Below are positions 1 through 64,000 of a stretch of 64,000 nucleotides of DNA, piece by piece; the first letter of the stretch is position 1; each line of letters begins with the position of its first letter. The notes under the pieces were generated by a model that worked only from the letters and a program-made list of their open reading frames with translations, was not told the origin of the DNA and ran no database searches. This DNA comes from an uncultured Clostridia bacterium (GTDB lineage Bacteria > Bacillota > Clostridia > Christensenellales > UBA1242). The stretch is taken from assembly GCA_945919375.1 (NCBI GenBank), contig CAMEJD010000006.1, positions 7,406 through 71,405 of the forward strand, read 5' to 3'. The position numbers were made by a program, and so were the translations under genes.

Positions 1-2489
1 TTGGCATCGTTTGGCAAATCAGTAACAGCATTTGGAGCAGAACCTACTGCACCCATAACATATTTCTTGTTTCCGTTTTGGCAATTATAAGTCCAATATT
101 TACCATCTGCAGTTTTTGATAATGTGTTAACAAATGCATCTTGTGCATTTGTTATAATCTCACTATCCGGATTTTTACCTAATTTAATACTGTTACCTAG
201 TTGCACATCACTCAAGTTTATGTTACTTAAATTTCTTATTAAAACTAATTCGTAACACCATAAAAATGTGTTGGAAGTTGAAATAGTTGTTAATGTGCTT
301 GGCAAAGTTATTCTAAATAAATGTACATCACCCATAAATGCATTTTCCCCTATAGACGTTACACCTTCCGGTATTTCTATTTCATTTAGACCTGCACAAT
401 ATCCAAATGCACCAGAACAGATTTCTGTAAGTTGTGAATTTGCTTCAAAACTTACATTATGTAAATTTACACAAAAACCAAATGCATTAATGCCTATTTG
501 CTTTATATTTTTTGGCACTACAACAGAGTTAATTGTATCTCTATTCCAAAATGCTGAATTCCCTAATATGGTTATATCTTGTGGAATATCATTTATTTCT
601 GTTTTTTTGCTAGAAACATCAACTCCCAAAAGATACTTTTCGCCACCAAATGAGTAAGTATAATAATCTCCCTCTTTTGTTACAGGATGTGTAAACTCTT
701 GTTCTGTTGTTACAATTTCACGATATGAGAGTTCATTTATTCCCAAAGTTTTTAAATCAACACCACTCAAATTCCTTAAATTTACCAATTTATTGAAATC
801 GGAACTTGTTCCTAATTGTACATTTGCTCTTATATCTACCGTATATGCATCAATTGTAATTGCACTATCATTAAGTGTTGTTATTGTGCTTGGAATTGTT
901 ATGGATTCGCAAGTATATCCTCTTGTTGTTATAAAAGCATAGCTTGATATTTGTGTTATATTACTTGAAAATGTTAAATTTTTTAATGGTTCATACTGTC
1001 CACTTTCATTTTTGACATAGATATAGTTCGCAATTGCCATTGGATTTGAAGCTCCATCATAAAATTGAATTTGCGACCATGCATCAGTATCCTCTATATA
1101 TACTGCTTCAAAGCTATCGTATAAAAAAGCATCCTTCCCAATTTTTTTGATACTCTTTGGCAAATAGATATTTTTTAAATTAGTTTTACTTGCAAAAGAT
1201 AATTCATACTCCGACTCCGAAACACCGCCTATTTCGCTTACAACATAATCATCACCATCAACGGCAACTCGTTCATTTGGTTCAGAAAATTCTACAGGAA
1301 AATTTGTTTCTATCCCCATTCCGTCAGCAAAGGCATCAGATTCTTGTTCCATTGACGACATAGAGTAATGCCCAGTTATCCCAGAAGCAAATTTATAGTC
1401 AAATCCGTCTGCAAAATATAAATAATATAAAAGACGATAATTAACCTTCTCTTGCTTAGATGCATCATTATATTGGTCATATTCAATAGAGAATTTCCTA
1501 AAATCACATTCAATTGGGAAGGAACTACTGTTTACTTTTTCATCAAATGTAGAGAAGTTTTCATAATTTGAAAACTCAGTTTCCCCATTCAATTTTGCTT
1601 TAAACAGTCCAGAATGTCTAATCCAAACACCCTTGTTTGTATTTGATACAAGGTCACTTACTCTGACTTCTTCAAAGTAGGTGTCATATTCAGCTTGTGT
1701 ACTTATAACGACAGTTGTTGGGGCTTTTTCTTCAAATGATATACTTCCTGGTATAATTGCAGTATCACCGGTACCTTTAAATGTAGTTATTGCCATATCC
1801 CCCGAACCATCGGATGCACTAGCAAATGTAAAATCTCTATATTCCTTTGCAACAGGGAAATCTGCGCCAACGGAAGAAAGCGAGATGTTGTTTGAAAATG
1901 TTGTTTTTGGAATATCCAATGTCAAATCTTCAATTGAATATGCGACAACAATAATCCCAACTTCATTTCTTGTGATTGACTTTACGTTTGATGTCTTTGA
2001 AGTTATGATGTTTTGTGAATTTTCCATTGTTTGGTTTACAATTGCAACCCAAATTTCATCATCTGCAAGATTTGTAACCTTTATTCTTACAAAATATGTA
2101 TTATAATTATTAAAGTCAACACTAATTTTTTTTGATGTCGAAACAATACTTGATGAATCTTCAAGTGTGTTTACAAGATTGTCATATTCTGTCAAATTTG
2201 TTACAGCATCATTATTTGTTCCCAAAGTCGTTGGGACATTTTCTGCCTTCATTTGATTTGCATAACCACTTAAAATTGTCTTGGTGTTAGCAACAACATT
2301 TGATGCATAAACCTTTGTTTCGATTGTTGCAAAAACTTGGTCAACGGTATATGTAAAATTGCCATTTAAGTTGAATTGAACATTTGTAACGGAATAAACA
2401 CCAAAGCATAATACCAATAACGAGACACAAAGCATAATTATTGACAAAAGTAATGACACTTTACCCTTATTGTCTTTATCTTTTTTCAT
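1..2489 (-). CDS. BspA-type leucine-rich-repeat surface protein, N-terminally anchored; 3' end of gene lies beyond the left edge
   Basis: Absent from the ORF track because it has no in-window stop. Minus-strand ATG at 2489 with GGAGG at 2494-2498. My translation starts MKKDKDNKGKVSLLLSIIMLCVSLLVLCFGVYSVTNVQFNLNGNFTYTVDQVF, which is the signal-anchor plus family N-module shared with 7297-8682, 16269-16895 and 59641-60357. The 260-1200 region reads as LRR_5-type repeats (VVPKNIKQIGINAFGFCVNLHNVSFEANSQLTEICSGAFGYCAGLNEIEIPEGVTSIGENAF). Track ORFs 268-657(+) and 1681-2106(+) are antisense artefacts. Confidence 0.75.
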   Translation of the reverse strand, partial: MKKDKDNKGKVSLLLSIIMLCVSLLVLCFGVYSVTNVQFNLNGNFTYTVDQVFATIETKVYASNVVANTKTILSGYANQMKAENVPTTLGTNNDAVTNLTEYDNLVNTLEDSSSIVSTSKKISVDFNNYNTYFVRIKVTNLADDEIWVAIVNQTMENSQNIITSKTSNVKSITRNEVGIIVVAYSIEDLTLDIPKTTFSNNISLSSVGADFPVAKEYRDFTFASASDGSGDMAITTFKGTGDTAIIPGSISFEEKAPTTVVISTQAEYDTYFEEVRVSDLVSNTNKGVWIRHSGLFKAKLNGETEFSNYENFSTFDEKVNSSSFPIECDFRKFSIEYDQYNDASKQEKVNYRLLYYLYFADGFDYKFASGITGHYSMSSMEQESDAFADGMGIETNFPVEFSEPNERVAVDGDDYVVSEIGGVSESEYELSFASKTNLKNIYLPKSIKKIGKDAFLYDSFEAVYIEDTDAWSQIQFYDGASNPMAIANYIYVKNESGQYEPLKNLTFSSNITQISSYAFITTRGYTCESITIPSTITTLNDSAITIDAYTVDIRANVQLGTSSDFNKLVNLRNLSGVDLKTLGINELSYREIVTTEQEFTHPVTKEGDYYTYSFGGEKYLLGVDVSSKKTEINDIPQDITILGNSAFWNRDTINSVVVPKNIKQIGINAFGFCVNLHNVSFEANSQLTEICSGAFGYCAGLNEIEIPEGVTSIGENAFMGDVHLFRITLPSTLTTISTSNTFLWCYELVLIRNLSNINLSDVQLGNSIKLGKNPDSEIITNAQDAFVNTLSKTADGKYWTYNCQNGNKKYVMGAVGSAPNAVTDLPNDA

Positions 2490-2543
2490 AAATCCTCCAA
2501 ATTTTTATCAATTTAACAAAGGCATTCAAATCATGCAAAAAGT

Positions 2544-2596
2544 TTATACGAAATATACTCGTAGTATAAGAATATATTATACGAATTATACTCGTA
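2544..2596. promoter_or_regulatory. Pair of 20-bp direct repeats (TTATACGAAATATACTCGTA / TTATACGAATTATACTCGTA), each with TACGA..TCGTA inverted arms; candidate operator sites
   Basis: Read directly at 2544-2563 and 2577-2596 (19/20 identical, 33-bp period). They lie in the divergent gap between the LRR gene start (2489, -) and the XRE-like frame (2607, +). Confidence 0.45.
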
Positions 2597-2606
2597 AGTC
2601 AACAAA

Positions 2607-2843
2607 ATGAAAGAATATTTACATAAACAAATATATATATAACTTCAAATAGGAATTACAATAAGATAACTACAACAAGAAAATAATCTAACTCAACAAC
2701 AGTTAGCAAACAAACTTTGCACATCACAAAACACAATTTCTTTTTGGGAATGTGGGAAAAGTTATCCAGACCTGCCAACATTGGTTAGAATTACTGAATT
2801 ATTTAATATTCCAACAGATTGTCTACTATGTTTTGAAGCATAA
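2607..2843 (+). pseudogene. XRE-family helix-turn-helix regulator with two in-frame TAA codons
   Basis: A single frame from ATG 2607 to TAA 2841-2843 reads MKEYLHKQIYI*LQIGITIR*LQQENNLTQQQLANKLCTSQNTISFWECGKSYPDLPTLVRITELFNIPTDCLLCFEA. The internal stops are at 2640-2642 and 2667-2669. The NLTQQQLA..S.NTIS.WE.G...P motif is the classic Cro/C1 HTH. There is no start codon after the second stop. Confidence 0.6.
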
Positions 2844-2849
2844 AAAAAA

Positions 2850-2877
2850 ATATCTACAAATAATGTAGATATTTTTT
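2850..2877. terminator. Bidirectional intrinsic terminator
   Basis: ATATCTACA-AATAA-TGTAGATAT hairpin flanked by an A9 run on the left and a T6 run on the right, between convergent genes. Confidence 0.7.
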
Positions 2878-2894
2878 ATTTATTTTCATTAAAA

Positions 2895-3233
2895 TTAACT
2901 TAATAATTTAAAAATTGATATTATACCCTTTGCCCCACCAAATATTCCTTGTATCCATTGCGGTGCAACAATTGCGATTGTAAAGATAGCAATTGCAAGC
3001 AAAAGCAAAATCCCAATTATTATTTTTATAATCTTTCCCGCAAGACCGCCAAAAGCATAGCAACAAAGGAGTGTCAAAGCTCCATATTGCACTGCATAAT
3101 CAACATATTTTTGATATTCTGTTGGAATAGAAAACAAAGTTCCACCAACAACATCGTTAACTTTCAGCAAAGCAAGTGCCACAACAAAGACTGTTGTTAT
3201 TATTGATAACACAAAAAAATACATCTGCTTCAT
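2895..3233 (-). CDS. Small integral membrane protein, unknown function
   Basis: 112-aa ORF with three or four hydrophobic segments (LSIITTVFVVALALL, GALTLLCCYAFGGLAG, IIGILLLLAIAIFTIAIV). The antisense track ORF 2949-3206 is ignored. Confidence 0.5.
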   Translation of the reverse strand: MKQMYFFVLSIITTVFVVALALLKVNDVVGGTLFSIPTEYQKYVDYAVQYGALTLLCCYAFGGLAGKIIKIIIGILLLLAIAIFTIAIVAPQWIQGIFGGAKGIISIFKLLS

Positions 3234-3279
3234 ACTAACTCCTTTTTTATTATATCATTAGAATAAATTTTTGTCCATA

Positions 3280-4122
3280 TCATTTTGTTTTACACTTATT
3301 TGTAAGTTGTTTTAAATTATCTTTATGCTTTATTGTTAAAATAATTTCTTTTACAATTTTTTCAAGTTCGCTATTTTTTGAATAGTCAGTTTTTGCAGTA
3401 AAATTTATTCTGTTGCCATTTATCAAGCTAGACAAATACTGCTCACTTTTTTCGCCTTCCTTATAAACGCCAATTGCAAATCCACCACTTTTCATAATAA
3501 GACGCATACACGGAATATCTGTTGCACTATCTCCAATATAAATCATATTTGTCATTGGGATTGGTCTTAAATCATGGTCCATATGGTCATTAACTCTGTT
3601 GTCATTTACATTCAAAATACCTTTATTTATTCTGTATATGTATTGAGTTTTGTTTGTGTAATTTATTGCAATTGCCGGCCAAACGGGTTGGTTATGTTCA
3701 TTATATACAAAATAACCTGCATATATTTCCTTAAAATATTTTGCAATTTCTGTTCCTTCTATCATTTCCTTGATGCCCGAAGAAACAATATAGTGTTCAA
3801 TATTAACACCCACACTTTTGCCATATTCGTCAATTCTTTTAAACCAAGTTTTTACCCCATTATATAGTTCAATATTTTTACCACAATCTACAAGAGTTTG
3901 GCGTGTTAGGTTAATATTATGTTTTTTGTATTCGTTGACCATAACATACATATAGCCAAGAATATTATCAGCTTTATTTTTCTTGCAAAATTCTTCACAC
4001 TTATCCCAAAACTTATCTTCGCTTACTCCCAATTTGTCAATATAGCCATATGCCTGCATATCTTTTGGCGAAAGTGTTTTATCAAAATCATAAATAAGTG
4101 CAATCTTTGGTTTTGTTTGCAT
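3280..4122 (-). CDS. HAD-superfamily hydrolase (subfamily IB-like)
   Basis: Motif I DFDKT (IALIYDFDKTL) and motif IV GDSATD (IYIGDSATDIPCM) in a 280-aa ORF. Confidence 0.65.
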   Translation of the reverse strand: MQTKPKIALIYDFDKTLSPKDMQAYGYIDKLGVSEDKFWDKCEEFCKKNKADNILGYMYVMVNEYKKHNINLTRQTLVDCGKNIELYNGVKTWFKRIDEYGKSVGVNIEHYIVSSGIKEMIEGTEIAKYFKEIYAGYFVYNEHNQPVWPAIAINYTNKTQYIYRINKGILNVNDNRVNDHMDHDLRPIPMTNMIYIGDSATDIPCMRLIMKSGGFAIGVYKEGEKSEQYLSSLINGNRINFTAKTDYSKNSELEKIVKEIILTIKHKDNLKQLTNKCKTK

Positions 4123-4185
4123 AAGTACCCCTTTGTTTTATATTAAAAGAATAGCATCCCACATTTCAAATGTCAACAAAGATAT

Positions 4186-4476
4186 TTAGTCCATTTGAAT
4201 TATGTTGTCAATAAAATAACATATTTGGTTTTCAAATCTTATGTTCTTTTCCGTTAATTTTGATGCTTTGTTTAAATTTGTAACCAAACTATTTAATATC
4301 AATATATTATCTTTTCGAAGCATTTTTAGATTATCGTAGTTCTTTTTTGAAATAATGCCACTTTTGTATGCCATGCTTTCATTATCCATTTGTTCCTTTT
4401 CTTTGTAAGAGTATTTTATGACAAAATCCAAAAATTTGTCCAAGTACTCTTTTAATCTTTCATTTTTTGTTTCCAT
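4186..4476 (-). CDS. Hypothetical protein
   Basis: The ORF in the track starts at a TTG. The more plausible start is ATG at 4476 (METKNERLKEYLDKF...). No recognisable domain. Confidence 0.4.
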   Translation of the reverse strand: METKNERLKEYLDKFLDFVIKYSYKEKEQMDNESMAYKSGIISKKNYDNLKMLRKDNILILNSLVTNLNKASKLTEKNIRFENQICYFIDNIIQMD

Positions 4477-4572
4477 AAATTGCTCCACAAAAATAATAAA
4501 AGAATTACAAAAGAAAATACATAACAAAAAAAACTAGAATAAATCTAGTTTTGTCGAAAGTTTACAAAAAAC

Positions 4573-4929
4573 TTATTTGTCAAGGTCTTCACTAAAATTA
4601 TATCTTTTTAGTGCAGCATCCAATGTGTTATATTCGTTTTCTGAAATAGTTAAAGACCTACCATCAGTAAAACTTGCCCAACATTTTGATTTCTTTTTTA
4701 CATCATTTATATTTTGCAGATTAAACAATTTTTCTCCACAAACACAAAATCTTTTTTCTGCCCCACAAATTTTCCAAATCTTGTCAGCTTCGCTCCCTTG
4801 AAGCATTGCTGTTGTTGGGTTTTTTGGGTCTATTTTAAAAACAACAATCAAGCAATTGTCTGATTTAACATAGTCTATGTAATTGATGTCGTCCATTGCA
4901 TATAAACCTTCATCAATCTCCAAATACAT
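4573..4929 (-). CDS. Hypothetical protein
   Basis: ATG at 4929 (MYLEIDEGLY...) sits 6 nt after a GGAGG. No recognisable domain. Confidence 0.45.
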   Translation of the reverse strand: MYLEIDEGLYAMDDINYIDYVKSDNCLIVVFKIDPKNPTTAMLQGSEADKIWKICGAEKRFCVCGEKLFNLQNINDVKKKSKCWASFTDGRSLTISENEYNTLDAALKRYNFSEDLDK

Positions 4930-4994
4930 ACTAACCTCCAATATATTCGTAAACACTATAACACAATTTTAGTGCTTTTGCAATACCCTATGTT

Positions 4995-5531
4995 TTAATA
5001 ATTTTCTTTTCTTACTTCAAAGTAACTTTGTGGATGGTTGCAAACAGGACAAACATCTGGCGCTTTTGTTCCAACAACAATATGTCCACAATTTCTGCAT
5101 TCCCAAACCTTTACTTCACTTTTTTCAAAAACTTGTTTTGTTTCAACATTTCTTAAAAGTGCACGATATCTTTCTTCGTGATGTTTTTCTATTTCTGCAA
5201 CTGCCCTAAACTTGAAAGCAAGTTCCTTAAAGCCTTCTTCTTCTGCGGTTTTTGCAAAGCCTTCATACATATCTGTCCATTCATAATTTTCGCCATTTGC
5301 AGCGTCTTCAAGGTTATGGGCAGTGTTTCCAAGTTCGCCAAGTTCTTTGAACCACATTTTTGCATGTTCTTTTTCATTGTCGGCTGTCTTTAAGAATAAA
5401 TCAGCAATTTGTTCATATCCTTCCTTTTTTGCAACTGATGCAAAATATGTATATTTGTTTCTAGCTTGACTTTCGCCTGCAAATGCAGCCTTTAAGTTTT
5501 GCTCTGTTTTTGTTCCTTCGTACTTATTCAT
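4995..5531 (-). CDS. rbr: Rubrerythrin
   Basis: Ferritin-like diiron motifs ([32 protein letters not shown]) plus a C-terminal rubredoxin CxxC..CxxC (CRNCGH...CPVCNHP). Start taken at MNKYEG (ATG 5531), which has a GGAG upstream. Confidence 0.9.
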
Positions 5532-5542
5532 TTTTGTTCTCC

Positions 5543-5578
5543 TTTTCTTATATGTACACATTTTCTTATATGTACACA
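5543..5578. repeat. Perfect 18-bp tandem duplication (TTTTCTTATATGTACACA x2), each copy containing the palindrome TGTACA, just upstream of the rbr RBS
   Basis: Read directly: 5543-5560 and 5561-5578 are identical. In gene orientation this is TGTGTACATATAAGAAAA x2. Confidence 0.8.
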
Positions 5579-5614
5579 TGTGTTATAATATATATTTTGA
5601 TTTATGTCAACCGA

Positions 5615-6139
5615 TTATTCGCTTTTTGTTTGTTTCCTTTTTGCTAGCCCAATAAAAAATGATACAATTAGTATTGTTGAATATATACTTTCCATTATAA
5701 TTGGCGAAATGTTCCAAATAAGAACATTATACGTTAATATTGACATTGAAAAATAAACATTTATCCACACCATAACAGTCCTGTTATCTTGCCAACAAGC
5801 ATATGTAAATATAATATTTGCAATAAGCATAATTATGCTATACACACCTTCCCAAGTGTAAATAAAACCAAAAATAGTTATTAATTCTAGTAACGTTAAA
5901 AATATGTAATTTTTGTTAATGTTCTTTTTTGCAAGCACAGCAAATGTTGCACACCTAAAAATCGTCAACACAGCACCAACAAGCCCAATATATTCTCCCA
6001 AAACCAAATAGCCACTTGTCAAAAATATATTTCCAACAATGTTGCAAATCATAAATGCATCTTTTCTTTTAAAAAGGTATGCCGAAAGCATAATTATATA
6101 TCCAATAACAAATAAACCTTGTGAAATCCAGTACTCCAT
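5615..6139 (-). CDS. Polytopic membrane protein (possibly YgjV-like)
   Basis: Start at MEYWISQ (ATG 6139), 7 nt after a GGAG. The protein is uniformly hydrophobic with about 5-6 TM segments. The family assignment is only a resemblance. Confidence 0.4.
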   Translation of the reverse strand: MEYWISQGLFVIGYIIMLSAYLFKRKDAFMICNIVGNIFLTSGYLVLGEYIGLVGAVLTIFRCATFAVLAKKNINKNYIFLTLLELITIFGFIYTWEGVYSIIMLIANIIFTYACWQDNRTVMVWINVYFSMSILTYNVLIWNISPIIMESIYSTILIVSFFIGLAKRKQTKSE

Positions 6140-6249
6140 TTTTATCTCCAAAAATTGTAGTATAATTGTACATATTTTGATAAAAATTAGCAAAACAATT
6201 TAACAAAATTATAAAATTAGTGTATATTCTTCATATGAAAGGAATACAA

Positions 6250-7245
6250 ATGAGAACATTAATAAAAAAACCTAGTTTGCTCACCTATATTTATGCAGGT
6301 AATTTGATTAAAAATGGCGAAATTGTTGCTTTCCCAACAGAAACAGTATATGGACTTGGTGCAGATGCCACAAATGCCGAAGCAGTAAAGAAGATTTTTA
6401 TTGCAAAGGGTCGCCCACAAGATAATCCACTTATTGTGCACCTTGCAGAAAAGGAAGATATAAAAAAATATGTTACAGAAATAACAGAAAATCAACAAAA
6501 ACTTATTGATGCCTTTATGCCGGGGCCAATTAGCATAATTTTTGAAAAAAATGATGTAATATGCGATGAAGTTACAGCAGGTGGGAAAACTGTTGCAATA
6601 AGAATACCAGAAAACGAAGTAGCAAGAAAATTTATATACTATTCCCAAAGACCAATATGTGCACCAAGTGCAAATACGTCAAAAAGACCTAGTCCAACAA
6701 TTGCCCAACATGTTTATGATGATATGAACACAAAAATACCACTAATAATTGATGGTGGTGCAACAGATATTGGAATTGAAAGCACTGTTGTTAGAGTAAA
6801 CAAAAATTATGTATATATCTTACGACCAGGAAAAATAAATGCACAAATGATACTTGAAAAAACAGGTCTTGTTGCAATGTCAAAAATGGATACAAGCAAA
6901 ATACCACAATCTCCTGGAACAAAATACACTCACTACAAACCAAAATGCGATATGATTATCATTAAAAACGATGTGACAAAAAATATGAATGATATTTACA
7001 GACAAAAAACAAAAGAAGGCAAAAATGTTGTTATCTTTTGTAAAAAAGAAAATGTAAATAAATATCAAAACAAAAATGTTGTTGTTTTGGGTGAAAATAG
7101 TGAAGATGCAAGCAAAAACCTGTTCACTTATTTGAGAGAATATGAAAATAACGATTTGATACTTTGTGAATATTTTGATAATGGTGATATGGTTGATGCA
7201 CTCTTTAACAGAATGATAAAATCAGCGAGTGGGAATATAATTTAA
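6250..7245 (+). CDS. tsaC: L-threonylcarbamoyladenylate synthase, long Sua5/YwlC form
   Basis: FPTETVYGLGADATNAEAVKKIFIAKGRPQDNPLIVH and SAN.S..PSPT motifs plus the C-terminal Sua5 domain. ATG 6250 follows AAAGGAA; the track ORF begins at GTG 6220. Confidence 0.9.
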   Translation: MRTLIKKPSLLTYIYAGNLIKNGEIVAFPTETVYGLGADATNAEAVKKIFIAKGRPQDNPLIVHLAEKEDIKKYVTEITENQQKLIDAFMPGPISIIFEKNDVICDEVTAGGKTVAIRIPENEVARKFIYYSQRPICAPSANTSKRPSPTIAQHVYDDMNTKIPLIIDGGATDIGIESTVVRVNKNYVYILRPGKINAQMILEKTGLVAMSKMDTSKIPQSPGTKYTHYKPKCDMIIIKNDVTKNMNDIYRQKTKEGKNVVIFCKKENVNKYQNKNVVVLGENSEDASKNLFTYLREYENNDLILCEYFDNGDMVDALFNRMIKSASGNII

Positions 7246-7260
7246 TAAAAATATTTAGTT

Positions 7261-7298
7261 AAAAAAAGAAAGTTGAAATTTCAACTTTCTTTTGTTTT
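7261..7298. terminator. Bidirectional intrinsic terminator
   Basis: Perfect palindrome AGAAAGTTGAAATTTCAACTTTCT (7267-7290) flanked by A- and T-runs, between convergent tsaC and the LRR gene. Confidence 0.75.
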
Positions 7299-8682
7299 AT
7301 GCCGTCAATGTAATTTGTCCATCTGTAAAGATAACGGTAACAGTAGCAGGTATACTAGGACTATTATCAACACTCCATACACCATATTCTGATTTCGTTA
7401 TTTTGTTCCATTGAGCTTGTGTGCCGTTATAATATATCGTTTTTAATGCATTACAACCATTAAATGACAGACCTATACTTGTCACACTAGTAGGAATAGT
7501 TACACTTGTCAAACTATAACATTGTTCAAATGCAAAGTTTTCTATTGTTTGAACACCGTCTTCAAATTTTACAGATGTTATATTTATTCCTTCAAATACA
7601 CCTTGCCCTATCTTTTTTACAGTACCCGGAATAATCAACTCGTTTCTCAAATTGTTTCCTGAAAAATTGAACTGCTGAATATCTGTAATATCACCAAAAT
7701 CTATTGCTTCGATATTTTTACATGCTGTATAAGTAAATTGTAGGATACCATCACCATTTGATTTTGCTCTTGCACTATATATTCCTGTTTGACCATAGAA
7801 CATTAGATTACTGCGATAAGTTTCAACACCGGTGATTCTTGTAACACCTTGACATCCTACTACACACATTGTTTGGCAACTTTCAACTGTGCTTGGCAAA
7901 ACTAATGTTGCTATCCCACTTGTTGCAAAAGGACTGATTGGGACTTGGAGACCAAATTCTTTCACTTCCATATAACTTGCAGGTTCAATTATACAATTTT
8001 CTGGAATTACAACCAAACCTGTTATATTTTCTTTTGGTGTTACTTTGTTATCTGAACTAATATTAATTTTTGCTAAGTTCTCTTGGCTTCTTGAATAATC
8101 ACCATTGCCAATTTTAAGATTCATTGTGTAACTTACATTTTGTATACCCGATTTAAAATCTTCAACACTTATTACATAATATATCTTTTTTGACTCTGTG
8201 TTTGTTATTGCTTTTTGCATAACATTATTACCTTGAACAACATTTGAACTATCACCTATTGTCCATTCGGCAATTGCCCAAACATTTACACTTGGACTCA
8301 AGTTTTGTATATCCATTTCAACTGCATAACTTTTGTTTGTTGATGAGAAATCTAGGTTGATATTCTCTTTTGTAAATGCACTTGAATTTGTTGAATCAAA
8401 CTCATCAAATGAAAAACTTGCATCTTGTGAAAAGCCTTCACTTGCAAGAGTTTTTGTTCCACTTGCAAAATCTTCACTAAGTAACTCCAACTGACCACGA
8501 TTATATAAATTTGTACCTTTGTATACTTTTGTGTTCACTTTTACAAATGCATCAGTAACTTCATAACTAATTGTACCACCAATATTGTAACTTACTTGCA
8601 TTGCCGAAAAAACCCCAAAGCAAAGCACTGCAAGGGCAAAGCACATTGTTGCAAGGGACATTGCTAGTTTAAATTTTTTCAT
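7297..8682 (-). CDS. Surface-anchored protein: family N-module fused to BspA-type LRR domain
   Basis: The N-terminus MKKFKLAMSLATMCFALAVLCFGVFSAMQVSYNIGGTISYEVTDAFVKVNTKVY is shared with three paralogs. The C-terminal half has LRR_5-type repeats (IPGTVKKIGQGVFEGINITSVKFEDGVQTIENFAFEQCYSLTSVTIPTSVTSIG) and the tail IYYNGTQAQWNKI...TVIFTDGQITL. Confidence 0.75.
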   Translation of the reverse strand: MKKFKLAMSLATMCFALAVLCFGVFSAMQVSYNIGGTISYEVTDAFVKVNTKVYKGTNLYNRGQLELLSEDFASGTKTLASEGFSQDASFSFDEFDSTNSSAFTKENINLDFSSTNKSYAVEMDIQNLSPSVNVWAIAEWTIGDSSNVVQGNNVMQKAITNTESKKIYYVISVEDFKSGIQNVSYTMNLKIGNGDYSRSQENLAKINISSDNKVTPKENITGLVVIPENCIIEPASYMEVKEFGLQVPISPFATSGIATLVLPSTVESCQTMCVVGCQGVTRITGVETYRSNLMFYGQTGIYSARAKSNGDGILQFTYTACKNIEAIDFGDITDIQQFNFSGNNLRNELIIPGTVKKIGQGVFEGINITSVKFEDGVQTIENFAFEQCYSLTSVTIPTSVTSIGLSFNGCNALKTIYYNGTQAQWNKITKSEYGVWSVDNSPSIPATVTVIFTDGQITLTA

Positions 8683-8733
8683 ATATTCTCCTTTTGTTTA
8701 GTATAGGAAAAACCAATACTATTATTCAATTTT

Positions 8734-8763
8734 AGTATACCCCCCCCCTAGGGTATTTGTCAA
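8734..8763 (-). promoter_or_regulatory. Sigma-A-type promoter (TTGACA-N18-TATACT) with a G9 homopolymer inside the spacer
   Basis: Minus strand: TTGACA (8758-8763), spacer AATACCCTAGGGGGGGGG (8740-8757; C-run 8740-8748 on the plus strand), TATACT (8734-8739). It lies about 50 nt upstream of the 8682 start. It shares TCATTTGACA...TATACTAAAAT with the promoter at 16926-16955. Confidence 0.5.
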
Positions 8764-8875
8764 ATGAAAAGCAAAAGTCTTTTGAAAATTTTTTAATAGT
8801 CATTTCTTTTTTAATAGTCATTTTGACCATCGATTCACTAACGGACAAAGAAGAAATCTAAACTTCTTTTTATTA

Positions 8876-8910
8876 TAAAAAATACCCATTTTTTTCATGG
8901 GTATTATTTT
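8876..8910 (-). terminator. Intrinsic terminator downstream of the J-domain gene
   Basis: AATACCCAT-loop-ATGGGTATT hairpin (8881-8905) followed by a T-run on the minus strand. Confidence 0.65.
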
Positions 8911-9402
8911 TTAATCAATAATCATACACAACGCAATTATTCCAATTATTATTGCCAAAATAATTATTATGTATATTGTTAGTTTTTTATTTTCTCGTTT
9001 TTCACTGTCATCTTCACTAACCTTGACTACTTGTTGTTTTACCTTTTGTGGTCTTATTTTTGATTTTTGATTTTTATCTTGTTTATGCTTATTTTGATGT
9101 AAATTGGTTCTAAATCGCCTAAAAAACTCTTTCAATACAAAATCATCTTCACTTTTTGTTGCTTTTGTTTGCTCTTGTTTTGGTTCAACCCTTTCAAGTT
9201 CAATATCGTAAACTCTTCTTTTTTCATCGTCTTTGAGTGTTGCATAACATTCATTTATTAGTGCAGTTTTGTCTTGGGCAAATTCTTGGTCGCCATCAAA
9301 AACATCTGGATGATATTTTTTTAGCATTGACAAATAAGCAAGTTTTATTTCTTGCTTACTTGCATTCCTATTTACACCTAACTCTTTATAATAATTTATC
9401 AA
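8911..9402 (-). CDS. J-domain protein with C-terminal membrane anchor
   Basis: YYKELGVNRNASKQEIKLAYLSMLKKYHPDVF (HPD motif), a basic K/Q-rich linker and the C-terminal TM LTIYIIIILAIIIGIIALCMI. The TTG start overlaps the uvrA stop by 4 nt. Confidence 0.7.
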   Translation of the reverse strand: MINYYKELGVNRNASKQEIKLAYLSMLKKYHPDVFDGDQEFAQDKTALINECYATLKDDEKRRVYDIELERVEPKQEQTKATKSEDDFVLKEFFRRFRTNLHQNKHKQDKNQKSKIRPQKVKQQVVKVSEDDSEKRENKKLTIYIIIILAIIIGIIALCMIID

Positions 9403-12212
9403 TCTAGTACCTTTTTAAGATATATACCTGTGTAACTACCTTTTACCTTTGCGACTTCTTCCGGTGTTCCTTTTGCAACAATGTTTCCACCACCATCTCC
9501 ACCTTCTGGTCCAAGGTCAATTATATAGTCTGCACACTTTATCATATCAAGGTTGTGTTCAATTACCACAACTGTATTATTATTTTGCACTAATTTTGTC
9601 AAAATTGCAATAAGTTTTTTTACATCATCCACATGAAGTCCTGTTGTTGGTTCATCAAGTATATAAATAGTCTTGCCTGTGCTACGCTTGCATAGTTCGG
9701 TTGCAAGTTTGACTCTTTGGGCTTCACCACCACTTAATGTTGTTGAACTTTGACCCAATGTGATATATCCAAGTCCAACATCGTTTAGTGCTTTCACTTT
9801 TGGATATATACTTGGTATATTTTCAAAAAACGTGCAAGCATCTTCAACTGTCATATCAAGAACATCAGCAATAGACTTGCCTTTGTATTTTACTTCCAAT
9901 GTTTCACTGTTATATCTTTTTCCTTTGCACACTTCACAAGGAACAGTTATATCTGGCAAGAAATACATCTCAATTTCCTTAACACCAGCACCTTCACAAG
10001 TTTCACATCTTCCACCTTTAATATTAAAACTAAATCTTCCAGATGTGTAGCCTTTCATTTTTGCATCAACAGTTTTTGCAAAAAGTTCTCTTATTGGTGT
10101 CCAAACACCTGTGTATGTTGCTGGGTTACTTCTTGGTGTTCTGCCTATTGGTGATTGGTCAATGCAAATAACCTTGTCTAGTTTTTCAATGCCTGTAATT
10201 TCTTTCACATTGCCAAGTTGCTTGTTTGCACCATTGAGTGCATTTGCCAAATATGGATAAAGTATGCCGTTTACCAAACTACTTTTTCCACTTCCACTAA
10301 CACCTGTTATACAAGTAAACACACCAAGCGGAATGTCCACATTTATGTTATTTAGGTTATTTTGCTTTGCACCAATTATATGCAAATAGTCTTTTGATTT
10401 TTTTCTTTCTTTGCTATATTCAATTTTTTCTTTGCCAGAAAGGTATTTCCCAGTGATAGATTTTGGCGAATTGATTATATCTTGCACACTTCCACAAGCA
10501 ACAATTTCGCCACCATGAATACCCGCTTTGGGCCCAACATCAACGATATAGTCAGCAGAACGAATTGTATCTTCGTCATGCTCAACAACAATTAAACTAT
10601 TTCCCAAATCTCTTAAATGTTTTAATGTTGCAAGCAATTTGTCATTATCTCTTTGATGAAGTCCAATGCTAGGTTCATCAAGGATATAAAGCACACCAAC
10701 AAGTCCACTACCAATTTGAGTTGCAAGTCGTATTCTTTGACTTTCGCCACCACTTAATGTTTCGGCACTTCTTGAAAGTGATAAATATCCAAGCCCAACA
10801 TCTTTCAAAAAGTTAAGTCTTGCTTTGATTTCTTTGAGTATTGGTTCGCTTACTGGAATATCTTGTTTTTCAAATTTAATGGTGTCAATATATTCAAGCA
10901 AATCAACAACACTCATATTTGACATTTCCAAAATATCTTTGCCACCAATTCTAACGGCAAGTGCCTGTTCGTTAAGCCTTCTTCCATGACAAGTTTTGCA
11001 AGTCATTTCTTCCATAAACTTGCCAATTTCAAACTTTATATACTCACTTGTTGTTTCTTTATATCTTCTTCGTAAATTATTTACAATACCTTCAAAAGAT
11101 GCATTATATTTGCCAGAAAAACGAGCATTTTGCATCTCCATTTCAATTTTTTCGCCACCGTTACCATGCAAAATTATATCCAATTGGTCTTTTGGTAAAT
11201 CTTTTACGGGGCAGTCTAGGTTAATGCCATATATTTTTGAAAGCATTTCAAAATACATCCCTGCCATAGAGTTTTTGTCCCCACTCCAACCAGTTATGTT
11301 AAATGCACCTTCATGAATGGACAAATGTGCATTTTTTAATACTTTGCTTTCATCAATATCCAAAGTGTAGCCAATTCCTGTACAATTTGGGCAAGCACCT
11401 ATTGGACTATTGAATGAAAATAATCTTGGTGTTATTTCCCCCAATGTCCAACCACAAGTTGGGCAAGCAAACAATGTTGAAAACAATTCCTTTTCGCCAT
11501 TTACTTCAACAAGACATATTCCTTCGCCAAGTTTTACTGCTGTTTCAACGCTTTCAAAAAGTCTTGGTTTTACATCTTTGTTTAAAACTAATCTATCTAT
11601 AATTACTGCAATATCGTGCTTTTTGTTTTTGTCGAGTTCAATTTTTTCATCAAGAGTGTAAATTATTCCATCAACTTCAACCCTAACATAACCACTCTTT
11701 TTTAACTTTTCAAATAATTTTTCTTGAGCACCTTTTTTTTGTCTTACAAGTGGTGCAAGAACAATAACTTTTGTTCCTTCTTCCTTTTGCAAAATTTTGT
11801 CTATAATTTGGTCTATTGACTGTTTTTTTATTGGTTCATTGCAATGTGGACAATATGGAACTCCAATACGTGAATAAAGCAAACGCATATAGTCATATAT
11901 TTCGGTTATTGTTCCAACTGTTGACCTTGGGTTATGGCTTGTTGTTTTTTGGTCAATGGAAATGGCAGGACTAAGCCCACTAATTTGGTCAACATCTGGC
12001 TTTTGGCTTTGACCTAAAAACATTCTTGCATAACTTGACAAACTTTCGATATATCTTCTTTGCCCTTCGGCAAAAATTGTGTCAAAAGCGAGTGTACTTT
12101 TCCCACTGCCACTAACACCACTAAACACAACAAGTTTATCTCTTGGAATGTCAACATCAACATTCTTTAAATTATTTTCTCTTGCTCCACGAACTTTTAT
12201 AAATTTATCCAT
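9399..12212 (-). CDS. uvrA: Excinuclease ABC subunit A
   Basis: MDKFIKVRGARENNLKNVDVDIPRDKLVVFSGVSGSGKSTLAFDTIFAEGQRRY, two ABC modules (LSGGESQRIRLA, LSGGEAQRVKLA) and zinc-finger CxxC pairs. Start moved to ATG 12212 (M49 of the track ORF). Confidence 0.97.
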   Translation of the reverse strand: MDKFIKVRGARENNLKNVDVDIPRDKLVVFSGVSGSGKSTLAFDTIFAEGQRRYIESLSSYARMFLGQSQKPDVDQISGLSPAISIDQKTTSHNPRSTVGTITEIYDYMRLLYSRIGVPYCPHCNEPIKKQSIDQIIDKILQKEEGTKVIVLAPLVRQKKGAQEKLFEKLKKSGYVRVEVDGIIYTLDEKIELDKNKKHDIAVIIDRLVLNKDVKPRLFESVETAVKLGEGICLVEVNGEKELFSTLFACPTCGWTLGEITPRLFSFNSPIGACPNCTGIGYTLDIDESKVLKNAHLSIHEGAFNITGWSGDKNSMAGMYFEMLSKIYGINLDCPVKDLPKDQLDIILHGNGGEKIEMEMQNARFSGKYNASFEGIVNNLRRRYKETTSEYIKFEIGKFMEEMTCKTCHGRRLNEQALAVRIGGKDILEMSNMSVVDLLEYIDTIKFEKQDIPVSEPILKEIKARLNFLKDVGLGYLSLSRSAETLSGGESQRIRLATQIGSGLVGVLYILDEPSIGLHQRDNDKLLATLKHLRDLGNSLIVVEHDEDTIRSADYIVDVGPKAGIHGGEIVACGSVQDIINSPKSITGKYLSGKEKIEYSKERKKSKDYLHIIGAKQNNLNNINVDIPLGVFTCITGVSGSGKSSLVNGILYPYLANALNGANKQLGNVKEITGIEKLDKVICIDQSPIGRTPRSNPATYTGVWTPIRELFAKTVDAKMKGYTSGRFSFNIKGGRCETCEGAGVKEIEMYFLPDITVPCEVCKGKRYNSETLEVKYKGKSIADVLDMTVEDACTFFENIPSIYPKVKALNDVGLGYITLGQSSTTLSGGEAQRVKLATELCKRSTGKTIYILDEPTTGLHVDDVKKLIAILTKLVQNNNTVVVIEHNLDMIKCADYIIDLGPEGGDGGGNIVAKGTPEEVAKVKGSYTGIYLKKVLD

Positions 12213-12288
12213 AGTAGATATATTATACCACATTTTTTTAATATGAAAAATAGTAAATAACAAATTTTTAATTTTTTTTAAAAATCTC

Positions 12289-12317
12289 TTGACAAGCACT
12301 TTAAAAGTGTATAAAAT
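12289..12317 (+). promoter_or_regulatory. Sigma-A-type promoter TTGACA-N17-TAAAAT
   Basis: TTGACA at 12289-12294 and TAAAAT at 12312-12317, upstream of the 12371 ORF, which has AAAGGAG before its ATG. Confidence 0.55.
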
Positions 12318-12370
12318 ACGCTTTCGGTATAAAAAAGACCAATAAAAAATATTCAAAAGGAGAAGAAAAA

Positions 12371-12823
12371 ATGACTAACGTTAATGATTTGAGAATTGTA
12401 AAATTATATCATGTTCACTCTTTTGACACCAATGACTATGGATTTGTTATTGGAGTAAATGTATTAAAAGATAGAAGCAATTTTGTTTTGGTAAAAAAAT
12501 GTGGCGATAAGTATAAAATTGTTCCAACTAATGAAAATCAAACAAAAACTGCAGTTGTAAGAGAAAATCCAGAAGAATTATATAGTCTTACAATAAAAAA
12601 GGAAAGAAAAAACAACAGATATAGAAAACCTTTCCATATTTGTGAAAAACTTGCTGGGAAAAAACTTTCAAAAGAAGAACTTATCAAATTTGCAAGAATG
12701 ATTGATTCTCTTGATAGTGATGGTTCAGAAGAACAAACAAGTGAAGAACTTTATGATACTTGTGAGAGTTTTGAAAACTATCTTGAACATGAAAATAATA
12801 AAAATGACCAATTTTCACTATAA
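12371..12823 (+). CDS. Hypothetical protein
   Basis: 150-aa ORF with a good RBS and promoter, followed by a terminator. No recognisable domain. Confidence 0.5.
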   Translation: MTNVNDLRIVKLYHVHSFDTNDYGFVIGVNVLKDRSNFVLVKKCGDKYKIVPTNENQTKTAVVRENPEELYSLTIKKERKNNRYRKPFHICEKLAGKKLSKEELIKFARMIDSLDSDGSEEQTSEELYDTCESFENYLEHENNKNDQFSL

Positions 12824-12825
12824 AA

Positions 12826-12860
12826 AAATCTACGAAACAAAAATGTTCCGTAGATTTTTT
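12826..12860. terminator. Bidirectional intrinsic terminator
   Basis: AAATCTACGAAAC...GTTCCGTAGATTT hairpin with one mismatch, flanked by an A-run and a T-run, between convergent genes. Confidence 0.65.
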
Positions 12861-12861
12861 A

Positions 12862-13317
12862 TTACATACTAAATTCACTTTGATTATCAAATTGTTCTTC
12901 ATATTTTGTTATATTTGGTTCAATGTTTTCTTTTATTCTTTTGTAATCCAAAGTTTTGTAAATATAGGTTTCATAATCTTCCTTATCAATTGAATAACCA
13001 TATTTGTTATAAAATGGTTTTGCAAATTCGTTTTCTGGATAAAACTTCCCTTCAACAACTTGTGCTCTGTTTTGCAAAGCAAAATATTCAAGCAAATTTA
13101 TTGTTGCAGTCCCAACTCCAGTGTGTGCATACTTTGGATATGTTTCAATTTTGTAAAGCCAAATTGAATCTTGGTATTTGTTTCTCTTTAATTTGAATGT
13201 TGCATAACCCATTATGTTTGAATTATCCAATATTTCAATGCGATATGAATTTTGTTCTTGATTGTATAAAATTTTTGCTTCAAATTCTTTATTGCAAACT
13301 TTTACTTTCATTTTCAA
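12862..13317 (-). CDS. GNAT-family N-acetyltransferase (probable)
   Basis: YPKYAHTGVGTATINLLEYFA resembles the GNAT motif A (R/Q-x-x-G-x-G/A) followed by ..FY.K.GY. 151 aa. Confidence 0.55.
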   Translation of the reverse strand: MKMKVKVCNKEFEAKILYNQEQNSYRIEILDNSNIMGYATFKLKRNKYQDSIWLYKIETYPKYAHTGVGTATINLLEYFALQNRAQVVEGKFYPENEFAKPFYNKYGYSIDKEDYETYIYKTLDYKRIKENIEPNITKYEEQFDNQSEFSM

Positions 13318-13337
13318 CCTTCAAAATTAGTATACCA

Positions 13338-14192
13338 CTATTCTTTTGAAATTTCCATAGGCTCATCTTCATTTTTATGATTTTTTACATATTTTGTCCA
13401 TTTTATGTAACCATAAATTGTGTTTGTCAAATATCCAAGTTCCAAAATAAGCATAACCCATTGCTTGCTCAATATCCACATAATGCTTTCGCATACAGTA
13501 AGACCGAGCCATGCAATCCATTGTTCTTTATATCTAAACCACAAGAATAACCCATTACATACGCTAAATGTGTTTGCAAGTGCATCAATATACCAATATT
13601 CGCTTAATCCACTAAACCATGTTCCTGGGAACCAAGTTCCTGCAAATGTAAATATAATACCCATACATATTGATACAGCAAGAACACCAACAAACATCAA
13701 TGTTTCTTTTTTATAATTAATTGCTTTTACTTGTGTTATATTTGCATCTTCTTTATCTTTCTTTTTATCCCAAGCGAAAAATGAGATAAACAACATAGGA
13801 CACCAAAATAGCACTTCAAACAATGCACTAACATAATATCCATTTGCGACATAAACAACAATTTGTGTTAGGTCATAGAAAAAGAACGATATAATAAATG
13901 CCCACTTTGATTGCTTTGAAAGTAACAATTCACAAGCACAACCACCAACCAAAGTAATCATAGCAAACATTTGTACCCACCAAACTTCACCTTCTGGGAA
14001 TAAAATTCCAAGTGTTATACCTACTGACCAAAGTACAAACAACCATATTTTTTCATAAGTTGTAAAGTATTGCCACAACCTTACAAAAATATTTTTCTTT
14101 TTAGTTGTTTTATTTTTTTCATTTAAAACGACATCATTTTTTATTTCTTCATTAGCAACACTATTATTGCTAATTTCATTATTATTTTCCAT
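13338..14192 (-). CDS. pnuC: PnuC-family transporter (nicotinamide riboside or related vitamin)
   Basis: Polytopic membrane protein with the PnuC-like signature LFLWFRYKEQWIAWLGL....MWIL and the terminal IYGYIKW. The substrate cannot be inferred. Confidence 0.65.
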   Translation of the reverse strand: MENNNEISNNSVANEEIKNDVVLNEKNKTTKKKNIFVRLWQYFTTYEKIWLFVLWSVGITLGILFPEGEVWWVQMFAMITLVGGCACELLLSKQSKWAFIISFFFYDLTQIVVYVANGYYVSALFEVLFWCPMLFISFFAWDKKKDKEDANITQVKAINYKKETLMFVGVLAVSICMGIIFTFAGTWFPGTWFSGLSEYWYIDALANTFSVCNGLFLWFRYKEQWIAWLGLTVCESIMWILSKQWVMLILELGYLTNTIYGYIKWTKYVKNHKNEDEPMEISKE

Positions 14193-14302
14193 TATTTTAA
14201 TTTATCCTTTTTATTTTATATATATTTTTTATTATTAAACCAATCTATATCAAATATTAATGTAGATTTTTAAATTTACTGCAAACCAATCGGTATATTA
14301 AA

Positions 14303-14740
14303 TGTACAAAAATTTGGCAGTAAACGAAGTATTGCGTAGTTTTTATTAAAAACCAGTAATGTGTTGTACCAAAATTTAATAAAAACAAGCAAGACGAGGC
14401 TCATCGTCAAAACTCTCGCTTGTACTCATTTTGAATGTCTTACATTCAAAATCTCGGTTCGCACGCTCGGTTTTTCCTTTCCCCAAAAACAACAACTGTT
14501 TTTGGGGTACCCCATATGCGTCCACGCAGGAGTTTGGACTTCCAAATGACTGTGTGGAAAATTTGGCAGTAAACAAAGTATTGCGTAGTTTTTATTAAAA
14601 ACCAGTAATGCGTTGTACCAAAATTTAATAAAAACAAGCAAGACGAGGCTCGACAAATTTTCAACGCAGGAGTTTGGTTTTCCAAATGACTGTGTGGAAA
14701 ATTTGGCAGTAAACAAAGTATTGCGCAGTTTTTATTAAAT
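14303..14740. repeat. Tandem array (2 full units plus 1 partial) of a ~140-bp structured repeat; the first unit carries a ~120-bp insert module (14403-14523)
   Basis: AATTTGGCAGTAAAC[G/A]AAGTATTGCG[T/C]AGTTTTTATTAAA recurs at 14311, 14561 and 14701; in the first two copies the unit continues ...AACCAGTAATG[T/C]GTTGTACCAAAATTTAATAAAAACAAGCAAGACGAGGCTC. Hairpin cores ACGCAGGAGTTTGG-NNNN-CCAAATGACTGTGTGGAAAATTTGG are at 14524-14566 and 14664-14706. The short ORFs the track reports here are repeat artefacts. Confidence 0.85.
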
Positions 14741-14921
14741 TTTGCTTGGTGGTGGTAAACTCAAATACCCCCTTATATATAAAATAACTCTTTTCATAAT
14801 CTCTCTTAAATTATTTACCTGCAATTCTACCACATAAATGCAGATTATGTCAAGAGTTGTATTTTACTTTACAAAAGTACTAAAAACAAGTAAACTATTA
14901 TGATTACAAATAGGAGAAGAA

Positions 14922-16172
14922 ATGTTTTACGGATTAAATATAAATGAAAAATTAGTTGAACTTGCAAAAAGTTGTGATAGCGAACTTGAACCAATATTTA
15001 AAAAATATGATGAAGTCGCTTTAATAAATAGTGCAAAAGTATTGAAATCATTTCAAGATAACAGATTATCATGTTCAGATTTTGCCGAAGTTACTGGCTA
15101 TGGGTATAGTGATGGTGGCAGAGATAAATTGGAAAAAGTGTATGCTCAAATTTTTAAAGCAGAAGATGCACTCGTTCGTCCACAAATTATGAGTGGAACA
15201 CACGCTCTTAATCTAACATTTTCTGGACTTTTAAAATATGGCGATACAATGATTTCAATAACAGGAGAACCTTATGACTCATTAAAAAGCATAATAGGAC
15301 TCACTGGGACAAGCAAAAATTCATTACTTAAAAATGGTATTAAGTACGAACAAATTGAACTCGTGAATGATGATTTTGATATTGATACAATTCAAAATAG
15401 ATTAAAACAAAGCAAGGTTAAACTTGTGGAAATTCAAAGAAGTCGTGGATACTCTCATAGAAAAAGTTTGACTATTTCCAAGATAGAAAAAGTTTGCAAA
15501 GCAATTAAAGATGTTGACAACGATGTTATAATTATGGTTGATAACTGCTACGGAGATTTTGTTGAAACAAAAGAACCAATAGAAGTCGGTGCAGACATTA
15601 TTGTTGGTTCACTTATGAAAAATTTGGGTGGTGGTGTTGCGAAATCTGGTGGATACATTGTTGGAAGAAAAGATTTGATTGAAGATGTTGCAGAAAGGTA
15701 CTCTGCTCCATGCATTGGGAAAGATATTGGTGCAAACTTTAACCAACTTTTATCTTTCTTTAAAGGTTTATACAATGCTCCAACTGTTGTTGCATCAAGT
15801 TTAAAAACTATGACTTTTGCAGCATTGATGTTACAAAAACTGGGATACAAAGTTGACCCATTATTTGATGAAGAAAGAACAGACATTGTTCAAACAATAG
15901 ATTTGTATACAAGAGAAAATTTGATTAACTTTTGTGTTGGTATTCAAAAATGTGCCCCAGTTGAAAGTTATGTTACACCTGTACCTGGTGAAACTCCTGG
16001 ATATCCACATGAAGAAATTATGGCAAGTGGGAGTTTTACATCTGGTTCAACAATAGAACTCAGTTGTGATGGCCCACTTATTGAACCATTTACAGCATAT
16101 ATGCAAGGTGGGCTTACCTATGAATATGGTAAACTTGGAATACTGCTTGCTTTAAGTGAAGTGATAAAATAA
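14922..16172 (+). CDS. ynbB: PLP-dependent YnbB/aluminium-resistance family protein (Cys/Met-metabolism lyase-like)
   Basis: 416 aa. FAEVTGYGYSDGGRDKLEKVYAQIFKAEDALVRPQIMSGTHAL and IIVGSLMKNLGGG are typical of this family. Confidence 0.75.
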   Translation: MFYGLNINEKLVELAKSCDSELEPIFKKYDEVALINSAKVLKSFQDNRLSCSDFAEVTGYGYSDGGRDKLEKVYAQIFKAEDALVRPQIMSGTHALNLTFSGLLKYGDTMISITGEPYDSLKSIIGLTGTSKNSLLKNGIKYEQIELVNDDFDIDTIQNRLKQSKVKLVEIQRSRGYSHRKSLTISKIEKVCKAIKDVDNDVIIMVDNCYGDFVETKEPIEVGADIIVGSLMKNLGGGVAKSGGYIVGRKDLIEDVAERYSAPCIGKDIGANFNQLLSFFKGLYNAPTVVASSLKTMTFAALMLQKLGYKVDPLFDEERTDIVQTIDLYTRENLINFCVGIQKCAPVESYVTPVPGETPGYPHEEIMASGSFTSGSTIELSCDGPLIEPFTAYMQGGLTYEYGKLGILLALSEVIK

Positions 16173-16228
16173 TTTCAATAGAAATTTAGATTTACTTTAT
16201 TGTTAATTTTTAATAAAATGCAAAAAAA

Positions 16229-16260
16229 ATATGACGATTTAACATCGTCATATTTTTGTT
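16229..16260. terminator. Bidirectional intrinsic terminator
   Basis: ATATGACGAT-TTAAC-ATCGTCATAT flanked by an A8 run and a T-run, between convergent ynbB and 16269-16895. Confidence 0.75.
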
Positions 16261-16268
16261 TTTATTTA

Positions 16269-16895
16269 TTATGCACCATATGCAAATGTGATACTTGCTG
16301 TAAATGATGCAGAAGGGATGCCAACAGTTAAATCATTAACTGACATTGCATAAACAACTACTCCAGAAGCATTTGCAGCAACTGATTCAATAGTCTTTGA
16401 ACCTAAATTGCTGTTTGCAACAGCAGCCATTGTCCCACATGTTACTTTTAACTCTCTATTTGCTAAGTTATCAATTTTTGTAACAATGAAGTATGTCAAT
16501 TGTTTTGTTCCCACATTGCTGTAGCTTAAAGCCAAATTAGCACTATCAATTTTAATATTATCCCCGTCTGTTGCAATAATACCAGTAACTGCACCACCAT
16601 TTGTATATGTTCCTGTTTTGTCAGTAACATATGTCAATGTCTTTGTGGCTACTGTTTGATTTGCTGCTGTAGCATCTGTAATGCTTCCAGCAAGAGTATT
16701 CATTTCTTCTGTTGTCATTTTTTGGTCATAAGAGTAAACTGTTGTTGTCAAATTTACAAAGACATCACTTACAGTATAACTGATTGTACCAGAAATTTGG
16801 TATGTTACAGTTGATGCTGCAAATACACCAAAACAAAGAACAGCAATTGCCAAACACATTGATGCAATACTTGCTAATAATTTGAATTTTTTCAT
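16269..16895 (-). CDS. Surface-anchored protein consisting of the family N-module only
   Basis: MKKFKLLASIASMCLAIAVLCFGVFAASTVTYQISGTISYTVSDVFVNLTTTVYSY aligns with the N-termini of 7297-8682, 59641-60357 and 1-2489. 208 aa, T/A/V-rich, no LRR part. Confidence 0.65.
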   Translation of the reverse strand: MKKFKLLASIASMCLAIAVLCFGVFAASTVTYQISGTISYTVSDVFVNLTTTVYSYDQKMTTEEMNTLAGSITDATAANQTVATKTLTYVTDKTGTYTNGGAVTGIIATDGDNIKIDSANLALSYSNVGTKQLTYFIVTKIDNLANRELKVTCGTMAAVANSNLGSKTIESVAANASGVVVYAMSVNDLTVGIPSASFTASITFAYGA

Positions 16896-16925
16896 TTTTC
16901 TCTTTCTCCTTTTAATATCACTTGT

Positions 16926-16955
16926 ATTTTAGTATAAATAGTATAACTCTGTCAA
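16926..16955 (-). promoter_or_regulatory. Sigma-A-type promoter TTGACA-N18-TAAAAT
   Basis: Minus strand TCATTTGACAGAGTTATACTATTTATACTAAAATAC, with TTGACA at 16950-16955 and TAAAAT at 16926-16931. Confidence 0.5.
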
Positions 16956-16999
16956 ATGATTTTATACAATTTTACAAAATTTAAAAAAATTTTTAAATT

Positions 17000-17215
17000 T
17001 GATTTATTTATGCTGTGAGATTTTCTCCAAAGCAAAACTTCGGGGTCGGCAGTCGGAATAACTTTTCACAGGGATACCCCAAAAAACAGTTGTGTTTTTT
17101 TTTGGGGGGGAAAAAAAACGAGTATGCAAACCGAGATTTTGGATTCACATCATTCAAAATGAGTACAAGCGAACGCTTTTACACCATTTCAAGTGTGACA
17201 TCTTTGAACTATTAG
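17000..17215. repeat. Inverted, diverged copy of the insert module seen at 14403-14523, plus a degenerate hairpin remnant
   Basis: 17071-17181 aligns with the reverse complement of 14403-14520, about three-quarters identical by eye. Shared blocks are TACCCCAAAAACAGTTGT, AACCGAGATTTTG and CATTCAAAATGAGTACAAGCGA. Both hairpins are retained, and there is a T9-G7-A8 tract at 17095-17118. Confidence 0.75.
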
Positions 17216-17239
17216 CAAACGATAAATTTTGTTTATTTG

Positions 17240-17728
17240 TCAATTAACAGATTTTATTGTTACATAATATGACACAGAATCGTTTACTTTTACAAGTACT
17301 TTATCTCCTGCTTTTTTACCCCAAACTGCTTGTCCGAATGGAGAATCTTTACTAATTTTATTATTTATTGCATCTTGTCCAACTGTTGAAGTTATTTCAT
17401 AAGTTTCAGTGCTCCCGTCATCATCATAGATTACTTCAACTTTACTATTTATTCCGATGCAATCTGAATTTTGTTTTGATTCAACAATTTTGGCTGTCTT
17501 TATCATATTTTGCAAATATTCAATTCTACTTTCATTTCTACCTTTTGCACGTCTTGCTTCATGATATTCGGCATTTTCCGAGAAATCACCCCATTCTTTT
17601 GCCTGCATTATTTTTTCGTGCAAATCATTCCTAATTACAGTTATTCTGTAATCTAGTTCTTCTTGCATTTTTTGTATATCTTCACGAGTTAATTCATCGT
17701 ACATAATTTTACCTTCTTTCTTTTGCAT
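17240..17728 (-). CDS. greA: Transcription elongation factor GreA
   Basis: LTREDIQKMQEELDYRITVIRNDLHEKIMQAKEWGDFSENAEYHEARRAKGRNESRIEYLQNMI plus the C-terminal FKBP-like domain. An alternative start is ATG 17704 (MYDEL). Confidence 0.9.
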   Translation of the reverse strand: MQKKEGKIMYDELTREDIQKMQEELDYRITVIRNDLHEKIMQAKEWGDFSENAEYHEARRAKGRNESRIEYLQNMIKTAKIVESKQNSDCIGINSKVEVIYDDDGSTETYEITSTVGQDAINNKISKDSPFGQAVWGKKAGDKVLVKVNDSVSYYVTIKSVN

Positions 17729-17810
17729 AGCATTTTATCACAAAACTTAAAAAAAGTAAAATAACATTTGTACAAACATACCAGTATCAAGAATGATAAA
17801 TAATAAAAAA

Positions 17811-17840
17811 ATATGACAATTTTAAAATCGTCATATTCTT
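17811..17840 (-). terminator. Intrinsic terminator downstream of rplA
   Basis: ATATGAC...GTCATAT hairpin followed by T7 on the minus strand. Confidence 0.65.
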
Positions 17841-17847
17841 TGTTTTG

Positions 17848-18534
17848 TTATGCTCTTGTGTTAAGCTTAATTCCAGGTCCCATACTACTTGCAACAACAA
17901 CATTACGGATATATTGTCCTTTTGCTGATGCTGGTTTTGCTTTGATTATGGCATTTATTAAAGTGTCATAGTTTTCAGCAAGTTTTTCGCTTCCAAAACT
18001 AAGTTTTCCAATTACAACGTGAATGTTGTTTGATTTATCCAAACGATATTCAACCTTTCCGGCTTTAACATCGTGAATTGCTTTTTTAACATCCATAGTA
18101 ACTGTTCCGCTCTTTGGGTTTGGCATCAAACCTTTTGGTCCAAGAACTCTAGCGATTCTACCAACAACACCCATCATATCTGGAGTTGTGATACAAACAT
18201 CAAAGTCAAGCCAGTTTTCATTGGCAATTTTTGCAACAACATCTTCAGCACCAACAACGTCAGCACCTGCTTGTTCAGCTTCTGTTGCCTTGTCGCCTTT
18301 TGCGATAACTAAAACTTTAACTTTTTTACCTGTTCCATTTGGAAGAACAACAACGCCACGAACTTGTTGGTCAGCGTTTCTTCCATCAACACCCAAACGA
18401 ACGTGAAGTTCAACAGTTTCATCAAACTTTGCTTTTGGGGCATTTGTCATGATATCAAAAGCTTCTTTTGGTTCATAAAGCTTTTTGCTATCAATAGAAC
18501 TCTTTATTGATTGGTATCTTTTACCGTTATTCAT
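17848..18534 (-). CDS. rplA: 50S ribosomal protein L1
   Basis: [34 protein letters not shown] and the rest of the protein is full-length L1-like. Confidence 0.97.
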
Positions 18535-18572
18535 AATAGCCTCCTGTGGTATTTACGAGTTAATCTCTTCCA

Positions 18573-19001
18573 CTATTCTTCAACTGTAACTCCCATGCTT
18601 CTTGCTGTGCCCTTAATCATTGACATAGCTTGTTCAACTGATGAAGCATTGAGATCTGGCATTTTTGTTTCTGCGATTTCGCGAACTTGTGCCATAGTTA
18701 ACTTTCCGACTTTTTGTTTGTTTGGCTTACCTGATGCTGTTTCCAAACCAAGAGCCTTTTTAATTAAAACAGCTGCTGGTGGAGTTTTGAGCACGAAGTC
18801 AAATGATCTGTCTTGATAAATTGTTATCACAACAGGGATGATAAGTCCTGCTTGTTTGGCAGTTTTATCGTTAAATTCTTTGGTAAAACCTGCAATGTTG
18901 ATACCATGAGGACCAAGTGATGAACCTACTGGTGGTCCTGGTGTGGCTTTACCTGCTGGCAATTGCAATTTTACAATTGCATTGATTTTTTTTGCTGGCA
19001 T
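18573..19001 (-). CDS. rplK: 50S ribosomal protein L11
   Basis: [34 protein letters not shown] is the canonical L11 N-terminus. Confidence 0.97.
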
Positions 19002-19135
19002 AATAAAATCCTCCTTAAGTGGTGATTACAAAGGACAGCAAATATCCTTCTCCCACGATATATATTTTAACAAGTTTTCACTTGATAAAACCTAAATAAT
19101 AATGCGTTTTGCAACCTTATTGGTTGCACAAAAAG

Positions 19136-19666
19136 TTAGTCTGTAACTTTTTGAATTTGCGAATAGTCCAACTCAACTATTGTTTCACGACCAAACATTT
19201 CAACAGCAACTTTGCATCTTGAGTTTACTCCGTCAACTTCTGTTATTGTTCCAATTTGATTTTCAAGTGGACCGTCTATTACCTTAACTTTGTCGCCCTT
19301 TTCAAGGTCAACTTCAACAACAACCCTTTCAAGGTGCATTCTTTGAACTTCTTCTGGAGAAAGTTCAAGTGGACGACCTTTTGGACCTGTGAATCCAGTT
19401 ACACCACGAGTTCTTGTCACATTGTGCCAAATATCATCAGCGTAACGCATTTTGACGAGAAGATATCCTGGCATTGTTTTTCTTTGAATAAGTTTTTTCT
19501 TTCCGTTCTTTTCTTCAATAACATTTTCTGTTGGGATAATAATGTCCATAATTCTATCTTGAAGGCCATATTTTACTGCCATTGTTTCAAGATTTTCTTT
19601 GGCAACATTTTCATACCCTGAATATGTGTGAAGAACATACCATTTTGGTTCTAAATTTTCTTCCAT
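19136..19666 (-). CDS. nusG: Transcription termination/antitermination factor NusG
   Basis: KWYVLHTYSGYENVAKENL (NGN domain) and the C-terminal KOW (GDKVKVIDGPLENQIGTITEV). It sits in the conserved position between secE and rplK. Confidence 0.95.
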   Translation of the reverse strand: MEENLEPKWYVLHTYSGYENVAKENLETMAVKYGLQDRIMDIIIPTENVIEEKNGKKKLIQRKTMPGYLLVKMRYADDIWHNVTRTRGVTGFTGPKGRPLELSPEEVQRMHLERVVVEVDLEKGDKVKVIDGPLENQIGTITEVDGVNSRCKVAVEMFGRETIVELDYSQIQKVTD

Positions 19667-19677
19667 ATATTCTCTCC

Positions 19678-20034
19678 TTACGCAACACTATGGATTAAAA
19701 GGCTAAAAATCCAAGCAAGTAATCTATCTATTCCAAATAGTACTACTGCAAATATAAGGACTACTGCTAAAACAACTCCCGTTTTTTTAACAACACTTCC
19801 AAATGTTGGCCAAGTTACCTTTTTAAGTTCACTTGTTGTTTCTTTTACTTTTTTGCCAAGCTTTGATGGTTTTTTGTCTTTTTTCTTCTTATCCTTTTTT
19901 TGATCTTTAACTGCCTTTTGATCATTGGCAACCTTTTTTGATTGTTCCGCACCGGTTTTGACAGTATCTTTTGCCTCAACTACGGTTCCTGTTCCAAGTT
20001 CGCTTGCAGTTTTGTTTTCGTTATTTTCTGCCAT
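19678..20034 (-). CDS. secE: Preprotein translocase subunit SecE with a long K-rich N-terminal extension
   Basis: C-terminal ELKKVTWPTFGSVVKKTGVVLAVVLIFAVVLFGIDRLLAWIF is the SecE TM signature. Synteny is rpmG-secE-nusG. Confidence 0.8.
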   Translation of the reverse strand: MAENNENKTASELGTGTVVEAKDTVKTGAEQSKKVANDQKAVKDQKKDKKKKDKKPSKLGKKVKETTSELKKVTWPTFGSVVKKTGVVLAVVLIFAVVLFGIDRLLAWIFSLLIHSVA

Positions 20035-20044
20035 AAGTTACTCC

Positions 20045-20206
20045 TTATTTTGTTTCTTTGTGAACAGTGTGTTTATTGCATCTTGGGCAATATTTTGAAA
20101 TTTCAATTCTGTCTGGTTGGCTTCTTTTGTTTTTGCTTGTTGAATAATTTCTTTCTTTGCATTCTGTGCAAGCAAGTGTTACTAATGTTCTTGTTGGATT
20201 TGCCAT
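20045..20206 (-). CDS. rpmG: 50S ribosomal protein L33
   Basis: Too short for the ORF track. My translation is [53 protein letters not shown] (53 aa, CxxC..CxxC). A GGAG sits 8 nt upstream. Confidence 0.9.
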
Positions 20207-20267
20207 AATATCTCTCCTTAATTTTCTCTACTTAAAAAAAACACCCGAGATTTTCAAGTGCACCTAG

Positions 20268-20296
20268 ATATTACCATATGTCCAGCATTTTGTCAA
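20268..20296 (-). promoter_or_regulatory. Sigma-A-type promoter TTGACA-N17-TAATAT for rpmG-secE-nusG
   Basis: Minus strand: TTGACA at 20291-20296 and TAATAT at 20268-20273. Confidence 0.5.
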
Positions 20297-20364
20297 CAAT
20301 ATTTTAAATATTTTCATACTAACTTTTATTTGACAAATGTACTAATATTTTTTAGAATATAACT

Positions 20365-21174
20365 ATGGAAATAATTGATTACACAAAAAAGAATAGTCTT
20401 GCAGAACAAAAGTCCGAAAATGAACTTATGGACGACATTAAACACGATTTGAAAGATCAAAAAAGTGTTGATGTTTTTAATGCATTAAATTTGTATAATG
20501 AAAATTTGGGAAAGTTGTATGAGGAACAAGGTTACAACCCATTTGATAGTGATTTCTCTCTTGATGAAGAATTTACGGCAGATATTTTGGAAATCAAGAG
20601 CAAAAAAGGAAAGGCTTTCCCCGAACCTTTTTTAGATGCAAACAACAAAAACATTTCAAAAAATTTTGACATTGCAATAGAGAACAACAACAATATTTTG
20701 CAAGAAATCCAAAACAAACTTAATGGCAATATTTCTGCACAAGATAAGAAACAACTCAAAAAAATGATTGTAACCCTAAAAAATCGTGGCGAACTTCTTA
20801 AACTTGCAAAAGAAAAATTAAAACAAAAAGATGCAAATGCGCTAAAAATGTATCTTGAAATATATGGTCTTGACAGTGAACTTAGTGAACTTTTGGAATC
20901 TAGTTTTACCGAAAAAGTCAATTCGATTATTTTGTCGCAAAAACTTTTTGATTTATCAAGAAGTCGTGCAATATTAAACAATGCTCGCATATTAAAACAG
21001 CAAGAAGCAAGGCAAGAAAAGGAACAAACTGCAACCACAGAAGTTCAAAATACAAACAACATTGAAAAAGAACAAACAATAAAACAAGAGCAACCAAAAA
21101 TAAGAGAAATGCCCAAAATACCAACCAAATCAAAAATTCAAGAAAAACCATCTAATAACGAATTTAATTTATGA
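20365..21174 (+). CDS. Hypothetical K/E/Q-rich (coiled-coil-like) protein
   Basis: 269-aa ORF with no recognisable domain. The start codon assignment is uncertain. Confidence 0.4.
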   Translation: MEIIDYTKKNSLAEQKSENELMDDIKHDLKDQKSVDVFNALNLYNENLGKLYEEQGYNPFDSDFSLDEEFTADILEIKSKKGKAFPEPFLDANNKNISKNFDIAIENNNNILQEIQNKLNGNISAQDKKQLKKMIVTLKNRGELLKLAKEKLKQKDANALKMYLEIYGLDSELSELLESSFTEKVNSIILSQKLFDLSRSRAILNNARILKQQEARQEKEQTATTEVQNTNNIEKEQTIKQEQPKIREMPKIPTKSKIQEKPSNNEFNL

Positions 21175-21181
21175 TAAAAAG

Positions 21182-21210
21182 AAAAAATGTGGCAATTGCC
21201 ACATTTTTTT
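21182..21210. terminator. Bidirectional intrinsic terminator
   Basis: AAATGTGGCAATTGCCACATTT palindrome flanked by an A-run and a T7 run. Confidence 0.75.
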
Positions 21211-22339
21211 ATGAATTTATTATTTTGTCAACAAACTTTAATTCGTTTGTATATTCAGGGATTTGCTCATCATAATACATTCCATAAATTGTTATGCTGG
21301 AATCGGCACTCACCTTGCATTGCGAAAGCAATTTTTTTATTAGCAATACAACTTCTTCTGCATGTTTTCCATCACTGCCATATGCCTCATCCAAAATATC
21401 GTATATATGAAACATATTTGGAATAAACAAAACCACATTGTAACCATGGTAATATAGCGAATTTATAACATTTATCGCATCAATAATTGTATCCTTTGAA
21501 AATAATGCTACTTCTTCATTCATGGAAGTAACCTGAACTAAGTTTTGAATTCTATCAAATTTTAGTTTTGTTTCGATGGAAATATCAACTCCCAATGCAA
21601 CAAACTTTGCATTGGCAATTTTTAATGAATTAACTTTTTCGTTTATAAAATTTATTGCACTATCTCTGTTTTTTGTGCAAACAAGTTGACTTTGCCCAAG
21701 TTTAAAACCATTATCATCAATAACCGTTTTTGGCAACACATATTCTTTATCTTTGTTGTAAACATTTTCTTGTGGGTTAATGCCATTTATTGCAATAATT
21801 GATTTTAGTTTTGCAAAATTTGTTTTTGGATTAAGAAAGGCATATCCAACAAGAATGTCGCCTTCCATAACGTTGTATTTTTCAATATCTTCTTGATCAA
21901 TAACAATATATATTTTTTGAGATATTTTTTTGTAATTCAAAAAATAATAATCATTTTTTTGGGTTCTTCTAACATACCCCATAACATCAATCAATTTTAG
22001 ACATGCTTCGCCATCAAAGTCTTTTAGATTTTGCTCAAACCTAATTTTTCCAAAATTATCATTGTCAGAAATCTCAAACTTGCTTTCAAGTTCTTCATCT
22101 CCCATTGCTATATATTTTGAAATTAAAGTATCTTGATTTCCATGATTTTTTACCGGCCTACCAAAATGCCTGTTAAATTGAGGTTTTGCTTGCCCAGATC
22201 TAATTTTCTTTATTTCATCAATCAAAATTTGGCGTTTTTTTGAAGTTGGAGATTTTACCCCCACACTTCTTGCAAGTGTTCTCAATTCATGAATTCCCAA
22301 GTCTTCCAATTCATCATAAGTTTTATTTTCCATTGTCAT
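21209..22339 (-). CDS. Rho-like protein lacking the Walker A P-loop
   Basis: Rho_N-like LEDLGIHELRTLARSVGVKSPTSKKRQILIDEI. CSD-like GYVRRTQKNDYYF....IYIVIDQEDIEKYNVMEGDILVGYA. RecA-like remnant VVLFIPNMFHIYD (compare Rho VIILLDSITRLARA) and SSITIYGMYY (compare GSLTIIATAL). The position of GQRGLIVAPPKAGKT reads GQSQLVCTKNRDSAI. Confidence 0.55.
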   Translation of the reverse strand: MTMENKTYDELEDLGIHELRTLARSVGVKSPTSKKRQILIDEIKKIRSGQAKPQFNRHFGRPVKNHGNQDTLISKYIAMGDEELESKFEISDNDNFGKIRFEQNLKDFDGEACLKLIDVMGYVRRTQKNDYYFLNYKKISQKIYIVIDQEDIEKYNVMEGDILVGYAFLNPKTNFAKLKSIIAINGINPQENVYNKDKEYVLPKTVIDDNGFKLGQSQLVCTKNRDSAINFINEKVNSLKIANAKFVALGVDISIETKLKFDRIQNLVQVTSMNEEVALFSKDTIIDAINVINSLYYHGYNVVLFIPNMFHIYDILDEAYGSDGKHAEEVVLLIKKLLSQCKVSADSSITIYGMYYDEQIPEYTNELKFVDKIINS

Positions 22340-22403
22340 CTCGCCTTTTCAAAAGTAATATAGCATATATTTGTAAAAAAAGTAAATGTTTTTGCATACT
22401 TTA

Positions 22404-23762
22404 TTACAAAAGTAAATTTCCGTTATCTGTTTCAACAATCTTTAAAATGTTTTCAATTTGATTTGTTTGTGCATTAACATAAAAGTAATAAGTTTCGTCA
22501 TTTTTGACACAAATATTTTCATAGCACAACACTTCCCTGTTATAGTCAAGCGGTGCAAGGCATAATCTTGTTTCAATAATCTCATATCCATTTGGGACTT
22601 TTGTTCTTGCTGTTGTGCTTGTTATTTTTGGAATATCTAACTTTCTTTGAATATGATTTGTGAAATATGTTGTTGATTCGTAACCGATAACATTACCAAG
22701 TGCCAAATCAACTTTAACTTTAACAAGGTCAGGATAAATTATGACACCATTTTGAATTGGTGCAAGGTTTATATATGCATCCCCACCAATAATATCACTC
22801 CAAACACATTCCATATTCCCCAATCCGTTTTGTTCTGCAAAACTTATTGCAATGTCCTTTGCTTGCTTTAATGTATAATTTTGTTTGGAACTATTATCAC
22901 TACAACTCATTGTTAGAAGATGTGCCCCATTTTGCGACACTTGTACATATATAGTTTGGTTGCCATTTCCAAATAATTCAAAATCGTAAGTTTTAAACTT
23001 TCCATTTGTTTCACCAAGATATGAACAACTGCTTTTTGAGATATTTTTGAAAATATCAACCAATTTTTGTTTTGCAGTTTCTTTGTCTACCTTTTCATCA
23101 TTAAGATTTTTAATCTTTTTATTTACTGTGCTATCCGAAAATGGACCATCATATATCATTGTTGGATATTCAACATCTCCTGCTTTTATATTTTGAAGTT
23201 TTAGTGTAAACTCGTTGTAATCTCCATCAAGTTTTGTGCTTTGATTAAAGATATTATTTGAATAGATATTTTTTGAAAGTTCATTTATCTTTGTTTTTAG
23301 CATTGAAAAACTATCTCTTAGTTTTTCAAGTGTTGAAATCTCTTCATTTGACAAGGTTTCACCTTTTTCCAATTTCGACGCCATAACTTCTGTATATCCA
23401 CCCACTTGATTTATGAATTTTATTGTTTCATCAATACCATGTATCGACACAGGTAAACTAGCAAGATTTGTGCTTGCCATTGATGAATTTTTACTAATTT
23501 CATTCAACAGTTTTTTTGCATAAGAATTATAATCCGAAGCACACACTTTGCTTAATTTTACTTCAACATTGTTTACATTATCTACTAGTTCACTAAAATT
23601 TTTTTGATATACATTTTCCAAGTCGGTTTTAAGATTGTTTTGATTTGACATTGAAATTGAATACAAAACTACAAGTGTTACAAGTGCAACCGAAAGTATT
23701 GAAATTACTATAATAGTTAAAATGGTTTTTCCGTTATTCTTTTTTATTTTTGCATTTTCCAT
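22404..23762 (-). CDS. ypeB: Germination protein YpeB
   Basis: N-terminal TM, then LENVYQKNFSELVDNVNNVEVKLSKV typical of YpeB, and C-terminal PepSY-like repeats. It lies immediately downstream of sleB. Start moved to ATG 23762 (MENAK). Confidence 0.8.
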   Translation of the reverse strand: MENAKIKKNNGKTILTIIVISILSVALVTLVVLYSISMSNQNNLKTDLENVYQKNFSELVDNVNNVEVKLSKVCASDYNSYAKKLLNEISKNSSMASTNLASLPVSIHGIDETIKFINQVGGYTEVMASKLEKGETLSNEEISTLEKLRDSFSMLKTKINELSKNIYSNNIFNQSTKLDGDYNEFTLKLQNIKAGDVEYPTMIYDGPFSDSTVNKKIKNLNDEKVDKETAKQKLVDIFKNISKSSCSYLGETNGKFKTYDFELFGNGNQTIYVQVSQNGAHLLTMSCSDNSSKQNYTLKQAKDIAISFAEQNGLGNMECVWSDIIGGDAYINLAPIQNGVIIYPDLVKVKVDLALGNVIGYESTTYFTNHIQRKLDIPKITSTTARTKVPNGYEIIETRLCLAPLDYNREVLCYENICVKNDETYYFYVNAQTNQIENILKIVETDNGNLLL

Positions 23763-23772
23763 ATTTCTCTCC

Positions 23773-24450
23773 TTATAATGCAAACACGTGTTTGCCAATT
23801 GTAACAACGGTTTGTCTTGACCATATCCATTTGCTTGTTGCAGTTTCGGGGTTATAATAATACAAACAACCATATGATGGGTCCCAACCATTCATAGCGT
23901 CCTTTGCCGCTGAATATGCACTGTCGTTTGGTTCCAAATTGATTTGCCCATCATTTACTGCTGTAAATGCCCATGGCTGATAAATTACACCGCTAATTGT
24001 ATTTGGAAATTCCGCACTTTTTACTCGGTTTAATATAACTGCAGCAACTGCAACTTGTCCAACATAAGGCTCACCCCTTGCTTCTGCATGCACACATTTT
24101 GCAAGAAGATATAAGTCACTGTTTGTGTAAGATGATGAAGTATCCAAAAGTCCAAGGGCTTTTAATGTGTTTTTGCCAACTATTCCGTCAACAGTAAGTC
24201 CATAATCTCGTTGAAAGTTTTTTATTGCTTGAACACTTTTTGTCCCAAGTATTCCATCAATATTTCCACTGTAATATCCCAAGTCTTTTAACTTTTGTTG
24301 GACATTTTGATTTTGATTTGTGCTTTGTGATGTTGGCAAGGCAGGTTCTTGAGCACTAAATGGTGTAAAATAATTTAATGTTGCAATCGTTCCACCATAA
24401 AATATGCCAAACACAAGCAAGATTATTGCAAATATTTTTCGCTTTGTCAT
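23773..24450 (-). CDS. sleB: Spore cortex-lytic enzyme SleB
   Basis: PG_binding_1 (LKDLGYYSGNIDGILGTKSVQAIKNFQRDYGLTVDGIVGKNTLKAL) plus Hydrolase_2 (LLAKCVHAEARGEPYVGQVAVAAVILNRVKSAEFPNTISGVIYQPWAFTAV). Confidence 0.85.
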   Translation of the reverse strand: MTKRKIFAIILLVFGIFYGGTIATLNYFTPFSAQEPALPTSQSTNQNQNVQQKLKDLGYYSGNIDGILGTKSVQAIKNFQRDYGLTVDGIVGKNTLKALGLLDTSSSYTNSDLYLLAKCVHAEARGEPYVGQVAVAAVILNRVKSAEFPNTISGVIYQPWAFTAVNDGQINLEPNDSAYSAAKDAMNGWDPSYGCLYYYNPETATSKWIWSRQTVVTIGKHVFAL

Positions 24451-24453
24451 ATA

Positions 24454-24975
24454 CTAATCTCCTTTGATAATTGATTTTAGTATCTCCAAAATTCTAGATT
24501 TATACATAACATCTTGACTCTTGTTTGAAATAAAGCATAAGGGTGGATACACTACGCACCACCAATTATCACCTTTTGCCGAACCAAGTTCAACGATAAT
24601 CGCATCATATATCCCCGCCTTTAAAACTGTTCCGTCATAACTTCTATCTGGGAATTTTTCCCTGTGGAATTTTACTTTGCTTGTATAGTTAAAATTATTA
24701 TCTTTTAGAATATTGTTTGCAATATCTTCCATTCCGCCTAATCTTAAATTTATTTGTGTTACAAAATCGTTCCTTGTTTTGCACTTTGCAATATAAGGAA
24801 TAAGGTAAGACACTATTTCGTCTTTTATTTTGTATTTAATGTTCTGGTCAATTGAAAGGTTTGAATTTGCTCTGATATGGATTCTTATGTATTCTTCTTT
24901 TTTGTTTGGAACAAGACCAAGACATATGATTAGTATTGAAACTACTATACAAATTATTGAAATAAATTTTTTCAC
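24454..24975 (-). CDS. spoIIR: Stage II sporulation protein R
   Basis: IRIHIRANSNLSIDQNIKYKIKDEIVSYL and GDNWWCVVYPPLCF are SpoIIR signatures. GTG start at 24975. Confidence 0.8.
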   Translation of the reverse strand: MKKFISIICIVVSILIICLGLVPNKKEEYIRIHIRANSNLSIDQNIKYKIKDEIVSYLIPYIAKCKTRNDFVTQINLRLGGMEDIANNILKDNNFNYTSKVKFHREKFPDRSYDGTVLKAGIYDAIIVELGSAKGDNWWCVVYPPLCFISNKSQDVMYKSRILEILKSIIKGD

Positions 24976-24992
24976 TATTTTTTCTCCCGATT

Positions 24993-25022
24993 ATTTATTG
25001 CCATAATAATGTTATGTTATAC
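24993..25022 (-). promoter_or_regulatory. Possible sigma-F-type promoter (GTATA-N15-GGCAATAAAT)
   Basis: Minus strand: GTATA at 25018-25022 and GGCAATAAAT at 24993-25002. This is a partial match (8 of 10) to the B. subtilis sigma-F -10 pattern GGnnAnAHTR as I remember it, and spoIIR is sigma-F dependent there. Confidence 0.3.
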
Positions 25023-25225
25023 ATATTTTAAAAAGTGATTAAAATTTCTTAAAATTCACACATTGATGTCGGCAGGTAAAAAGCAAATCAAATGAGATTT
25101 ATTCTTTTATTATTTTGTTTTTAAATGTATTTAATAAATTAAAATAAAATAATAATAAAAATGTGCAAATAAATATTGCACATTTTTTGGAGGAATAATA
25201 AATTATTTTATTTTTAATTTTTTAT

Positions 25226-26758
25226 TTATTTTTCCAATTTATAATAAATTGCCAATTTTTCGTCTTTTTCTAATATTTCTTTTAAATCTGGATTTTGATT
25301 ATATAATAATTCTTCTTTTATGTTTAATTTTTTTGCAATATCCCAAGTATTTTCACCTGCTTTTGCAAAATATATTTCAATTGCACAATCTTTTTGTGGA
25401 TATTCATCCAAATAATTCAGTTCAGAAATAACTGCACCCGTTGTTGTTTTACAAACATTACTTCTTACTTTTAGTGTTGCATCAACATAAACATCTCTAC
25501 CTTTTTTAACTAGAACGTCAACATCGCAAACTTTTATATCTGTATCAAGCAAAACTGTTCCGTCATAGTCAACTTGCGTTGAAACTGCAAAAGGAATTTC
25601 TATGTCAAGTGCACAAACTTTTGCTTCGTCTTCATTAAAATATATTAAATTGCTTTGAATGACTCCGCTCACATTGTAAGTGCCGTTGTCTATGTATTCA
25701 TTTGTAATTATTGCTTTTGAATAATTGACTGCAAGCAGTTTGTCAATTCTAGGTTCGTTTTCGTCAACAACCAAACTACCTTCAACTTTTTTATCAAAAT
25801 TGATAGGTTCGCAAGGCACTTGATTTTCAAAACTAGACATTGTTATTGTTGTTTGTTTTTCTGTTGAATAAAGGTCTTTTATCATTGTTTGCGTTTGGGT
25901 ACTATAAACTCTTATGCATACATCAAGTGGAATTACTATTGCAATTTTTATATCGTCATCTTTTTGTTCAATATTTGTTTTTACATTACTTTTTTGAATT
26001 GACAAATCAACATCGCAATTTTTTTCTTTGGTTGCATGCTCACATTCTACTTCTTGTTTTACTTCATTTTTGGTATGTACTATTTTTATCTTTGGATTTT
26101 CTTCGTCAGTCAAATATGCAATATCGTTTTCTAATTCACAAGAAACTGCAACATAATTGGTTCCCATATCAACATTTTTTATATAGACTTCACTATTTGT
26201 GTACAATACTTGTTTTATTGGTTCTTTAACTTCGGCACAGACATTTTCTGTCCAAGATGAGTTATTTACATTCTCCATAGTGACATAACTTTGTTCTTCC
26301 ATTTTTGTGCAAATATCACTTTCAACATTTGCCAAATATGTAACTTCTTCATTGTTATATGCAAAACCTTCAAAAGACATATAAAGATTTACTTTTGCAA
26401 CTTGGGAATAAATGGAATTTACTTCGCCATTAAGTGACAAAGGCTTTACGCAAACTTTTGTGTTTGTGTTAATACTTTTATTTTGGATTTTTCCCGAGAA
26501 TGGCGATGTGTATGCCTCTGTGTAAATATTCCCATCGGTTGTGATATACACCAAATCTACAACTGCCGTACCTGTAAAGTTTGCTTCCCCAATCAAACTT
26601 TCGGTTGTTACTTTTTCTGCATTCACATTTATTGAAAGCACTTTATCGACTGTTTCGGTAGTTTCCAAATTTATGGAACATTCCAAACTTACATCACAAG
26701 AATCTAGTTTAGATTTGTTCAAAACCATAAATTTTTCGTTTGAATTGTTATTTGTCAT
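25226..26758 (-). CDS. DUF3794-like repeat protein with C-terminal LysM (SipL/SpoVID-like spore morphogenesis candidate)
   Basis: C-terminal LysM (IYFAKAGENTWDIAKKLNIKEELLYNQNP). The long beta-rich N-region resembles clostridial DUF3794/LysM proteins. Start taken at MTNNNS (ATG 26758). Confidence 0.5.
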   Translation of the reverse strand: MTNNNSNEKFMVLNKSKLDSCDVSLECSINLETTETVDKVLSINVNAEKVTTESLIGEANFTGTAVVDLVYITTDGNIYTEAYTSPFSGKIQNKSINTNTKVCVKPLSLNGEVNSIYSQVAKVNLYMSFEGFAYNNEEVTYLANVESDICTKMEEQSYVTMENVNNSSWTENVCAEVKEPIKQVLYTNSEVYIKNVDMGTNYVAVSCELENDIAYLTDEENPKIKIVHTKNEVKQEVECEHATKEKNCDVDLSIQKSNVKTNIEQKDDDIKIAIVIPLDVCIRVYSTQTQTMIKDLYSTEKQTTITMSSFENQVPCEPINFDKKVEGSLVVDENEPRIDKLLAVNYSKAIITNEYIDNGTYNVSGVIQSNLIYFNEDEAKVCALDIEIPFAVSTQVDYDGTVLLDTDIKVCDVDVLVKKGRDVYVDATLKVRSNVCKTTTGAVISELNYLDEYPQKDCAIEIYFAKAGENTWDIAKKLNIKEELLYNQNPDLKEILEKDEKLAIYYKLEK

Positions 26759-26886
26759 AATTCCTCCAATAATCACTGATATACTTTACGAATGAGATTT
26801 AATTTTTAGAACAATTTTTGCAAAAAATTATTATTACACTTTGAAATTTGTTTTGTTTATGATATTTTTATACTAAGGAGAAAAAT

Positions 26887-27201
26887 ATGTTAACACACGA
26901 AGAAAGATTAAAAATATATGACGAAGCAACAAAGCTTTGGGGACTTGTTGCACAGTACGACCAATGCGTTGAAGAAATGGCAGAAATGATTGTTGCAATA
27001 AATAAGTATAAAAGAAAGGTATTATATAAAGAATATCAAAACGATGATAAAGTTATAAAAAATTTGGTTGAAGAAATTGCTGATGTTTCTATTTGTCTTG
27101 AACAAATGAAACACTTTTTCAAAGATTACAAAATTGACGAAGTGATTGAACAAAAAATGCAAAAATTTTTAAAAGAGATTGAAGAACAAAAGAAAAAATA
27201 A
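26887..27201 (+). CDS. Small all-alpha MazG-like NTP pyrophosphohydrolase domain protein (tentative)
   Basis: CVEEMAEMIVAINKY and LVEEIADVSICLEQM resemble the paired E-E-x-x-E/D helices of MazG-type domains. 104 aa. Confidence 0.4.
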   Translation: MLTHEERLKIYDEATKLWGLVAQYDQCVEEMAEMIVAINKYKRKVLYKEYQNDDKVIKNLVEEIADVSICLEQMKHFFKDYKIDEVIEQKMQKFLKEIEEQKKK

Positions 27202-27211
27202 CATACAAAAA

Positions 27212-27240
27212 AAATGTAGCAAAAATTTGCTACATTTTTT
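27212..27240. terminator. Bidirectional intrinsic terminator
   Basis: AAATGTAGCAAA-AA-TTTGCTACATTT flanked by an A-run and a T-run. Confidence 0.75.
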
Positions 27241-29803
27241 ATTCACTGCGTAGCGCTTTTACTGGGTCTTTTTTTGCTGCCATTTGTGAAGGTATAAATC
27301 CTGCAAGAACTGTAAGTACAACACTTATAGCAACCAATATAACCGCACTTAATGGCGAAAGTATAGCAAGATTTGTTGTTATGCTTCCACCTGAAACTGA
27401 TTTTATTATTGCACTTATTGGGAATGTTAATATAAAACTTACAACAACACCCAAAAGTCCGGAGCAAAAACCAATAATTAGTGTTTCGGCATTAAATACA
27501 CGAGATATATCTTTCTTCCTTGCTCCAATTGAACGGAGAACACCGATTTCTTTTGTTCTTTCAATAACTGAAACATATGTTATTATTGAAATCATTATTG
27601 AAGAAACAATAAGTGATATTCCAGCAAACGCAATAAGCACATATGATATTATTTTAATAAGTTCGCCAAGTGTTGATGTAAGAAGTGACGAAGTGTCAGT
27701 GCAAATAATTTTTTTTGTGCTATCTGTTTGTTTGTTATTAAATTCGTCTATCATTTTTATAACGCTATCTTTTGCAGTAAAATCTTTTGGGAAAAATCTT
27801 ATTGCTGTTGGAATTTTGCTTGTTCCAATACTCTGCATTGCAATTTCAAAAACTTCTTCATCTGGCAATGTGTATTTGTATTGTCTGTTTAGGAATGAAT
27901 TTATCGCATCAATGCTTGCAAATGACGATGGAATAACACCCTGCAATTCCGATACAGAAATATGATATGGTTGATATAATGTGTAATCGCCATTTTGCTT
28001 ATTTGCCTGTGATTTTTTGTTTATGAGAGAATTTTCACAATCTTCTTTATAGTACTGTTCCAAATCGTGCATATAAACAAGACCTGTTGGCAAAATTTCA
28101 CTTGTTGCATCTTTCTTTAACCTTAAAACGCCTGTTATTTTTACTGTTGTCTCAAGTGAGTTATACTTATTTTCAAGTTCGGTTTGAGAACTTGTGTCCA
28201 AATGCGAAAATGAAGTTATATCATCAAAGTTTTCACTATTTGGTGTGTAGTAATCATTATTAAACAAAAGTTTGTATTCTTGATTTATAACATCTGCAAA
28301 ATTTATTTTTTTGTAACTTGTCCCACCTTCTTCCATTTGTGTGGCAATACCCAAGTTATTTAATGTCTTGTAATTTATTTTATTACCTTTGCCAACAACT
28401 AATAGCATTCCTTTTGTAAAGGCATCACCATTGTTTTTGGTTGGCATACTACTGTAAATAAGTTCATATTGACTCAAAACATATTCAGCGTTTCCCAGCA
28501 TTGGATACAATAGTGAACTTGTGCTACCATCCATAATGCTTATTGTATTTTGCCTTTGAATAAATTTATAATTGCCTGAACTATCTTTTGTTATCATTTT
28601 TACTGGAACATAGTAATTGTAATCAATGGCGTTAAACTTTGGATTAGTTTTTTGTTTGTCTTTTTGTTCAAAATCTTTTACTTCGTCAACAAAGTCTTGT
28701 GTCAATTGGTTATAGTGTCCATATTGTGTATATTTTACTTGTGGGTTATATGGCACAATAACATCTTCATTTGAACCCTGCTCACTATCAGTTGCCGGTT
28801 GCATTGAAGAAAAAGTGCTTGTATCCATTGTTATTGCAGAAACTGCCAAAGGGTAATTTCCTAGTGCATTTGATTGCATATTATTAACATAACCTGTAAA
28901 CCCATTTGAAACTGCCAAAACAAGCGCAATACCAATAATACCTATGCTCCCTGCGAAACTTGTCATAAAAGTTCTACCTTTTTTGGTTAGTAAGTTTTTT
29001 AAAGAAAGCATTATTGCAGTAAAGAATCCCATTGCCGATTTCAGTTTTTTTGGTTTTTGTTTTGCGTTTGGTTCTAATTTTACTTGTTCTTCTTGCTCAA
29101 CTTCCTTTGATATTTTTTCATCGGCATCATATGGCATAGTGTCGCCCACAACCTTTCCGTCAAGCAAGCTGATTATTCTTGTTGAATACTCTTTTGCTAG
29201 TTCTTGATTATGTGTTACCATAATTATAAGATGGTCACCGGCAATTTCCTTTAATAAGTCCATAATTTGAACACTTGTTGCACTATCCAAAGCACCAGTC
29301 GGCTCATCTGCCAAAATTATTTTTGGGTTATTTACAATTGCTCTTGCGATTGCCACTCTTTGCATTTGTCCGCCAGAAAGTTGGTTCGGACGCTTTTTCA
29401 ATTGATTTCCAAGTCCAACCCTTTCAAGTGCCTTTGTTGCTTTTTCTTTTTTCTCTTTTGAACTTATGCCAGCAATAGACAATGCTATTTCAACATTTTC
29501 CAAAACTGTTAGGTGTGGAATGAGATTATATGACTGAAAAATAAAGCCTATGTAATGATTTCTATATGCATCCCAATCTTTGTCCTTAAACTCTTTTGTA
29601 GATTTACCATTTATGATAATGTCACCACTTGTATATCTATCAAGTCCGCCCAAAACATTAAGGAGAGTTGTTTTGCCACAACCGCTTTGCCCCAAAATTG
29701 AAACAAACTCACTTTCCCTAAAACTTATAGACACATTGTCAAGTGCTGTCACTTTGCTATCGCCAGAAACATAATCTTTGGTTATATTCTTAATTTGTAT
29801 CAT
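27239..29803 (-). CDS. Fused ABC transporter, MacB/FtsX type (ATPase plus permease)
   Basis: Walker [13 protein letters not shown], signature [14 protein letters not shown] and Walker [13 protein letters not shown] large extracytoplasmic region follows, then the C-terminal FtsX-type TM bundle ([15 protein letters not shown]). Confidence 0.85.
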
Positions 29804-29950
29804 ATGTGCATCTCCTTTTTTATTGAGAGTATATTGATTAAAACACCTTTTGTCAAATTTTACTTATTCATTTTGCAATGCATAAACAAAATATATAAGC
29901 ATAACATATAAAAATCTATGGGAAAAATATAATAAATTTTAAAAAAATAC

Positions 29951-29979
29951 TAGACAATATCAAAGTTACACTCTATAAT
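29951..29979 (+). promoter_or_regulatory. Sigma-A-type promoter TAGACA-N17-TATAAT
   Basis: TAGACA at 29951-29956 and TATAAT at 29974-29979, upstream of 30009. Confidence 0.5.
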
Positions 29980-30008
29980 GTCAGTGATTTTATTTTAAAG
30001 GGGAATTT

Positions 30009-30611
30009 ATGGCGAAACAAAAGTATATAAGATGTCCTAGATGTGAATTAAATTATATTTTGGAAGACGAAGGGCTTTGCAGTGTTTGTAAGGCTGAATT
30101 GCAAGTTGGTGGAGATAAAGAAGATATGGAACTCTGCCCTGTTTGCAAAACAAACTACATTTCTAGTGATGAAATAATGTGTCCTCAATGTATGGAAGAA
30201 AGGAATATTAGTCCAGAAACAATTGCAGACCAAGACCCAGATGATTGGTCAAAATATGTCAATCAAGATGAAAATGAAAATTATAATGAAGACGAAGATA
30301 ATGATTTGACACCAAAAGATGACCTTGATGACGACGATGATATGCTTGATGATGACCTTGATGATGACGACATTATCTTTGACGATGACGACGAAAAAGA
30401 CGATGACTCTGACACAAAAGAGAAAGACGACTTTGACAAAGAACTTGACGATCTTGATGACCTTGATGACGACGACCTTGACGATGACGATGATGACCTT
30501 GATGACGACGACGATGATGAAGATGATGAAGATGACGATGATGATGACCTTGATGACAACGACCTTGACGAACCAAAAAAGCCAACAAAAGCAAAAAAGA
30601 GTAAAAAATAG
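30009..30611 (+). CDS. Double zinc-ribbon protein with a ~100-aa poly-aspartate/leucine tail and a basic C-terminus
   Basis: CPRC..CSVC and CPVC..CPQC pairs in the first 65 aa. Then DDLDDDDDMLDDDLDDDDIIFDDDDEKDDD...DDDLDDDDDDEDDEDDDDDDLDDNDLD, ending KKPTKAKKSKK. Confidence 0.6.
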   Translation: MAKQKYIRCPRCELNYILEDEGLCSVCKAELQVGGDKEDMELCPVCKTNYISSDEIMCPQCMEERNISPETIADQDPDDWSKYVNQDENENYNEDEDNDLTPKDDLDDDDDMLDDDLDDDDIIFDDDDEKDDDSDTKEKDDFDKELDDLDDLDDDDLDDDDDDLDDDDDDEDDEDDDDDDLDDNDLDEPKKPTKAKKSKK

Positions 30612-30631
30612 ACAATTAATGTCTATTTTTT
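30608..30631 (+). terminator. Intrinsic terminator
   Basis: ATAGACA-ATTAA-TGTCTAT followed by T5, overlapping the stop codon. Confidence 0.6.
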
Positions 30632-30667
30632 CTTATTTTGGCAATAAATTATCACAGGAGCGAGCCT

Positions 30668-30892
30668 ATGATAAAAATAAACACCCAAGCACTTGGCAAT
30701 ATAAAATCACAAATTATGGAACTAAAAGGCAAAGATATTGAACTTTGTGTTAATCGTGGACGAAAAAGATTTGACACAATTCAAGGACGAATTGAAAGCA
30801 TATATCCAAGTGTATTTACCATTATATCAAATGACAAATTGCAAACTTTTTCATACTTTGACATCTTGTGTGGAAATGTAAAAATTGTATAA
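30668..30892 (+). CDS. veg: Veg protein
   Basis: GRKRFDTIQGRIESIYPSVFTI....QTFSYFDILCGNVKI matches B. subtilis Veg ([25 protein letters not shown]...ERVSYSYADILT). Start taken at MIKINTQ (ATG 30668). Confidence 0.75.
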   Translation: MIKINTQALGNIKSQIMELKGKDIELCVNRGRKRFDTIQGRIESIYPSVFTIISNDKLQTFSYFDILCGNVKIV

Positions 30893-30896
30893 AAAA

Positions 30897-30921
30897 ATGA
30901 AGGATTCACCTTCATTTTTTT
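30897..30921. terminator. Bidirectional intrinsic terminator
   Basis: ATGAAGG-ATTCA-CCTTCAT flanked by an A7 run and a T6 run. Confidence 0.7.
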
Positions 30922-31127
30922 GTTATCATTTCCACCAAGTTTTTGTATGTTTTTAATGTTTTTTCATCATTTGCCTTTTCTATAAGTGCCGACAAAAGTT
31001 TTAGTTGGGCACTCTTTTCTTTTTCCAAAAACAATTTTTTTGCCATATCGTTTAATGGTTCAAGACAATAAGGGCAAACATTAAAATCATCTTTTATTTC
31101 GTTATTACAAGCAGGACATTTTTCCAT
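30912..31127 (-). CDS. Small zinc-ribbon protein
   Basis: MEKCPACNNEIKDDFNVCPYCLEP (CxxC..CxxC) followed by a helical tail. 71 aa, and the last gene of a three-gene operon. Confidence 0.5.
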   Translation of the reverse strand: MEKCPACNNEIKDDFNVCPYCLEPLNDMAKKLFLEKEKSAQLKLLSALIEKANDEKTLKTYKNLVEMITKK

Positions 31128-31128
31128 A

Positions 31129-32331
31129 TTACTCTCCTTTTGTATTTAGTTGTTCATACAAATTTTTGTAATCAACATCTTTATTATAGAAGTTTGCTAA
31201 CTTTTCATCAACTTTTTGTTTACAAAGTTCGGCAAGATAATCAACCTTTGCTTCTTCAATTGCGACCTTTTTCTCCAAATTATGAGTTTTGTCATTTGTA
31301 AAGTTTGTTGACCTAACCGCTTCTATTTCATGGTTATTTTCGCCCAAAATTAGGTCAAAGTAGTTATATCCCTTAACTGAATTTTGTGGAACATAAGTTT
31401 TTGATGTGTTTTGGTATCTTGCAAGACCTGACACAAATATTACATTTGAATAATTACCAACCGCATTTTCTGACGATACAAAAATTAAATCTGCGTTTGC
31501 GAGTTCGCCATGTTGTTTTTGTGCTGCATTGTAATTGCCTTGCATAGTTTTTGAGTTGCTTCTTAGATTTGTGTGTATACTTATATCATAAAAAGTTTTT
31601 TTGCCATTTACTTCTTTTGAGATATTAAATACCTTTTTTACCCCACTTACATAACTAATTTTGATTTTTTGATTTCTTTTTTTGAATTTTGAATTAACTT
31701 TTTCTACTGCATATTTTAGCAAAATACAATTAAATTTATCCAAAAGAGCATCTCTTAATATATCTCGGTTTAACATTTTGTTTGCATTATGTTCATCACG
31801 ACCGTTCATTAAGATTATTTCATCTGCACCATTTTCTGCAACATAAGTTAAATAATCAAGGAATTTTGACATTCTTTTTTCAAGACCCCAAAACAAAATT
31901 TTTTTATTTTCAAGCGAGGCTTTGTTAAGTGCTGAAATATTAAACTCTTTCCCAACAATATCACCACTAAAGAAAACCAAGGTTTTATCATTACAATTTT
32001 TATTGTTAATTGCTTGCTTTATTGCCCTAAAAGACGTTCTATCTTCTGCACCTTTTTGTGGGTTTGCCAAATCATACAAGTTAAAGTCATGCAAAAAACA
32101 TACATGCAAATTTTTGTTGCCTTTTACTTCAATTTCTTGATTCCAAACAAGAGGAATGTCTTTTTTCTTTAAAAGTTCCAAGTACTCTTTTGTTCCTGCC
32201 GGTTCACTTTCTTCAAGATCAATATTTGTTGCAAGGTTTACTTTGCCAAAAGTTTCACCTGTTAGTCTGTACCAAAGTTCAAGGATATCATTGCGTTTTT
32301 GTTTGTTGTTGTTTGGATTAACTCCTGACAT
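31129..32331 (-). CDS. Metallophosphoesterase-fold protein with degenerate catalytic motifs
   Basis: Motif I reads LHDFNL (DxH becomes DFN), motif II is SGDIVG (GD kept), motif III is NGRDEHN (GNH[D/E] degenerate), and there is no clear GHxH. ATG 32331 sits 6 nt after GGAGG and 1 nt after the upstream stop. The track ORF starts at 32361. Confidence 0.55.
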   Translation of the reverse strand: MSGVNPNNNKQKRNDILELWYRLTGETFGKVNLATNIDLEESEPAGTKEYLELLKKKDIPLVWNQEIEVKGNKNLHVCFLHDFNLYDLANPQKGAEDRTSFRAIKQAINNKNCNDKTLVFFSGDIVGKEFNISALNKASLENKKILFWGLEKRMSKFLDYLTYVAENGADEIILMNGRDEHNANKMLNRDILRDALLDKFNCILLKYAVEKVNSKFKKRNQKIKISYVSGVKKVFNISKEVNGKKTFYDISIHTNLRSNSKTMQGNYNAAQKQHGELANADLIFVSSENAVGNYSNVIFVSGLARYQNTSKTYVPQNSVKGYNYFDLILGENNHEIEAVRSTNFTNDKTHNLEKKVAIEEAKVDYLAELCKQKVDEKLANFYNKDVDYKNLYEQLNTKGE

Positions 32332-32332
32332 A

Positions 32333-33580
32333 TTACACCTCCAAACTTGTTGAATTGTCAACAGGTTTAACTTTATCTATTTTTGAATCAGTTGCAACTG
32401 GTTGTTTTTCTTTGTTTTTTGACTTATACATTTCCACATATTTGTTTAATGTTTCTTTGTAAGATTTTTCTGCGTGGTCTAACTTTGTTGCAAGTTCAAC
32501 AACTGATTTGTTTTTCAAATTGTCTTTTCTTATTAGTCTTTCAGGTAATGCCCAATCTTTTTGATATAATTTTAATGCCAAACTTGGTTTATCTTCTGTC
32601 ATAGAAAGGGCATGGAATGGATTTATGAATGGTTTATACTTTGGCTCAAATGCTTCATTTGCCTTTGTTGAATACGGATTTATTTGCCAACTTAAATCAT
32701 ATAGCTTCATATTTGTTTTGTTTGCAAACATTTTTTCTGCACCATACATTGTGTTTGCATTTTGGAAAGAATATCCCATTCCAATAAACAAATCATGATT
32801 TTGGTCACCAAGACGTTTCCCATATTTGTCATAAACAGCAACCGGAACACTGTATATTCCTTCTTGTCCCTTGTGTAAATGCTCAATCATAATTCCGTCA
32901 ACCAAAATGCCGGTTTCATCATATATAACTTGCATAAGTCTTGTTGCTCTATCTATATTCCCTGCATTATGAATAAACAAATAATGTTGATATTTTACTT
33001 CCAAAGTATCTGGAGTTAGGAGTGGAATTGAATATATCATTGCATAAGGAATATAATCAACACCAAGCCCATCTGCCAAACGGTTTGCAATTGACATATC
33101 CGAATTTTTGTTTCTATTACCATATTCGCCATCATGGTTCCCGCCGAGTATTGCTATTATTTTTGACTTTATACTTGGTTTGTTTAACAAGTTGTAGGCA
33201 TAAGTTGGTGCTTCACTTGGTCTAACTCTGTTGCCCATGCTGTTTGTTCTGCAATTTGGGTCATTGTTTGCATTGTCAAATGCATCGCCACCAATATGCA
33301 AATGCAAATTAAAGCATTTTGACACTTCATCAAGTGCAAGTTCACACCTTTTTGCCTCAAAGCCCTGCCCACCAATATGCATATCTATTGCCGTTGCAAG
33401 CAAGGCATGTGAATTTACTCTTGTTGATTGTTTTGCGATTACTCTTATTTCATCATTTCTATCATCTTGTACCCTTTCAATAATCGCATCTTTACGTTCT
33501 TCCATTTTGGTTCTATCTGTGTAAGTTGTTGGATTATTGGAGTCTTGAGTATAGTTTAATCCACTTTTTTGAAAAGACAT
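32333..33580 (-). CDS. Calcineurin-like metallophosphoesterase (motifs intact)
   Basis: AIDMHIGG (DxH), HIGGDAFD (GD), ILGGNHDGE (GNHD), FIHNAG, and IEHLHKG (H-x-H). Confidence 0.65.
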   Translation of the reverse strand: MSFQKSGLNYTQDSNNPTTYTDRTKMEERKDAIIERVQDDRNDEIRVIAKQSTRVNSHALLATAIDMHIGGQGFEAKRCELALDEVSKCFNLHLHIGGDAFDNANNDPNCRTNSMGNRVRPSEAPTYAYNLLNKPSIKSKIIAILGGNHDGEYGNRNKNSDMSIANRLADGLGVDYIPYAMIYSIPLLTPDTLEVKYQHYLFIHNAGNIDRATRLMQVIYDETGILVDGIMIEHLHKGQEGIYSVPVAVYDKYGKRLGDQNHDLFIGMGYSFQNANTMYGAEKMFANKTNMKLYDLSWQINPYSTKANEAFEPKYKPFINPFHALSMTEDKPSLALKLYQKDWALPERLIRKDNLKNKSVVELATKLDHAEKSYKETLNKYVEMYKSKNKEKQPVATDSKIDKVKPVDNSTSLEV

Positions 33581-33692
33581 TTTTCCTCCTTTGATTGCAT
33601 TAAAAGTTTAACACACTATATAATGTGTGTCAAGACTGCAAAATGTTAATGTCTTACTTTTTGACATCCATTTTTGCTTAAATTTCAAGCAT

Positions 33693-36122
33693 TTATTTGC
33701 TTACAAATGTAAGGTTATTTCCATTAAAATCAATGATTACACTGCCATGTCTATCAATTTCACCAAGTAACATTTTTTCTGCAATCCTATCTTCAACTTC
33801 TTGTTGAATATACCTTTTTAGTGGTCTTGCACCATATGCGAGATTTGACCCTTTTCTTATTATATAGTCAAGCGCTCTTGATGTCATTTTTAACTCAAGA
33901 CCTTGGTTTGTTAGGCGTTTGTTTATGTTTGCAATCATTATTGTTGCAATTTTTGTCAAGTCTTGCCTTGTTAATGGGTGGAATATGCACACAACATCAA
34001 TACGATTTATAAATTCCGGTTTTAGGTAGTTTTTGAGTTCCCTTAAATATAATTGATTTATATTTTCATCTTCTTGTTCGTTATAGTTTGGGTTTGAGTT
34101 TATGCATTGTTGTCTATATTTTACAACTTCTTCACTGCCAATATTTGATGTCATAATGATTATGCAATTTCTAAAACTAACAACCCTGCCCTGCCCATCA
34201 GTCAATCTTCCGTCATCAAGGACTTGCAAAAGTGCATTAAATATATCCGGATGCGCTTTTTCTATTTCATCAAAAAGTACAACACTATATGGTCTACGTC
34301 TTACTTGTTCGGTAAGTTGCCCGCCATCATCATAACCTACATATCCCGGTGGTGCACCAATCAATTTGGCAACGCTGTGTGATTCCATATATTCACTCAT
34401 ATCAATACGAATAATGTTATTTTCATCATCAAACATCGCCTCGGCAATTGCCTTGCATAATTCAGTTTTACCAACACCTGTTTGCCCCATAAACAAGAAA
34501 GAACCAATAGGCTTTTTGTTGTCATGAAGTCCAACTCTTGCACGTCTTATTGCTTTGCTGACTGCATTAACTGCTTCGTCTTGTCCAACAACTCTTTTGT
34601 GCAAGATGTTTTCCAAATTTATAAGTTTTTCTCTTTCAGTTTCATTTATTCTTGTAACTTCAATACCTGTCCACTTTGACACGACTGCGGCAATTTCATT
34701 TGCCCCAATAGAATTTGTGTTGTTTACCTTTGCATATTTATCATTTAGATTGTTTAACTCTTTTGTCACAACTTCAATTTGTGCTTGAATTTTTGCCGCT
34801 TTTTCATAATTTCTGCCAATACTTGCTTCATCTCTATTGGCCGACAATTGTTTTATTAGATCTTCTTTTTCCTTTATTATGCTTGGCTTTAAGTTAAAGT
34901 TTACTTTTGCTCTACTTGATGCTTCATCAATAAGATCAATTGCTTTGTCGGGTAAACTTCTATCCATTATATATCTATCAGAAAGTGTGGCAGCTGCTTC
35001 AATTGCTTGATCTGTTATGGTTACCTTGTGAAATGCCTCGTAACTATCTCTCAAACCTTTTAAAATCTCAATAGTTTGTTCAACCGTGGGCGGATTTACC
35101 ATTATTGGTTGAAATCTTCTATCAAGGGCTTTATCTTTTTCAAAATACTTACGATATTCGTCAATTGTTGTTGCACCAATCGTTTGGAGTTCACCACGAG
35201 CAAGATATGGTTTTAGCATATCGGCAGGGCTTGTTTCTCCCTTTTCGCTTCCCGCTTGTGCAAGAGTGTGGATTTCATCAATGAAAACAATAATATTTTT
35301 GTTTGCAATAATTGTTTCAATGGCATCTTTTAATTTTTCTTCCATACTTCCACGATATTTTGTACCCGCCATAAGGCCACCTATTTCCATGGAATAAATT
35401 ATTTTGTCCTTTAATTGCTCTGGGACATTCCCGTTTACTATCGCAAGGGCGAGACCTTCAACTACTGCAGTTTTTCCAACACCGGCTTCACCAATCAAAA
35501 TTGGGTTATTCTTGGTTTTTCGGCACAATATTTCAATAATTCTTTCAATTTCATCTTCTCTGCCAATAATAGGGTCAATTTTGTTTTGTCTTGCTTTTAG
35601 AGTTACATCATAACCCATATCTAGCAATTTCTCCGGAAGTGTTTTTGATGTATCATTTTTATCAAGCGTGTCAACATTAAATTCGTTGCTTCCTTGCAAA
35701 AATGTTATAAGTTTTTGTTTTAATTCGGTGATATTTACCCTAAAATATGTTGAGATAAGCCTTACAGCAAAACAATTTTGATTTGAAAGTAATGCATAAA
35801 GCAAATGTTCTGGCCCAACAAAGTTATGCGACAAACTTGATGCAGTTTGTTTTGCCATTCCTAGGATTTCCTTACTTCTTGGTGTAAGCTCAACATCAAC
35901 ACCAATTGCCATACCTTGTGTTGAATTTTCTTCTAACAGTGGTAAAAGATTATCGGTATTTATTCCATATTCCGCCATTATCTTTGATGCCATACAACCT
36001 TTTACACTGCTTACTCCATACAAAAGATGTTCGGTGCCAACCTGATTACCGCCCAATTTCAATGCAAGTTTACCTGCATTTTTTATAACCTTTTCCATAG
36101 TTTCAGTTACTGGATTATTCAT
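33693..36122 (-). CDS. clpC: ATP-dependent Clp protease ATP-binding subunit ClpC
   Basis: Clp_N repeats and two AAA+ modules (GEAGVGKTAVVEGLA; GQTGVGKTELCKAIA). Synteny is mcsA-mcsB-clpC. Confidence 0.95.
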   Translation of the reverse strand: MNNPVTETMEKVIKNAGKLALKLGGNQVGTEHLLYGVSSVKGCMASKIMAEYGINTDNLLPLLEENSTQGMAIGVDVELTPRSKEILGMAKQTASSLSHNFVGPEHLLYALLSNQNCFAVRLISTYFRVNITELKQKLITFLQGSNEFNVDTLDKNDTSKTLPEKLLDMGYDVTLKARQNKIDPIIGREDEIERIIEILCRKTKNNPILIGEAGVGKTAVVEGLALAIVNGNVPEQLKDKIIYSMEIGGLMAGTKYRGSMEEKLKDAIETIIANKNIIVFIDEIHTLAQAGSEKGETSPADMLKPYLARGELQTIGATTIDEYRKYFEKDKALDRRFQPIMVNPPTVEQTIEILKGLRDSYEAFHKVTITDQAIEAAATLSDRYIMDRSLPDKAIDLIDEASSRAKVNFNLKPSIIKEKEDLIKQLSANRDEASIGRNYEKAAKIQAQIEVVTKELNNLNDKYAKVNNTNSIGANEIAAVVSKWTGIEVTRINETEREKLINLENILHKRVVGQDEAVNAVSKAIRRARVGLHDNKKPIGSFLFMGQTGVGKTELCKAIAEAMFDDENNIIRIDMSEYMESHSVAKLIGAPPGYVGYDDGGQLTEQVRRRPYSVVLFDEIEKAHPDIFNALLQVLDDGRLTDGQGRVVSFRNCIIIMTSNIGSEEVVKYRQQCINSNPNYNEQEDENINQLYLRELKNYLKPEFINRIDVVCIFHPLTRQDLTKIATIMIANINKRLTNQGLELKMTSRALDYIIRKGSNLAYGARPLKRYIQQEVEDRIAEKMLLGEIDRHGSVIIDFNGNNLTFVSK

Positions 36123-37117
36123 TATCTAACTCCCTTTATAAGTTTATTTTCCAAACTTTCCATAACGAATTTTGCCCTAAATATTTTTTCTTCTATTGAA
36201 TTTAATTCAAGACTATAAAAGTCTTGCAAATGTCCCAAGTTTGATTGACAAAATAAGTCATCAACAATGCTTGGGTTCTTTATTTTGATTAACCCCAAAA
36301 CCATTCCAAATCTAATTTTGGATAATTTTTCAATACATTCATCATAAGGTAAAATATATGAATTTGTAAGTATTCCATAACTTCTTAAACACATATCCAT
36401 TATAACAGTTTTATTTACATCAAGTAATGTTTTTCTTGCTTTTTGTTCCAAATCTACCAAAACTTGTGCACCTTTTTTAACTGCGTTTATTATATCACTT
36501 TCACTAAGCCCCAAAGTGTATTTATTATGTAAAATATAAAAATAACCATCTTTTCCGTAAGTTTCATCGTTTTTTAATATTAAGCCACTTTGTAATAAAC
36601 TTTGACTTATTTGCTCAATCGCATTATTAAAGTTTAGTGCAGGTAAAAACAATTCAACACTCGCCTTCATTGCTGTTCCAACATTTTTTGGGCTTGCAGT
36701 CAAAAACCCTAAATTTTTAGAATAGGAAATATCAAGTTTGTTTAATATTTTGTTGTCAACTTTATTTAATCTATCGTAACATAAATCAAGACTTTCCCCA
36801 GGCAATTTGCAAATTTCTCTTATATGGTCATCTTCATTTATCAAAATTACAATATTTTTATCAGGGTTGCTTGCAAAACTTGCAATGTCTTTATTGTCAG
36901 AAAGAGCATTTGAAATTGTGCCATTTTCCAAAAGCAAAAGTTGCTTTTGTTGAGGCATATTTTTTAGACTGGTATATGTAAATTCATCACCAAAAATTTC
37001 ATATATTGCCTTTGCAACTCCTTTAGCATTCTCAAAATCAGATAATTTGTTTGGAAATGGCAAATCTTGAATATTTCGTGCAAGTCTTATTTTTGAAGAA
37101 ATAACAATACTTTCCAT
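36122..37117 (-). CDS. mcsB: Protein arginine kinase McsB
   Basis: ISSKIRLARNIQDLPFPNKL and the guanido-kinase-like core, between mcsA and clpC with overlapping stop/start codons. Confidence 0.88.
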   Translation of the reverse strand: MESIVISSKIRLARNIQDLPFPNKLSDFENAKGVAKAIYEIFGDEFTYTSLKNMPQQKQLLLLENGTISNALSDNKDIASFASNPDKNIVILINEDDHIREICKLPGESLDLCYDRLNKVDNKILNKLDISYSKNLGFLTASPKNVGTAMKASVELFLPALNFNNAIEQISQSLLQSGLILKNDETYGKDGYFYILHNKYTLGLSESDIINAVKKGAQVLVDLEQKARKTLLDVNKTVIMDMCLRSYGILTNSYILPYDECIEKLSKIRFGMVLGLIKIKNPSIVDDLFCQSNLGHLQDFYSLELNSIEEKIFRAKFVMESLENKLIKGVR

Positions 37118-37551
37118 TATCTTTCTCCTTTTAAGAGTTTTAATTTTGCACCAAGTCTGTTTACTTGCATTAAATCACCATTATTCATTGCCATATCAAG
37201 CAAATGCTCAAGTTCTTCTATCTCTTGTTTTTTTGCAAATCTTGGTGGAATTTTTCCAAGATTTTCATCAGATATACGTGTTGATTTTATTGCAGACAAT
37301 GCAACTTTTTCAAATTCTTTATAACAGTTTTCGCAACCAAAAAAGCCAGAAGCAACAAAATCTTTTAATGTTGTCCCACAATTATGACAAAATTGGTTTT
37401 TTATTTTAAATTCTGGATTAACAGAAATTTCATCACTTAAAATCAGTGCATTTTTACACTGAACACACAAATTTTTTTGAACAACCTTGCCATTGATTTT
37501 TATATAGCAATATGTGGTTGCAATTCGTTCTCCACAATTTTCGCAAAGCAT
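37117..37551 (-). CDS. mcsA: McsA (zinc-finger/UVR-domain activator of McsB)
   Basis: MLCENCGERIAT...CVQCKN...CHNCGT...CENCY cysteine pairs and a C-terminal UVR-like helix (EIEELEHLLDMAMNNGDLMQVNRLGAKLK). Confidence 0.8.
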   Translation of the reverse strand: MLCENCGERIATTYCYIKINGKVVQKNLCVQCKNALILSDEISVNPEFKIKNQFCHNCGTTLKDFVASGFFGCENCYKEFEKVALSAIKSTRISDENLGKIPPRFAKKQEIEELEHLLDMAMNNGDLMQVNRLGAKLKLLKGER

Positions 37552-37589
37552 ATTTTTGTCCTTGTAAAATTAAAAATTTTAACATTTTA

Positions 37590-37618
37590 ATTTTAGTGTA
37601 TTTTGCTCTTATTGTCAA
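37590..37618 (-). promoter_or_regulatory. Sigma-A-type promoter TTGACA-N17-TAAAAT for mcsA-mcsB-clpC
   Basis: Minus strand: TTGACA at 37613-37618 and TAAAAT at 37590-37595. No GGTCAAA-type CtsR direct repeat is visible nearby. Confidence 0.55.
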
Positions 37619-37640
37619 TGTAAAAATAATTTAAAATCTC

Positions 37641-37669
37641 TTGACTATTTTTGTATTCTATGTTAATCT
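37641..37669 (+). promoter_or_regulatory. Sigma-A-type promoter TTGACT-N17-TAATCT for tRNA-Leu/tRNA-Gln
   Basis: TTGACT at 37641-37646 and TAATCT at 37664-37669, about 12 nt before the tRNA-Leu 5' end. Confidence 0.5.
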
Positions 37670-37681
37670 AAACTACGATTT

Positions 37682-37764
37682 GCGGATGTGGTGAAATTGG
37701 CAGACACGCAAGACTTAGGATCTTGTTCGAAAGAGTGGGGGTTCAAGTCCCTTCATCCGCACCA
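37682..37764 (+). tRNA. tRNA-Leu (anticodon UAG), encoded CCA
   Basis: Acceptor GCGGATG/CATCCGC, anticodon stem CAAGA/TCTTG with loop CTTAGGA, a long variable arm, TTCAAGT T-loop and terminal ACCA. Confidence 0.9.
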
Positions 37765-37770
37765 AACACC

Positions 37771-37795
37771 AAAAAGTCCAAAGGACTTTTTTTCA
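37771..37795 (+). terminator. Hairpin plus T-run after tRNA-Leu
   Basis: AAAAAGTCC-AAA-GGACTTTTTTT. Confidence 0.55.
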
Positions 37796-37824
37796 TTAGT
37801 AAATTATTCCTAAACAATTAATAT

Positions 37825-37899
37825 TGGGGTATCGCCAAGTGGTAAGGCATTGGACTCTGACTCCAACATCCGTAGGTTCGAATCCTACTACCCCAGCCA
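37825..37899 (+). tRNA. tRNA-Gln (anticodon CUG), encoded CCA
   Basis: TGGGGTATCGCCAAGTGGTAAGGCA start is typical of tRNA-Gln. Anticodon stem TTGGA/TCCAA with loop CTCTGAC, TTCGAAT T-loop, 3' TACCCCAGCCA. Confidence 0.9.
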
Positions 37900-37907
37900 T
37901 TAGAAAA

Positions 37908-37980
37908 AACATCGCCCTTTTAATTCGATTTGAAATTGTCATTTCAAATCTTCATTTTTGGGGCGTGTTTTTTCTTCTTA
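37908..37980 (+). repeat. Copy 1 of a ~73-bp direct repeat with a terminator-like hairpin GATTTGAAAT-TGTC-ATTTCAAATC followed by TTCATTTTT
   Basis: 69/73 identical to 38059-38131. It starts 8 nt after tRNA-Gln(CUG). Confidence 0.8.
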
Positions 37981-38058
37981 CCCACCATGCGAAAACTCCG
38001 CTTCGCTAAGGAGTTTTGTGGGTACTTCCCTTCGGAGTATGTCTTTGCTTTCTTATTG

Positions 38059-38131
38059 AACATCGCCCTTTTAATTCGATTTGAAATTATCATTTCAAAT
38101 CTTCATTTTTGGGACGTGTTGTTTCTTTTTA
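38059..38131 (+). repeat. Copy 2 of the ~73-bp direct repeat
   Basis: AACATCGCCCTTTTAATTCGATTTGAAATTATCATTTCAAATCTTCATTTTTGGGACGTG..., 151 bp downstream of copy 1. Confidence 0.8.
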
Positions 38132-38196
38132 CTTAGCATAAATAACTATCAATTTAAACTTTTTAAAAAAATTGTAAAAATATTTTGAAAAATGTC

Positions 38197-38225
38197 TTTA
38201 CATTTTGATTTCAATATTATATAAT
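38197..38225 (+). promoter_or_regulatory. Sigma-A-type promoter TTTACA-N17-TATAAT for tRNA-Gln(UUG)/tRNA-Lys
   Basis: TTTACA at 38197-38202 and TATAAT at 38220-38225, 12 nt before the tRNA 5' end. Confidence 0.6.
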
Positions 38226-38237
38226 ACAAAAGCGTAT

Positions 38238-38312
38238 TGGGGTGTAGCCAAGTGGTAAGGCACGAGACTTTGACTCTCGCATGCGTAGGTTCAAATCCTG
38301 CCACCCCAGCCA
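38238..38312 (+). tRNA. tRNA-Gln (anticodon UUG), encoded CCA
   Basis: TGGGGTGTAGCCAAGTGGTAAGGCA; anticodon stem CGAGA/TCTCG with loop CTTTGAC; TTCAAAT T-loop; 3' CACCCCAGCCA. Confidence 0.9.
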
Positions 38313-38428
38313 AATGTGCTTTGCACATCCCAAATGAATTTGTAAGTTCCCCCAATTTATAAATTCATAAATCGATTATGATTTTGACTTATAGGCATTC
38401 GCTTATAGTCAAATCAAACCCCCTTTAT

Positions 38429-38504
38429 GGTTCACTAGCTCAGCCGGTAGAGCACTTGACTTTTAATCAAGGGGTCTCGAGTTCGAATCTCGAGTGAGCC
38501 ACCA
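38429..38504 (+). tRNA. tRNA-Lys (anticodon UUU), encoded CCA
   Basis: Acceptor GGTTCAC/GTGAGCC, D-arm TAGCTCAGCCGGTAGAGCA, anticodon stem CTTGA/TCAAG with loop CTTTTAA, and TTCGAAT T-loop. Confidence 0.9.
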
Positions 38505-38507
38505 AAA

Positions 38508-38536
38508 AAACTCAATCGTTTGATTGAGTTTTTTTG
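38508..38536 (+). terminator. Intrinsic terminator after tRNA-Lys
   Basis: AAACTCAATC-GTTT-GATTGAGTTT followed by T-rich sequence. Confidence 0.75.
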
Positions 38537-38574
38537 TTTTATGTTAGTGTTAAAAATATTTACTTCACCCTTGT

Positions 38575-39032
38575 TTAAAAGCAATAATTTCTTACAATGG
38601 CAAATGCAAGATAACTAAAATACATTAACAGAAGAATTGCCCCTTCCCATCTTTCGATTTTGCTTTTTGTGTAACACATAGATAAAAATATTGCAGTAAA
38701 TACAAAAAGAATAAGAGTGTCTGTTAAAATAACTGTTGAAATTGGAATATTACCAATAAGTCCTACACCACCCAATATCAAAATAATATTTGCAATGTTT
38801 GAGCCTATTACATTTCCAAGAGCAAGACCTGTATCACCCTTTTTTGCAGCAATAACAGATGTTGCAAGTTCTGGTAAACTTGTACCTATTGCAACGATTG
38901 TAAGTCCAATTATTATTGATGGAACTTTTAGTTTTTTGCAACTGCACTTGCTCCCAAAACAAAAAAGTCTGCCCCATATATTAAAAGCACCATTCCTATA
39001 ATTAAAAATAAAATATTTAAAAATATATCCAT
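38575..39032 (-). pseudogene. CaCA (YrbG-type Na+/Ca2+ exchanger) remnant: frameshifted and about half length
   Basis: From ATG 39032: MDIFLNILFLIIGMVLLIYGADFFVLGASAVAKN then TAA (38928-38930). The +1 frame continues LKVPSIIIGLTIVAIGTSLPELATSVIAAKKGDTGLALGNVIGSNIANIILILGGVGLIG...ERWEGAILLLMYFSYLAFAI (track ORF 38575-38781). The shift lies at the A6 run (T-run 38932-38937). There is only one alpha-repeat, versus two in ~320-aa homologues. Confidence 0.6.
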
Positions 39033-39070
39033 ATTTTCTCCAAATATATTATTTTACATAAAAAAATAAA

Positions 39071-39099
39071 AAATCTCAATATATTATTGAGATTTTTTT
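39071..39099. terminator. Bidirectional intrinsic terminator
   Basis: AAATCTCAATA-TAT-TATTGAGATTT flanked by an A-run and a T-run. Confidence 0.7.
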
Positions 39100-39129
39100 A
39101 ATATTTTTTTGTATTATTAATAATTCGTT

Positions 39130-39477
39130 TTATTTTTCCAAATTATTATTTTCTTCATTTATTTTTTCTTTATCAACAACTCCCATAATAAGTCTTGATT
39201 CAAGGTCAATATTACCAAAATAAAAATCAATTTTATCGCCCAAAGAGAACTTTGTTTCTCCATTTGAAACTGACATTTTATCTTTACTTTCCTTGTAAGG
39301 TTTATTTTGAGCATTAGGTAACTCGGATAACAACATCAACACTTTTACAGTTCCGTTCTTATGCAAAATTGTAACACATCCATTTTTTATGCTGAAAATA
39401 TATCCCGATTGTTTTTCTTTCATATGTTTTTTTGCCCAAAGACAAGCAAGATATTTATCACTTTCACTTTCTAACAT
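39130..39477 (-). CDS. Detached C-terminal S1-domain segment of RNase R
   Basis: SDKYLACLWAKKHMKEKQSGYIFSIKNGCVTILHKNGTVKVLMLLSEL.......FSLGDKIDFYFGNIDLESRLIMGVV parallels the RNase R region ..AER....KK.EYM...IGE.F.G.ISSV..FG.FV.L.N..EG.VH.S.L......F.LGD.V.V.V..VDL..R.I.F. It is in the same frame as 39490-41163. Confidence 0.6.
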   Translation of the reverse strand: MLESESDKYLACLWAKKHMKEKQSGYIFSIKNGCVTILHKNGTVKVLMLLSELPNAQNKPYKESKDKMSVSNGETKFSLGDKIDFYFGNIDLESRLIMGVVDKEKINEENNNLEK

Positions 39478-39489
39478 ATCTTAATTTTA

Positions 39490-41163
39490 TTATAGGTAAT
39501 TCAAATGTTCACAAACACTTTCAAGTTGTTGTTTATTGCCATCCAAAATATTTCCATATTCAAGAACTTGCTTTATCAGTTGATGAGTTTTAAAGTCTGC
39601 ATATCTTCTTATTGGTGAAGTGAAATGAATATATCCCCCATTGTTGTCAATTGAAAGTCCAAAGTGCGAAGTCTCTTTGTATGTTGCCAAATATTTTGCC
39701 TTTGAAAGCGCTCTTGATATTTCCACCATCAAATAATCTCTTGATGGGTTTGATTTTACCAGCTCAAGCAAATTATAAAAACTTTCTGGTGTGTTTTCAA
39801 GGTCATAATCAATGTTAAAATTTGATAAGGTTTTCTTTAGATGCTCAAACTTTTCATCTTCACTTTTTTTGTGGGTTCTAAACACTCCGACAATTTTTTT
39901 ATCCTTAAAGAATTTTGCAACAATTTCATTTGCAAGAATCATTCTTGTTTCAACAACCAAATGTGAATATTCTTCATTTGATATTTTTATATCTTCTACA
40001 TTTGTTCTGTCTTCACTAAACTTATACTCAGGTTCGTGACTATCAATTCTTAATATATTTTTGTATCTATTTTCAAGAATTTTTGTATTTTTATATAACA
40101 AGTCAAGTTGCCTTTTTGTTGTTGCATTCTTTATATCTTCGCCATCTTGACATAAGTGTGTTTTTTCTGCTTCGGCATAGGAATAAGATTTTTTTACATC
40201 AATAACTGCAAGTTCAATTTTCTCATCAGAGAACGAACCATCATTATTTACAATTGCACTTGCAACAACTGCAAGTCTTGGCTTATTTTCGTCAAGTGAA
40301 CAAATGCCATTTGACAAAACTGGAGGGAACATTGGATAAACACCACCACCAAGATATGCACTATTACCACGTTTGTATGCTTCCTTGTCTAACTTTGAAC
40401 CATCTTCAACAATAGCACTTACATCTGCAATGGCAACATAGCACCTAAGTCCTTTATCTGTCATTGCATCAAAAATTGCATCATCTTTATCTTTGCAACC
40501 AATTGGGTCAATTGTAACAAAATCTAAATTTTGGTAATCTACCCTTCCCTGTTTTTGTTCTTCGGTTACAAATTGCGGAACTTGGTTTGCCTCATTTATC
40601 ACTTCGTTAGGGAACTCTGTGCTAAACCCATATTTTGTGGCAATTGCGACATTTTCTGAAATTGGGTCATTTGAAAATCCAAAAACATTAACTATGCTGA
40701 CAATTTGTTTCTTTATATCATCAATGCGAATCAAACAAGTTTTGTTTAAATTATCTTGAATATCTTTTGTTTGATAAATTATAAAATGATTTGCAGTGTC
40801 CTTGTATGGCTCAACAATATAGAGACCTTGTTTGTCTTTTATAATTTTCCCAAGAACCAAATCACCATTCTTGTAAGTTGTTTTTTGATTTGAAATAAAA
40901 TTTATATTTGTTTTGTTTTCTTTTGTTGAAAGCAATTTCAGATTTTTTAATTTCCTTGTTACTGCATCATTTGCCTTAACGATGTTATTATCAATAAAAA
41001 GACCCTTTTTCGATTTTAAGGTATATATTGCATTTTTTGCCTTTTCAAAAGTAATATCAAGGTGTTGTGCAACCAAATTTGCAACGGTATCAACATCTTT
41101 GCCAAACCCACAATTTTTGTAGATTGCAAGCAAAACTTCTTGACCAAACTTTTGTTTATTCAT
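39490..41163 (-). CDS. rnr: RNase II/R-family 3'-5' exoribonuclease, RNB core
   Basis: RNB motifs DPIGCKDKDDAIF, YLGGGVYPMFP and HFGLS...YIHFTSPIRRYADFKTHQLIK. The ORF ends ...CEHLNYL followed by TAA TAA. Confidence 0.85.
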   Translation of the reverse strand: MNKQKFGQEVLLAIYKNCGFGKDVDTVANLVAQHLDITFEKAKNAIYTLKSKKGLFIDNNIVKANDAVTRKLKNLKLLSTKENKTNINFISNQKTTYKNGDLVLGKIIKDKQGLYIVEPYKDTANHFIIYQTKDIQDNLNKTCLIRIDDIKKQIVSIVNVFGFSNDPISENVAIATKYGFSTEFPNEVINEANQVPQFVTEEQKQGRVDYQNLDFVTIDPIGCKDKDDAIFDAMTDKGLRCYVAIADVSAIVEDGSKLDKEAYKRGNSAYLGGGVYPMFPPVLSNGICSLDENKPRLAVVASAIVNNDGSFSDEKIELAVIDVKKSYSYAEAEKTHLCQDGEDIKNATTKRQLDLLYKNTKILENRYKNILRIDSHEPEYKFSEDRTNVEDIKISNEEYSHLVVETRMILANEIVAKFFKDKKIVGVFRTHKKSEDEKFEHLKKTLSNFNIDYDLENTPESFYNLLELVKSNPSRDYLMVEISRALSKAKYLATYKETSHFGLSIDNNGGYIHFTSPIRRYADFKTHQLIKQVLEYGNILDGNKQQLESVCEHLNYL

Positions 41164-41221
41164 AAATTCCCCTTTTGTTCATAAAAATGATATCACATTT
41201 CTTGCGAGTATGCAATATGGA

Positions 41222-41250
41222 AAAAGAAAATGCAAATGCATTTTCTTTTT
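41222..41250. terminator. Intrinsic terminator between the lipoprotein gene and rnr
   Basis: AAAAGAAAATGC-AAAT-GCATTTTCTTTT palindrome. Confidence 0.65.
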
Positions 41251-41261
41251 CTTTATTAGAT

Positions 41262-42035
41262 TTATACTCCTGTTTCAATATATTCATCAAGTGCAGGAAA
41301 ATCAATTGTTCCTTCATATGATATCATATCAATTGTGGTATCAAAAGAAATCTCTGTTGTAATTGTAGAAAGAATTACTTTCAATCCATCAAATTTCCCA
41401 TTCTTGAAAACGTAATAAATATCGCCCGAAATATTATAACCTTCTTCCTTGTCATCAGTTGAAACCGTTAAACGATATTTTGCTGTGTCACCATCTTGTG
41501 CAACTTTTACATCAATTGTTCCATCTTTTGCATACTGATTTAACATTGAATCAATTTCGTCTTTTGAAGGAATTACGGATAATACTTGAAAAATTGAATT
41601 TTCATCTTCAAGAGCATTCATTTTTTCTTTTACTTTTATTCCGCCCATTTCTGTATAGAAATATCCGTCTTTTATGTAACTTTTCATTTTTGCTTCTTGT
41701 TTTGCATTGTCGGTAATAAATTTTGTTTTAATTTCAAAATATGCTGACAAATTTTTCGCTTCGTCATCTTCCGAACTTAAAATTTTACCATTCATTGATA
41801 TTTCTGATGTAACTTTATCGTCAACCTTTGTGTTGTATGTCATTGAAAACTTGTAGCCTTTTGCGTCAAGGTTTTTGGCCTCATCAACTTGTGCAACATA
41901 TGTTGAAAATGCTTCTTTTGTTGTATCCTTATAGTTCCCGTCAACATTAACCTTAACACCATCGCCACAACCTGCAAGCATGAATGCACAACACATTAGT
42001 AGCAGTGCAAAAACTTTTGTTATTTTTCTTTTCAT
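41262..42035 (-). CDS. Lipoprotein, unknown function (LolA-like fold suspected)
   Basis: Signal peptide with lipobox MLAGC (MKRKITKVFALLLMCCAFMLAGCGDG). The mature part contains YIKDGYFYTEMGGIKVKEKM, a pattern seen in Gram-positive LolA-like lipoproteins. Confidence 0.7.
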   Translation of the reverse strand: MKRKITKVFALLLMCCAFMLAGCGDGVKVNVDGNYKDTTKEAFSTYVAQVDEAKNLDAKGYKFSMTYNTKVDDKVTSEISMNGKILSSEDDEAKNLSAYFEIKTKFITDNAKQEAKMKSYIKDGYFYTEMGGIKVKEKMNALEDENSIFQVLSVIPSKDEIDSMLNQYAKDGTIDVKVAQDGDTAKYRLTVSTDDKEEGYNISGDIYYVFKNGKFDGLKVILSTITTEISFDTTIDMISYEGTIDFPALDEYIETGV

Positions 42036-42093
42036 TTCTTCTTCCCCCCAACTTTAGAATATTACAGACTTTGTATTTTTGTCAATAACAATT

Positions 42094-42909
42094 TTAATAT
42101 TCATCCAAAAACGAATGTTTTTTGTCGTCTTTAATATATCCAATAACAGTGTCTAAATTAACTTTGTGAATACTGTTAAAAATATTTATATCAACAGTTT
42201 CATTCGTCTTTTTCATTTCTTTTATCAATTCTTTTATTTCTTTTCGTTTTGATGTCATCTCTCCATTTTCAACGCCTTCTGTGAGTTTGCATGCACAACG
42301 TAAAAAATGTAAATCATTATAGTTTGCAAAATGAATGATGTCTTCTTCTCTAACCAAATATAAAGGTCTTATAAGTTCCATACCTTTGTGGTTTGTACTT
42401 TTTAGTTTTGGCATCATTGTTTTATATTCCCCACCATAAAACATAGAAAGAAGTATTGTTTCTATTGCATCATTAAAATGATGTCCAAGCGCAATCTTGT
42501 TACATCCCAAACTTTGAGCATAATTATACAAATATCCCCTTCGCATTCTTGCACAAAGGTAGCAAGGCGAACCTTCTACACTTGCAACAATATCAAAAAT
42601 TGGAGAATCAAAATAATGAATTGGAATACCCATAATTTTTGCATTTTGCTCAATTAGTTCTCTATTTTCTTTTTTATAACCCGGGTCCATACAAATGAAT
42701 TCCAAATCAAAATTTATATTCCAATGTGCTTTTAGAAGTTGCATACATTTTGCAAGTAACATACTATCCTTTCCCCCGGAAATACATACTGCAATTTTAT
42801 CCCCTTCGCTTATAAGTTTATATTCATCAACTGCATGAATAAATCTTTTCCAAATTGTCTTTTTAAATTTTTTTGTTATGCTGTGTTCTATCTCTTTATA
42901 CTTTTCCAT
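42094..42909 (-). CDS. ttcA: PP-loop ATPase, TtcA-type tRNA 2-thiocytidine synthase family
   Basis: SGGKDS PP-loop (AVCISGGKDSMLLAKC), CYLCARMRRGYLY and LGHHFNDAIETILLSMFYGG. Confidence 0.8.
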   Translation of the reverse strand: MEKYKEIEHSITKKFKKTIWKRFIHAVDEYKLISEGDKIAVCISGGKDSMLLAKCMQLLKAHWNINFDLEFICMDPGYKKENRELIEQNAKIMGIPIHYFDSPIFDIVASVEGSPCYLCARMRRGYLYNYAQSLGCNKIALGHHFNDAIETILLSMFYGGEYKTMMPKLKSTNHKGMELIRPLYLVREEDIIHFANYNDLHFLRCACKLTEGVENGEMTSKRKEIKELIKEMKKTNETVDINIFNSIHKVNLDTVIGYIKDDKKHSFLDEY

Positions 42910-43616
42910 TATTTCTCCATTAGTTTGTTTATCACAAATTGACTGATATAAAGCCCTGCAACTGCTGGCACATATGCAATACTTGCCGGCGTTACTTTTC
43001 GCACTTTTTCATCAAAGCGTTTTGGTTGTTCTGTGGAAAATACAACATTTAGATGATAAATTCCACGATTTTTTAACTCTTTTCGCATTACTTTTGCAAG
43101 TGGACAATAATTTGTTTTGCTTATATCACATATTCGCAACTGTGTTGCATCAAGTTTATTCCCTGTTCCCATACACGAAATTACTTCAACATTTTCTTTT
43201 TTTGCCTTTTCTATTATTAGCAATTTTGACGTTACCATATCTATTGCATCAATGACAAAATCATAACAAGAAAAATTAAACCTATCAATATTTTCTTTTG
43301 TTAATTTTTCTTTTATTGCAACAACATTACAATTTGGATTAATGTTCTTTACTCTCTCTTTTGCAACATCAACTTTATATTTCCCTATTGTTGTTTGTAA
43401 TGCAATTATTTGTCTGTTCAAATTACTTTCGCTGACAGTGTCAAAATCTACAATAGTAATATTTTCAATCCCGCTTCGTGCCAAACTTTCCAAAACATAT
43501 CCACCAACACCACCAACACCAAACAAAATCACTTTGCTATTTTTTAATTTTTCAAAGTTTTCTTGCCCTATTAACTTTATCTCTCTACTAAATTCTTCCA
43601 TAATTCCCTTTTGCAT
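42909..43616 (-). CDS. tcdA: tRNA threonylcarbamoyladenosine dehydratase (ThiF/E1-like)
   Basis: KVILFGVGGVGGYVLESLARSGIENITIVDFDTVSESNLNRQI is a TcdA/CsdL-type Rossmann motif. 235 aa. Confidence 0.8.
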   Translation of the reverse strand: MQKGIMEEFSREIKLIGQENFEKLKNSKVILFGVGGVGGYVLESLARSGIENITIVDFDTVSESNLNRQIIALQTTIGKYKVDVAKERVKNINPNCNVVAIKEKLTKENIDRFNFSCYDFVIDAIDMVTSKLLIIEKAKKENVEVISCMGTGNKLDATQLRICDISKTNYCPLAKVMRKELKNRGIYHLNVVFSTEQPKRFDEKVRKVTPASIAYVPAVAGLYISQFVINKLMEK

Positions 43617-43660
43617 AATTATTTGTTAATATGTATATTTATACAATATTTGTATAATTA

Positions 43661-43771
43661 TTACCAATCTTCTTTAAAGCCCTTTGTGTGGTCTTTTACA
43701 TCATCATAATACGAATAATACTGTTCTTTTAATTTTTTGTTGCTTTGTTTTATCTTGTTTTTGTCTTTCAT
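43661..43771 (-). CDS. Possible 36-aa small protein, translationally coupled to the methyltransferase gene
   Basis: ATGA overlap with the upstream stop. My translation is MKDKNKIKQSNKKLKEQYYSYYDDVKDHTKGFKEDW. Too short for the track and with no homology evidence. Confidence 0.25.
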   Translation of the reverse strand: MKDKNKIKQSNKKLKEQYYSYYDDVKDHTKGFKEDW

Positions 43772-45054
43772 TTTTTCTCCAATAAGCACAATGTTTCAAT
43801 ATGTTTTGTTTGTGGAAACATATCATATGGCTCAACAAATTTTATATCATAATTTTTAGTTAAAATTTTTAAATCTCTTGCAAGAGTGTTTGATGCACAA
43901 GAAAGATATATAATTTGTTTTGGCAATTTTTTTAAAATTGTTTCTAACACTTGTTTTTCACAACCTTTTCTTGGTGGGTCAAGAATTATTGAATCAATAA
44001 TTTTTATATCTTGCAACATATCTTTTATGTCGCCACAAAGAAATTCAATATTTTTAATCTTATTGTTTTGGGCAATTTGTTTGGCATCAAAAATCGCCGA
44101 ACTAACAATTTCTATTCCATACACCTTTTGCACTTTCTTTGCAAGTTTGCAAGAAAGTACTCCACGCCCACAATAAGCATCAACAATAATATCTCCATTC
44201 ACAAGTTCATATATTTTGTTATAAATTTTATCTTTTATCTCTGCGTTTATTTGCATAAAACTAAATGGACTTACAAAACACTTTATACCTTGGTCGATAT
44301 ATTCAATTTCCTTTATACCACTAATATGTTTTAGTTCGCCATAAATTGTTGAGTTCTTATCATTATAAGAAATATATATTCCATACCTAACATTAAGACA
44401 ATTTAATCTTACAAGTAAATTATCTATATTGGGCAATTCTTTTACAACACCAACAAAGGTTATTAACAAACAATCATTAACAAATTTTAAATCAACTTGC
44501 TTTATTTCGCCTTTTTTTGTTTTGTAGTTATAGCCTTTAAGTTTGTTATCAAAAAAATATGAATTGATGAAACTAATAGAATTGTTTATTACATTATTTG
44601 CAAGTTTACATTCTTTTATTTCCAAAAATTTGTGACTATCTTTTTCATAAAACCCAAGTGTACCATTTTCACTTACCTGAAAAGTTATATGATTGCGATA
44701 ATTTAGTAAATTATCTCCAACAACCAAACTTTGTATTTTCCCATTGTAATTTGCATATTTTTTTAAATTGTTTTGAACAATTTGTTGTTTGATTACTTTT
44801 TGCTCACTGGTAGAAGCGTGCATAATATCACAGCCACCACAAACTTTAAAGTATGGACAAACTGGTTCAACCCGACTTAAACTTGCTTTGTTTATCTTTT
44901 CAAGTTGTGCGACTTCAAAATGTGTGCTTTCTTCAACAACTTTTGCATCAACATTTTCACCACAAAGAGCATATGGAATAAAAACGATTTTTTCATCGCT
45001 AACTCCAACCCCTTCGCCATTTGCACCATATCTTATTATATCAATATTTTTCAT
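43768..45054 (-). CDS. rlmCD: 23S rRNA (uracil-C5)-methyltransferase, RumA/RlmCD family
   Basis: N-terminal TRAM-like domain, Fe-S cluster motif CPYFKVCGGCDIMH, SAM-binding DAYCGRGV, and C-terminal DPPRKG plus YLSCASNTLARD. Confidence 0.85.
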   Translation of the reverse strand: MKNIDIIRYGANGEGVGVSDEKIVFIPYALCGENVDAKVVEESTHFEVAQLEKINKASLSRVEPVCPYFKVCGGCDIMHASTSEQKVIKQQIVQNNLKKYANYNGKIQSLVVGDNLLNYRNHITFQVSENGTLGFYEKDSHKFLEIKECKLANNVINNSISFINSYFFDNKLKGYNYKTKKGEIKQVDLKFVNDCLLITFVGVVKELPNIDNLLVRLNCLNVRYGIYISYNDKNSTIYGELKHISGIKEIEYIDQGIKCFVSPFSFMQINAEIKDKIYNKIYELVNGDIIVDAYCGRGVLSCKLAKKVQKVYGIEIVSSAIFDAKQIAQNNKIKNIEFLCGDIKDMLQDIKIIDSIILDPPRKGCEKQVLETILKKLPKQIIYLSCASNTLARDLKILTKNYDIKFVEPYDMFPQTKHIETLCLLEKK

Positions 45055-45101
45055 AAAAACATTTTAACATAAAACAATAAAAATAGCACTAAAAAATAAA
45101 A

Positions 45102-45133
45102 AAATGACTAGATAAACTTATCTAATCATTTTT
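45102..45133. terminator. Orphan bidirectional terminator-like hairpin upstream of the methyltransferase gene
   Basis: AAATGACTAGATA-loop-TATCTAATCATTT (one mismatch) flanked by an A-run and T5. No gene ends next to it on either strand. Confidence 0.5.
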
Positions 45134-45226
45134 ATATATCAAATAATTAATGATTGTATTATGATTGTTTTTATTTGCTTTGATAATGTATAGTTTTTGT
45201 GATATATTGAATACGTAGAGGTTGAC

Positions 45227-46825
45227 ATGAACAGTAATTATAAGTTTAGAATTTTTTATAATTCTATTGACGGATGTAAAAGTGATTCTCGATGGATTTT
45301 AACAATAGAAACAAATCTACTGACTAAACAGCAATTGGACGGAATCTTAAAGAATTATTTTACAATCAATTCTGACATAATTAGTTCTGTAAAAAAGAAT
45401 GTGACAATCCCACAAAATATTCAATTCTTTCAAACATATAAAATTCGCAACATTTTCCAATATTACTGCGAAGATATTAATATTGGAGATAATGCAATTT
45501 TATTATTTCAAAACTATGAAATCCTCAATGAAAAATCATCTATATCCCAATATATAAACCATTTTATTAATGGCTTGCAAACAATAGAAAAAAATATTTT
45601 TCTGTTTAAAGTTATAAGTTCAAAAAGTTTATTAAGAAAACTAGCAGGGTCTTTATGCTTTAGAATTGAAGACTTAAATAAAATTGATATTTTGAGTTTT
45701 AAACTAGATGAAATAATCACTATACAAAATTCATTAAAAAACATAGATTTTCGAAAACCACTTGACTATTTAAGTGATTTAGATTCCGTATTACAAGACA
45801 ATTACCCTTACCTTCATTCAAAGTATAATTTTAAAAAAAACATAGTGTTGTCCAACGAAGATGCAGCACAAATTTATAATATCCCAGCATCAAAATATAA
45901 GTATTTATTATATAGAGATATAAGTAAATTCCGCAGGTTTTTATATTCAAATAATTTACATTCACAAAAAACAAAGAAAAAAATAGATATTTATTCTTCA
46001 CTTTTAAAAGTCCTATTTTATTCTGACAATGATTATATCATTAGCAATTACGAACTCAATTCGTTTTATAATAACGCATATAAAAGCTTCATATTTGATA
46101 TTTATATAAGACAAATTAATATTCCTAATAGTCTTCATAATTGTAAATATATTGATCTCAGAGGAGACTTATATGAGATTATTGAAAATTTACCTACTGT
46201 AGTAAATGTGAAAAAACTTAATAATCTTATGATTATATGGGAAAAAAGATTAAATGGTTTCATCCCATATATTAAATTTAAATCATTTATATCTACACCT
46301 TATCATAAATATGGTGAAACTTATGCTCTTTCTCAAATTGGTGAAAATAAGGGGTTCATTAATGGCAAGATTGTTACAGATAATGAAATCTATCAACATA
46401 TCTTTAGGTGCATATTCCCAAATGGTGCAAACATTACAAATAAAGATAACATTAAAAAATTAAAATATATTGCAGATAGAAAGTATGGACTAACAAATAA
46501 TGTAGAATCTAATGCTGTAATTAAAAAGATTTTATCTAATCCAAAGTTCATACAAATAGATAAGAATATTTATAAATATTACAATGATACACTAATTGAT
46601 ATCAATTTATATAACGAATTATATAAGTATATCAAAACACATAAGTATGTTGAATGGAATGATTTATTTAATAAGTTTAGCAAAATATTAAAAACTAAAA
46701 TGATTATAACTCCTACAATGCTTCATAGTTGTTTACAACAAGTTTACAATAGTAATAGCCTCAATAATAAAAGACGAATAATTGTATTTACAAAAGTTGC
46801 TGCTTATGTTAGACGCCATTATTAG
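45227..46825 (+). CDS. Hypothetical N/I/K/Y-rich protein, no recognisable domain
   Basis: 532-aa ORF that is visibly more AT-rich than its neighbours. It is the only plus-strand gene within a ~18-kb run of minus-strand genes. Confidence 0.5.
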   Translation: MNSNYKFRIFYNSIDGCKSDSRWILTIETNLLTKQQLDGILKNYFTINSDIISSVKKNVTIPQNIQFFQTYKIRNIFQYYCEDINIGDNAILLFQNYEILNEKSSISQYINHFINGLQTIEKNIFLFKVISSKSLLRKLAGSLCFRIEDLNKIDILSFKLDEIITIQNSLKNIDFRKPLDYLSDLDSVLQDNYPYLHSKYNFKKNIVLSNEDAAQIYNIPASKYKYLLYRDISKFRRFLYSNNLHSQKTKKKIDIYSSLLKVLFYSDNDYIISNYELNSFYNNAYKSFIFDIYIRQINIPNSLHNCKYIDLRGDLYEIIENLPTVVNVKKLNNLMIIWEKRLNGFIPYIKFKSFISTPYHKYGETYALSQIGENKGFINGKIVTDNEIYQHIFRCIFPNGANITNKDNIKKLKYIADRKYGLTNNVESNAVIKKILSNPKFIQIDKNIYKYYNDTLIDINLYNELYKYIKTHKYVEWNDLFNKFSKILKTKMIITPTMLHSCLQQVYNSNSLNNKRRIIVFTKVAAYVRRHY

Positions 46826-46899
46826 AAAATTTAGGTTCATACTAGCTTTTTACAGATTTGATATTTACATTTTTAAAATGTTCAATGCAAAATTAACCA

Positions 46900-47325
46900 C
46901 AAGTGCAAGGCTCGACAAAATCGCCACCGCAGGAGTTTGTAAATCAAAAATTAAAAAAATGGCCCGAAATTCAAGGCTCGCTTTTGGCATTATTTGGTTT
47001 GTTTAACTAAAAAAATGCAAAATTAGGAGACGTATTTGAGGCTCGCATAATAAATGCCGGCAGGAGTTTGCTTACGCAAATAGGGCTTCGCCCTTTTAGT
47101 CGGCGTCGCATATTTAAGTTTATGCAAGCATGTCTTCTATATGCTCCTTGTAATGACTGTGGCATTTTGTTATGCAAAAACTAAAAGTTTGCTTAACATA
47201 AAAATTAAAAAAATAGCCCGAAATTCAAGGCTCGCTTGGTATTTACACGCAGGAGTTTGCTAACGCAAATGACTGTGTGTAAATTGCCAAGCAGAAACAA
47301 AGAAGTTCGGAGCTATTTTTTTAAT
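46900..47325. repeat. Cluster of four units of the structured hairpin repeat family (two intact, two degenerate)
   Basis: A/GAGGCTCG at 46907, 46973, 47038 and 47227. CGCAGGAGTTTG-type cores at 46927-46939, 47059-47080 and 47248-47279. AAAAATTAAAAAAAT[G/A]GCCCGAAATTCAAGGCTCG is repeated at 46946-46980 and 47200-47234. Confidence 0.85.
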
Positions 47326-47328
47326 TTT

Positions 47329-47640
47329 TTAGCCTTGGTAAATAATAAGACTAACAAAATATAATACTATACATATTGCCATAATTGATACACAAGCAAT
47401 AGTTGCACGAGAAAGTTTTACATTTCTTGATTCACCTTTGTTTTGTGCATAATAACTTTCTTGACTTGAACCAGTTAATGCACTTTGTCCATCATCGTTG
47501 GCATTCGATTGCAAAAGTGTTGTAACAATCATAATAACTGCACAAATAGCTATCATACAAACAAGAACTATTCTTATGATTGGGAATGAACTTGTTACCC
47601 AATATGGCATTGATGATTCCAATAATAAATTTTGTTTCAT
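47329..47640 (-). CDS. secG: Preprotein translocase subunit SecG (probable)
   Basis: Two TM segments separated by a G/S/Q-rich loop. IMIVTTLLQS resembles the SecG VLLQ motif, followed by K..R...L.R.T..... 103 aa, with GGAG 5 nt before the ATG. Confidence 0.55.
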   Translation of the reverse strand: MKQNLLLESSMPYWVTSSFPIIRIVLVCMIAICAVIMIVTTLLQSNANDDGQSALTGSSQESYYAQNKGESRNVKLSRATIACVSIMAICIVLYFVSLIIYQG

Positions 47641-47649
47641 AATTTCTCC

Positions 47650-47868
47650 TTAAAAACTCCAAATACTGATAAGAACAATTAACCCAACAAGCAATGCAAT
47701 AAGTAGAATTTGCCCTATCTTTAATTTACCCTTGTCTTTTGCAAAAGTTTTTATAAATTTTATAAATAGCATTGCCAAACAAAAACTAAGACCTGCAATA
47801 ATCACAATTTTTGTTAATGTGGGTAAATTGAAAAAAAATGTTTTAATGTCGTTTATAAATTTATCCAT
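47650..47868 (-). CDS. Small two-TM membrane protein
   Basis: 72-aa ORF with GGAG upstream and hydrophobic segments IVIIAGLSFCLAMLFI and ILLIALLVGLIVLISIW. Confidence 0.4.
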   Translation of the reverse strand: MDKFINDIKTFFFNLPTLTKIVIIAGLSFCLAMLFIKFIKTFAKDKGKLKIGQILLIALLVGLIVLISIWSF

Positions 47869-48032
47869 TTATATTTCTCCATTAGGAATAATTTAACACA
47901 AAACTATTTTTATGTCAATACAAACGACTATACAACATTGTGCATTATAAAGAATTATAATTTTTTTGTCAAATATTTTGACGGCTAAAAAACAAAAAGG
48001 AATTGCATTTTGTTTGCAACCCCCTTTTTGTT

Positions 48033-48401
48033 TTAAAGTGTTATGTCAATATTTTCCTTTTCTGTGTTATAGACCCTGTTATATGCATCAATGAAACTTT
48101 TTCCAAACACCTTATAGAAATAGTGTTGTAAGGCTTTTGTCCACTTTTCATCAAGGTATTTTTTGTCTAATTTTTCTTCATAGACTTCAAACTCATACAC
48201 ATCGTAAACTACTTTTCTGTTCGCTTTTGTTCCAGAAAACTCTATGTATTTTTTGTTATCCTTATCATATTTTACTATAATAGATTTTATTTTTAGGTCT
48301 TTGCCATCTACACAATACATTATATAATTTTCATTTGTAAATACATCAATAATTTCCGAAACATTCAAATTTAAGTCACTATAATCTTTTTCTGAAAACA
48401 T
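48033..48401 (-). CDS. Hypothetical protein
   Basis: 122-aa ORF downstream of the giant gene, with no recognisable domain. Confidence 0.4.
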   Translation of the reverse strand: MFSEKDYSDLNLNVSEIIDVFTNENYIMYCVDGKDLKIKSIIVKYDKDNKKYIEFSGTKANRKVVYDVYEFEVYEEKLDKKYLDEKWTKALQHYFYKVFGKSFIDAYNRVYNTEKENIDITL

Positions 48402-48496
48402 TTTTTGCCCCTTTTGAATTTTTACATATATATTATAGTACTAAAAATTATTTGTTTCAATAGGTGAAATTGAAAATTTTGTCGGTTTTTGACTTT

Positions 48497-51400
48497 TTAT
48501 GCATGAACCCAAACAGGTTTTAAAGTTATATTTGATGTAACTTTTAATGATGATGCACCAGAATACTTACCGTCATATAAATTTTGCACACTATCTCCCC
48601 AAGCAACTGTTTTAAAATTATATTTTGGCCCGCCATATGAATATACTGCCGTTGCAATATAATTGCCAAATACCAAATCAGTATTCCTTTCTATTTTAAC
48701 TTGGTTTGTACCATTTGTGTTAGAAACATTTGAAACACTCTTTTTTGAACCACTTGATATCCACCAACCCGGTTTTGTCCAAGCATTAACATCAAATGTT
48801 ACAATGCAATATTCTTTAACATCCCAAACTGCTATATATTTGTTATCACCAGCAACTGTTAAAACACTGGTACTTGTAATTAACTCATCATTTCCTTCAA
48901 GTTTGTATCCAACAAATTTATATTCAACAGTGTATGAGCCTTTATTTTCTTCATAACTTGAATATTGTGGAAGCAAAAGATTTGAACCTTCATACAATGT
49001 TTGTTTGTTAAAATATGGGTTTCCATTTGGTGTTGTATAATTTGAAACAACAGTTACATAGTATTCATTTCTCATGTACCAAATTGAGTCTTTGCTAACA
49101 ACAAAAGACTTAATTAAGTTGTCTTTATCAAAGTTTGAAGACGAATAAACTAGGGTTGAGTCTTTGTAAATATCTAGTGATTTTATATCAAATACATCAT
49201 CTGCTTTAACTTTCCCAGAATATACAATTTGGCTGTTGTGATATATTGTCAATGAATATGTTTTTGTAATAATTTCTTCCCATTTTGCATAAAGTGTGAT
49301 TTCATCATCTTGGAAAGTTGTTTGGGTGTAGTCTTTTCCGTCAACAGTTTGCCAACCCAAAAATACTTTTAGTTTTGATGTATTGTTGTCAATTTGCTCT
49401 TCCAAATTTGATAACCTTGGAAGAGATAATTCTTCCCCAACAAAACCTGTTATTGAATCAAGTTCAACTCTTTCATCGTTTGTAACAAAATAAATTTTTG
49501 TATACTTCTTTTGTTCTTTTATTTCCCATTTTGCAAAAAGTGTTGTATTTGTGTTTGGGAAAGTGTCTTGATTAAATTTGTTTTTATAATTACTGTCAAG
49601 ATACCAACCAACAAAGGTATAAGTTGTTCTTGTAATTTTGTCATCAACAATTCTATCTTGCATACTTGGGAAATTGATTTTTGAAGCAATTATCCCCGTT
49701 TGAGTTGATATTGTTTCACTATTATCAATAAAATATACACTTCTTTCATCTTTGTTTGCTTGTTTCCAACTTCCTGTGCCTTCTTTTTGGTATTCGCCAT
49801 TAAGCCCAAACCCATAAACATTGTCGTAAGTGTCAATAAATTTTGTTGCCTTTGAAATATCAACACTTTGACCAATGTCAATCAAAAACAAGGATTCTTT
49901 ATCACTTTGATTGCTTGAACTATCCGTCTTTAACGAAATCAAACCATCAAGTACTTGCAAGTCTATATCAAGACGTTTGAAATAGTCTTTTCCGTCACCT
50001 GTCATTTGATTTGATGTTTCAATAATAATTGAAAGTGTACCAATGTCAGGATTATGTGCAAGTTCTGCAAGGTTCACAACAATTGTATGTTTGCTATTGT
50101 TATGAGTGTATTCTTTTACAATATTGCCATAATCGGTTTTACCTTCATATGCTTGACTCTTGTCTATTGCTTCGTTTATTTTGTTTTGAATTGAGTCTGT
50201 GAAACCAAACAAATATTGCATATAATATTTGATATTTTCAAATAGATAACTTGGTTCAATTTTTGTCATTCTTGAAAATTCCTTGCATGCACCAGACTTG
50301 CCATCAATTGTTGACAAATATATGTTACCATCATGGAAATAAATTGTTATTACTCTTTTTCTTGAAAGAAGGGCAACACCATTAGAATTTGCATTATTAA
50401 CTCCGGTTATGATTGGATAGTTATTAAGTTCAATAAATCCGTCCCAACCTATTATTTCCTTTTCGATTATTTCGCCAGTTTCTTCATCAAGTTCTTTTGT
50501 TTTTGTTATTATCTTTTTTATTCTTGCATCAACACCAACTGTTGCGGCATCAAATTTTATTCCAATATCAACATTAAGTTTTATTCCACCAACAATATGG
50601 AAATCGTTAAGATTTGAAGTATTAACAAATGCTCTAATTAAATCTTTTGAATCAGACAAATCAATATACTTTTCAATGTTTTCAACTTGTTTTACACCAC
50701 TATATTCATTAAATACAATATTTGCAAAAAGAACTTCGTTAGTTTCCACATTTGTTATTAGGTTGTTGATTTCTATATTTGTTAGTTTATTATTGTTATA
50801 GCAAATTCTGATTGTTATATCTTTTCCATTTGCATATTCGCCAAGTTTTTCACCTTTTAGGACAATTGTTAAATCTGTGTCTGTATAGTTTATGGTTTCA
50901 ACATATTCAAGCAAAGCAAGTGGATTAGACATATCAAGTTTTGGTAAAATCTCCGACAAATTACCTGTATCAATATCTTCTTTTGTCAAAAAGTCATTTA
51001 GTAGTGGAATTGATGAAACATCAATATTAAACGCACTGCAAAGAATGCTTAAAATCTCTTGAATTGCATCTTCCCTAATCTTGATTTTTAGGCCAGTTTC
51101 CCCACCATAGCAAAAATACAACGCTTTGTTTGAGTAGTGTACCGTGATTTGTTCATCAAGTCCGGATACATTAACATATGCATTAAGCAAACTTGTTAAA
51201 TCAAGGTTGACATCGCAATCAATATTTTGTATTTGTTTTGAACCTTTATACTTGTTTACACTAACATTCAAATTGAATTGTTTTTGCATTATTTGGTTGT
51301 ACACATTTTCTATCAATGTTGTGTAATTTGTATATGGTTTAAATTCTTGCTTATTCAAATTACTTAAATCAAATTTCTCAAAGTTTGTACATTCCAAAAT

Positions 51401-54277
51401 TGCACCATTTTCATTTTGAGCAAATTCAACTTGCCTAATAAAATCGTCAAAAATAACATTTATATTAAAGTTATCTTTAAACTCAACATATGTTTTACCA
51501 TTTATTGTTTTTACGCTCTTAACAAAATCAAAATGCATATCCTTTATTTTGTCATATAATGTTTCGCTTGTGTCTATATTGATTTCTGTGTCAAATGTTT
51601 TGTTTATCCATTTTACTATGTCTTGAATTTCACTTGTGTTTACATGCAATTTCACACCAATCACATCAAGATATATATCATTATTTTCAAGATAGATATT
51701 TATATTTAGACCTTTAAAGTTTGTGTTAATAAAACCGATAAGAGAATTGTCAACAAACCCAACTTTGTAATTTACATTAAGTGTGTTAAGTTCGCCAAAC
51801 AATTTGATGTGTGCTGTTGCGTTACCACTTATGCACAAATTCTTTAAAGTGCTATATAGTGCCTTTGATAAATCTTTGAATTCATAAAGGTCAATATATT
51901 CGCTTTCTTCAACCAAAACTTCAAAATCTTGAGATAGTCCAATATTTGCATTTATATCATTAAACTTTATTGTTGCATCAAACAATTCGTTGTCCAATGT
52001 TAATGAAAAATCGTTATATACAATTTTTACAATGTGTTCTTTAAACTCAATTTCAAGTTCGCTTAATATATCTTTTATGCTTATGTTTGGTATTTCAACC
52101 TTGCCAATCAATTTTTCTATATCTTCTTTTGCAAAAGTCATTATATAGTTGTACATATCTTTTGCATGGTCAAAACTACATTTAAGTTTAAACCCATCAA
52201 AATTGATAAATATTGTGTTATTTTTAATTAAAATATCAAGTCGTTTATCTAAAATAATTGTCTCAAATTTACCTTCAAGTTCGTTATTTATGTATTTTAT
52301 TTGACCATTTATTTCATAATTTTTGTAATTTGCATTTACTTTAAAAATTGGTTGAATTGTTTTTATTTTATTTGTCAATTTTTGTATGTAATTTGCAATT
52401 TCTGTAATATTTTGATATTCGCCATTTGGAACATAGTTTATTTCTTCAAAATCAGCAACATTTAATTTTATTGAAAAATCTTTTGTTTTTGCCTTTATTC
52501 CATCAATACTTTCATTTGTCTTTGAAAAATCTATAGATATATTATTACTATTAACAAAGTCTAGTATATCGCTATATATATCCATAACTTTATCATAATC
52601 AACATCTTTGACAAGTTCTTTTATGTCAGTCATTTTAAATTGTTTTACAAAATCATAAATTTCTTCAAGTGTGCCTTTTGCTTTTAAAATATTGCCAAAT
52701 TCAACATAAATATTTTTATCTACATAATTTATTTCAAAATTTGTGTCATATATATTTGACTTTATTTGAATTTTTAATTCATTTTTTATATCAATATTTA
52801 TTTTTGCATTTATTTGTTCATTTTTATAAGTTACACACAATTCAAAAGCAATATTTTTTTCATATAAAATTCCATCAATAATTTTGCTTACTAATTTTTC
52901 ATCTTTAATATTTTTATATTCTGTTTCGTTAATTTCCTCAACTTCGATTTCTTTGTTTAATGTCAATTCAAAGTTTACATCATCTTTGTAATTTGCTTTT
53001 ATATTATAAATTTCGCCATCAATTAAATTAAGTGAAAAATTATAATCTTGTTTTGTATAAGACATTCCATTTTTATCAACCTTTACATCGTTGACATTTG
53101 AAAGAATTCCCAAAACAGTTTTTATATCAATGTTATTTGCAAGTTTATTTATGTCTATTTCTGGAAGCTCTATATTAAATTTGCTCAAATAGAACTTTAT
53201 TGAATCTGTTATTTTGTTTATATCAAACTCTTTTGTGTTGTAATAATATTTATAATCTTTGAAAGAAACATATACTTTGTTTTTGTTATAATAAATTTTT
53301 ACTAAATCATCGCCAAGTTTTGTTTTTGCGTAAAGTTTTATATCTTTTGCATCGGCAAAATCAAGACTATATTCAACATTAAACTTTTTATTATAAACAT
53401 TAAGTTCAAGATTTCCACTAACCTTTCCTTTTTGGGCAATTTTGTCCACACCCTCCAAAATGTTTGTAAGCACACTTACATCAGTTAATTCATCTTTGTC
53501 TTGTGGCTCATTTAACTCTTGCTTGTCTGCTTTAAAGTTTGTGTCAAGGTTTGCAACTATTTGTGTGCCATTAAAATTTATGTTTTTTGTATATATTGCT
53601 TGTGGTAAATATTCTTTGTCGGTTATTATAACCAAAGTTCCATAACCAAACAAATCTAGGGAAAGTTCTTTGCCCTGCTCGGTTTCTTGCTCTGTCATTC
53701 CACTTGCCAAACTTGTAAGCATTGATGGGTCAAAAGACATATTTGACATATCTGGCAATGTAACTTTTACACCAAGTTTGTCCAAGATTGTAAAGTTTAG
53801 TATTTTTGTTATATCTTGCATTGCATTATTTGTTGAAAGTTTGAATTTCATTCCTGCAAGATTTGCGTATACGTAATTGTTTATGTAACTAATATCAAAA
53901 GTGATATCTTCTTCAAAATATCTAACAACACCACAAATGGAAAGTTTTGCCTTATCAAAAGCAAAATCACTCCCTGCTTTGCTGTCCTTTAGGTCAACAT
54001 AAACATCTGCATTTATGTCAATTGGTTTTTCCATTGCCTGTGGGGAAACCTTTAATGAAAGTCCCACTTTTGCATTTTCGGTTTTCATTATATTATCTAG
54101 CATTTTTGTTAAAGAATTATCTTCTATAACATCATCTTCCGAATGAATTGGCACATCTGCTGGTTTTCGGTTTATGAAAAACAAGGCAACCTTTGAACCT
54201 GCAACCAATGTCAAGGTCAATGCAAATGCCCCAAAATAAAACATAAAAGTTTTTAAATATTTTTTTACCCTTTTCAT
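48497..54277 (-). CDS. Giant (1926 aa) N-terminally anchored protein with repeated internal modules and C-terminal Listeria-Bacteroides (Flg_new) repeats
   Basis: N-terminal TM FMFYFGAFALTLTLVAGSKVALFFI. At least seven recurrences of the pattern N-x-[IV]-Y-[VLIF]-x-[FLV]-x-G/D-x-K-[LF]-K...[IM]xx[IFW] (examples in findings). The C-terminus has TYTFVGWYLDSNYKNKFNQDTFPNTNTTLFAKWE, VFLGWQTVDGKDYTQTTFQDDEITLYAKWE and YKFVGYKLEGND. Confidence 0.8.
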   Translation of the reverse strand: MKRVKKYLKTFMFYFGAFALTLTLVAGSKVALFFINRKPADVPIHSEDDVIEDNSLTKMLDNIMKTENAKVGLSLKVSPQAMEKPIDINADVYVDLKDSKAGSDFAFDKAKLSICGVVRYFEEDITFDISYINNYVYANLAGMKFKLSTNNAMQDITKILNFTILDKLGVKVTLPDMSNMSFDPSMLTSLASGMTEQETEQGKELSLDLFGYGTLVIITDKEYLPQAIYTKNINFNGTQIVANLDTNFKADKQELNEPQDKDELTDVSVLTNILEGVDKIAQKGKVSGNLELNVYNKKFNVEYSLDFADAKDIKLYAKTKLGDDLVKIYYNKNKVYVSFKDYKYYYNTKEFDINKITDSIKFYLSKFNIELPEIDINKLANNIDIKTVLGILSNVNDVKVDKNGMSYTKQDYNFSLNLIDGEIYNIKANYKDDVNFELTLNKEIEVEEINETEYKNIKDEKLVSKIIDGILYEKNIAFELCVTYKNEQINAKINIDIKNELKIQIKSNIYDTNFEINYVDKNIYVEFGNILKAKGTLEEIYDFVKQFKMTDIKELVKDVDYDKVMDIYSDILDFVNSNNISIDFSKTNESIDGIKAKTKDFSIKLNVADFEEINYVPNGEYQNITEIANYIQKLTNKIKTIQPIFKVNANYKNYEINGQIKYINNELEGKFETIILDKRLDILIKNNTIFINFDGFKLKCSFDHAKDMYNYIMTFAKEDIEKLIGKVEIPNISIKDILSELEIEFKEHIVKIVYNDFSLTLDNELFDATIKFNDINANIGLSQDFEVLVEESEYIDLYEFKDLSKALYSTLKNLCISGNATAHIKLFGELNTLNVNYKVGFVDNSLIGFINTNFKGLNINIYLENNDIYLDVIGVKLHVNTSEIQDIVKWINKTFDTEINIDTSETLYDKIKDMHFDFVKSVKTINGKTYVEFKDNFNINVIFDDFIRQVEFAQNENGAILECTNFEKFDLSNLNKQEFKPYTNYTTLIENVYNQIMQKQFNLNVSVNKYKGSKQIQNIDCDVNLDLTSLLNAYVNVSGLDEQITVHYSNKALYFCYGGETGLKIKIREDAIQEILSILCSAFNIDVSSIPLLNDFLTKEDIDTGNLSEILPKLDMSNPLALLEYVETINYTDTDLTIVLKGEKLGEYANGKDITIRICYNNNKLTNIEINNLITNVETNEVLFANIVFNEYSGVKQVENIEKYIDLSDSKDLIRAFVNTSNLNDFHIVGGIKLNVDIGIKFDAATVGVDARIKKIITKTKELDEETGEIIEKEIIGWDGFIELNNYPIITGVNNANSNGVALLSRKRVITIYFHDGNIYLSTIDGKSGACKEFSRMTKIEPSYLFENIKYYMQYLFGFTDSIQNKINEAIDKSQAYEGKTDYGNIVKEYTHNNSKHTIVVNLAELAHNPDIGTLSIIIETSNQMTGDGKDYFKRLDIDLQVLDGLISLKTDSSSNQSDKESLFLIDIGQSVDISKATKFIDTYDNVYGFGLNGEYQKEGTGSWKQANKDERSVYFIDNSETISTQTGIIASKINFPSMQDRIVDDKITRTTYTFVGWYLDSNYKNKFNQDTFPNTNTTLFAKWEIKEQKKYTKIYFVTNDERVELDSITGFVGEELSLPRLSNLEEQIDNNTSKLKVFLGWQTVDGKDYTQTTFQDDEITLYAKWEEIITKTYSLTIYHNSQIVYSGKVKADDVFDIKSLDIYKDSTLVYSSSNFDKDNLIKSFVVSKDSIWYMRNEYYVTVVSNYTTPNGNPYFNKQTLYEGSNLLLPQYSSYEENKGSYTVEYKFVGYKLEGNDELITSTSVLTVAGDNKYIAVWDVKEYCIVTFDVNAWTKPGWWISSGSKKSVSNVSNTNGTNQVKIERNTDLVFGNYIATAVYSYGGPKYNFKTVAWGDSVQNLYDGKYSGASSLKVTSNITLKPVWVHA

Positions 54278-54279
54278 AA

Positions 54280-55203
54280 TTATTTTTCCACAATACTTTC
54301 TATATCATAGTGAAATTCGTTTTTATATTTTCCAACAGCACTCATCCCAATAACTTTATAACTTTCGTTAATGTAAATGTTTTGGAAATTCATATTTTTA
54401 TCGACTTCAAATCTTAATTCTATACTTGAAAATTTTGGATATCCAAAACCACTCATATAGTTCATTTTTTTTACATAATTTAAAACACCAAGTGTTGGGT
54501 TTAAATTTATTGTGTAACTATAAAGTTCTTTAACCTTGCCATTGTTTTTTTCACTTTGCACTGTTTTTCTTGAAACAATATAGTCAATTGGATTTTCGGC
54601 TTTTAATCCAGTCATCTCTTCATATTCCTTATCTGTTCTATAGTCCTGCCCAGATTCTGGTTTATTTAATGTCCAAGTAACATTATCTCCATTAAGTGAG
54701 CCTTCATAGGAATAGAATTTATTTTCACCAAAAGTAAATTCAGTCTTTTTGGCAACATTAGCAAGTCCTGTACTAAAATAGTCAAAATAACCTTTTGTTC
54801 CCTTTCTGTATCTATATCCATACAAATCTTGTTTCATCCCAAGTGTTGTTACAACACCCTTTTCGCCACCATCATAACCTTTGGTGTACATACAATAATT
54901 TTCACATTCATTTATTTTTGCTTCAGCAACAACAAAGATTTGAGTTGGCGTAAGTTTTGATATATCCATTGTTTTCCATTTTGCAATGTCGGAATCTTTT
55001 TCTTTGTAAGCACTTGCCGAATATCCAGATGGGTCAAAAGTGTCAAACTTTCCAATAATCAAGTCACCAACAACAAACCCACCAGCAGTGCCACATCCAA
55101 TCATAAGCAAGCACAAAAGGACCTTTACGGCAATGCCAATAACCTTTTTCTTTTTTGCTGTGACCTCGTAAGGTTTTGCAGTTTGGTCTTCAACGCTATC
55201 CAC
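54280..55203 (-). CDS. N-terminally anchored 307-aa protein, unknown function, co-operonic with the giant gene
   Basis: GTG start, then a TM segment VIGIAVKVLLCLLMIGCGTAGGFVVGDLII. The stop is 2 nt before the giant gene's ATG. Confidence 0.6.
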   Translation of the reverse strand: MDSVEDQTAKPYEVTAKKKKVIGIAVKVLLCLLMIGCGTAGGFVVGDLIIGKFDTFDPSGYSASAYKEKDSDIAKWKTMDISKLTPTQIFVVAEAKINECENYCMYTKGYDGGEKGVVTTLGMKQDLYGYRYRKGTKGYFDYFSTGLANVAKKTEFTFGENKFYSYEGSLNGDNVTWTLNKPESGQDYRTDKEYEEMTGLKAENPIDYIVSRKTVQSEKNNGKVKELYSYTINLNPTLGVLNYVKKMNYMSGFGYPKFSSIELRFEVDKNMNFQNIYINESYKVIGMSAVGKYKNEFHYDIESIVEK

Positions 55204-55324
55204 TCGTCTTTTTTCTCCTTTGAATTTTTGCTTTGGTTTTATTTATTTATAAATAAATCCTACTTAACTATTTTAGTATATCACAATAAATCAAAAAATG
55301 CACCATAAATTTTTAAAGAGAAAA

Positions 55325-55353
55325 AATGCTATCAAAACTGATAGCATTTTTTT
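55325..55353 (-). terminator. Intrinsic terminator downstream of aspS
   Basis: AATGCTATCA-AAAC-TGATAGCATT with T-runs on both strands. Confidence 0.75.
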
Positions 55354-55354
55354 G

Positions 55355-57103
55355 TTATTCTTCATCTTTTTTTATTACTTCAATTCCAACATCTTTTAAC
55401 TGTTGTTCACTAACTTTGCTTGGTGCTCCCATAAGCAAATCTCTTGCATTTTTATTTAGTGGGAATGCTATAACATCACGAATAAGTTCATTATCTGTCA
55501 TTATCATAAGCAATCTTTCAAGTCCAAATGCTCCACCAGCATGAGGTGGTGCTCCATAACTAAATGCGTTGTATAATGCACCAAACTTATCTTTTACTGT
55601 TTGTTCATCGTAACCAGCCATTTCAAAAGCCTTTACCATTAAGTCTGTTTGGTGATTTCTTACTGCACCACTCAATGATTCATAACCATTTATTACCAAG
55701 TCGTATTGGTATGCGACAATGCTGTATGGGTCTTTTGCATTAAGTGCATCTATCCCACCTTGTGGCATACTAAATGGATTATGTGCAAAATCTATATTAC
55801 CTGTTTCTTCGTTCTTTTCAAAGAATGGGAAATCACAAATCCAACAAAAAGCGACTTTGTTTTTGTCAATAAGGTCAAGTTGTTTGCCGAGTTCGATTCT
55901 CAAAACATTGGCAAGTTTTGTTGCCATTTCTTTTGTGTCGGCAACCATAAACAAACTTTCTCCACCTTTAAGGTCAAATTCTTTTATCAAGGCATTTTTA
56001 TTGTCATCTGTTAAAAATTTTGATATTGAACCTGTAAATTCTCCGTCATTATACTTTAGCCATGCAAGACCTTTACCTTCATTTTTTACAATAACTGTGC
56101 CAAGTTCATCATAGAATTTTCTGCTTTTACCATCAGCATTTGCACAAATACCTTTAATTGTTTTACCTTTGAATGCATTAAATTCTGTATTTTCAAAAAT
56201 ATTACTCAAATCGTGAACAATAAGTGGATTTCTTAAATCTGGTTTGTCACTGCAATACTTTTCCATTGCAACTTTATATGGTATTCTAACAAAAGGTGCA
56301 GTGCCTACTTCTTTTGTTGTAAATTCCTTGAATAACCCTGTGATAAATTCTTCACAAACCTTCATAACATCGTCTTGAGTTGCAAAACTCATTTCAAAGT
56401 CAATTTGGTAAAATTCACCTGGTGAACGGTCTGCTCTTGCTGCTTCATTTCTAAAGCAAGGTGCAATTTGGAAATATTTGTCAAAACCTGAAATCATCAA
56501 CAGTTGTTTAAATTGTTGTGGTGCTTGTGGAAGTGCATAAAATTCCCCCGGAGCGTTTACTGTTGGAACAATATAATCCCTTGCACCTTCTGGACTTGAA
56601 GATGTCAAGATTGGTGTTTGGACTTCCAAAAATCCCATTTCTGTTAATTTATTTCTAACATAATTTAACACCTTTGCACGAAAAACAATCATTTGATGTG
56701 TTTTTGGATTCCTTAAATCAAGATATCTATATTTTAATCTTAATTCTTCTTTTGTGTTTGGTGCTTCACTAATTTCAAAAGGTAAAACACTTTGACATTT
56801 CCCCAAAAGTTCAATTTTGCTTGCAACAACTTCAATATCCCCTGTTTCCATATTAGGATTTTTACTTGAACGTTCTTGAACAACACCGGAAACAGTTATT
56901 GTGCATTCTTTATTTATGCCATTAAGCATACTTTCTTCATTAACCAAAATTTGTGTGATTCCAAAATGGTCTCTTAATGTAACAAAAGTTATCCCACCAA
57001 GTTTTCTTATTGAGTTTACCCAACCCGCAAGGCGAACTTCTTTGCCAACATCACTTAATCTTAACTCACTACAATTATTAGTTTTGTAAATATTTTCTTG
57101 CAT
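55355..57103 (-). CDS. aspS: Aspartate--tRNA ligase
   Basis: Class IIb motifs (FYALPQAPQQFKQLLMISGFDKYFQIAPCFRNEAARADRSPGEFYQIDFEMSF; GAPPHAGGAFGLERL). ATG 57103 follows GGAG. The track ORF starts 4 codons earlier, at 57115. Confidence 0.95.
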   Translation of the reverse strand: MQENIYKTNNCSELRLSDVGKEVRLAGWVNSIRKLGGITFVTLRDHFGITQILVNEESMLNGINKECTITVSGVVQERSSKNPNMETGDIEVVASKIELLGKCQSVLPFEISEAPNTKEELRLKYRYLDLRNPKTHQMIVFRAKVLNYVRNKLTEMGFLEVQTPILTSSSPEGARDYIVPTVNAPGEFYALPQAPQQFKQLLMISGFDKYFQIAPCFRNEAARADRSPGEFYQIDFEMSFATQDDVMKVCEEFITGLFKEFTTKEVGTAPFVRIPYKVAMEKYCSDKPDLRNPLIVHDLSNIFENTEFNAFKGKTIKGICANADGKSRKFYDELGTVIVKNEGKGLAWLKYNDGEFTGSISKFLTDDNKNALIKEFDLKGGESLFMVADTKEMATKLANVLRIELGKQLDLIDKNKVAFCWICDFPFFEKNEETGNIDFAHNPFSMPQGGIDALNAKDPYSIVAYQYDLVINGYESLSGAVRNHQTDLMVKAFEMAGYDEQTVKDKFGALYNAFSYGAPPHAGGAFGLERLLMIMTDNELIRDVIAFPLNKNARDLLMGAPSKVSEQQLKDVGIEVIKKDEE

Positions 57104-57240
57104 TTTTTTCTCCATAATTTTACAAATTGTATTTTACAACTAAATATAATATTAGTCAATCAAAAGTAATTGGAATAAAGAGATTTCTCCAAAACAAAAT
57201 TTTGAAGATAAAGTTGAAATGATATTTCACAGGTTCCCCC

Positions 57241-57269
57241 TTGACAGTGCACTTCCCCAATAGTAAAAT
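57241..57269 (+). promoter_or_regulatory. Sigma-A-type promoter TTGACA-N17-TAAAAT
   Basis: TTGACA at 57241-57246 and TAAAAT at 57264-57269, upstream of 57291. Confidence 0.55.
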
Positions 57270-57290
57270 AAAAATAGATATGGGGCAGGT

Positions 57291-57872
57291 ATGGAAGTTT
57301 TAATAAACAAAAACGATTATGTAAAATTGGTTAGTTTTAATTCTAAAGATTTTGAAAAATGTAGAGATGAAATCAACAATGGAATGAACAGAGTTTCTTC
57401 AAGTTTTGAATACTCAAATGACAACTATGACCAAGATAAAGCACTTGAAGTGTTAAACAAATGGAATGAAAACTTTTTTGAAAGAGAAGACACAAATGGC
57501 AAAATTTACTTTTTGTATATAAAAAATGACGAAGGTGTCTTGCTCCCAATGGCATATGCAATGTATTCAAAAAGCGATAGGCCAAATGCGTATCATTTGG
57601 AATTTATCTCTGTGCATAATGATTACACAAGTTGTGGCTATGGCGAATGGCTACTCAAAAAATCGGCGCAAGACTTGGCAAAACAAGATGTAAAAGAAAT
57701 CACTTGCACAATCAATAATCATAATATTGCAAGCCTGCATATGCACGATAATTTTGCAAAAAAGAATAACCTTGAACTATATAGAAACAATCTTGGCTTT
57801 GGTCAAGAATGGGTATTTGATATCACACCACTAAAGAAAAGCAAAGTTACAGAAACTGATATGATTTTATAA
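57291..57872 (+). CDS. GNAT-family acetyltransferase (probable)
   Basis: LEFISVHNDYTSCGYGEWLLKKSAQDLA resembles GNAT motif A (..G.G..LL). 193 aa. Confidence 0.5.
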   Translation: MEVLINKNDYVKLVSFNSKDFEKCRDEINNGMNRVSSSFEYSNDNYDQDKALEVLNKWNENFFEREDTNGKIYFLYIKNDEGVLLPMAYAMYSKSDRPNAYHLEFISVHNDYTSCGYGEWLLKKSAQDLAKQDVKEITCTINNHNIASLHMHDNFAKKNNLELYRNNLGFGQEWVFDITPLKKSKVTETDMIL

Positions 57873-57884
57873 AAGCTAACAAAA

Positions 57885-57915
57885 AAATTCACTAGTATGG
57901 GCTAGTGAATTTTTT
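57885..57915. terminator. Bidirectional intrinsic terminator
   Basis: AAATTCACTAG-TATGGG-CTAGTGAATTT flanked by an A7 run and a T-run. Confidence 0.75.
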
Positions 57916-57922
57916 ATATCGT

Positions 57923-59590
57923 TTATGAACCAGAAGTTGTTGATGGGTTGACTGTTACTGTCCCATCAGTGCAAGTTACAACAACATCTTTGTTGCCACA
58001 AAAGAAATCTGTTCCTATTCCTTTAATAGCATTCCATTGTGATACTGTTCCAGTATATATTACAGATTTTAACTTGTCGCAAAGCAAGAAAGCATTCTCA
58101 GCAATCTCTATTACACTTGAAGGAAGCGTTACTGTGGTAAGATTACTGCATTCGCTGAATGCACTTCCTTCAATTATCTCAACCCCACTTGGAATTACAA
58201 ATGAAGATTTATCCATACAACTTCCAAACGCACCTGTGCCTATAATTTTAACACTCAATGGAATGCTTGAATTCTTACAACCTAGGACCAATCTATTTGT
58301 CGCTGTTTCAATTAAACAATTTGAACCATCTGGGCAATTGTAAACCGTGTTGCCTGCTTCAACTGAAATAGATGTTAGATTTTCAAATTCAGCAGTTTCC
58401 AATATCGATCCGCTTTCTTCATCTTTAAGGTAACATATTATTTTCTTTAAACTTGCCGGGATTTCAATTTTTGTTACATTTTTAATGTTTGTTTCTATTG
58501 ATATTGATGCAAGTGCTTCGCCCGCAATTAATTTTACTCCTTCTAGCATTTCTTTTGTAATTTCAGTAACTGTTAATTTTTTACTTGCAAGCCAATATTT
58601 TACCGAAGAATTGTCACTTGCCGAAACAATTCCAAATCCTTTTTCTGTAAAAGTAATTGCTGTTAATGGTATTGCTAGATATCCAATATATTCAATAGTA
58701 CTTGGCAATTCTATACTCTTAATTAATTCGCACCCAAAAAATGCTCCACCCATTATATGTGTCAGCTTTGTATTGTTTGCAAACGAAATACTAGTGAATC
58801 CGCACTGATAGAAAGCGTTAACACCTATTGTCGTCAATTTTGAACCACTTTCGAATGTAAGACTAGTTAATCCAGATGAATAAAATGCCTCATTATTGAT
58901 GTTTGTAACATTGGCAGGAATTACAATTTCTGTCAATGCTCTACAACCATAAAATGCTCTTGGCCCTATTTCTGTTAATTGTGAATTAGTTCCAATAGTT
59001 ACACTAGCCAAACTAGTGCACTTCTCAAAAGTAGAGAACTCTATACTTGTCACCTTGCTTGGAATATTTATTTTTGTAATGTTTGAACCTGAAAATGAAC
59101 CAAATGCTGTTATTGGCAAATCTTCCCCGTCAAAGTTATATGTTTCAGGAATCGTAACTTCTCCAGATAAAGTGGTTATATCAATTGGTGCAACACTCAA
59201 TTCTTTCCCACCATTTATTTTTGTATACCTTAACTCAGTGGACGTGTCATCAACAAAAGAAGTTACAGAAATTGTGACATTCATTTTATTTTCATCCGAA
59301 GTTATATCCTCAGTGTGTGCTATAACAATACACAATGGAAACTCAGATTCGCCCCCTCCTATGGGTGTATTTCCTGTTAATGATGACGAAGGCTCTATGA
59401 CAAAAGCAAATGGTTTAACATTTTCCACTTCACTAAATGTGGCACAGTTTTGCGATATAAATTCTATCGCAAGCACTTTAAGATCGCTACCATTTTTATC
59501 TTTTAAACTTACACTAACATTTAAAGCATTATTTCCCTCTGGCAAATCAGTAATTTTATAGTTATATATCCATGAATATACATAGTTCAT
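57923..59590 (-). CDS. BspA-type LRR protein lacking its own signal/anchor (probably the detached C-terminal part of 59641-60357)
   Basis: LRR_5 repeats (IPSKVTSIEFSTFEKCTSLASVTIGTNSQLTEIGPRAFYGCRALTEIVIPANVTNINNEAFYSSGLTSLTF) and the family tail VIYTGTVSQWNAI...VVTCTDGTVTV. There is no hydrophobic N-terminus, and the frame is open 24 codons upstream of the first ATG. Confidence 0.7.
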   Translation of the reverse strand: MNYVYSWIYNYKITDLPEGNNALNVSVSLKDKNGSDLKVLAIEFISQNCATFSEVENVKPFAFVIEPSSSLTGNTPIGGGESEFPLCIVIAHTEDITSDENKMNVTISVTSFVDDTSTELRYTKINGGKELSVAPIDITTLSGEVTIPETYNFDGEDLPITAFGSFSGSNITKINIPSKVTSIEFSTFEKCTSLASVTIGTNSQLTEIGPRAFYGCRALTEIVIPANVTNINNEAFYSSGLTSLTFESGSKLTTIGVNAFYQCGFTSISFANNTKLTHIMGGAFFGCELIKSIELPSTIEYIGYLAIPLTAITFTEKGFGIVSASDNSSVKYWLASKKLTVTEITKEMLEGVKLIAGEALASISIETNIKNVTKIEIPASLKKIICYLKDEESGSILETAEFENLTSISVEAGNTVYNCPDGSNCLIETATNRLVLGCKNSSIPLSVKIIGTGAFGSCMDKSSFVIPSGVEIIEGSAFSECSNLTTVTLPSSVIEIAENAFLLCDKLKSVIYTGTVSQWNAIKGIGTDFFCGNKDVVVTCTDGTVTVNPSTTSGS

Positions 59591-59640
59591 ATTTTCATAA
59601 TGACTTGCATCAAGTGTTTCTGTTAAGGAAATTGTATTCT

Positions 59641-60357
59641 TTATTTTTGTGGCAATCCTACTTGAGTAAATTCTCCAGTTCCTTCATCTCTATCTTTACT
59701 TAATGAAATAAGTGTACCTGATGGTTGGGTGTAATCGCCAATGGCGATTTCTATATTATATGAGAAGGTTGGTTTACTATCAATTGATATAGTTTTGTCT
59801 TTTATTGTATATGCCAAAACCAAGTTCTTCCCAATATTAACACCTGATAATGGTTTTTGTATGCCATTTTGATAACTTGTTTTATAAAAATAACTATTTA
59901 TTTTACTTTGGTCTTGAACTACATCTTTAACACAAGCATAGTACGAAACATCACTTGTCAAACTTTGCACGTTGATAACAATAAAATATGTACCAAAATT
60001 GTTGTAATCTAATGTTATTTTTTTATCATTTGGCAAAGAAATCGTTCCTGTTTCATTACCTGTTGTTGTGAAGGTAAATTCATCATTAGCATATGTATAT
60101 TCGCTTGGAACAGTTAGCCCAGCACTTTCAAGTTCTTTTGCCTTGGTTTTTAAACTCGCTTCATCACTAGAAACTTTTTGCTTATAAATTCTTGTGGTGA
60201 CAGTAACAAAGACATCTTCAACAGTATATTTGATTGACCCCTCAATTGTGTAGTTGACTTGTGTAATTGCAAAAACTCCGACTCCCAAAATTACAATGGA
60301 TAAACAAAATAGTGCAATTGACAATAAAAATTTGTAATCTTTTTTATGTTGTTTCAC
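59641..60357 (-). CDS. Surface-anchored family N-module protein
   Basis: GTG start 8 nt after GGAGGG. MKQHKKDYKFLLSIALFCLSIVILGVGVFAITQVNYTIEGSIKYTVEDVFVTVTTRIYKQ aligns with the paralogs. It ends ...GLPQK at CAA AAA TAA. Confidence 0.65.
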   Translation of the reverse strand: MKQHKKDYKFLLSIALFCLSIVILGVGVFAITQVNYTIEGSIKYTVEDVFVTVTTRIYKQKVSSDEASLKTKAKELESAGLTVPSEYTYANDEFTFTTTGNETGTISLPNDKKITLDYNNFGTYFIVINVQSLTSDVSYYACVKDVVQDQSKINSYFYKTSYQNGIQKPLSGVNIGKNLVLAYTIKDKTISIDSKPTFSYNIEIAIGDYTQPSGTLISLSKDRDEGTGEFTQVGLPQK

Positions 60358-60453
60358 TTCACACCCTCCACAAAAATAAGTTAACCTTCTTTATCCGATT
60401 TATGCACAAAAAACATCAATGCTTTGCAAAATGGCATAAAGTCAACTTTTTTT

Positions 60454-60483
60454 TATTATAACTTTACCAATTTTGTTTTGTCA
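60454..60483 (-). promoter_or_regulatory. Sigma-A-type promoter TTGACA-N18-TATAAT
   Basis: Minus strand: TTGACA at 60478-60483 and TATAAT at 60454-60459. Confidence 0.5.
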
Positions 60484-60709
60484 AATAAAAAAGGCCACGA
60501 AAGAATAATAAAGCTATTATTTTTTTATAGCCCATATATTTCATATATGAAAATACAAAAGTCGTCATCTTGCAAATTTCCAAAGTTGTTAAAATTTCTA
60601 ACAAGTGGAACTTTGTGTCCAGCAATCAAATTTACATAAATATTGTAAAAAGTTCATTCTATCATTGTTTTCTTAACGTTCTAGAAAGAAAATCTCATCT
60701 GCCTTTATT

Positions 60710-62740
60710 CTATTTTTCATTATATCTCAACACTCTCAAACTGTTGAGAATTGCAAGAAGTGTAACTCCAACATCGGCAATAACAGCACTTAACATTCCA
60801 GTTATTCCCAAAGTGCCCAAAGTTAAAAATGTTAGTTTTGTTACTGCTGAAAGAATAATATTTTGCCAAACAATTTTTCTTGTAAATTTTGAAATTTTAA
60901 TTGCTTCAACAATTTTTTGTGGGTTATCGTTTGCAATAACAATGTCTGATGCTTCAATGCTTGCTTCACTTCCATTGAGCCCCATACTAATGCCAACATC
61001 GGCAAGTGTTAAGCTTGGTGCATCGTTTATTCCATCGCCAACATATGCCATAACAACTTTTTGTTTTTTTTGATTTTCAATAAATTTGTATTTATCTTCT
61101 GGAAGAAGTTTTCCATATGCTTCATCAAGTCCAACTTCTTTTGCAACATCTTTTACAACACTTTCATTATCACCAGAAAGCATAATAGTTTTTATACCCA
61201 TTGCCTTTAAATCTTTTATGCAAGGTTTTGTGCTTTCTTTAATTTCATCACAAAGTTCAATTATTCCAATAAGTATGTCATTTTCATAAACTTCAACCAT
61301 TGTTTTTTGCAAATCTTTTTGTTTTCTACCAACAAAATATTTGTTGTTATTATATTCAAAATACACGCCTTCACCCGCAATTTCTTTAATTTTTTCTAAT
61401 ATTGGCAACTTTTGTGTGCAATTTCTTGTAATTCCTTTTGCAAGTGGATGGTTTGAATATTGTTCGCCAAGACAAGCAAAATATACAATTTCTTCTTTTT
61501 TATATTCACCTTTTTGAATAACGTTTACTATTTCAAACTCGCCGGTTGTAAGTGTCCCTGTTTTATCAAAATCAACTGCTTTGATTTTTGTAAGTACATC
61601 AAGATAATTTGAGCCTTTTACCAAAATACCCTTTCTCGACGCATTTCCAATACCTGAAAAGTATGAAAGCGGAACAGAAATTGCAAAGGCACAAGGGCAA
61701 GAGATAACCAAAAAAATGAGCCCACGATATATTGCTGTATTTAGGTTTTGTGTAACTGCCCAAACAATTCCCCAAACACCAATTGCAAGCAAAATGATAC
61801 CAAGTGTGTACCACCTTGCAATTTTTGAGATAACAGTTTCCGTTTTTGCTTTTTTGTCACTTGCATTTTCAATAAGGTTTAAAATTTTACTAACTGTACT
61901 ATTTTTATATTCCTTTGTTGCCTTTATATATAAAACACCATCAAGAACAATTGACCCAGAAAGGACTTCGTCACCTTCACTTACACTTACAGGCAAACTT
62001 TCGCCCGTTAAACTTTGTGTGTTTAAGGTCACATTCCTAGAAATAACCACGCCGTCAACGGCAACCTTTTCACCTGCCTTAACGATTATTGTATCTCCAA
62101 TTTTAATTTCACTAGGGTCAACTTTGATTTCTTCATTGTTTTCATTTACCAAATATGCAAACTCTGGTTTTATATTTGTTAATTCTTCAATTGACTTTTT
62201 TGACTTATTAAGTGCAGCGCTTTCCAAAATTTTTCCAATTGTATAAAGCCCAACAACCATAAGTCCATCACAATGTTCGCCCACAAGAGTTGCACCAATA
62301 ACCGACAATGTTACCAAAAAGTTTTCGTTTATTGTACCTTTGAGTAATAATTTTAATGCCCGATAGTAAGTTTTGTAACCCATAAGCAAAGCACTTGAAA
62401 CAAACATTGTCCAATATAACCAAGTTGGCATTTTTACTGTAAGTGTGATAATTGCAAGAACAAGACCAAGCAAAAGCAAGCAAACATCAAGCAAAACACC
62501 ATTTTTTGATTTGTTGCTTTTGTTATTGTCAACAACAATTTTTGCATCAGGTTCAACCTGCTTTGCAATTTTGATTGCTTCTTCAACTGCCTTTTGGTCA
62601 TCATCGCTTTTAATTTCCAAAGTTGATTTAACAAATTCAATCTTTGCACTCTTGATATATTTGCCGGTGTTTAGTTGTTCTTCCAATGCTCTTGCACAAT
62701 TTGGACATTCCAAACCTTGTATCTTATATTTTTTTGTCAT
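60710..62740 (-). CDS. cadA: Heavy-metal P1B-type ATPase, Cd/Zn/Co-like
   Basis: N-terminal HMA (GLECPNCARALE), TM6 SCPCAFAISVPLSYFSGIGNASRKGILVKG (CadA/ZntA-like rather than CopA-like), DKTGTLT and VGDGINDAP. Confidence 0.9.
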   Translation of the reverse strand: MTKKYKIQGLECPNCARALEEQLNTGKYIKSAKIEFVKSTLEIKSDDDQKAVEEAIKIAKQVEPDAKIVVDNNKSNKSKNGVLLDVCLLLLGLVLAIITLTVKMPTWLYWTMFVSSALLMGYKTYYRALKLLLKGTINENFLVTLSVIGATLVGEHCDGLMVVGLYTIGKILESAALNKSKKSIEELTNIKPEFAYLVNENNEEIKVDPSEIKIGDTIIVKAGEKVAVDGVVISRNVTLNTQSLTGESLPVSVSEGDEVLSGSIVLDGVLYIKATKEYKNSTVSKILNLIENASDKKAKTETVISKIARWYTLGIILLAIGVWGIVWAVTQNLNTAIYRGLIFLVISCPCAFAISVPLSYFSGIGNASRKGILVKGSNYLDVLTKIKAVDFDKTGTLTTGEFEIVNVIQKGEYKKEEIVYFACLGEQYSNHPLAKGITRNCTQKLPILEKIKEIAGEGVYFEYNNNKYFVGRKQKDLQKTMVEVYENDILIGIIELCDEIKESTKPCIKDLKAMGIKTIMLSGDNESVVKDVAKEVGLDEAYGKLLPEDKYKFIENQKKQKVVMAYVGDGINDAPSLTLADVGISMGLNGSEASIEASDIVIANDNPQKIVEAIKISKFTRKIVWQNIILSAVTKLTFLTLGTLGITGMLSAVIADVGVTLLAILNSLRVLRYNEK

Positions 62741-62757
62741 TTTGCTCCTTTTATATA

Positions 62758-62771
62758 TGAATAACTATTCA
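62758..62771. promoter_or_regulatory. Inverted repeat TGAATA-AC-TATTCA next to the cadA RBS; candidate metalloregulator operator
   Basis: Read directly, with 6-bp perfect arms, about 10 nt upstream of the GGAG. Confidence 0.35.
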
Positions 62772-62853
62772 ACTGTTGTTTTATCCTAATATCTCTATTG
62801 CATATAATATAACCTAAATTACCTATTGTCATATGATATTACTTTTTTAATAA

Positions 62854-62869
62854 TTGAATTATTATTCAA
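62854..62869. promoter_or_regulatory. Inverted repeat TTGAAT-TATT-ATTCAA; second candidate operator
   Basis: Read directly, with 6-bp perfect arms. It shares ATTCAACTGT with the 62758 site. Confidence 0.35.
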
Positions 62870-62975
62870 CTGTAATTATAATAAACTTTTACATTTACCA
62901 TGTCAAACAGTTTGCGTAATTTTCTTGACTTGTTCTTGGTATATTTATTATATTTTAATTGTAGCATAATATTTA

Positions 62976-63554
62976 ATGGAGTTACAAATGAACAAAAAGA
63001 AAACTATGTGGACTGTTGTTATTTTAACATGTTTATTTAACTTGTTATTTATCTTAAACCTAGTTTATTGCCTATATGCAGACTTCTTGGGTTGGCAGTT
63101 CTCCACTTTTATCACATTTTTTATGTTAGCATACCATTTTGACATAAGATTACTGATCGGTTGGTTTTTTACAAGATTTATAAAAAGACACATAAATATT
63201 GAAAGTAGAATATATGTTGTCACTGACAAACAATATGCGTTATATAACAAACTAAAAGTAAGAAAGTGGAAAGATAAATACTTTGCTATGGATAAATCTC
63301 AGTTCGTTATGACCAACAATCTCGATGTAATTTTAAAAAATAACATTTGTGCCGAACTTAGCCATATTTGTTGTGTTATTTTTAGTTTTTTATCAATCTT
63401 TTTTGGATGCTTACTATCAACTGATGAATGGTGGATATATGTTTTAACTTCAGTAATTTCTTCAATAGTTGTTGATATAATGCCTATTATTATTCAAAGA
63501 TTTAATAGATATCGACTTCAAAAATTATATAATATAAAAAATAAGAAAGAGTGA
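62976..63554 (+). CDS. Polytopic membrane protein, unknown function
   Basis: 192-aa ORF with four or five hydrophobic segments and no recognisable motif. Confidence 0.45.
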   Translation: MELQMNKKKTMWTVVILTCLFNLLFILNLVYCLYADFLGWQFSTFITFFMLAYHFDIRLLIGWFFTRFIKRHINIESRIYVVTDKQYALYNKLKVRKWKDKYFAMDKSQFVMTNNLDVILKNNICAELSHICCVIFSFLSIFFGCLLSTDEWWIYVLTSVISSIVVDIMPIIIQRFNRYRLQKLYNIKNKKE

Positions 63555-63596
63555 TAATATATGCGCAAAAATTTTTACCAAAAGACAAAAAAGTTG

Positions 63597-63625
63597 TTGA
63601 CAATATTTGACATATATATTATAAT
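63597..63625 (+). promoter_or_regulatory. Sigma-A-type promoter TTGACA-N17-TATAAT upstream of the tRNA-Ile region
   Basis: TTGACA at 63597-63602 and TATAAT at 63620-63625. Confidence 0.6.
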
Positions 63626-63676
63626 GCAAGAGTTAGTAAGCGAGCCGAATAAATCGGTCACTTATCAAATAGCTGA

Positions 63677-63719
63677 TGGAATGTAGCTCAGCCGGTTAGA
63701 GCACCACCCTGATAAGGTG
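63677..63719 (+). pseudogene. Truncated 5' copy (43 nt: acceptor 5' strand, D-arm, anticodon arm) of tRNA-Ile(GAU)
   Basis: 63675-63719 is identical to 63776-63820 (GATGGAATGTAGCTCAGCCGGTTAGAGCACCACCCTGATAAGGTG). It then diverges (TGCCGAGAGC...), so there is no T-arm or 3' acceptor strand. Confidence 0.8.
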
Positions 63720-63777
63720 TGCCGAGAGCTAAAATCCAACATTATTGACAGATGCAAAAGTCACTAAAACATACCGA

Positions 63778-63854
63778 TGGAATGTAGCTCAGCCGGTTAG
63801 AGCACCACCCTGATAAGGTGGGGGTCGGTGGTTCGAGTCCACTCATTCCAACCA
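63778..63854 (+). tRNA. tRNA-Ile (anticodon GAU), encoded CCA
   Basis: Acceptor TGGAATG/CATTCCA, anticodon stem CCACC/GGTGG with loop CTGATAA, TTCGAGT T-loop and terminal ACCA. Confidence 0.85.
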
Positions 63855-63859
63855 AATTT

Positions 63860-63886
63860 GAGAGCGAATTTCGCTCTCATTTTTTA
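63860..63886 (+). terminator. Intrinsic terminator after tRNA-Ile
   Basis: GAGAGCG-AATTT-CGCTCTC followed by ATTTTTT. Confidence 0.75.
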
Positions 63887-64000
63887 TCCAAAAAGTGGCT
63901 AAAACCCAGTAATTTCGGGCATTTCAGGACTTTTACCAAAAATTAATTTTTAGAAATTTGAGCGTCTTGAAATCGAAATTTTTACTTTAAATTTTGACAT

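Follow-up and report, generated by a model that had tools for sequence, protein, structure and literature searches.

A tandem repeat from an uncultured Clostridia genome is one locus of a lineage-specific family of rod-shaped hairpins

Introduction

Several classes of bacterial element combine a hairpin fold with a position at or near the ends of genes. The REP/BIME and REPIN elements of proteobacteria are multi-copy, extragenic imperfect palindromes located at gene 3' ends or between the genes of an operon; REP/BIME elements, in addition, form arrays, share the transcript of the upstream gene and can serve as 3' hairpins, and for some REPs the position near a stop codon reportedly matters. 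REPs are 20–40 nt long, with a conserved stem sequence, a 5' GTAG, alternating orientation and a tie to RAYT (Y1 HUH) transposases, whose genes the repeats typically flank. ERIC (IRU), BOX, RUP, Correia and Bacillus cereus bcr are interspersed intergenic repeats of 100–155 bp that fold into long hairpins. Full, truncated and insert-bearing versions of them are known; they are transcribed along with their neighbours and are able to end or stabilise transcripts. About 10 bp and a small loop are all that a terminator requires, and a bidirectional intrinsic terminator places an A-run, a GC-containing stem and a T-run between convergent transcription units. Integron attC sites (57–141 nt) conserve structure over sequence and lie at the 3' end of an ORF, with the functional strand antisense to that ORF.

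Here we describe a tandem repeat in a 64,000-nucleotide stretch of DNA from an uncultured Clostridia bacterium (the whole stretch is referred to below as the window). A preliminary description had reported three head-to-tail copies carrying a hairpin of ~25 bp and proposed a novel structured element. The repeat is one locus of an undescribed, lineage-specific family of ~130-nt rod-shaped hairpins, and the structure is under selection.

Results

The tandem repeat is built from rod-like hairpin units

The array (locus 1) occupies window positions 14309–14744 and consists of 2.3 head-to-tail copies spaced 249 and 140 bp apart. Their start points (14309, 14558 and 14698) are within a few bases of those placed earlier near 14311, 14561 and 14701. 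In a repeat search, 14309 and 14558 each began a direct repeat of 94 nt (98% identity, spacing 249), and 14521 and 14661 one of 79 nt (95% identity, spacing 140). TRF left the 140-bp array unreported, probably because of the insert. The flanking genes encode an NMN transporter (PnuC) and a Met_gamma_lyase/YnbB-type protein, which bears out the pnuC-like and ynbB assignments made previously.

Each unit had been said to carry a fixed order of blocks, and this order is present at 14645–14718: GAGGCTCG, arm, CGCAGGAGTTTGG-NNNN-CCAAATGACTGTG, arm, CAGTAAACAAAG. The core pattern matched three times in the window against 0.00 expected, and the arms CAAATTTTC (14654–14662) and GAAAATTTG (14697–14705) were recovered as an inverted repeat, as claimed. 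The hairpin of ~25 bp described earlier is actually the inner part of a larger structure. The intact unit (14619–14744) forms a 126-nt rod-like hairpin of -47 kcal/mol (z = -7.9), closed by a perfect outer stem of 17 bp, CAAAATTTAATAAAAAC/GTTTTTATTAAATTTTG; intact units of the family range from 126 to 140 nt. Covariance-model E-values were 1e-28 to 1e-36, and together with the excess of the core pattern and the fold z-score these values exclude a chance origin of the repeat. The proposal of a conserved, structured and unannotated hairpin element was correct.

The array opens mid-unit, and 14309–14350 is a 3' fragment only. In the long-form unit (14375–14599) the conserved apical hairpin is retained at 14525–14554, the insert stands in place of the P1 5' arm, and the covariance model matched at 14473–14607 with 56 bits. 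An insert of ~120 bp had been noticed in this copy (copy 1 of the preliminary description) and is indeed present, but it had been overlooked as a recurrent conserved module: insert module i, which follows GAGGCTCA, recurs with compensatory changes at the equivalent unit position in loci L009/L012 and L014.

The hairpins noted earlier at ~47046–47291 belong to the same family and form a second array (locus 2, 46885–47333) between a 532-aa orphan ORF and the convergent gene secG. Of the four units at locus 2, the first two are 3'-truncated, the third carries a 70-nt insert and the last is intact. Its insert, module ii, was also found in L001 and partially in L016, L008 and L010. The A-run/T-run outer stem of the intact unit is terminator-like in both directions, and the TAA of secG (47329–47640, minus strand) lies inside the 3' end of that unit. 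The 532-aa ORF upstream matches no family and is not a conserved neighbour. Feature coordinates for both loci are collected in Table 1.

Table 1. Coordinates of the repeat units and adjoining features at the two loci of the window
Feature	Position	Strand	Score	Description
Locus 1, 3' fragment of a unit opening the array	14309..14350	+		P1 3' arm AAAATTTGG; CAGTAAACGAAG; helix-2 3' arm; outer 3' arm GTTTTTATTAAA
Locus 1, long-form unit	14375..14599	+		outer stem TTTAATAAAAAC/GTTTTTATTAAA, GAGGCTCA, insert module i, apical hairpin, CAGTAAACAAAG
Locus 1, insert module i (~120 nt)	14404..14523	+		two hairpins, CATTTTGAATG..CATTCAAAATC and CCCCAAAAAC..GTTTTTGGGG
Locus 1, intact unit	14619..14744	+	118.6 bits, E = 6e-29	17-bp outer stem, then helix 2 GCAAGAC/GTATTGC with a G.A mismatch
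Locus 1, intact unit, inner part		+		internal loop GAGGCTCG / CAGTAAACAAAG; P1 CAAATTTTC/GAAAATTTG; CGCAG/CTGTG; tandem G.A; TTTGG/CCAAA; loop TTTT
20-codon ORF MKRVILYIRGYLSLPPPSKI	14735..14797	-		ATG 14797-14795; TAA within outer stem of intact unit
Near-consensus promoter	14824..14853	-	11/12 matches plus TG	TTGACA-18-TAGAAT with TG
Locus 2, 3'-truncated unit	46885..46945	+		stops just past GCAGGAGTTTG
Locus 2, 3'-truncated unit	46946..46997	+		stops within P1
Locus 2, unit with insert module ii (47082-47151)	47016..47200	+		insert between GCAAAT and AATGACTGTG; P1 = CATAATAAATGCC/GGCATTTTGTTATG
Locus 2, intact unit	47201..47333	+	145 bits	-63.2 kcal/mol, z = -11.7

The units form a dispersed family in related gut Clostridia

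The pnuC/ynbB intergenic region had been given as the setting of the element, but this setting is not specific, since the repeat belongs to a dispersed multi-copy family found in ~8 MAGs. One core-pattern scan of species-representative genomes returned 19 loci in 8 MAGs, labelled uncultured Clostridia or Christensenella sp., and a degenerate pattern returned 21 metagenome loci. Many units lie near contig ends, and in MAG CAMEUD01 units were present on 7 contigs. The covariance-model search suggested in the preliminary description, with a model built from 23 units, detected 54 units (E < 1e-10), spread over metagenome contigs and ~8 related MAGs; within the 64-kb window the model matched at locus 1 and locus 2 only. 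The hosts are low-GC, Christensenellales-like gut Clostridia.

Searches of the whole window against Rfam 15 returned 5 tRNAs and nothing else. With both loci as queries and E-values up to 10, only miRNA-precursor-type matches were obtained, at 15–27 bits against thresholds of 78–144, and the gathering threshold of any Rfam 15 family was not reached. Exact and degenerate core patterns gave 0 matches in IMG/VR, and blastn gave no match to GenBank phages or PLSDB plasmids. Literature searches with the core strings returned unrelated primer matches only, and those on the lineage returned taxonomy and genome papers only.

Units multiply locally through tandem duplication and then decay. Arrays show truncated and nested copies and two recurrent insert modules, and upstream of an intact unit, taken in unit orientation, the long spacer is packed with 3'-truncated copies, which always retain the A-rich arm plus GAGGCTC. 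Presence also differs between related species: a unit follows rplA in L017, and rplA of the window has none. An all-vs-all comparison of the ORFs around the 19 loci gave orthologous neighbours only. No transposase, integrase or reverse transcriptase was seen near 40 loci or in the examined parts of the window, and a Pfam scan of 39 neighbouring proteins (≤8–14 kb around each match) revealed neither a transposase-like family nor a RAYT.

Stems covary around conserved loops

Across 46 distinct units, 94.9% of the cells at paired positions were standard pairs, a level reached by 0/500 shuffles, compared with 69.1% after shuffling, and sliding the partners by 1–3 columns left 36–47% of cells paired. 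Changes had occurred on both sides in 31/39 pairs, RNAalifold agreed, and cells with two-sided changes numbered 433 versus 133. The covariation score was 0.578, against 0.139 for shuffled alignments (0/500 reached it) and 0.07–0.14 for slid ones. Compensatory changes therefore go beyond both the shuffled and the slid controls, as is generally asked of a structured RNA, and the further copies uphold the earlier suspicion of a conserved fold.

From its base upwards, the consensus unit begins with the outer stem, mostly an A-run pairing with a T-run, followed by helix 2 (6–7 bp, NAARWWC/GWWRUUN) with a conserved central purine–purine mismatch. An asymmetric, conserved internal loop, RAGGCUCG opposite CAG(N)AAACRMAG, leads into a helix of ~13 bp that is free in sequence and covaries but keeps a U.G wobble and a bulge. 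Above this helix are the conserved CGCAG/CUGUG helix with its G.U pair, a tandem G.A, a further G.U pair, a 4–5-bp helix and an apical loop that is often UNAC, comparable to the UNAC tetraloop class. The core blocks served to find the copies, so that their invariance arises partly by construction, an effect that the degenerate scan and the covariance model relax only in part. In units that depart further from the search pattern, even the 'conserved' helices have changed in a compensatory manner, for example to CGAAG/CUUUG and CUUAC/GUAAG. Loop nucleotides that stay fixed while the stems turn over point to recognition by a factor, beyond hairpin stability alone. It is probably the conserved core that binds this putative factor. 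No protein family recurred around the loci, and no partner protein came to light.

Units abut the 3' ends of highly expressed convergent genes

Units are antisense to a convergent, highly expressed gene, and their own 3' end sits at that of the gene. By our tally, the end of the convergent gene falls inside or at the outer 3' arm in ~27/32 array-terminal units. The adjoining genes encode ribosomal proteins S7 (also as part of the S12-S7 operon), S18, L1, L9 and L19, EF-G, a release factor, DnaN, aminoacyl-tRNA synthetases (including LysRS; three of class II), GAPDH, PPDK, YchF, SecG, Spo0A, cardiolipin synthase, an ArsR regulator and small proteins; more than 20 unrelated genes have a unit behind them. 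In L006/L031 a unit overlaps the gene for RNase P RNA by 14 nt, again in convergent orientation. The context rule thus concerns transcript ends, not stop codons or translation. For the same reason, a general role in ribosome stalling or translation termination, suggested by the stop codon in the stem, was rejected. A small peptide encoded from AGGAG-N13-AUG within the unit was also rejected, because frame and stop are unconserved and the AUG changes to GUG or UAA along with its pairing partner.

In four lineages (L004, L005, L013 and L037) a unit is located after the rpsG stop codon, in the rpsG-fusA spacer. The P1 and outer stems of these units differ among the four, and their persistence with differing stems indicates orthologous retention with compensatory evolution. 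Homologues of pnuC/ynbB were not seen next to 40 loci, where neighbours were annotated in part. GC skew identified the minus strand of the window as the leading strand; the units are therefore antisense to leading-strand genes and lie on the leading-strand template, and their orientation relative to leading-strand genes is uniform.

At locus 1 an annotated convergent gene is absent. No promoter had been noted within the unit; a near-consensus promoter lies just outside the array (14853–14824) and points into it on the strand opposite the units, and a plus-strand promoter was not found, in contrast to this strong minus-strand one. The 20-codon ORF that follows the promoter may be a chance ORF. 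The positions of promoter and ORF suggest that the array is read towards pnuC on the strand opposite the units. The minus strand contains weak terminator-like hairpins, and pnuC has its own promoter-like sites beside its start. In the sole other contig with the same ynbB protein, the intergenic region has the same length, 730 nt.

Fold and context point to opposite strands

The fold of the unit-sense strand, which in the window is the plus strand, was ~10 kcal/mol more stable than the gene-sense fold in 41/41 units. Within the inner rod, the unit strand has 69 G.U and 0 A.C, compared with 6 G.U and 50 A.C on the gene-sense strand; outside the invariant pairs, 47 stacked G.U stood against 9 A.C mismatches in unit sense, and these G.U counts include inherited pairs, not solely independent events. 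Mismatches on the gene-sense strand were always of types that turn into G.U or G.A on the opposite strand. The asymmetry is not all one way, as G.U pairs allow the large internal loop to close on the gene-sense strand as GUUU/GAGC. About half of the units, moreover, have a gene-sense CGAGCC that pairs with GGYUY across a 10-nt loop and is followed by U6–8. Variants of this small hairpin keep their pairing via G.U on the gene-sense strand only, and truncated copies retain exactly this terminator-like hairpin.

There was no consistent sigma-70-type promoter upstream of the units. When -10 boxes were searched by position relative to GGCT and the stem base they showed no clustering, and a dedicated promoter for the units was therefore rejected. 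TGnTAGAAT occurs ~7 nt before the stem in L006, L010 and L016 only, and by our reading TAAAAT precedes the first partial unit of locus 2 by 7 nt. In L032 the only strong promoters near the units are those of the next genes, just beyond them, and at L032:3689 ~15 nt separate the terminator of the upstream gene from the unit. Most units (B-type and relatives) have a GC-containing stem, a U-run and an upstream A-run, whereas rpsG-type and locus 1 units have no clear U-run in either direction; termination cannot, therefore, be the whole function. Judged from context, transcription of the gene-sense strand is certain, and on the functional strand the evidence from context and that from structure are in conflict.

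Discussion

The explanation that we favour, tentatively and at somewhat short of an even chance, is that the family is a lineage-specific interspersed repeat acting as an RNA-level gene-end (terminator) module whose conserved core would bind a putative factor. The transcript of the neighbouring gene would be ended by the outer stem and its U-run, and by the small alternative hairpin. Read from the other side, the outer stem would stop transcription running antisense into the highly expressed gene; the long rod could bring the distant arms together, so that the same outer stem serves this purpose. The inner rod, well formed on just one strand, that antisense to the neighbour, would be the binding platform for the putative factor. 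If the rod stops antisense read-through, it would be expected to be optimised on that strand without needing a promoter of its own, and the invariant loops and the units that have no U-run both suggest a binding partner. At locus 1 the element is present in 2.3 copies through duplication, with one copy interrupted by the recurrent 120-nt module, and the array lies between a strong promoter with a mini-ORF and pnuC. Several observations sit uneasily with such a gene-end module: unit-sense RNA has no consistent promoter, rpsG-type and locus 1 units have no clear U-run, the gene-sense strand permits the GUUU/GAGC closure, and neither a partner protein nor a recurrent neighbour family was found. 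A simple terminator suffices for the neighbouring genes in L032, which leaves a 130-nt rod with invariant loops unaccounted for.

Alternatively, the units could be gene-sense 3'-UTR elements only, that is, REP/ERIC-like terminators, barriers to 3' exonucleases or sites of RNase processing between cistrons, with an incidental fold on the opposite strand. Much of the context is compatible with this: a gene end in the outer arm places each unit within a transcription unit reading into it, some units lie between the co-transcribed rpsG and fusA, the other strand has no general promoter, and the near-consensus promoter of locus 1 drives the gene-sense strand through the array. The compact CGAGCC/GGYUY hairpin with its U-run, its G.U-kept variants on this strand and its exact retention in 3'-truncated copies all fit as well, as does the GUUU/GAGC closure of the internal loop. 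We nevertheless consider it unlikely, because the inner rod is poorly formed in gene sense, with its many A.C mismatches, few G.U pairs and a 3x3 pyrimidine loop, and is consistently the less stable of the two; mere tolerance would not be expected to yield mismatches that always become G.U or G.A on the other strand. The units or arrays could also be free-standing small RNA genes convergent to the neighbour, each with its own promoter, a protein-bound rod RNA of ~125 nt as product and a bidirectional terminator shared with the neighbouring gene. Three conserved G.U/U.G wobbles, the tandem G.A, the purine–purine mismatch, purine-rich loops and a frequent UNAC apical loop are RNA-like, and TGnTAGAAT stands 7 nt before the first paired base in three loci, with TAAAAT at the same distance from the first partial unit of locus 2. 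Most units, however, have no recognisable promoter, the gap behind the upstream terminator at L032:3689 is narrow, and at locus 1 the strong promoter is on the wrong strand. Small RNA genes would also not be expected to abut the ends of convergent, highly expressed genes so strictly, and we attach a low probability to this scenario.

Selection on DNA instead of RNA seems improbable to us, though it would explain much of the genomic behaviour. A non-autonomous mobile or recombination element (REPIN-, MITE- or attC-like), whose single-stranded hairpin is recognised by a transposase or recombinase encoded elsewhere, would be dispersed and multi-copy, often at contig ends, with tandem arrays, truncated and nested copies and two recurrent insert modules, and its presence would differ between related species, as at rplA. 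The uniform orientation with respect to leading-strand genes resembles that of ssDNA transposons, DNA hairpins too tolerate G.T best among mismatches, and covarying stems with conserved loops recall integron attC sites. Against it, outer stems vary by copy, neither conserved terminal inverted repeats nor target duplications are present, the loci and window parts examined contained no gene for a transposase, integrase or reverse transcriptase, and phage, plasmid and viral collections held nothing. The well-formed strand is, moreover, the leading-strand template; IS200/IS605 and REP elements use the lagging-strand template. Orthologous retention with compensatory change over four lineages argues for selection at the level of the host. 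A cis-regulatory leader (riboswitch or attenuator) of pnuC or the ynbB-like gene is close to refuted as a general explanation. It would draw on the position of the locus 1 array, with pnuC on one side and a 20-codon ORF behind a strong minus-strand promoter on the other, and on the weak terminator-like hairpins of that strand, but the same element follows many unrelated genes and an RNA gene, locus 2 lies between convergent genes, an Rfam riboswitch match is absent and pnuC has promoter-like sites of its own near its start. A riboswitch for pnuC/ynbB was rejected in view of these many other contexts. Finally, it is conceivable, though we doubt it, that the inner rod is the functional part: a new RNA or ssDNA ligand, recognised by a dedicated protein and placed in antisense where the most highly expressed genes end (those for ribosomal proteins, EF-G and RNase P RNA), and thus a new class of gene-end ribonucleoprotein or recombination signal. 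If so, the element would be more than a decorated terminator or selfish repeat, and it might, for example, shield core genes against antisense transcription or against replication-transcription conflict.

With 54 copies and 31 covarying pairs, the family is a well-supported structured element missing from Rfam. Its hosts form an uncultured gut lineage with reduced genomes, in which non-coding elements are almost uncharted. Gene-end abutment that includes an RNA gene, orthologous persistence and an antisense-optimised inner fold are an unusual trio for bacterial interspersed repeats, and the family is a concrete case of repeats under host-level structural selection. In practical terms, the units break assemblies, as the many at contig ends attest, and they mark transcript boundaries, which could improve the annotation of these MAGs.

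Among known systems, the preliminary description had set aside riboswitches, CRISPR repeats and attC sites, and the negative Rfam result and the features of the units agree. CRISPR repeats are short (about 25–50 nt), regularly spaced and separated by unique spacers, and type III toxin-antitoxin RNA repeats are 36-nt tandem units; the array has a period of 140 nt, its 'spacers' belong to a single hairpin, and neither cas nor toxin genes are near it. The tandem G.A occurs without the 3-nt bulge of a K-turn, and to our knowledge no hairpin, hammerhead or other ribozyme core, loop E, SRP-like motif or Xer/dif site fits. Units resemble integron attC sites in conserved structure, location at an ORF 3' end, an antisense folded strand and comparable size. 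They differ in having no conserved RYYYAAC/GTTRRRY and no invariant AAC/GTT boxes (helix 2 is AAGAAC/GTTATT in some units and GAAATTC/GAAGTTC in many), and there is neither an integrase nor a cassette array, the neighbours being core housekeeping genes. MITEs are likewise a poor match, as outer stems differ between copies and no flanking direct duplication was apparent by eye. Like bidirectional intrinsic terminators, many units place a GC-containing stem between an A-run and a T-run at the meeting point of convergent transcripts, within a few bases of where the neighbouring gene ends, but the place of the 'loop' is taken by a conserved rod of 90 nt that contains G.U, G.A and purine-rich internal loops, and rpsG-type and locus 1 units, unlike such terminators, have no U-run.

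A kinship with REP/BOX-type elements had also been dismissed earlier. This holds for sequence, which is unrelated, but not for the general kind, as the units are dispersed intergenic hairpins, full and truncated, at gene ends. They share with REP/BIME elements and REPINs the multi-copy, extragenic palindromic form and the location at gene 3' ends or within operons, and with REP/BIME elements the arrays, the transcription with an adjoining gene and the capacity to form 3' hairpins. They are not themselves REP/BIME elements: at 126–140 nt they are too long, they have no GTAG, their conserved blocks are in loops instead of stems, and their stems covary in head-to-tail arrays of uniform orientation. 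ERIC, BOX, RUP, Correia and bcr are similar to the units in their intergenic hairpin form and in their full, truncated and insert-bearing variants. These repeats, however, are mainly conserved in sequence (TIRs, box modules), occur in either orientation and have no sequence similarity to the units, which combine invariant internal loops and freely covarying 13-bp and outer helices with a strictly antisense position abutting gene ends. In genomic behaviour, the family groups with REP/BIME, ERIC, BOX, RUP, Correia and bcr; it is set apart from known repeats by its covarying stems and conserved loops, its head-to-tail arrays, its uniform antisense orientation and its abutment to gene ends.

Modules inserted into the repeat units

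Two modules interrupt individual repeat units. The longer, a two-hairpin module of ~120 nt, occupies an identical site in units of three unrelated loci: it lies within the variable helix, in the 5' arm. The stems of this module themselves carry compensatory changes, and the module is an optional domain or else a second element whose target is the repeat unit. The ~70-nt module is present in some units only, where it is inserted between GCAAAT and AATGACTGTG, and partial copies were found at three further unit-carrying loci (L016, L008, and L010). Its CUCCU could serve as a pairing partner for AGGAG of the repeat unit.

Coordinates of modules, genes, and repeats associated with the units or located in the window.
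Feature	Location	Strand	Description
~120-nt module	window 14404-14523; L009 ~3920-4040; L014 ~3160-3280		two hairpins
~70-nt module	window 47082-47151; L001 ~3590-3660		AGGGCTTCGCCCT ... TATGCTCCTTGT
tRNA cluster	window 37682-38504		Leu, Gln-CTG, Gln-TTG, Lys
532-aa ORF	window 45227-46825	+	Asn/Lys/Ile-rich; immediately upstream of second array
1926-aa protein	window 48497-54277	-	
BspA-type LRR protein	window 57923-59590		near 1926-aa protein
RNase P RNA gene with convergent unit	L006 4798-5142; L031 4617-4961		283 bits (RNase P RNA)
GC-richer repeats	L002 ~1-440; L017 ~2104-2343		~60-nt period; TGCGTTT[AG]CAC...GCTCGCC...GACACA

Genes and other repeats in the window

Beside the first array, window 14735-14853 contains a near-consensus minus-strand promoter (TTGACA-18-TAGAAT with TG) and, downstream of it on the same strand, a 20-codon ORF (MKRVILYIRGYLSLPPPSKI) that includes a PPP run and whose stop falls within the repeat unit's outer stem. 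This could be a pnuC leader peptide or else a chance ORF. Near the second array, the 532-aa ORF had no match in Pfam or NCBIfam, and the only match for the 1926-aa protein was a Listeria-Bacteroides repeat.

Dense GAT/GAC-rich tandem repeats (periods 9-36; window 30300-30600) lie within ORF 30009-30611, giving its product, which has an N-terminal double zinc-ribbon, a long acidic Asp-rich tail. In the tRNA cluster, two near-identical 13-nt tandem repeats (ATTTCAAATCGTC / ATTTCAAATCATC; window 37928-37957 and 38079-38108) are placed after tRNA-Gln(ctg) and before tRNA-Gln(ttg).

Repeat units at other loci

At two loci, the convergent repeat unit overlaps the 3' end of the RNase P RNA gene. L032, from a more distant lineage, has three units in 6 kb (3689-9366), which follow three different genes (aaRS, ArsR regulator, and release factor); other genes of this contig use ordinary short terminators. 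Elsewhere, units are adjoined by the GC-richer repeats, which in L017 are located after rplA, the expected place of the rplJ (L10) leader.

Follow-up and report, generated by a model that had tools for sequence, protein, structure and literature searches.

REP and REPIN elements are mobilized by RAYT (TnpA_REP) transposases. REPs are 20-40 nt long with conserved stems, REPINs are inverted REP doublets, and REP mobilization proceeds without duplication of the target. In integron attC sites it is structure, not sequence, that is conserved; the strand that functions lies antisense to the upstream ORF, the site overlaps the stop codon, and the apex varies. REPs also serve as targets for insertion sequences (PMC1525189). 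SPRITE repeats are enriched at the 3' ends of coding sequences and between convergent genes, carry AAAA/TTTT ends and have no known IS partner (PMC3049150). IS1272 inserts into terminator hairpins, and other members of the IS1182 family target palindromes (PMC4923244). Lastly, long covarying hairpins present in many phyla have been classed as candidate mobile or repeat sequences (PMC11109978).

Here we analyze a cluster of four hairpin units (46889-47329), all from one repeat family and all on the + strand, in a window of 64,000 nucleotides, the whole stretch of DNA that was studied, from an uncultured Clostridia bacterium. Set beside the systems above, the family is probably akin to MITEs, SPRITE/BOX/RUP, ERIC and REP elements: a mobile, non-autonomous hairpin repeat that homes to terminators and whose structured core is unusually conserved. 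The length of its unit, its presence in several phyla and its behavior as a mobile repeat go beyond what the first-pass annotation of the window had described.

Anatomy of the two hairpin clusters

The cluster lies between an orphan ORF of 532 amino acids (45227-46825, + strand; no Pfam family) and secG (47329-47640, − strand; Pfam SecG). The landmark words from which the first-pass annotation had recognized it, together with a first cluster of the same family (14303-14742, + strand), are all present on the + strand where they had been placed and occur above chance. RAGGCTCG was found at 46907, 46973, 47038, 47227 and 14645 (five observed, 0.3 expected), and GCAGGAGTTTG at 46929, 47060, 47249, 14526 and 14666 (five observed, 0.8 expected). 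AAATGACTGTG occurs at 47267, 14544, 14684 and, with one mismatch, at 47151.

Unit D (47200-47329, + strand) is an intact element of 130 nt that ends at the secG stop codon and scores 83.5 bits at 47218-47309 with a covariance model of the family that was built from relatives. Its outer helix P1 (47200-47226 / 47302-47329) carries a 5' A-run and a 3' T-run. Inside P1 are J5' AAGGCTCG (47227-47234), P2 (47235-47247 / 47278-47291), J3' CAGAAACAAA (47292-47301) and the core, C-GCAG-GA-GTTTGC-TAAC-GCAAAT-GA-CTG-TG (47248-47277). Within the outer helix 47200-47217 is perfectly complementary to 47312-47329, and CCGAAATTC is paired with GAAGTTCGG. The full unit is therefore 47200-47329, about twice as long as the hairpin initially described, from which P1 had been missed. 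The stop codon of secG (47329-47331) overlaps the final base of the P1 3' arm and T-run. The full 130-nt rod folds at −64 kcal/mol (z = −11.2), compared to −54.7 for the reverse strand, and the inner hairpin alone at −38.5 kcal/mol on the + strand (z = −8.3) and −27.3 on the − strand.

Unit C (47011-47199, + strand) is a copy interrupted by an insertion and without the 3' arm of P1, and it scores 16.8 bits with the model, in a match that starts at 47030. Its 5' side consists of a P1 5' arm remnant (47011-47037), J5' GAGGCTCG (47038-47045) and the P2 5' arm (47046-47058). The apex reads GGCAGGAGTTTGC-TTAC-GCAAAT (47059-47081) and continues past the insert with AATGACTGTG (47152-47161), followed by the P2 3' arm (47162-47175) and a J3' remnant, CAAAAAC, from 47176. 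The insert itself (47082-47151, no strand assigned) is 70 nt of foreign sequence in the 3' side of P3, the apical stem. It is flanked by a 3-bp repeat (AAT..AAT), contains three small hairpins, one of them AGGGC-TTC-GCCCT, is single copy in the window, and elsewhere occurs only in orthologous copies of the same species. Because strains L120 and L121 carry unit C uninterrupted (GCAAATGACTG), this is a true insertion, as had been proposed, with coordinates corrected from 47081-47150. The allele in these two strains also has a complete outer helix, scores 75.3 bits and abuts secG.

The two remaining units had been called degenerate, and both are indeed 5' fragments. Unit A (46889-46945, + strand) is cut off and then joined to unit B; it comprises J5' AAGGCTCG (46907-46914), the P2 5' arm ACAAAATCGCCAC (46915-46927) and the 5' half of the core, CGCAGGAGTTTG (46928-46939), and matches the covariance model weakly (46898-46939, 9 bits). 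Unit B (46946-47010, + strand) has a P1 5' arm, AAAAATTAAAAAAATGGCCCGAAATTC, that is 97% identical to the arm of unit D and forms an inverted repeat with 47312-47329. J5' AAGGCTCG is at 46973-46980, and the remainder of unit B is decayed, without a core. The block 46884-46983 is reshuffled as one piece among strains.

In the first cluster there is one intact unit and one disrupted copy. The intact unit matches the model at 14636-14725 with 85.5 bits, and its full hairpin spans approximately 14621-14742; the model search suggested in the first-pass annotation matched both clusters, each with a high-scoring intact copy. In the disrupted copy (14496-14585, 39.8 bits) the 5' half has been displaced by a nested second repeat at 14390-14520. 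The pairs of arms previously quoted, CTTGGTATTTACA / TGTAAATTGCCAAG and CATAATAAATGCC / GGCATTTTGTTATG, were read from the sequence exactly so, both helices having a T.G pair at the sixth position and then a bulged T. The apical change between TTTGC/GCAAA and TTTGG/CCAAA, a G-C to C-G swap, is likewise real.

The second small repeat family is found in either orientation nested inside members of the hairpin family, most often at the J loop. It is marked by a GGGG[T/A]ACCCC palindrome, a CCCCAAAAA..TTTTTGGGG hairpin, GGGGARAGGAAAA..CGAGCG and ..TTTGACGA. Besides 14390-14520 it occupies approximately 17151-17215 in the window, on the opposite strand by the 3' end of greA, and it is also present in L003/L094/L115, L021 and L105.

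Architecture, covariation and strand

Each unit is an imperfect palindrome, and all copies share a rod that consists of P1, an internal loop, P2, a tandem G.A loop, P3 and a variable loop. P1 is long and variable, and P2 is 13-15 bp and variable. The 5' strand of the internal loop reads RAGGC(UCG) and its 3' strand (CAG)WAAC(G)MAG. The tandem G.A loop, GCAG-GA-G / U-GA-CUG(U), is symmetric and closed by conserved G.U pairs, and a purine-purine mismatch recurs three pairs beneath the apical loop. The loops are kept in sequence, and the helices are maintained by compensatory change.

To quantify this, covariation was scored in 47 non-redundant copies with 500 shuffles and slid partners as controls. 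Double changes were found in 18 of the 28 pairs, 92.6% of cells were paired (68.9% in the shuffles), and 332 cells were changed on both sides (109 in the shuffles). The covariation score was 0.586 compared to 0.156 after shuffling, a level that none of the 500 shuffles reached, and the slid controls gave 0.09-0.15. All three helices covary strongly. P3 covariation is also found in copies detected by the model only, with pairs such as GUGAAC/GUUCAU and GCGUAC/GUACGU. In this alignment, with many more copies than the three first described, the proposal in the first-pass annotation that selection acts on structure rather than on sequence is strongly borne out. As an account of the element the proposal is partly supported, being incomplete: the element also behaves as mobile repeat DNA.

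Folding on both strands, which had been suggested as a check, favored the + strand in 121 of 125 copies (means of −52.3 kcal/mol on the + and −40.6 kcal/mol on the − strand), a preference that base composition fails to explain. Isolated A.C mismatches outside the core number 9 in the + folds and 64 in the − folds, indicating that the wobble pairs belong to the + strand. Since the + strand folds better and carries the wobble pairs, the selected fold is that of one strand of + polarity, as either RNA or single-stranded DNA.

The core of every copy (e.g. 47250-47272) contains AGGAG … AUG, a Shine-Dalgarno/start-like pair of words placed opposite each other in the hairpin, and the reverse complement of the core contains CUCCU. 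A coding role for AGGAG … AUG was rejected, as the downstream frame and length vary (e.g. MTV-stop in L004). A kink-turn or box C/D-like motif was also considered on account of the tandem G.A pairs (GGAG / UGAC). The loop is a symmetric 2x2 loop, and the kink-turn was rejected because no bulge is present in any of the 47 sequences.

Additionally, units in L067, L102, L015 and L009 are mosaic, sharing P1 with a different P2 or P2 with a different P1. To judge from these sequences, this suggests recombination or gene conversion among members of the family.

Distribution, genomic position and mobility

A scan of the collection with an exact pattern, using one genome per species, returned at least 116 loci. 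The covariance model, applied to the first 100 of these, gave 133 matches. Among the matches listed, most loci are in gut Clostridia (Christensenellales-like MAGs), and further true members are found in Bacteroidaceae, Rikenellaceae and Alistipes (Bacteroidota), one Flavobacteriales isolate, several Gammaproteobacteria and one Spirochaetales MAG. The element is multicopy and often arranged in tandem, with at least 8-9 loci from single MAGs such as CASDQU01 and CANQEP01.

When the window and nine diverse loci were searched against Rfam 15 at gathering thresholds, only tRNAs passed; five tRNA genes (37682-38501 and 63778-63851) are the only Rfam matches of the window. A permissive scan of 46700-47450 yielded only sub-threshold miRNA or snoRNA noise, and literature searches with sequence words and with terminator and MITE terms found no description of the family. 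In viral contigs the strict pattern gave two matches, which is the chance level. The relaxed pattern gave 120 loci, and the covariance model matched none of the first 100. Searches for the element in PLSDB and INPHARED returned no matches. In view of the strict pattern, the first 100 relaxed-pattern loci and the two databases, a phage or plasmid origin was rejected.

Copies lie almost always in the 3' regions of genes. In 78 of 90 cases the next gene downstream is encoded on the other strand, and the orientation of the upstream gene is random. In unambiguous contexts, copies antisense to the preceding gene outnumber sense copies by 29 to 5, and divergent promoter regions are avoided (3 cases). 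The stop codon of the convergent gene falls 30-59 nt past the core in 42 loci, that is, at the end of the P1 3' arm, and the arrangement of unit D and secG matches the geometry of these 42 other loci. The abutting genes are housekeeping genes (lysS, rpsG, greA, nusG, rpoZ, serS, fba and secG). Within 4 kb on either side of the copies no conserved protein partner or recurrent transposase family was found; the only recurring neighbors are housekeeping genes in convergent position.

GC skew is negative across the whole window, and most genes are on the − strand. Since the skew is negative throughout, the + strand is the lagging strand. A replication-strand (IS200/IS605-like) account of orientation is not supported, as the fold-favored strand is the leading-strand template by GC skew and only the orientation of the downstream gene is biased, not that of the upstream gene.

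On the + strand, unit D has the predicted layout of an intrinsic terminator, a hairpin followed by TTTTTTTAATTTTT. On the − strand a terminator-like hairpin, AGCCTTGAATTTCGGGCT, is predicted with the T-run ATTTTTTT. Thus the gene-sense transcript has its own predicted terminator at the far end of the element. A T-run after P1 is not universal, and several subfamilies (e.g. L017, L069) are without one. This small reverse-strand hairpin, formed by the J5' word and the P1 arm, lies at 47215-47232 (−) and, in the first cluster, at 14635-14652 (−).

Seventeen independent loci of the largest subfamily carry the element between two direct copies, at fixed positions, of a host hairpin of 16-28 bp that differs from locus to locus; an A-run precedes the left copy and a T-run follows the right one. 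From these runs the target is an intrinsic bidirectional terminator, and the target-site duplication equals its whole palindrome. The terminal inverted repeat of this subfamily is perfect over 16-17 bp, TCAGACTGTT[C/G]AAAAAC, and its members have an additional 3' hairpin and a conserved left tail, CAGnnTGTAGACAAATAAAT. No duplication was recognizable around the units of the window or in other subfamilies with an automated boundary search, which stopped at the internal loop. P1 is a long inverted repeat in every copy, and the sequence of the terminal inverted repeat differs among subfamilies. The first-pass annotation had raised the possibility that the element is simply the terminal inverted repeat of a known IS or MITE family. 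No such family was found, although one subfamily does use its outermost helix as a terminal inverted repeat. A further reading, in which the outer helix of the window's subfamily is a split host terminator, was rejected because nearly the same P1 recurs behind rpoZ elsewhere and the same P1 is found within non-homologous flanks.

L067 and L102 carry one unit in non-homologous flanks, and the unit at secG in the window has close relatives behind rpoZ in other species (L049/L064). In sister species with SecG 71-87% identical, secG has no spacer behind it or only a plain terminator: L250 has just the terminator AAAATTAGGCAACCAAATGGTTGTCTTTTTT, and L248 and L252 have no room for an element. A decayed copy (35 bits) is found behind secG in L254/L255 (2374-2464; SecG 74% identical). 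It is in the sense orientation, and thus was inserted independently of the copy in the window.

Strains with 99% identical flanks differ in the order and number of units. Of eight strains examined, six (L122-L126 and the window-like L119) have unit D directly beside secG; in L120 and L121 unit D is absent and only the intact unit C is found by secG. The window has the damaged unit C, plus unit D at the stop codon. In the strains compared at secG, the intact copy is always the gene-adjacent one. A link to strain-variable DNA, which had been suspected, is seen in the content of the spacer, which differs among these strains. In the comparison with L119-L123, the orphan region (45055-46880) has about 27% G+C in the window, and other strains have an unrelated segment of ~490 bp in place of the orphan ORF, with a short ORF of 80 or 146 amino acids called. 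The rumA-like flanking gene is 99% identical across strains. By sequence comparison, the secG-rumA spacer is a strain-level replacement hot spot.

Candidate explanations and known systems

Evidence of mobility comes from the multicopy state of the family, the presence of one unit at non-homologous loci, the empty orthologous sites and the duplicated flanking terminator hairpins. If the family is the mobile, terminator-homing repeat that we favor, the element would be moved by a trans-acting enzyme that recognizes hairpin or cruciform DNA, probably through staggered cuts at both feet of the target hairpin. The nearest precedent for such a mobilizer would be a hairpin-targeting transposase of the IS1182/IS1272 type. 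The conserved loops may then be recognized by the mobilizing enzyme or by an RNA-binding factor. After insertion, the A-run, long hairpin and T-run of the unit would make it the bidirectional terminator of the gene. Arrays would lengthen as new insertions land beside the stop codon and as units recombine with one another, a process that would leave older, truncated copies distal to the gene.

Several observations weigh against this mobile reading. The vicinity of the copies yielded no autonomous element and no transposase. Across subfamilies conservation peaks in the middle of the element and the ends vary, the reverse of ordinary MITEs recognized by a transposase. Hairpin duplications are seen in one subfamily only, and none is recognizable at the units of the window. 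The strand asymmetry points to a single-stranded form, which cut-and-paste movement of double-stranded DNA does not require, and IS1272, the precedent, deletes part of its target hairpin without duplication. Additionally, retention of the element in the rpsG-fusA spacer of six MAGs could mean long vertical retention under functional constraint in place of repeated insertion.

It is conceivable, though we hold it only tentatively, that the family is a pan-bacterial class of structured element whose loops, a tandem G.A loop and a UAA/GAN-like loop, are read in single-stranded form, as RNA or ssDNA, by a conserved machinery, and which inserts by cutting both feet of a terminator hairpin and thereby duplicates it. 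If true, this would be a new mode of target choice and duplication, and the element would possibly be a domesticated terminator or insulator module behind housekeeping genes.

An alternative, clearly less likely than the mobile reading, is that the + strand is a functional RNA (a small RNA, or an antisense-facing terminator or insulator module that binds a conserved protein through the tandem G.A and RAGGC/WAAC loops), with copies arising from duplication and the mobility signatures being secondary. Strong covariation of all helices, loop nucleotides that are invariant across phyla, the clear preference for the + strand fold with its conserved G.U pairs and the T-run after the hairpin all argue for such an RNA. 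So do the G+C content of the element, 41-47% in a host genome of 30%, and the rpsG-fusA spacer, where the element is kept in six MAGs with compensatory changes in its helices. However, structural conservation alone does not prove a cellular RNA gene, because the element has the behavior of a mobile repeat: copies are numerous within a genome, truncated and nested ones included, one unit recurs at unrelated loci, empty orthologous sites exist, and duplication of target hairpins is seen. A search for a promoter upstream of a + strand transcript gave only chance-level matches. The + strand is antisense to the abutting gene, and thus the transcript that is sure to exist is its reverse complement. 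Neither a consistent class of nearby genes nor an Rfam match was found.

It is very unlikely that the element is a folded single-stranded DNA recombination site, like integron attC or CTX attP, that marks the 3' ends of genes and captures or exchanges cargo such as the orphan ORF. Some features are shared with attC: structure is conserved, stems and the apical part vary around conserved loops, and the favored fold is antisense to the adjacent ORF and overlaps its stop codon, like attC bottom strands. Strain-variable ORFs adjoin the array, and DNA folding parameters also allow G.T and tandem G.A pairs. However, the variable ORFs are not bracketed by units. The abutting genes are housekeeping genes (secG, rpoZ, rpsG, lysS, greA and serS), not cassettes, and no integrase or tyrosine recombinase recurs nearby. 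In the window the fold-favored strand is, by GC skew, the leading-strand template and not the strand exposed at forks. Unlike attC, the family has no R or L boxes, integrase or cassette organization, and conservation is in the middle rather than at the ends. The ends are variable and without RYYYAAC/GTTRRRY boxes, and the one AAC that is conserved lies inside the element, without a GTT partner. As R boxes are absent, identity with attC was rejected.

Finally, the idea that these are unrelated intrinsic terminators or chance palindromes sharing short words, plausible in an AT-rich genome where A-run/T-run hairpins are common at gene ends, is refuted by the alignment, the model and the covariation, since motif counts are far above shuffles, E-values reach 1e-20, a 90-nt architecture with invariant loops is common to more than 100 loci, and the first 100 relaxed-pattern matches in viral contigs score nothing with the model.

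The features of the family point towards recognition, by an enzyme or other mechanism, of secondary structure in DNA or RNA and not of sequence. The position at the stop codon, the bias towards antisense orientation and the hairpin duplication bear on the evolution of gene 3' ends and terminators in compact gut genomes. A covariance model of the family would clear unexplained structured intergenic regions and spurious small ORFs from metagenome annotation, and would also flag strain-level rearrangement hot spots such as the secG-rumA spacer.

Among the known systems, the family resembles REPs in being extragenic palindromes at gene 3' ends, multicopy and often clustered, and in a putative action on termination or mRNA stability. 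One subfamily alone has a GTAG-like word in its tail, TGTAGAC, which lies 5' of the hairpin and recalls the GTAG of REPs. Unlike REPs, the family has variable stems and conserved loops, and no RAYT gene or Y1-transposase neighbor was found near the copies. As in MITEs, the units are small (130-190 bp), have no conserved ORF after the core AUG, are present in many copies per genome and have an inverted repeat, P1, at the ends of every copy. The target-site duplication of the 17 loci departs from the usual MITE kind, since the entire host hairpin is copied and its length varies. No related autonomous IS with matching ends was found within 4 kb on either side of the copies, and a search for orphan element ends bracketing a gene gave none. 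The published candidate MRSC-65-2 likewise combines strong covariation in one long hairpin with dozens of copies per genome and a distribution over diverse phyla, and is possibly relevant as DNA rather than RNA. It is defined by a UYCCGG repeat that is absent from the present family, and the words RAGGC, GCAGGAG, UGACUG and WAAC do not occur in the supplement text of PMC11109978.

IS1272 and the IS1182 family share with the present elements the targeting of terminator hairpins without specificity for primary sequence, and they give the best precedent for enzymatic reading of secondary structure in DNA. IS1272 differs in that it cuts blunt, inserts in both orientations and deletes part of the hairpin, where insertion of the present element duplicates all of it. 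The neighborhood of the copies contained no IS1182-type transposase. SPRITE is likewise a small (<200 bp), multicopy, terminator-like hairpin repeat with A-run/T-run ends, located close to CDS 3' ends and between convergent genes; in both, repeats cluster and nest and no IS partner has been identified. However, SPRITE is sequence-defined and restricted to pneumococcus and S. mitis, whereas the present family extends over several phyla, is richer in G+C than its host, combines invariant internal loops with covarying helices and, in one subfamily, duplicates a whole terminator hairpin. Small interspersed hairpin repeats are usually lineage-restricted and sequence-defined; what is unusual here is a family that spans Clostridia, Bacteroidota, Gammaproteobacteria and Spirochaetales, has covariation of the strength seen in structured RNAs and is absent from Rfam. 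The family adds to the small interspersed hairpin repeats, and a structured core conserved across phyla is the feature that distinguishes it.
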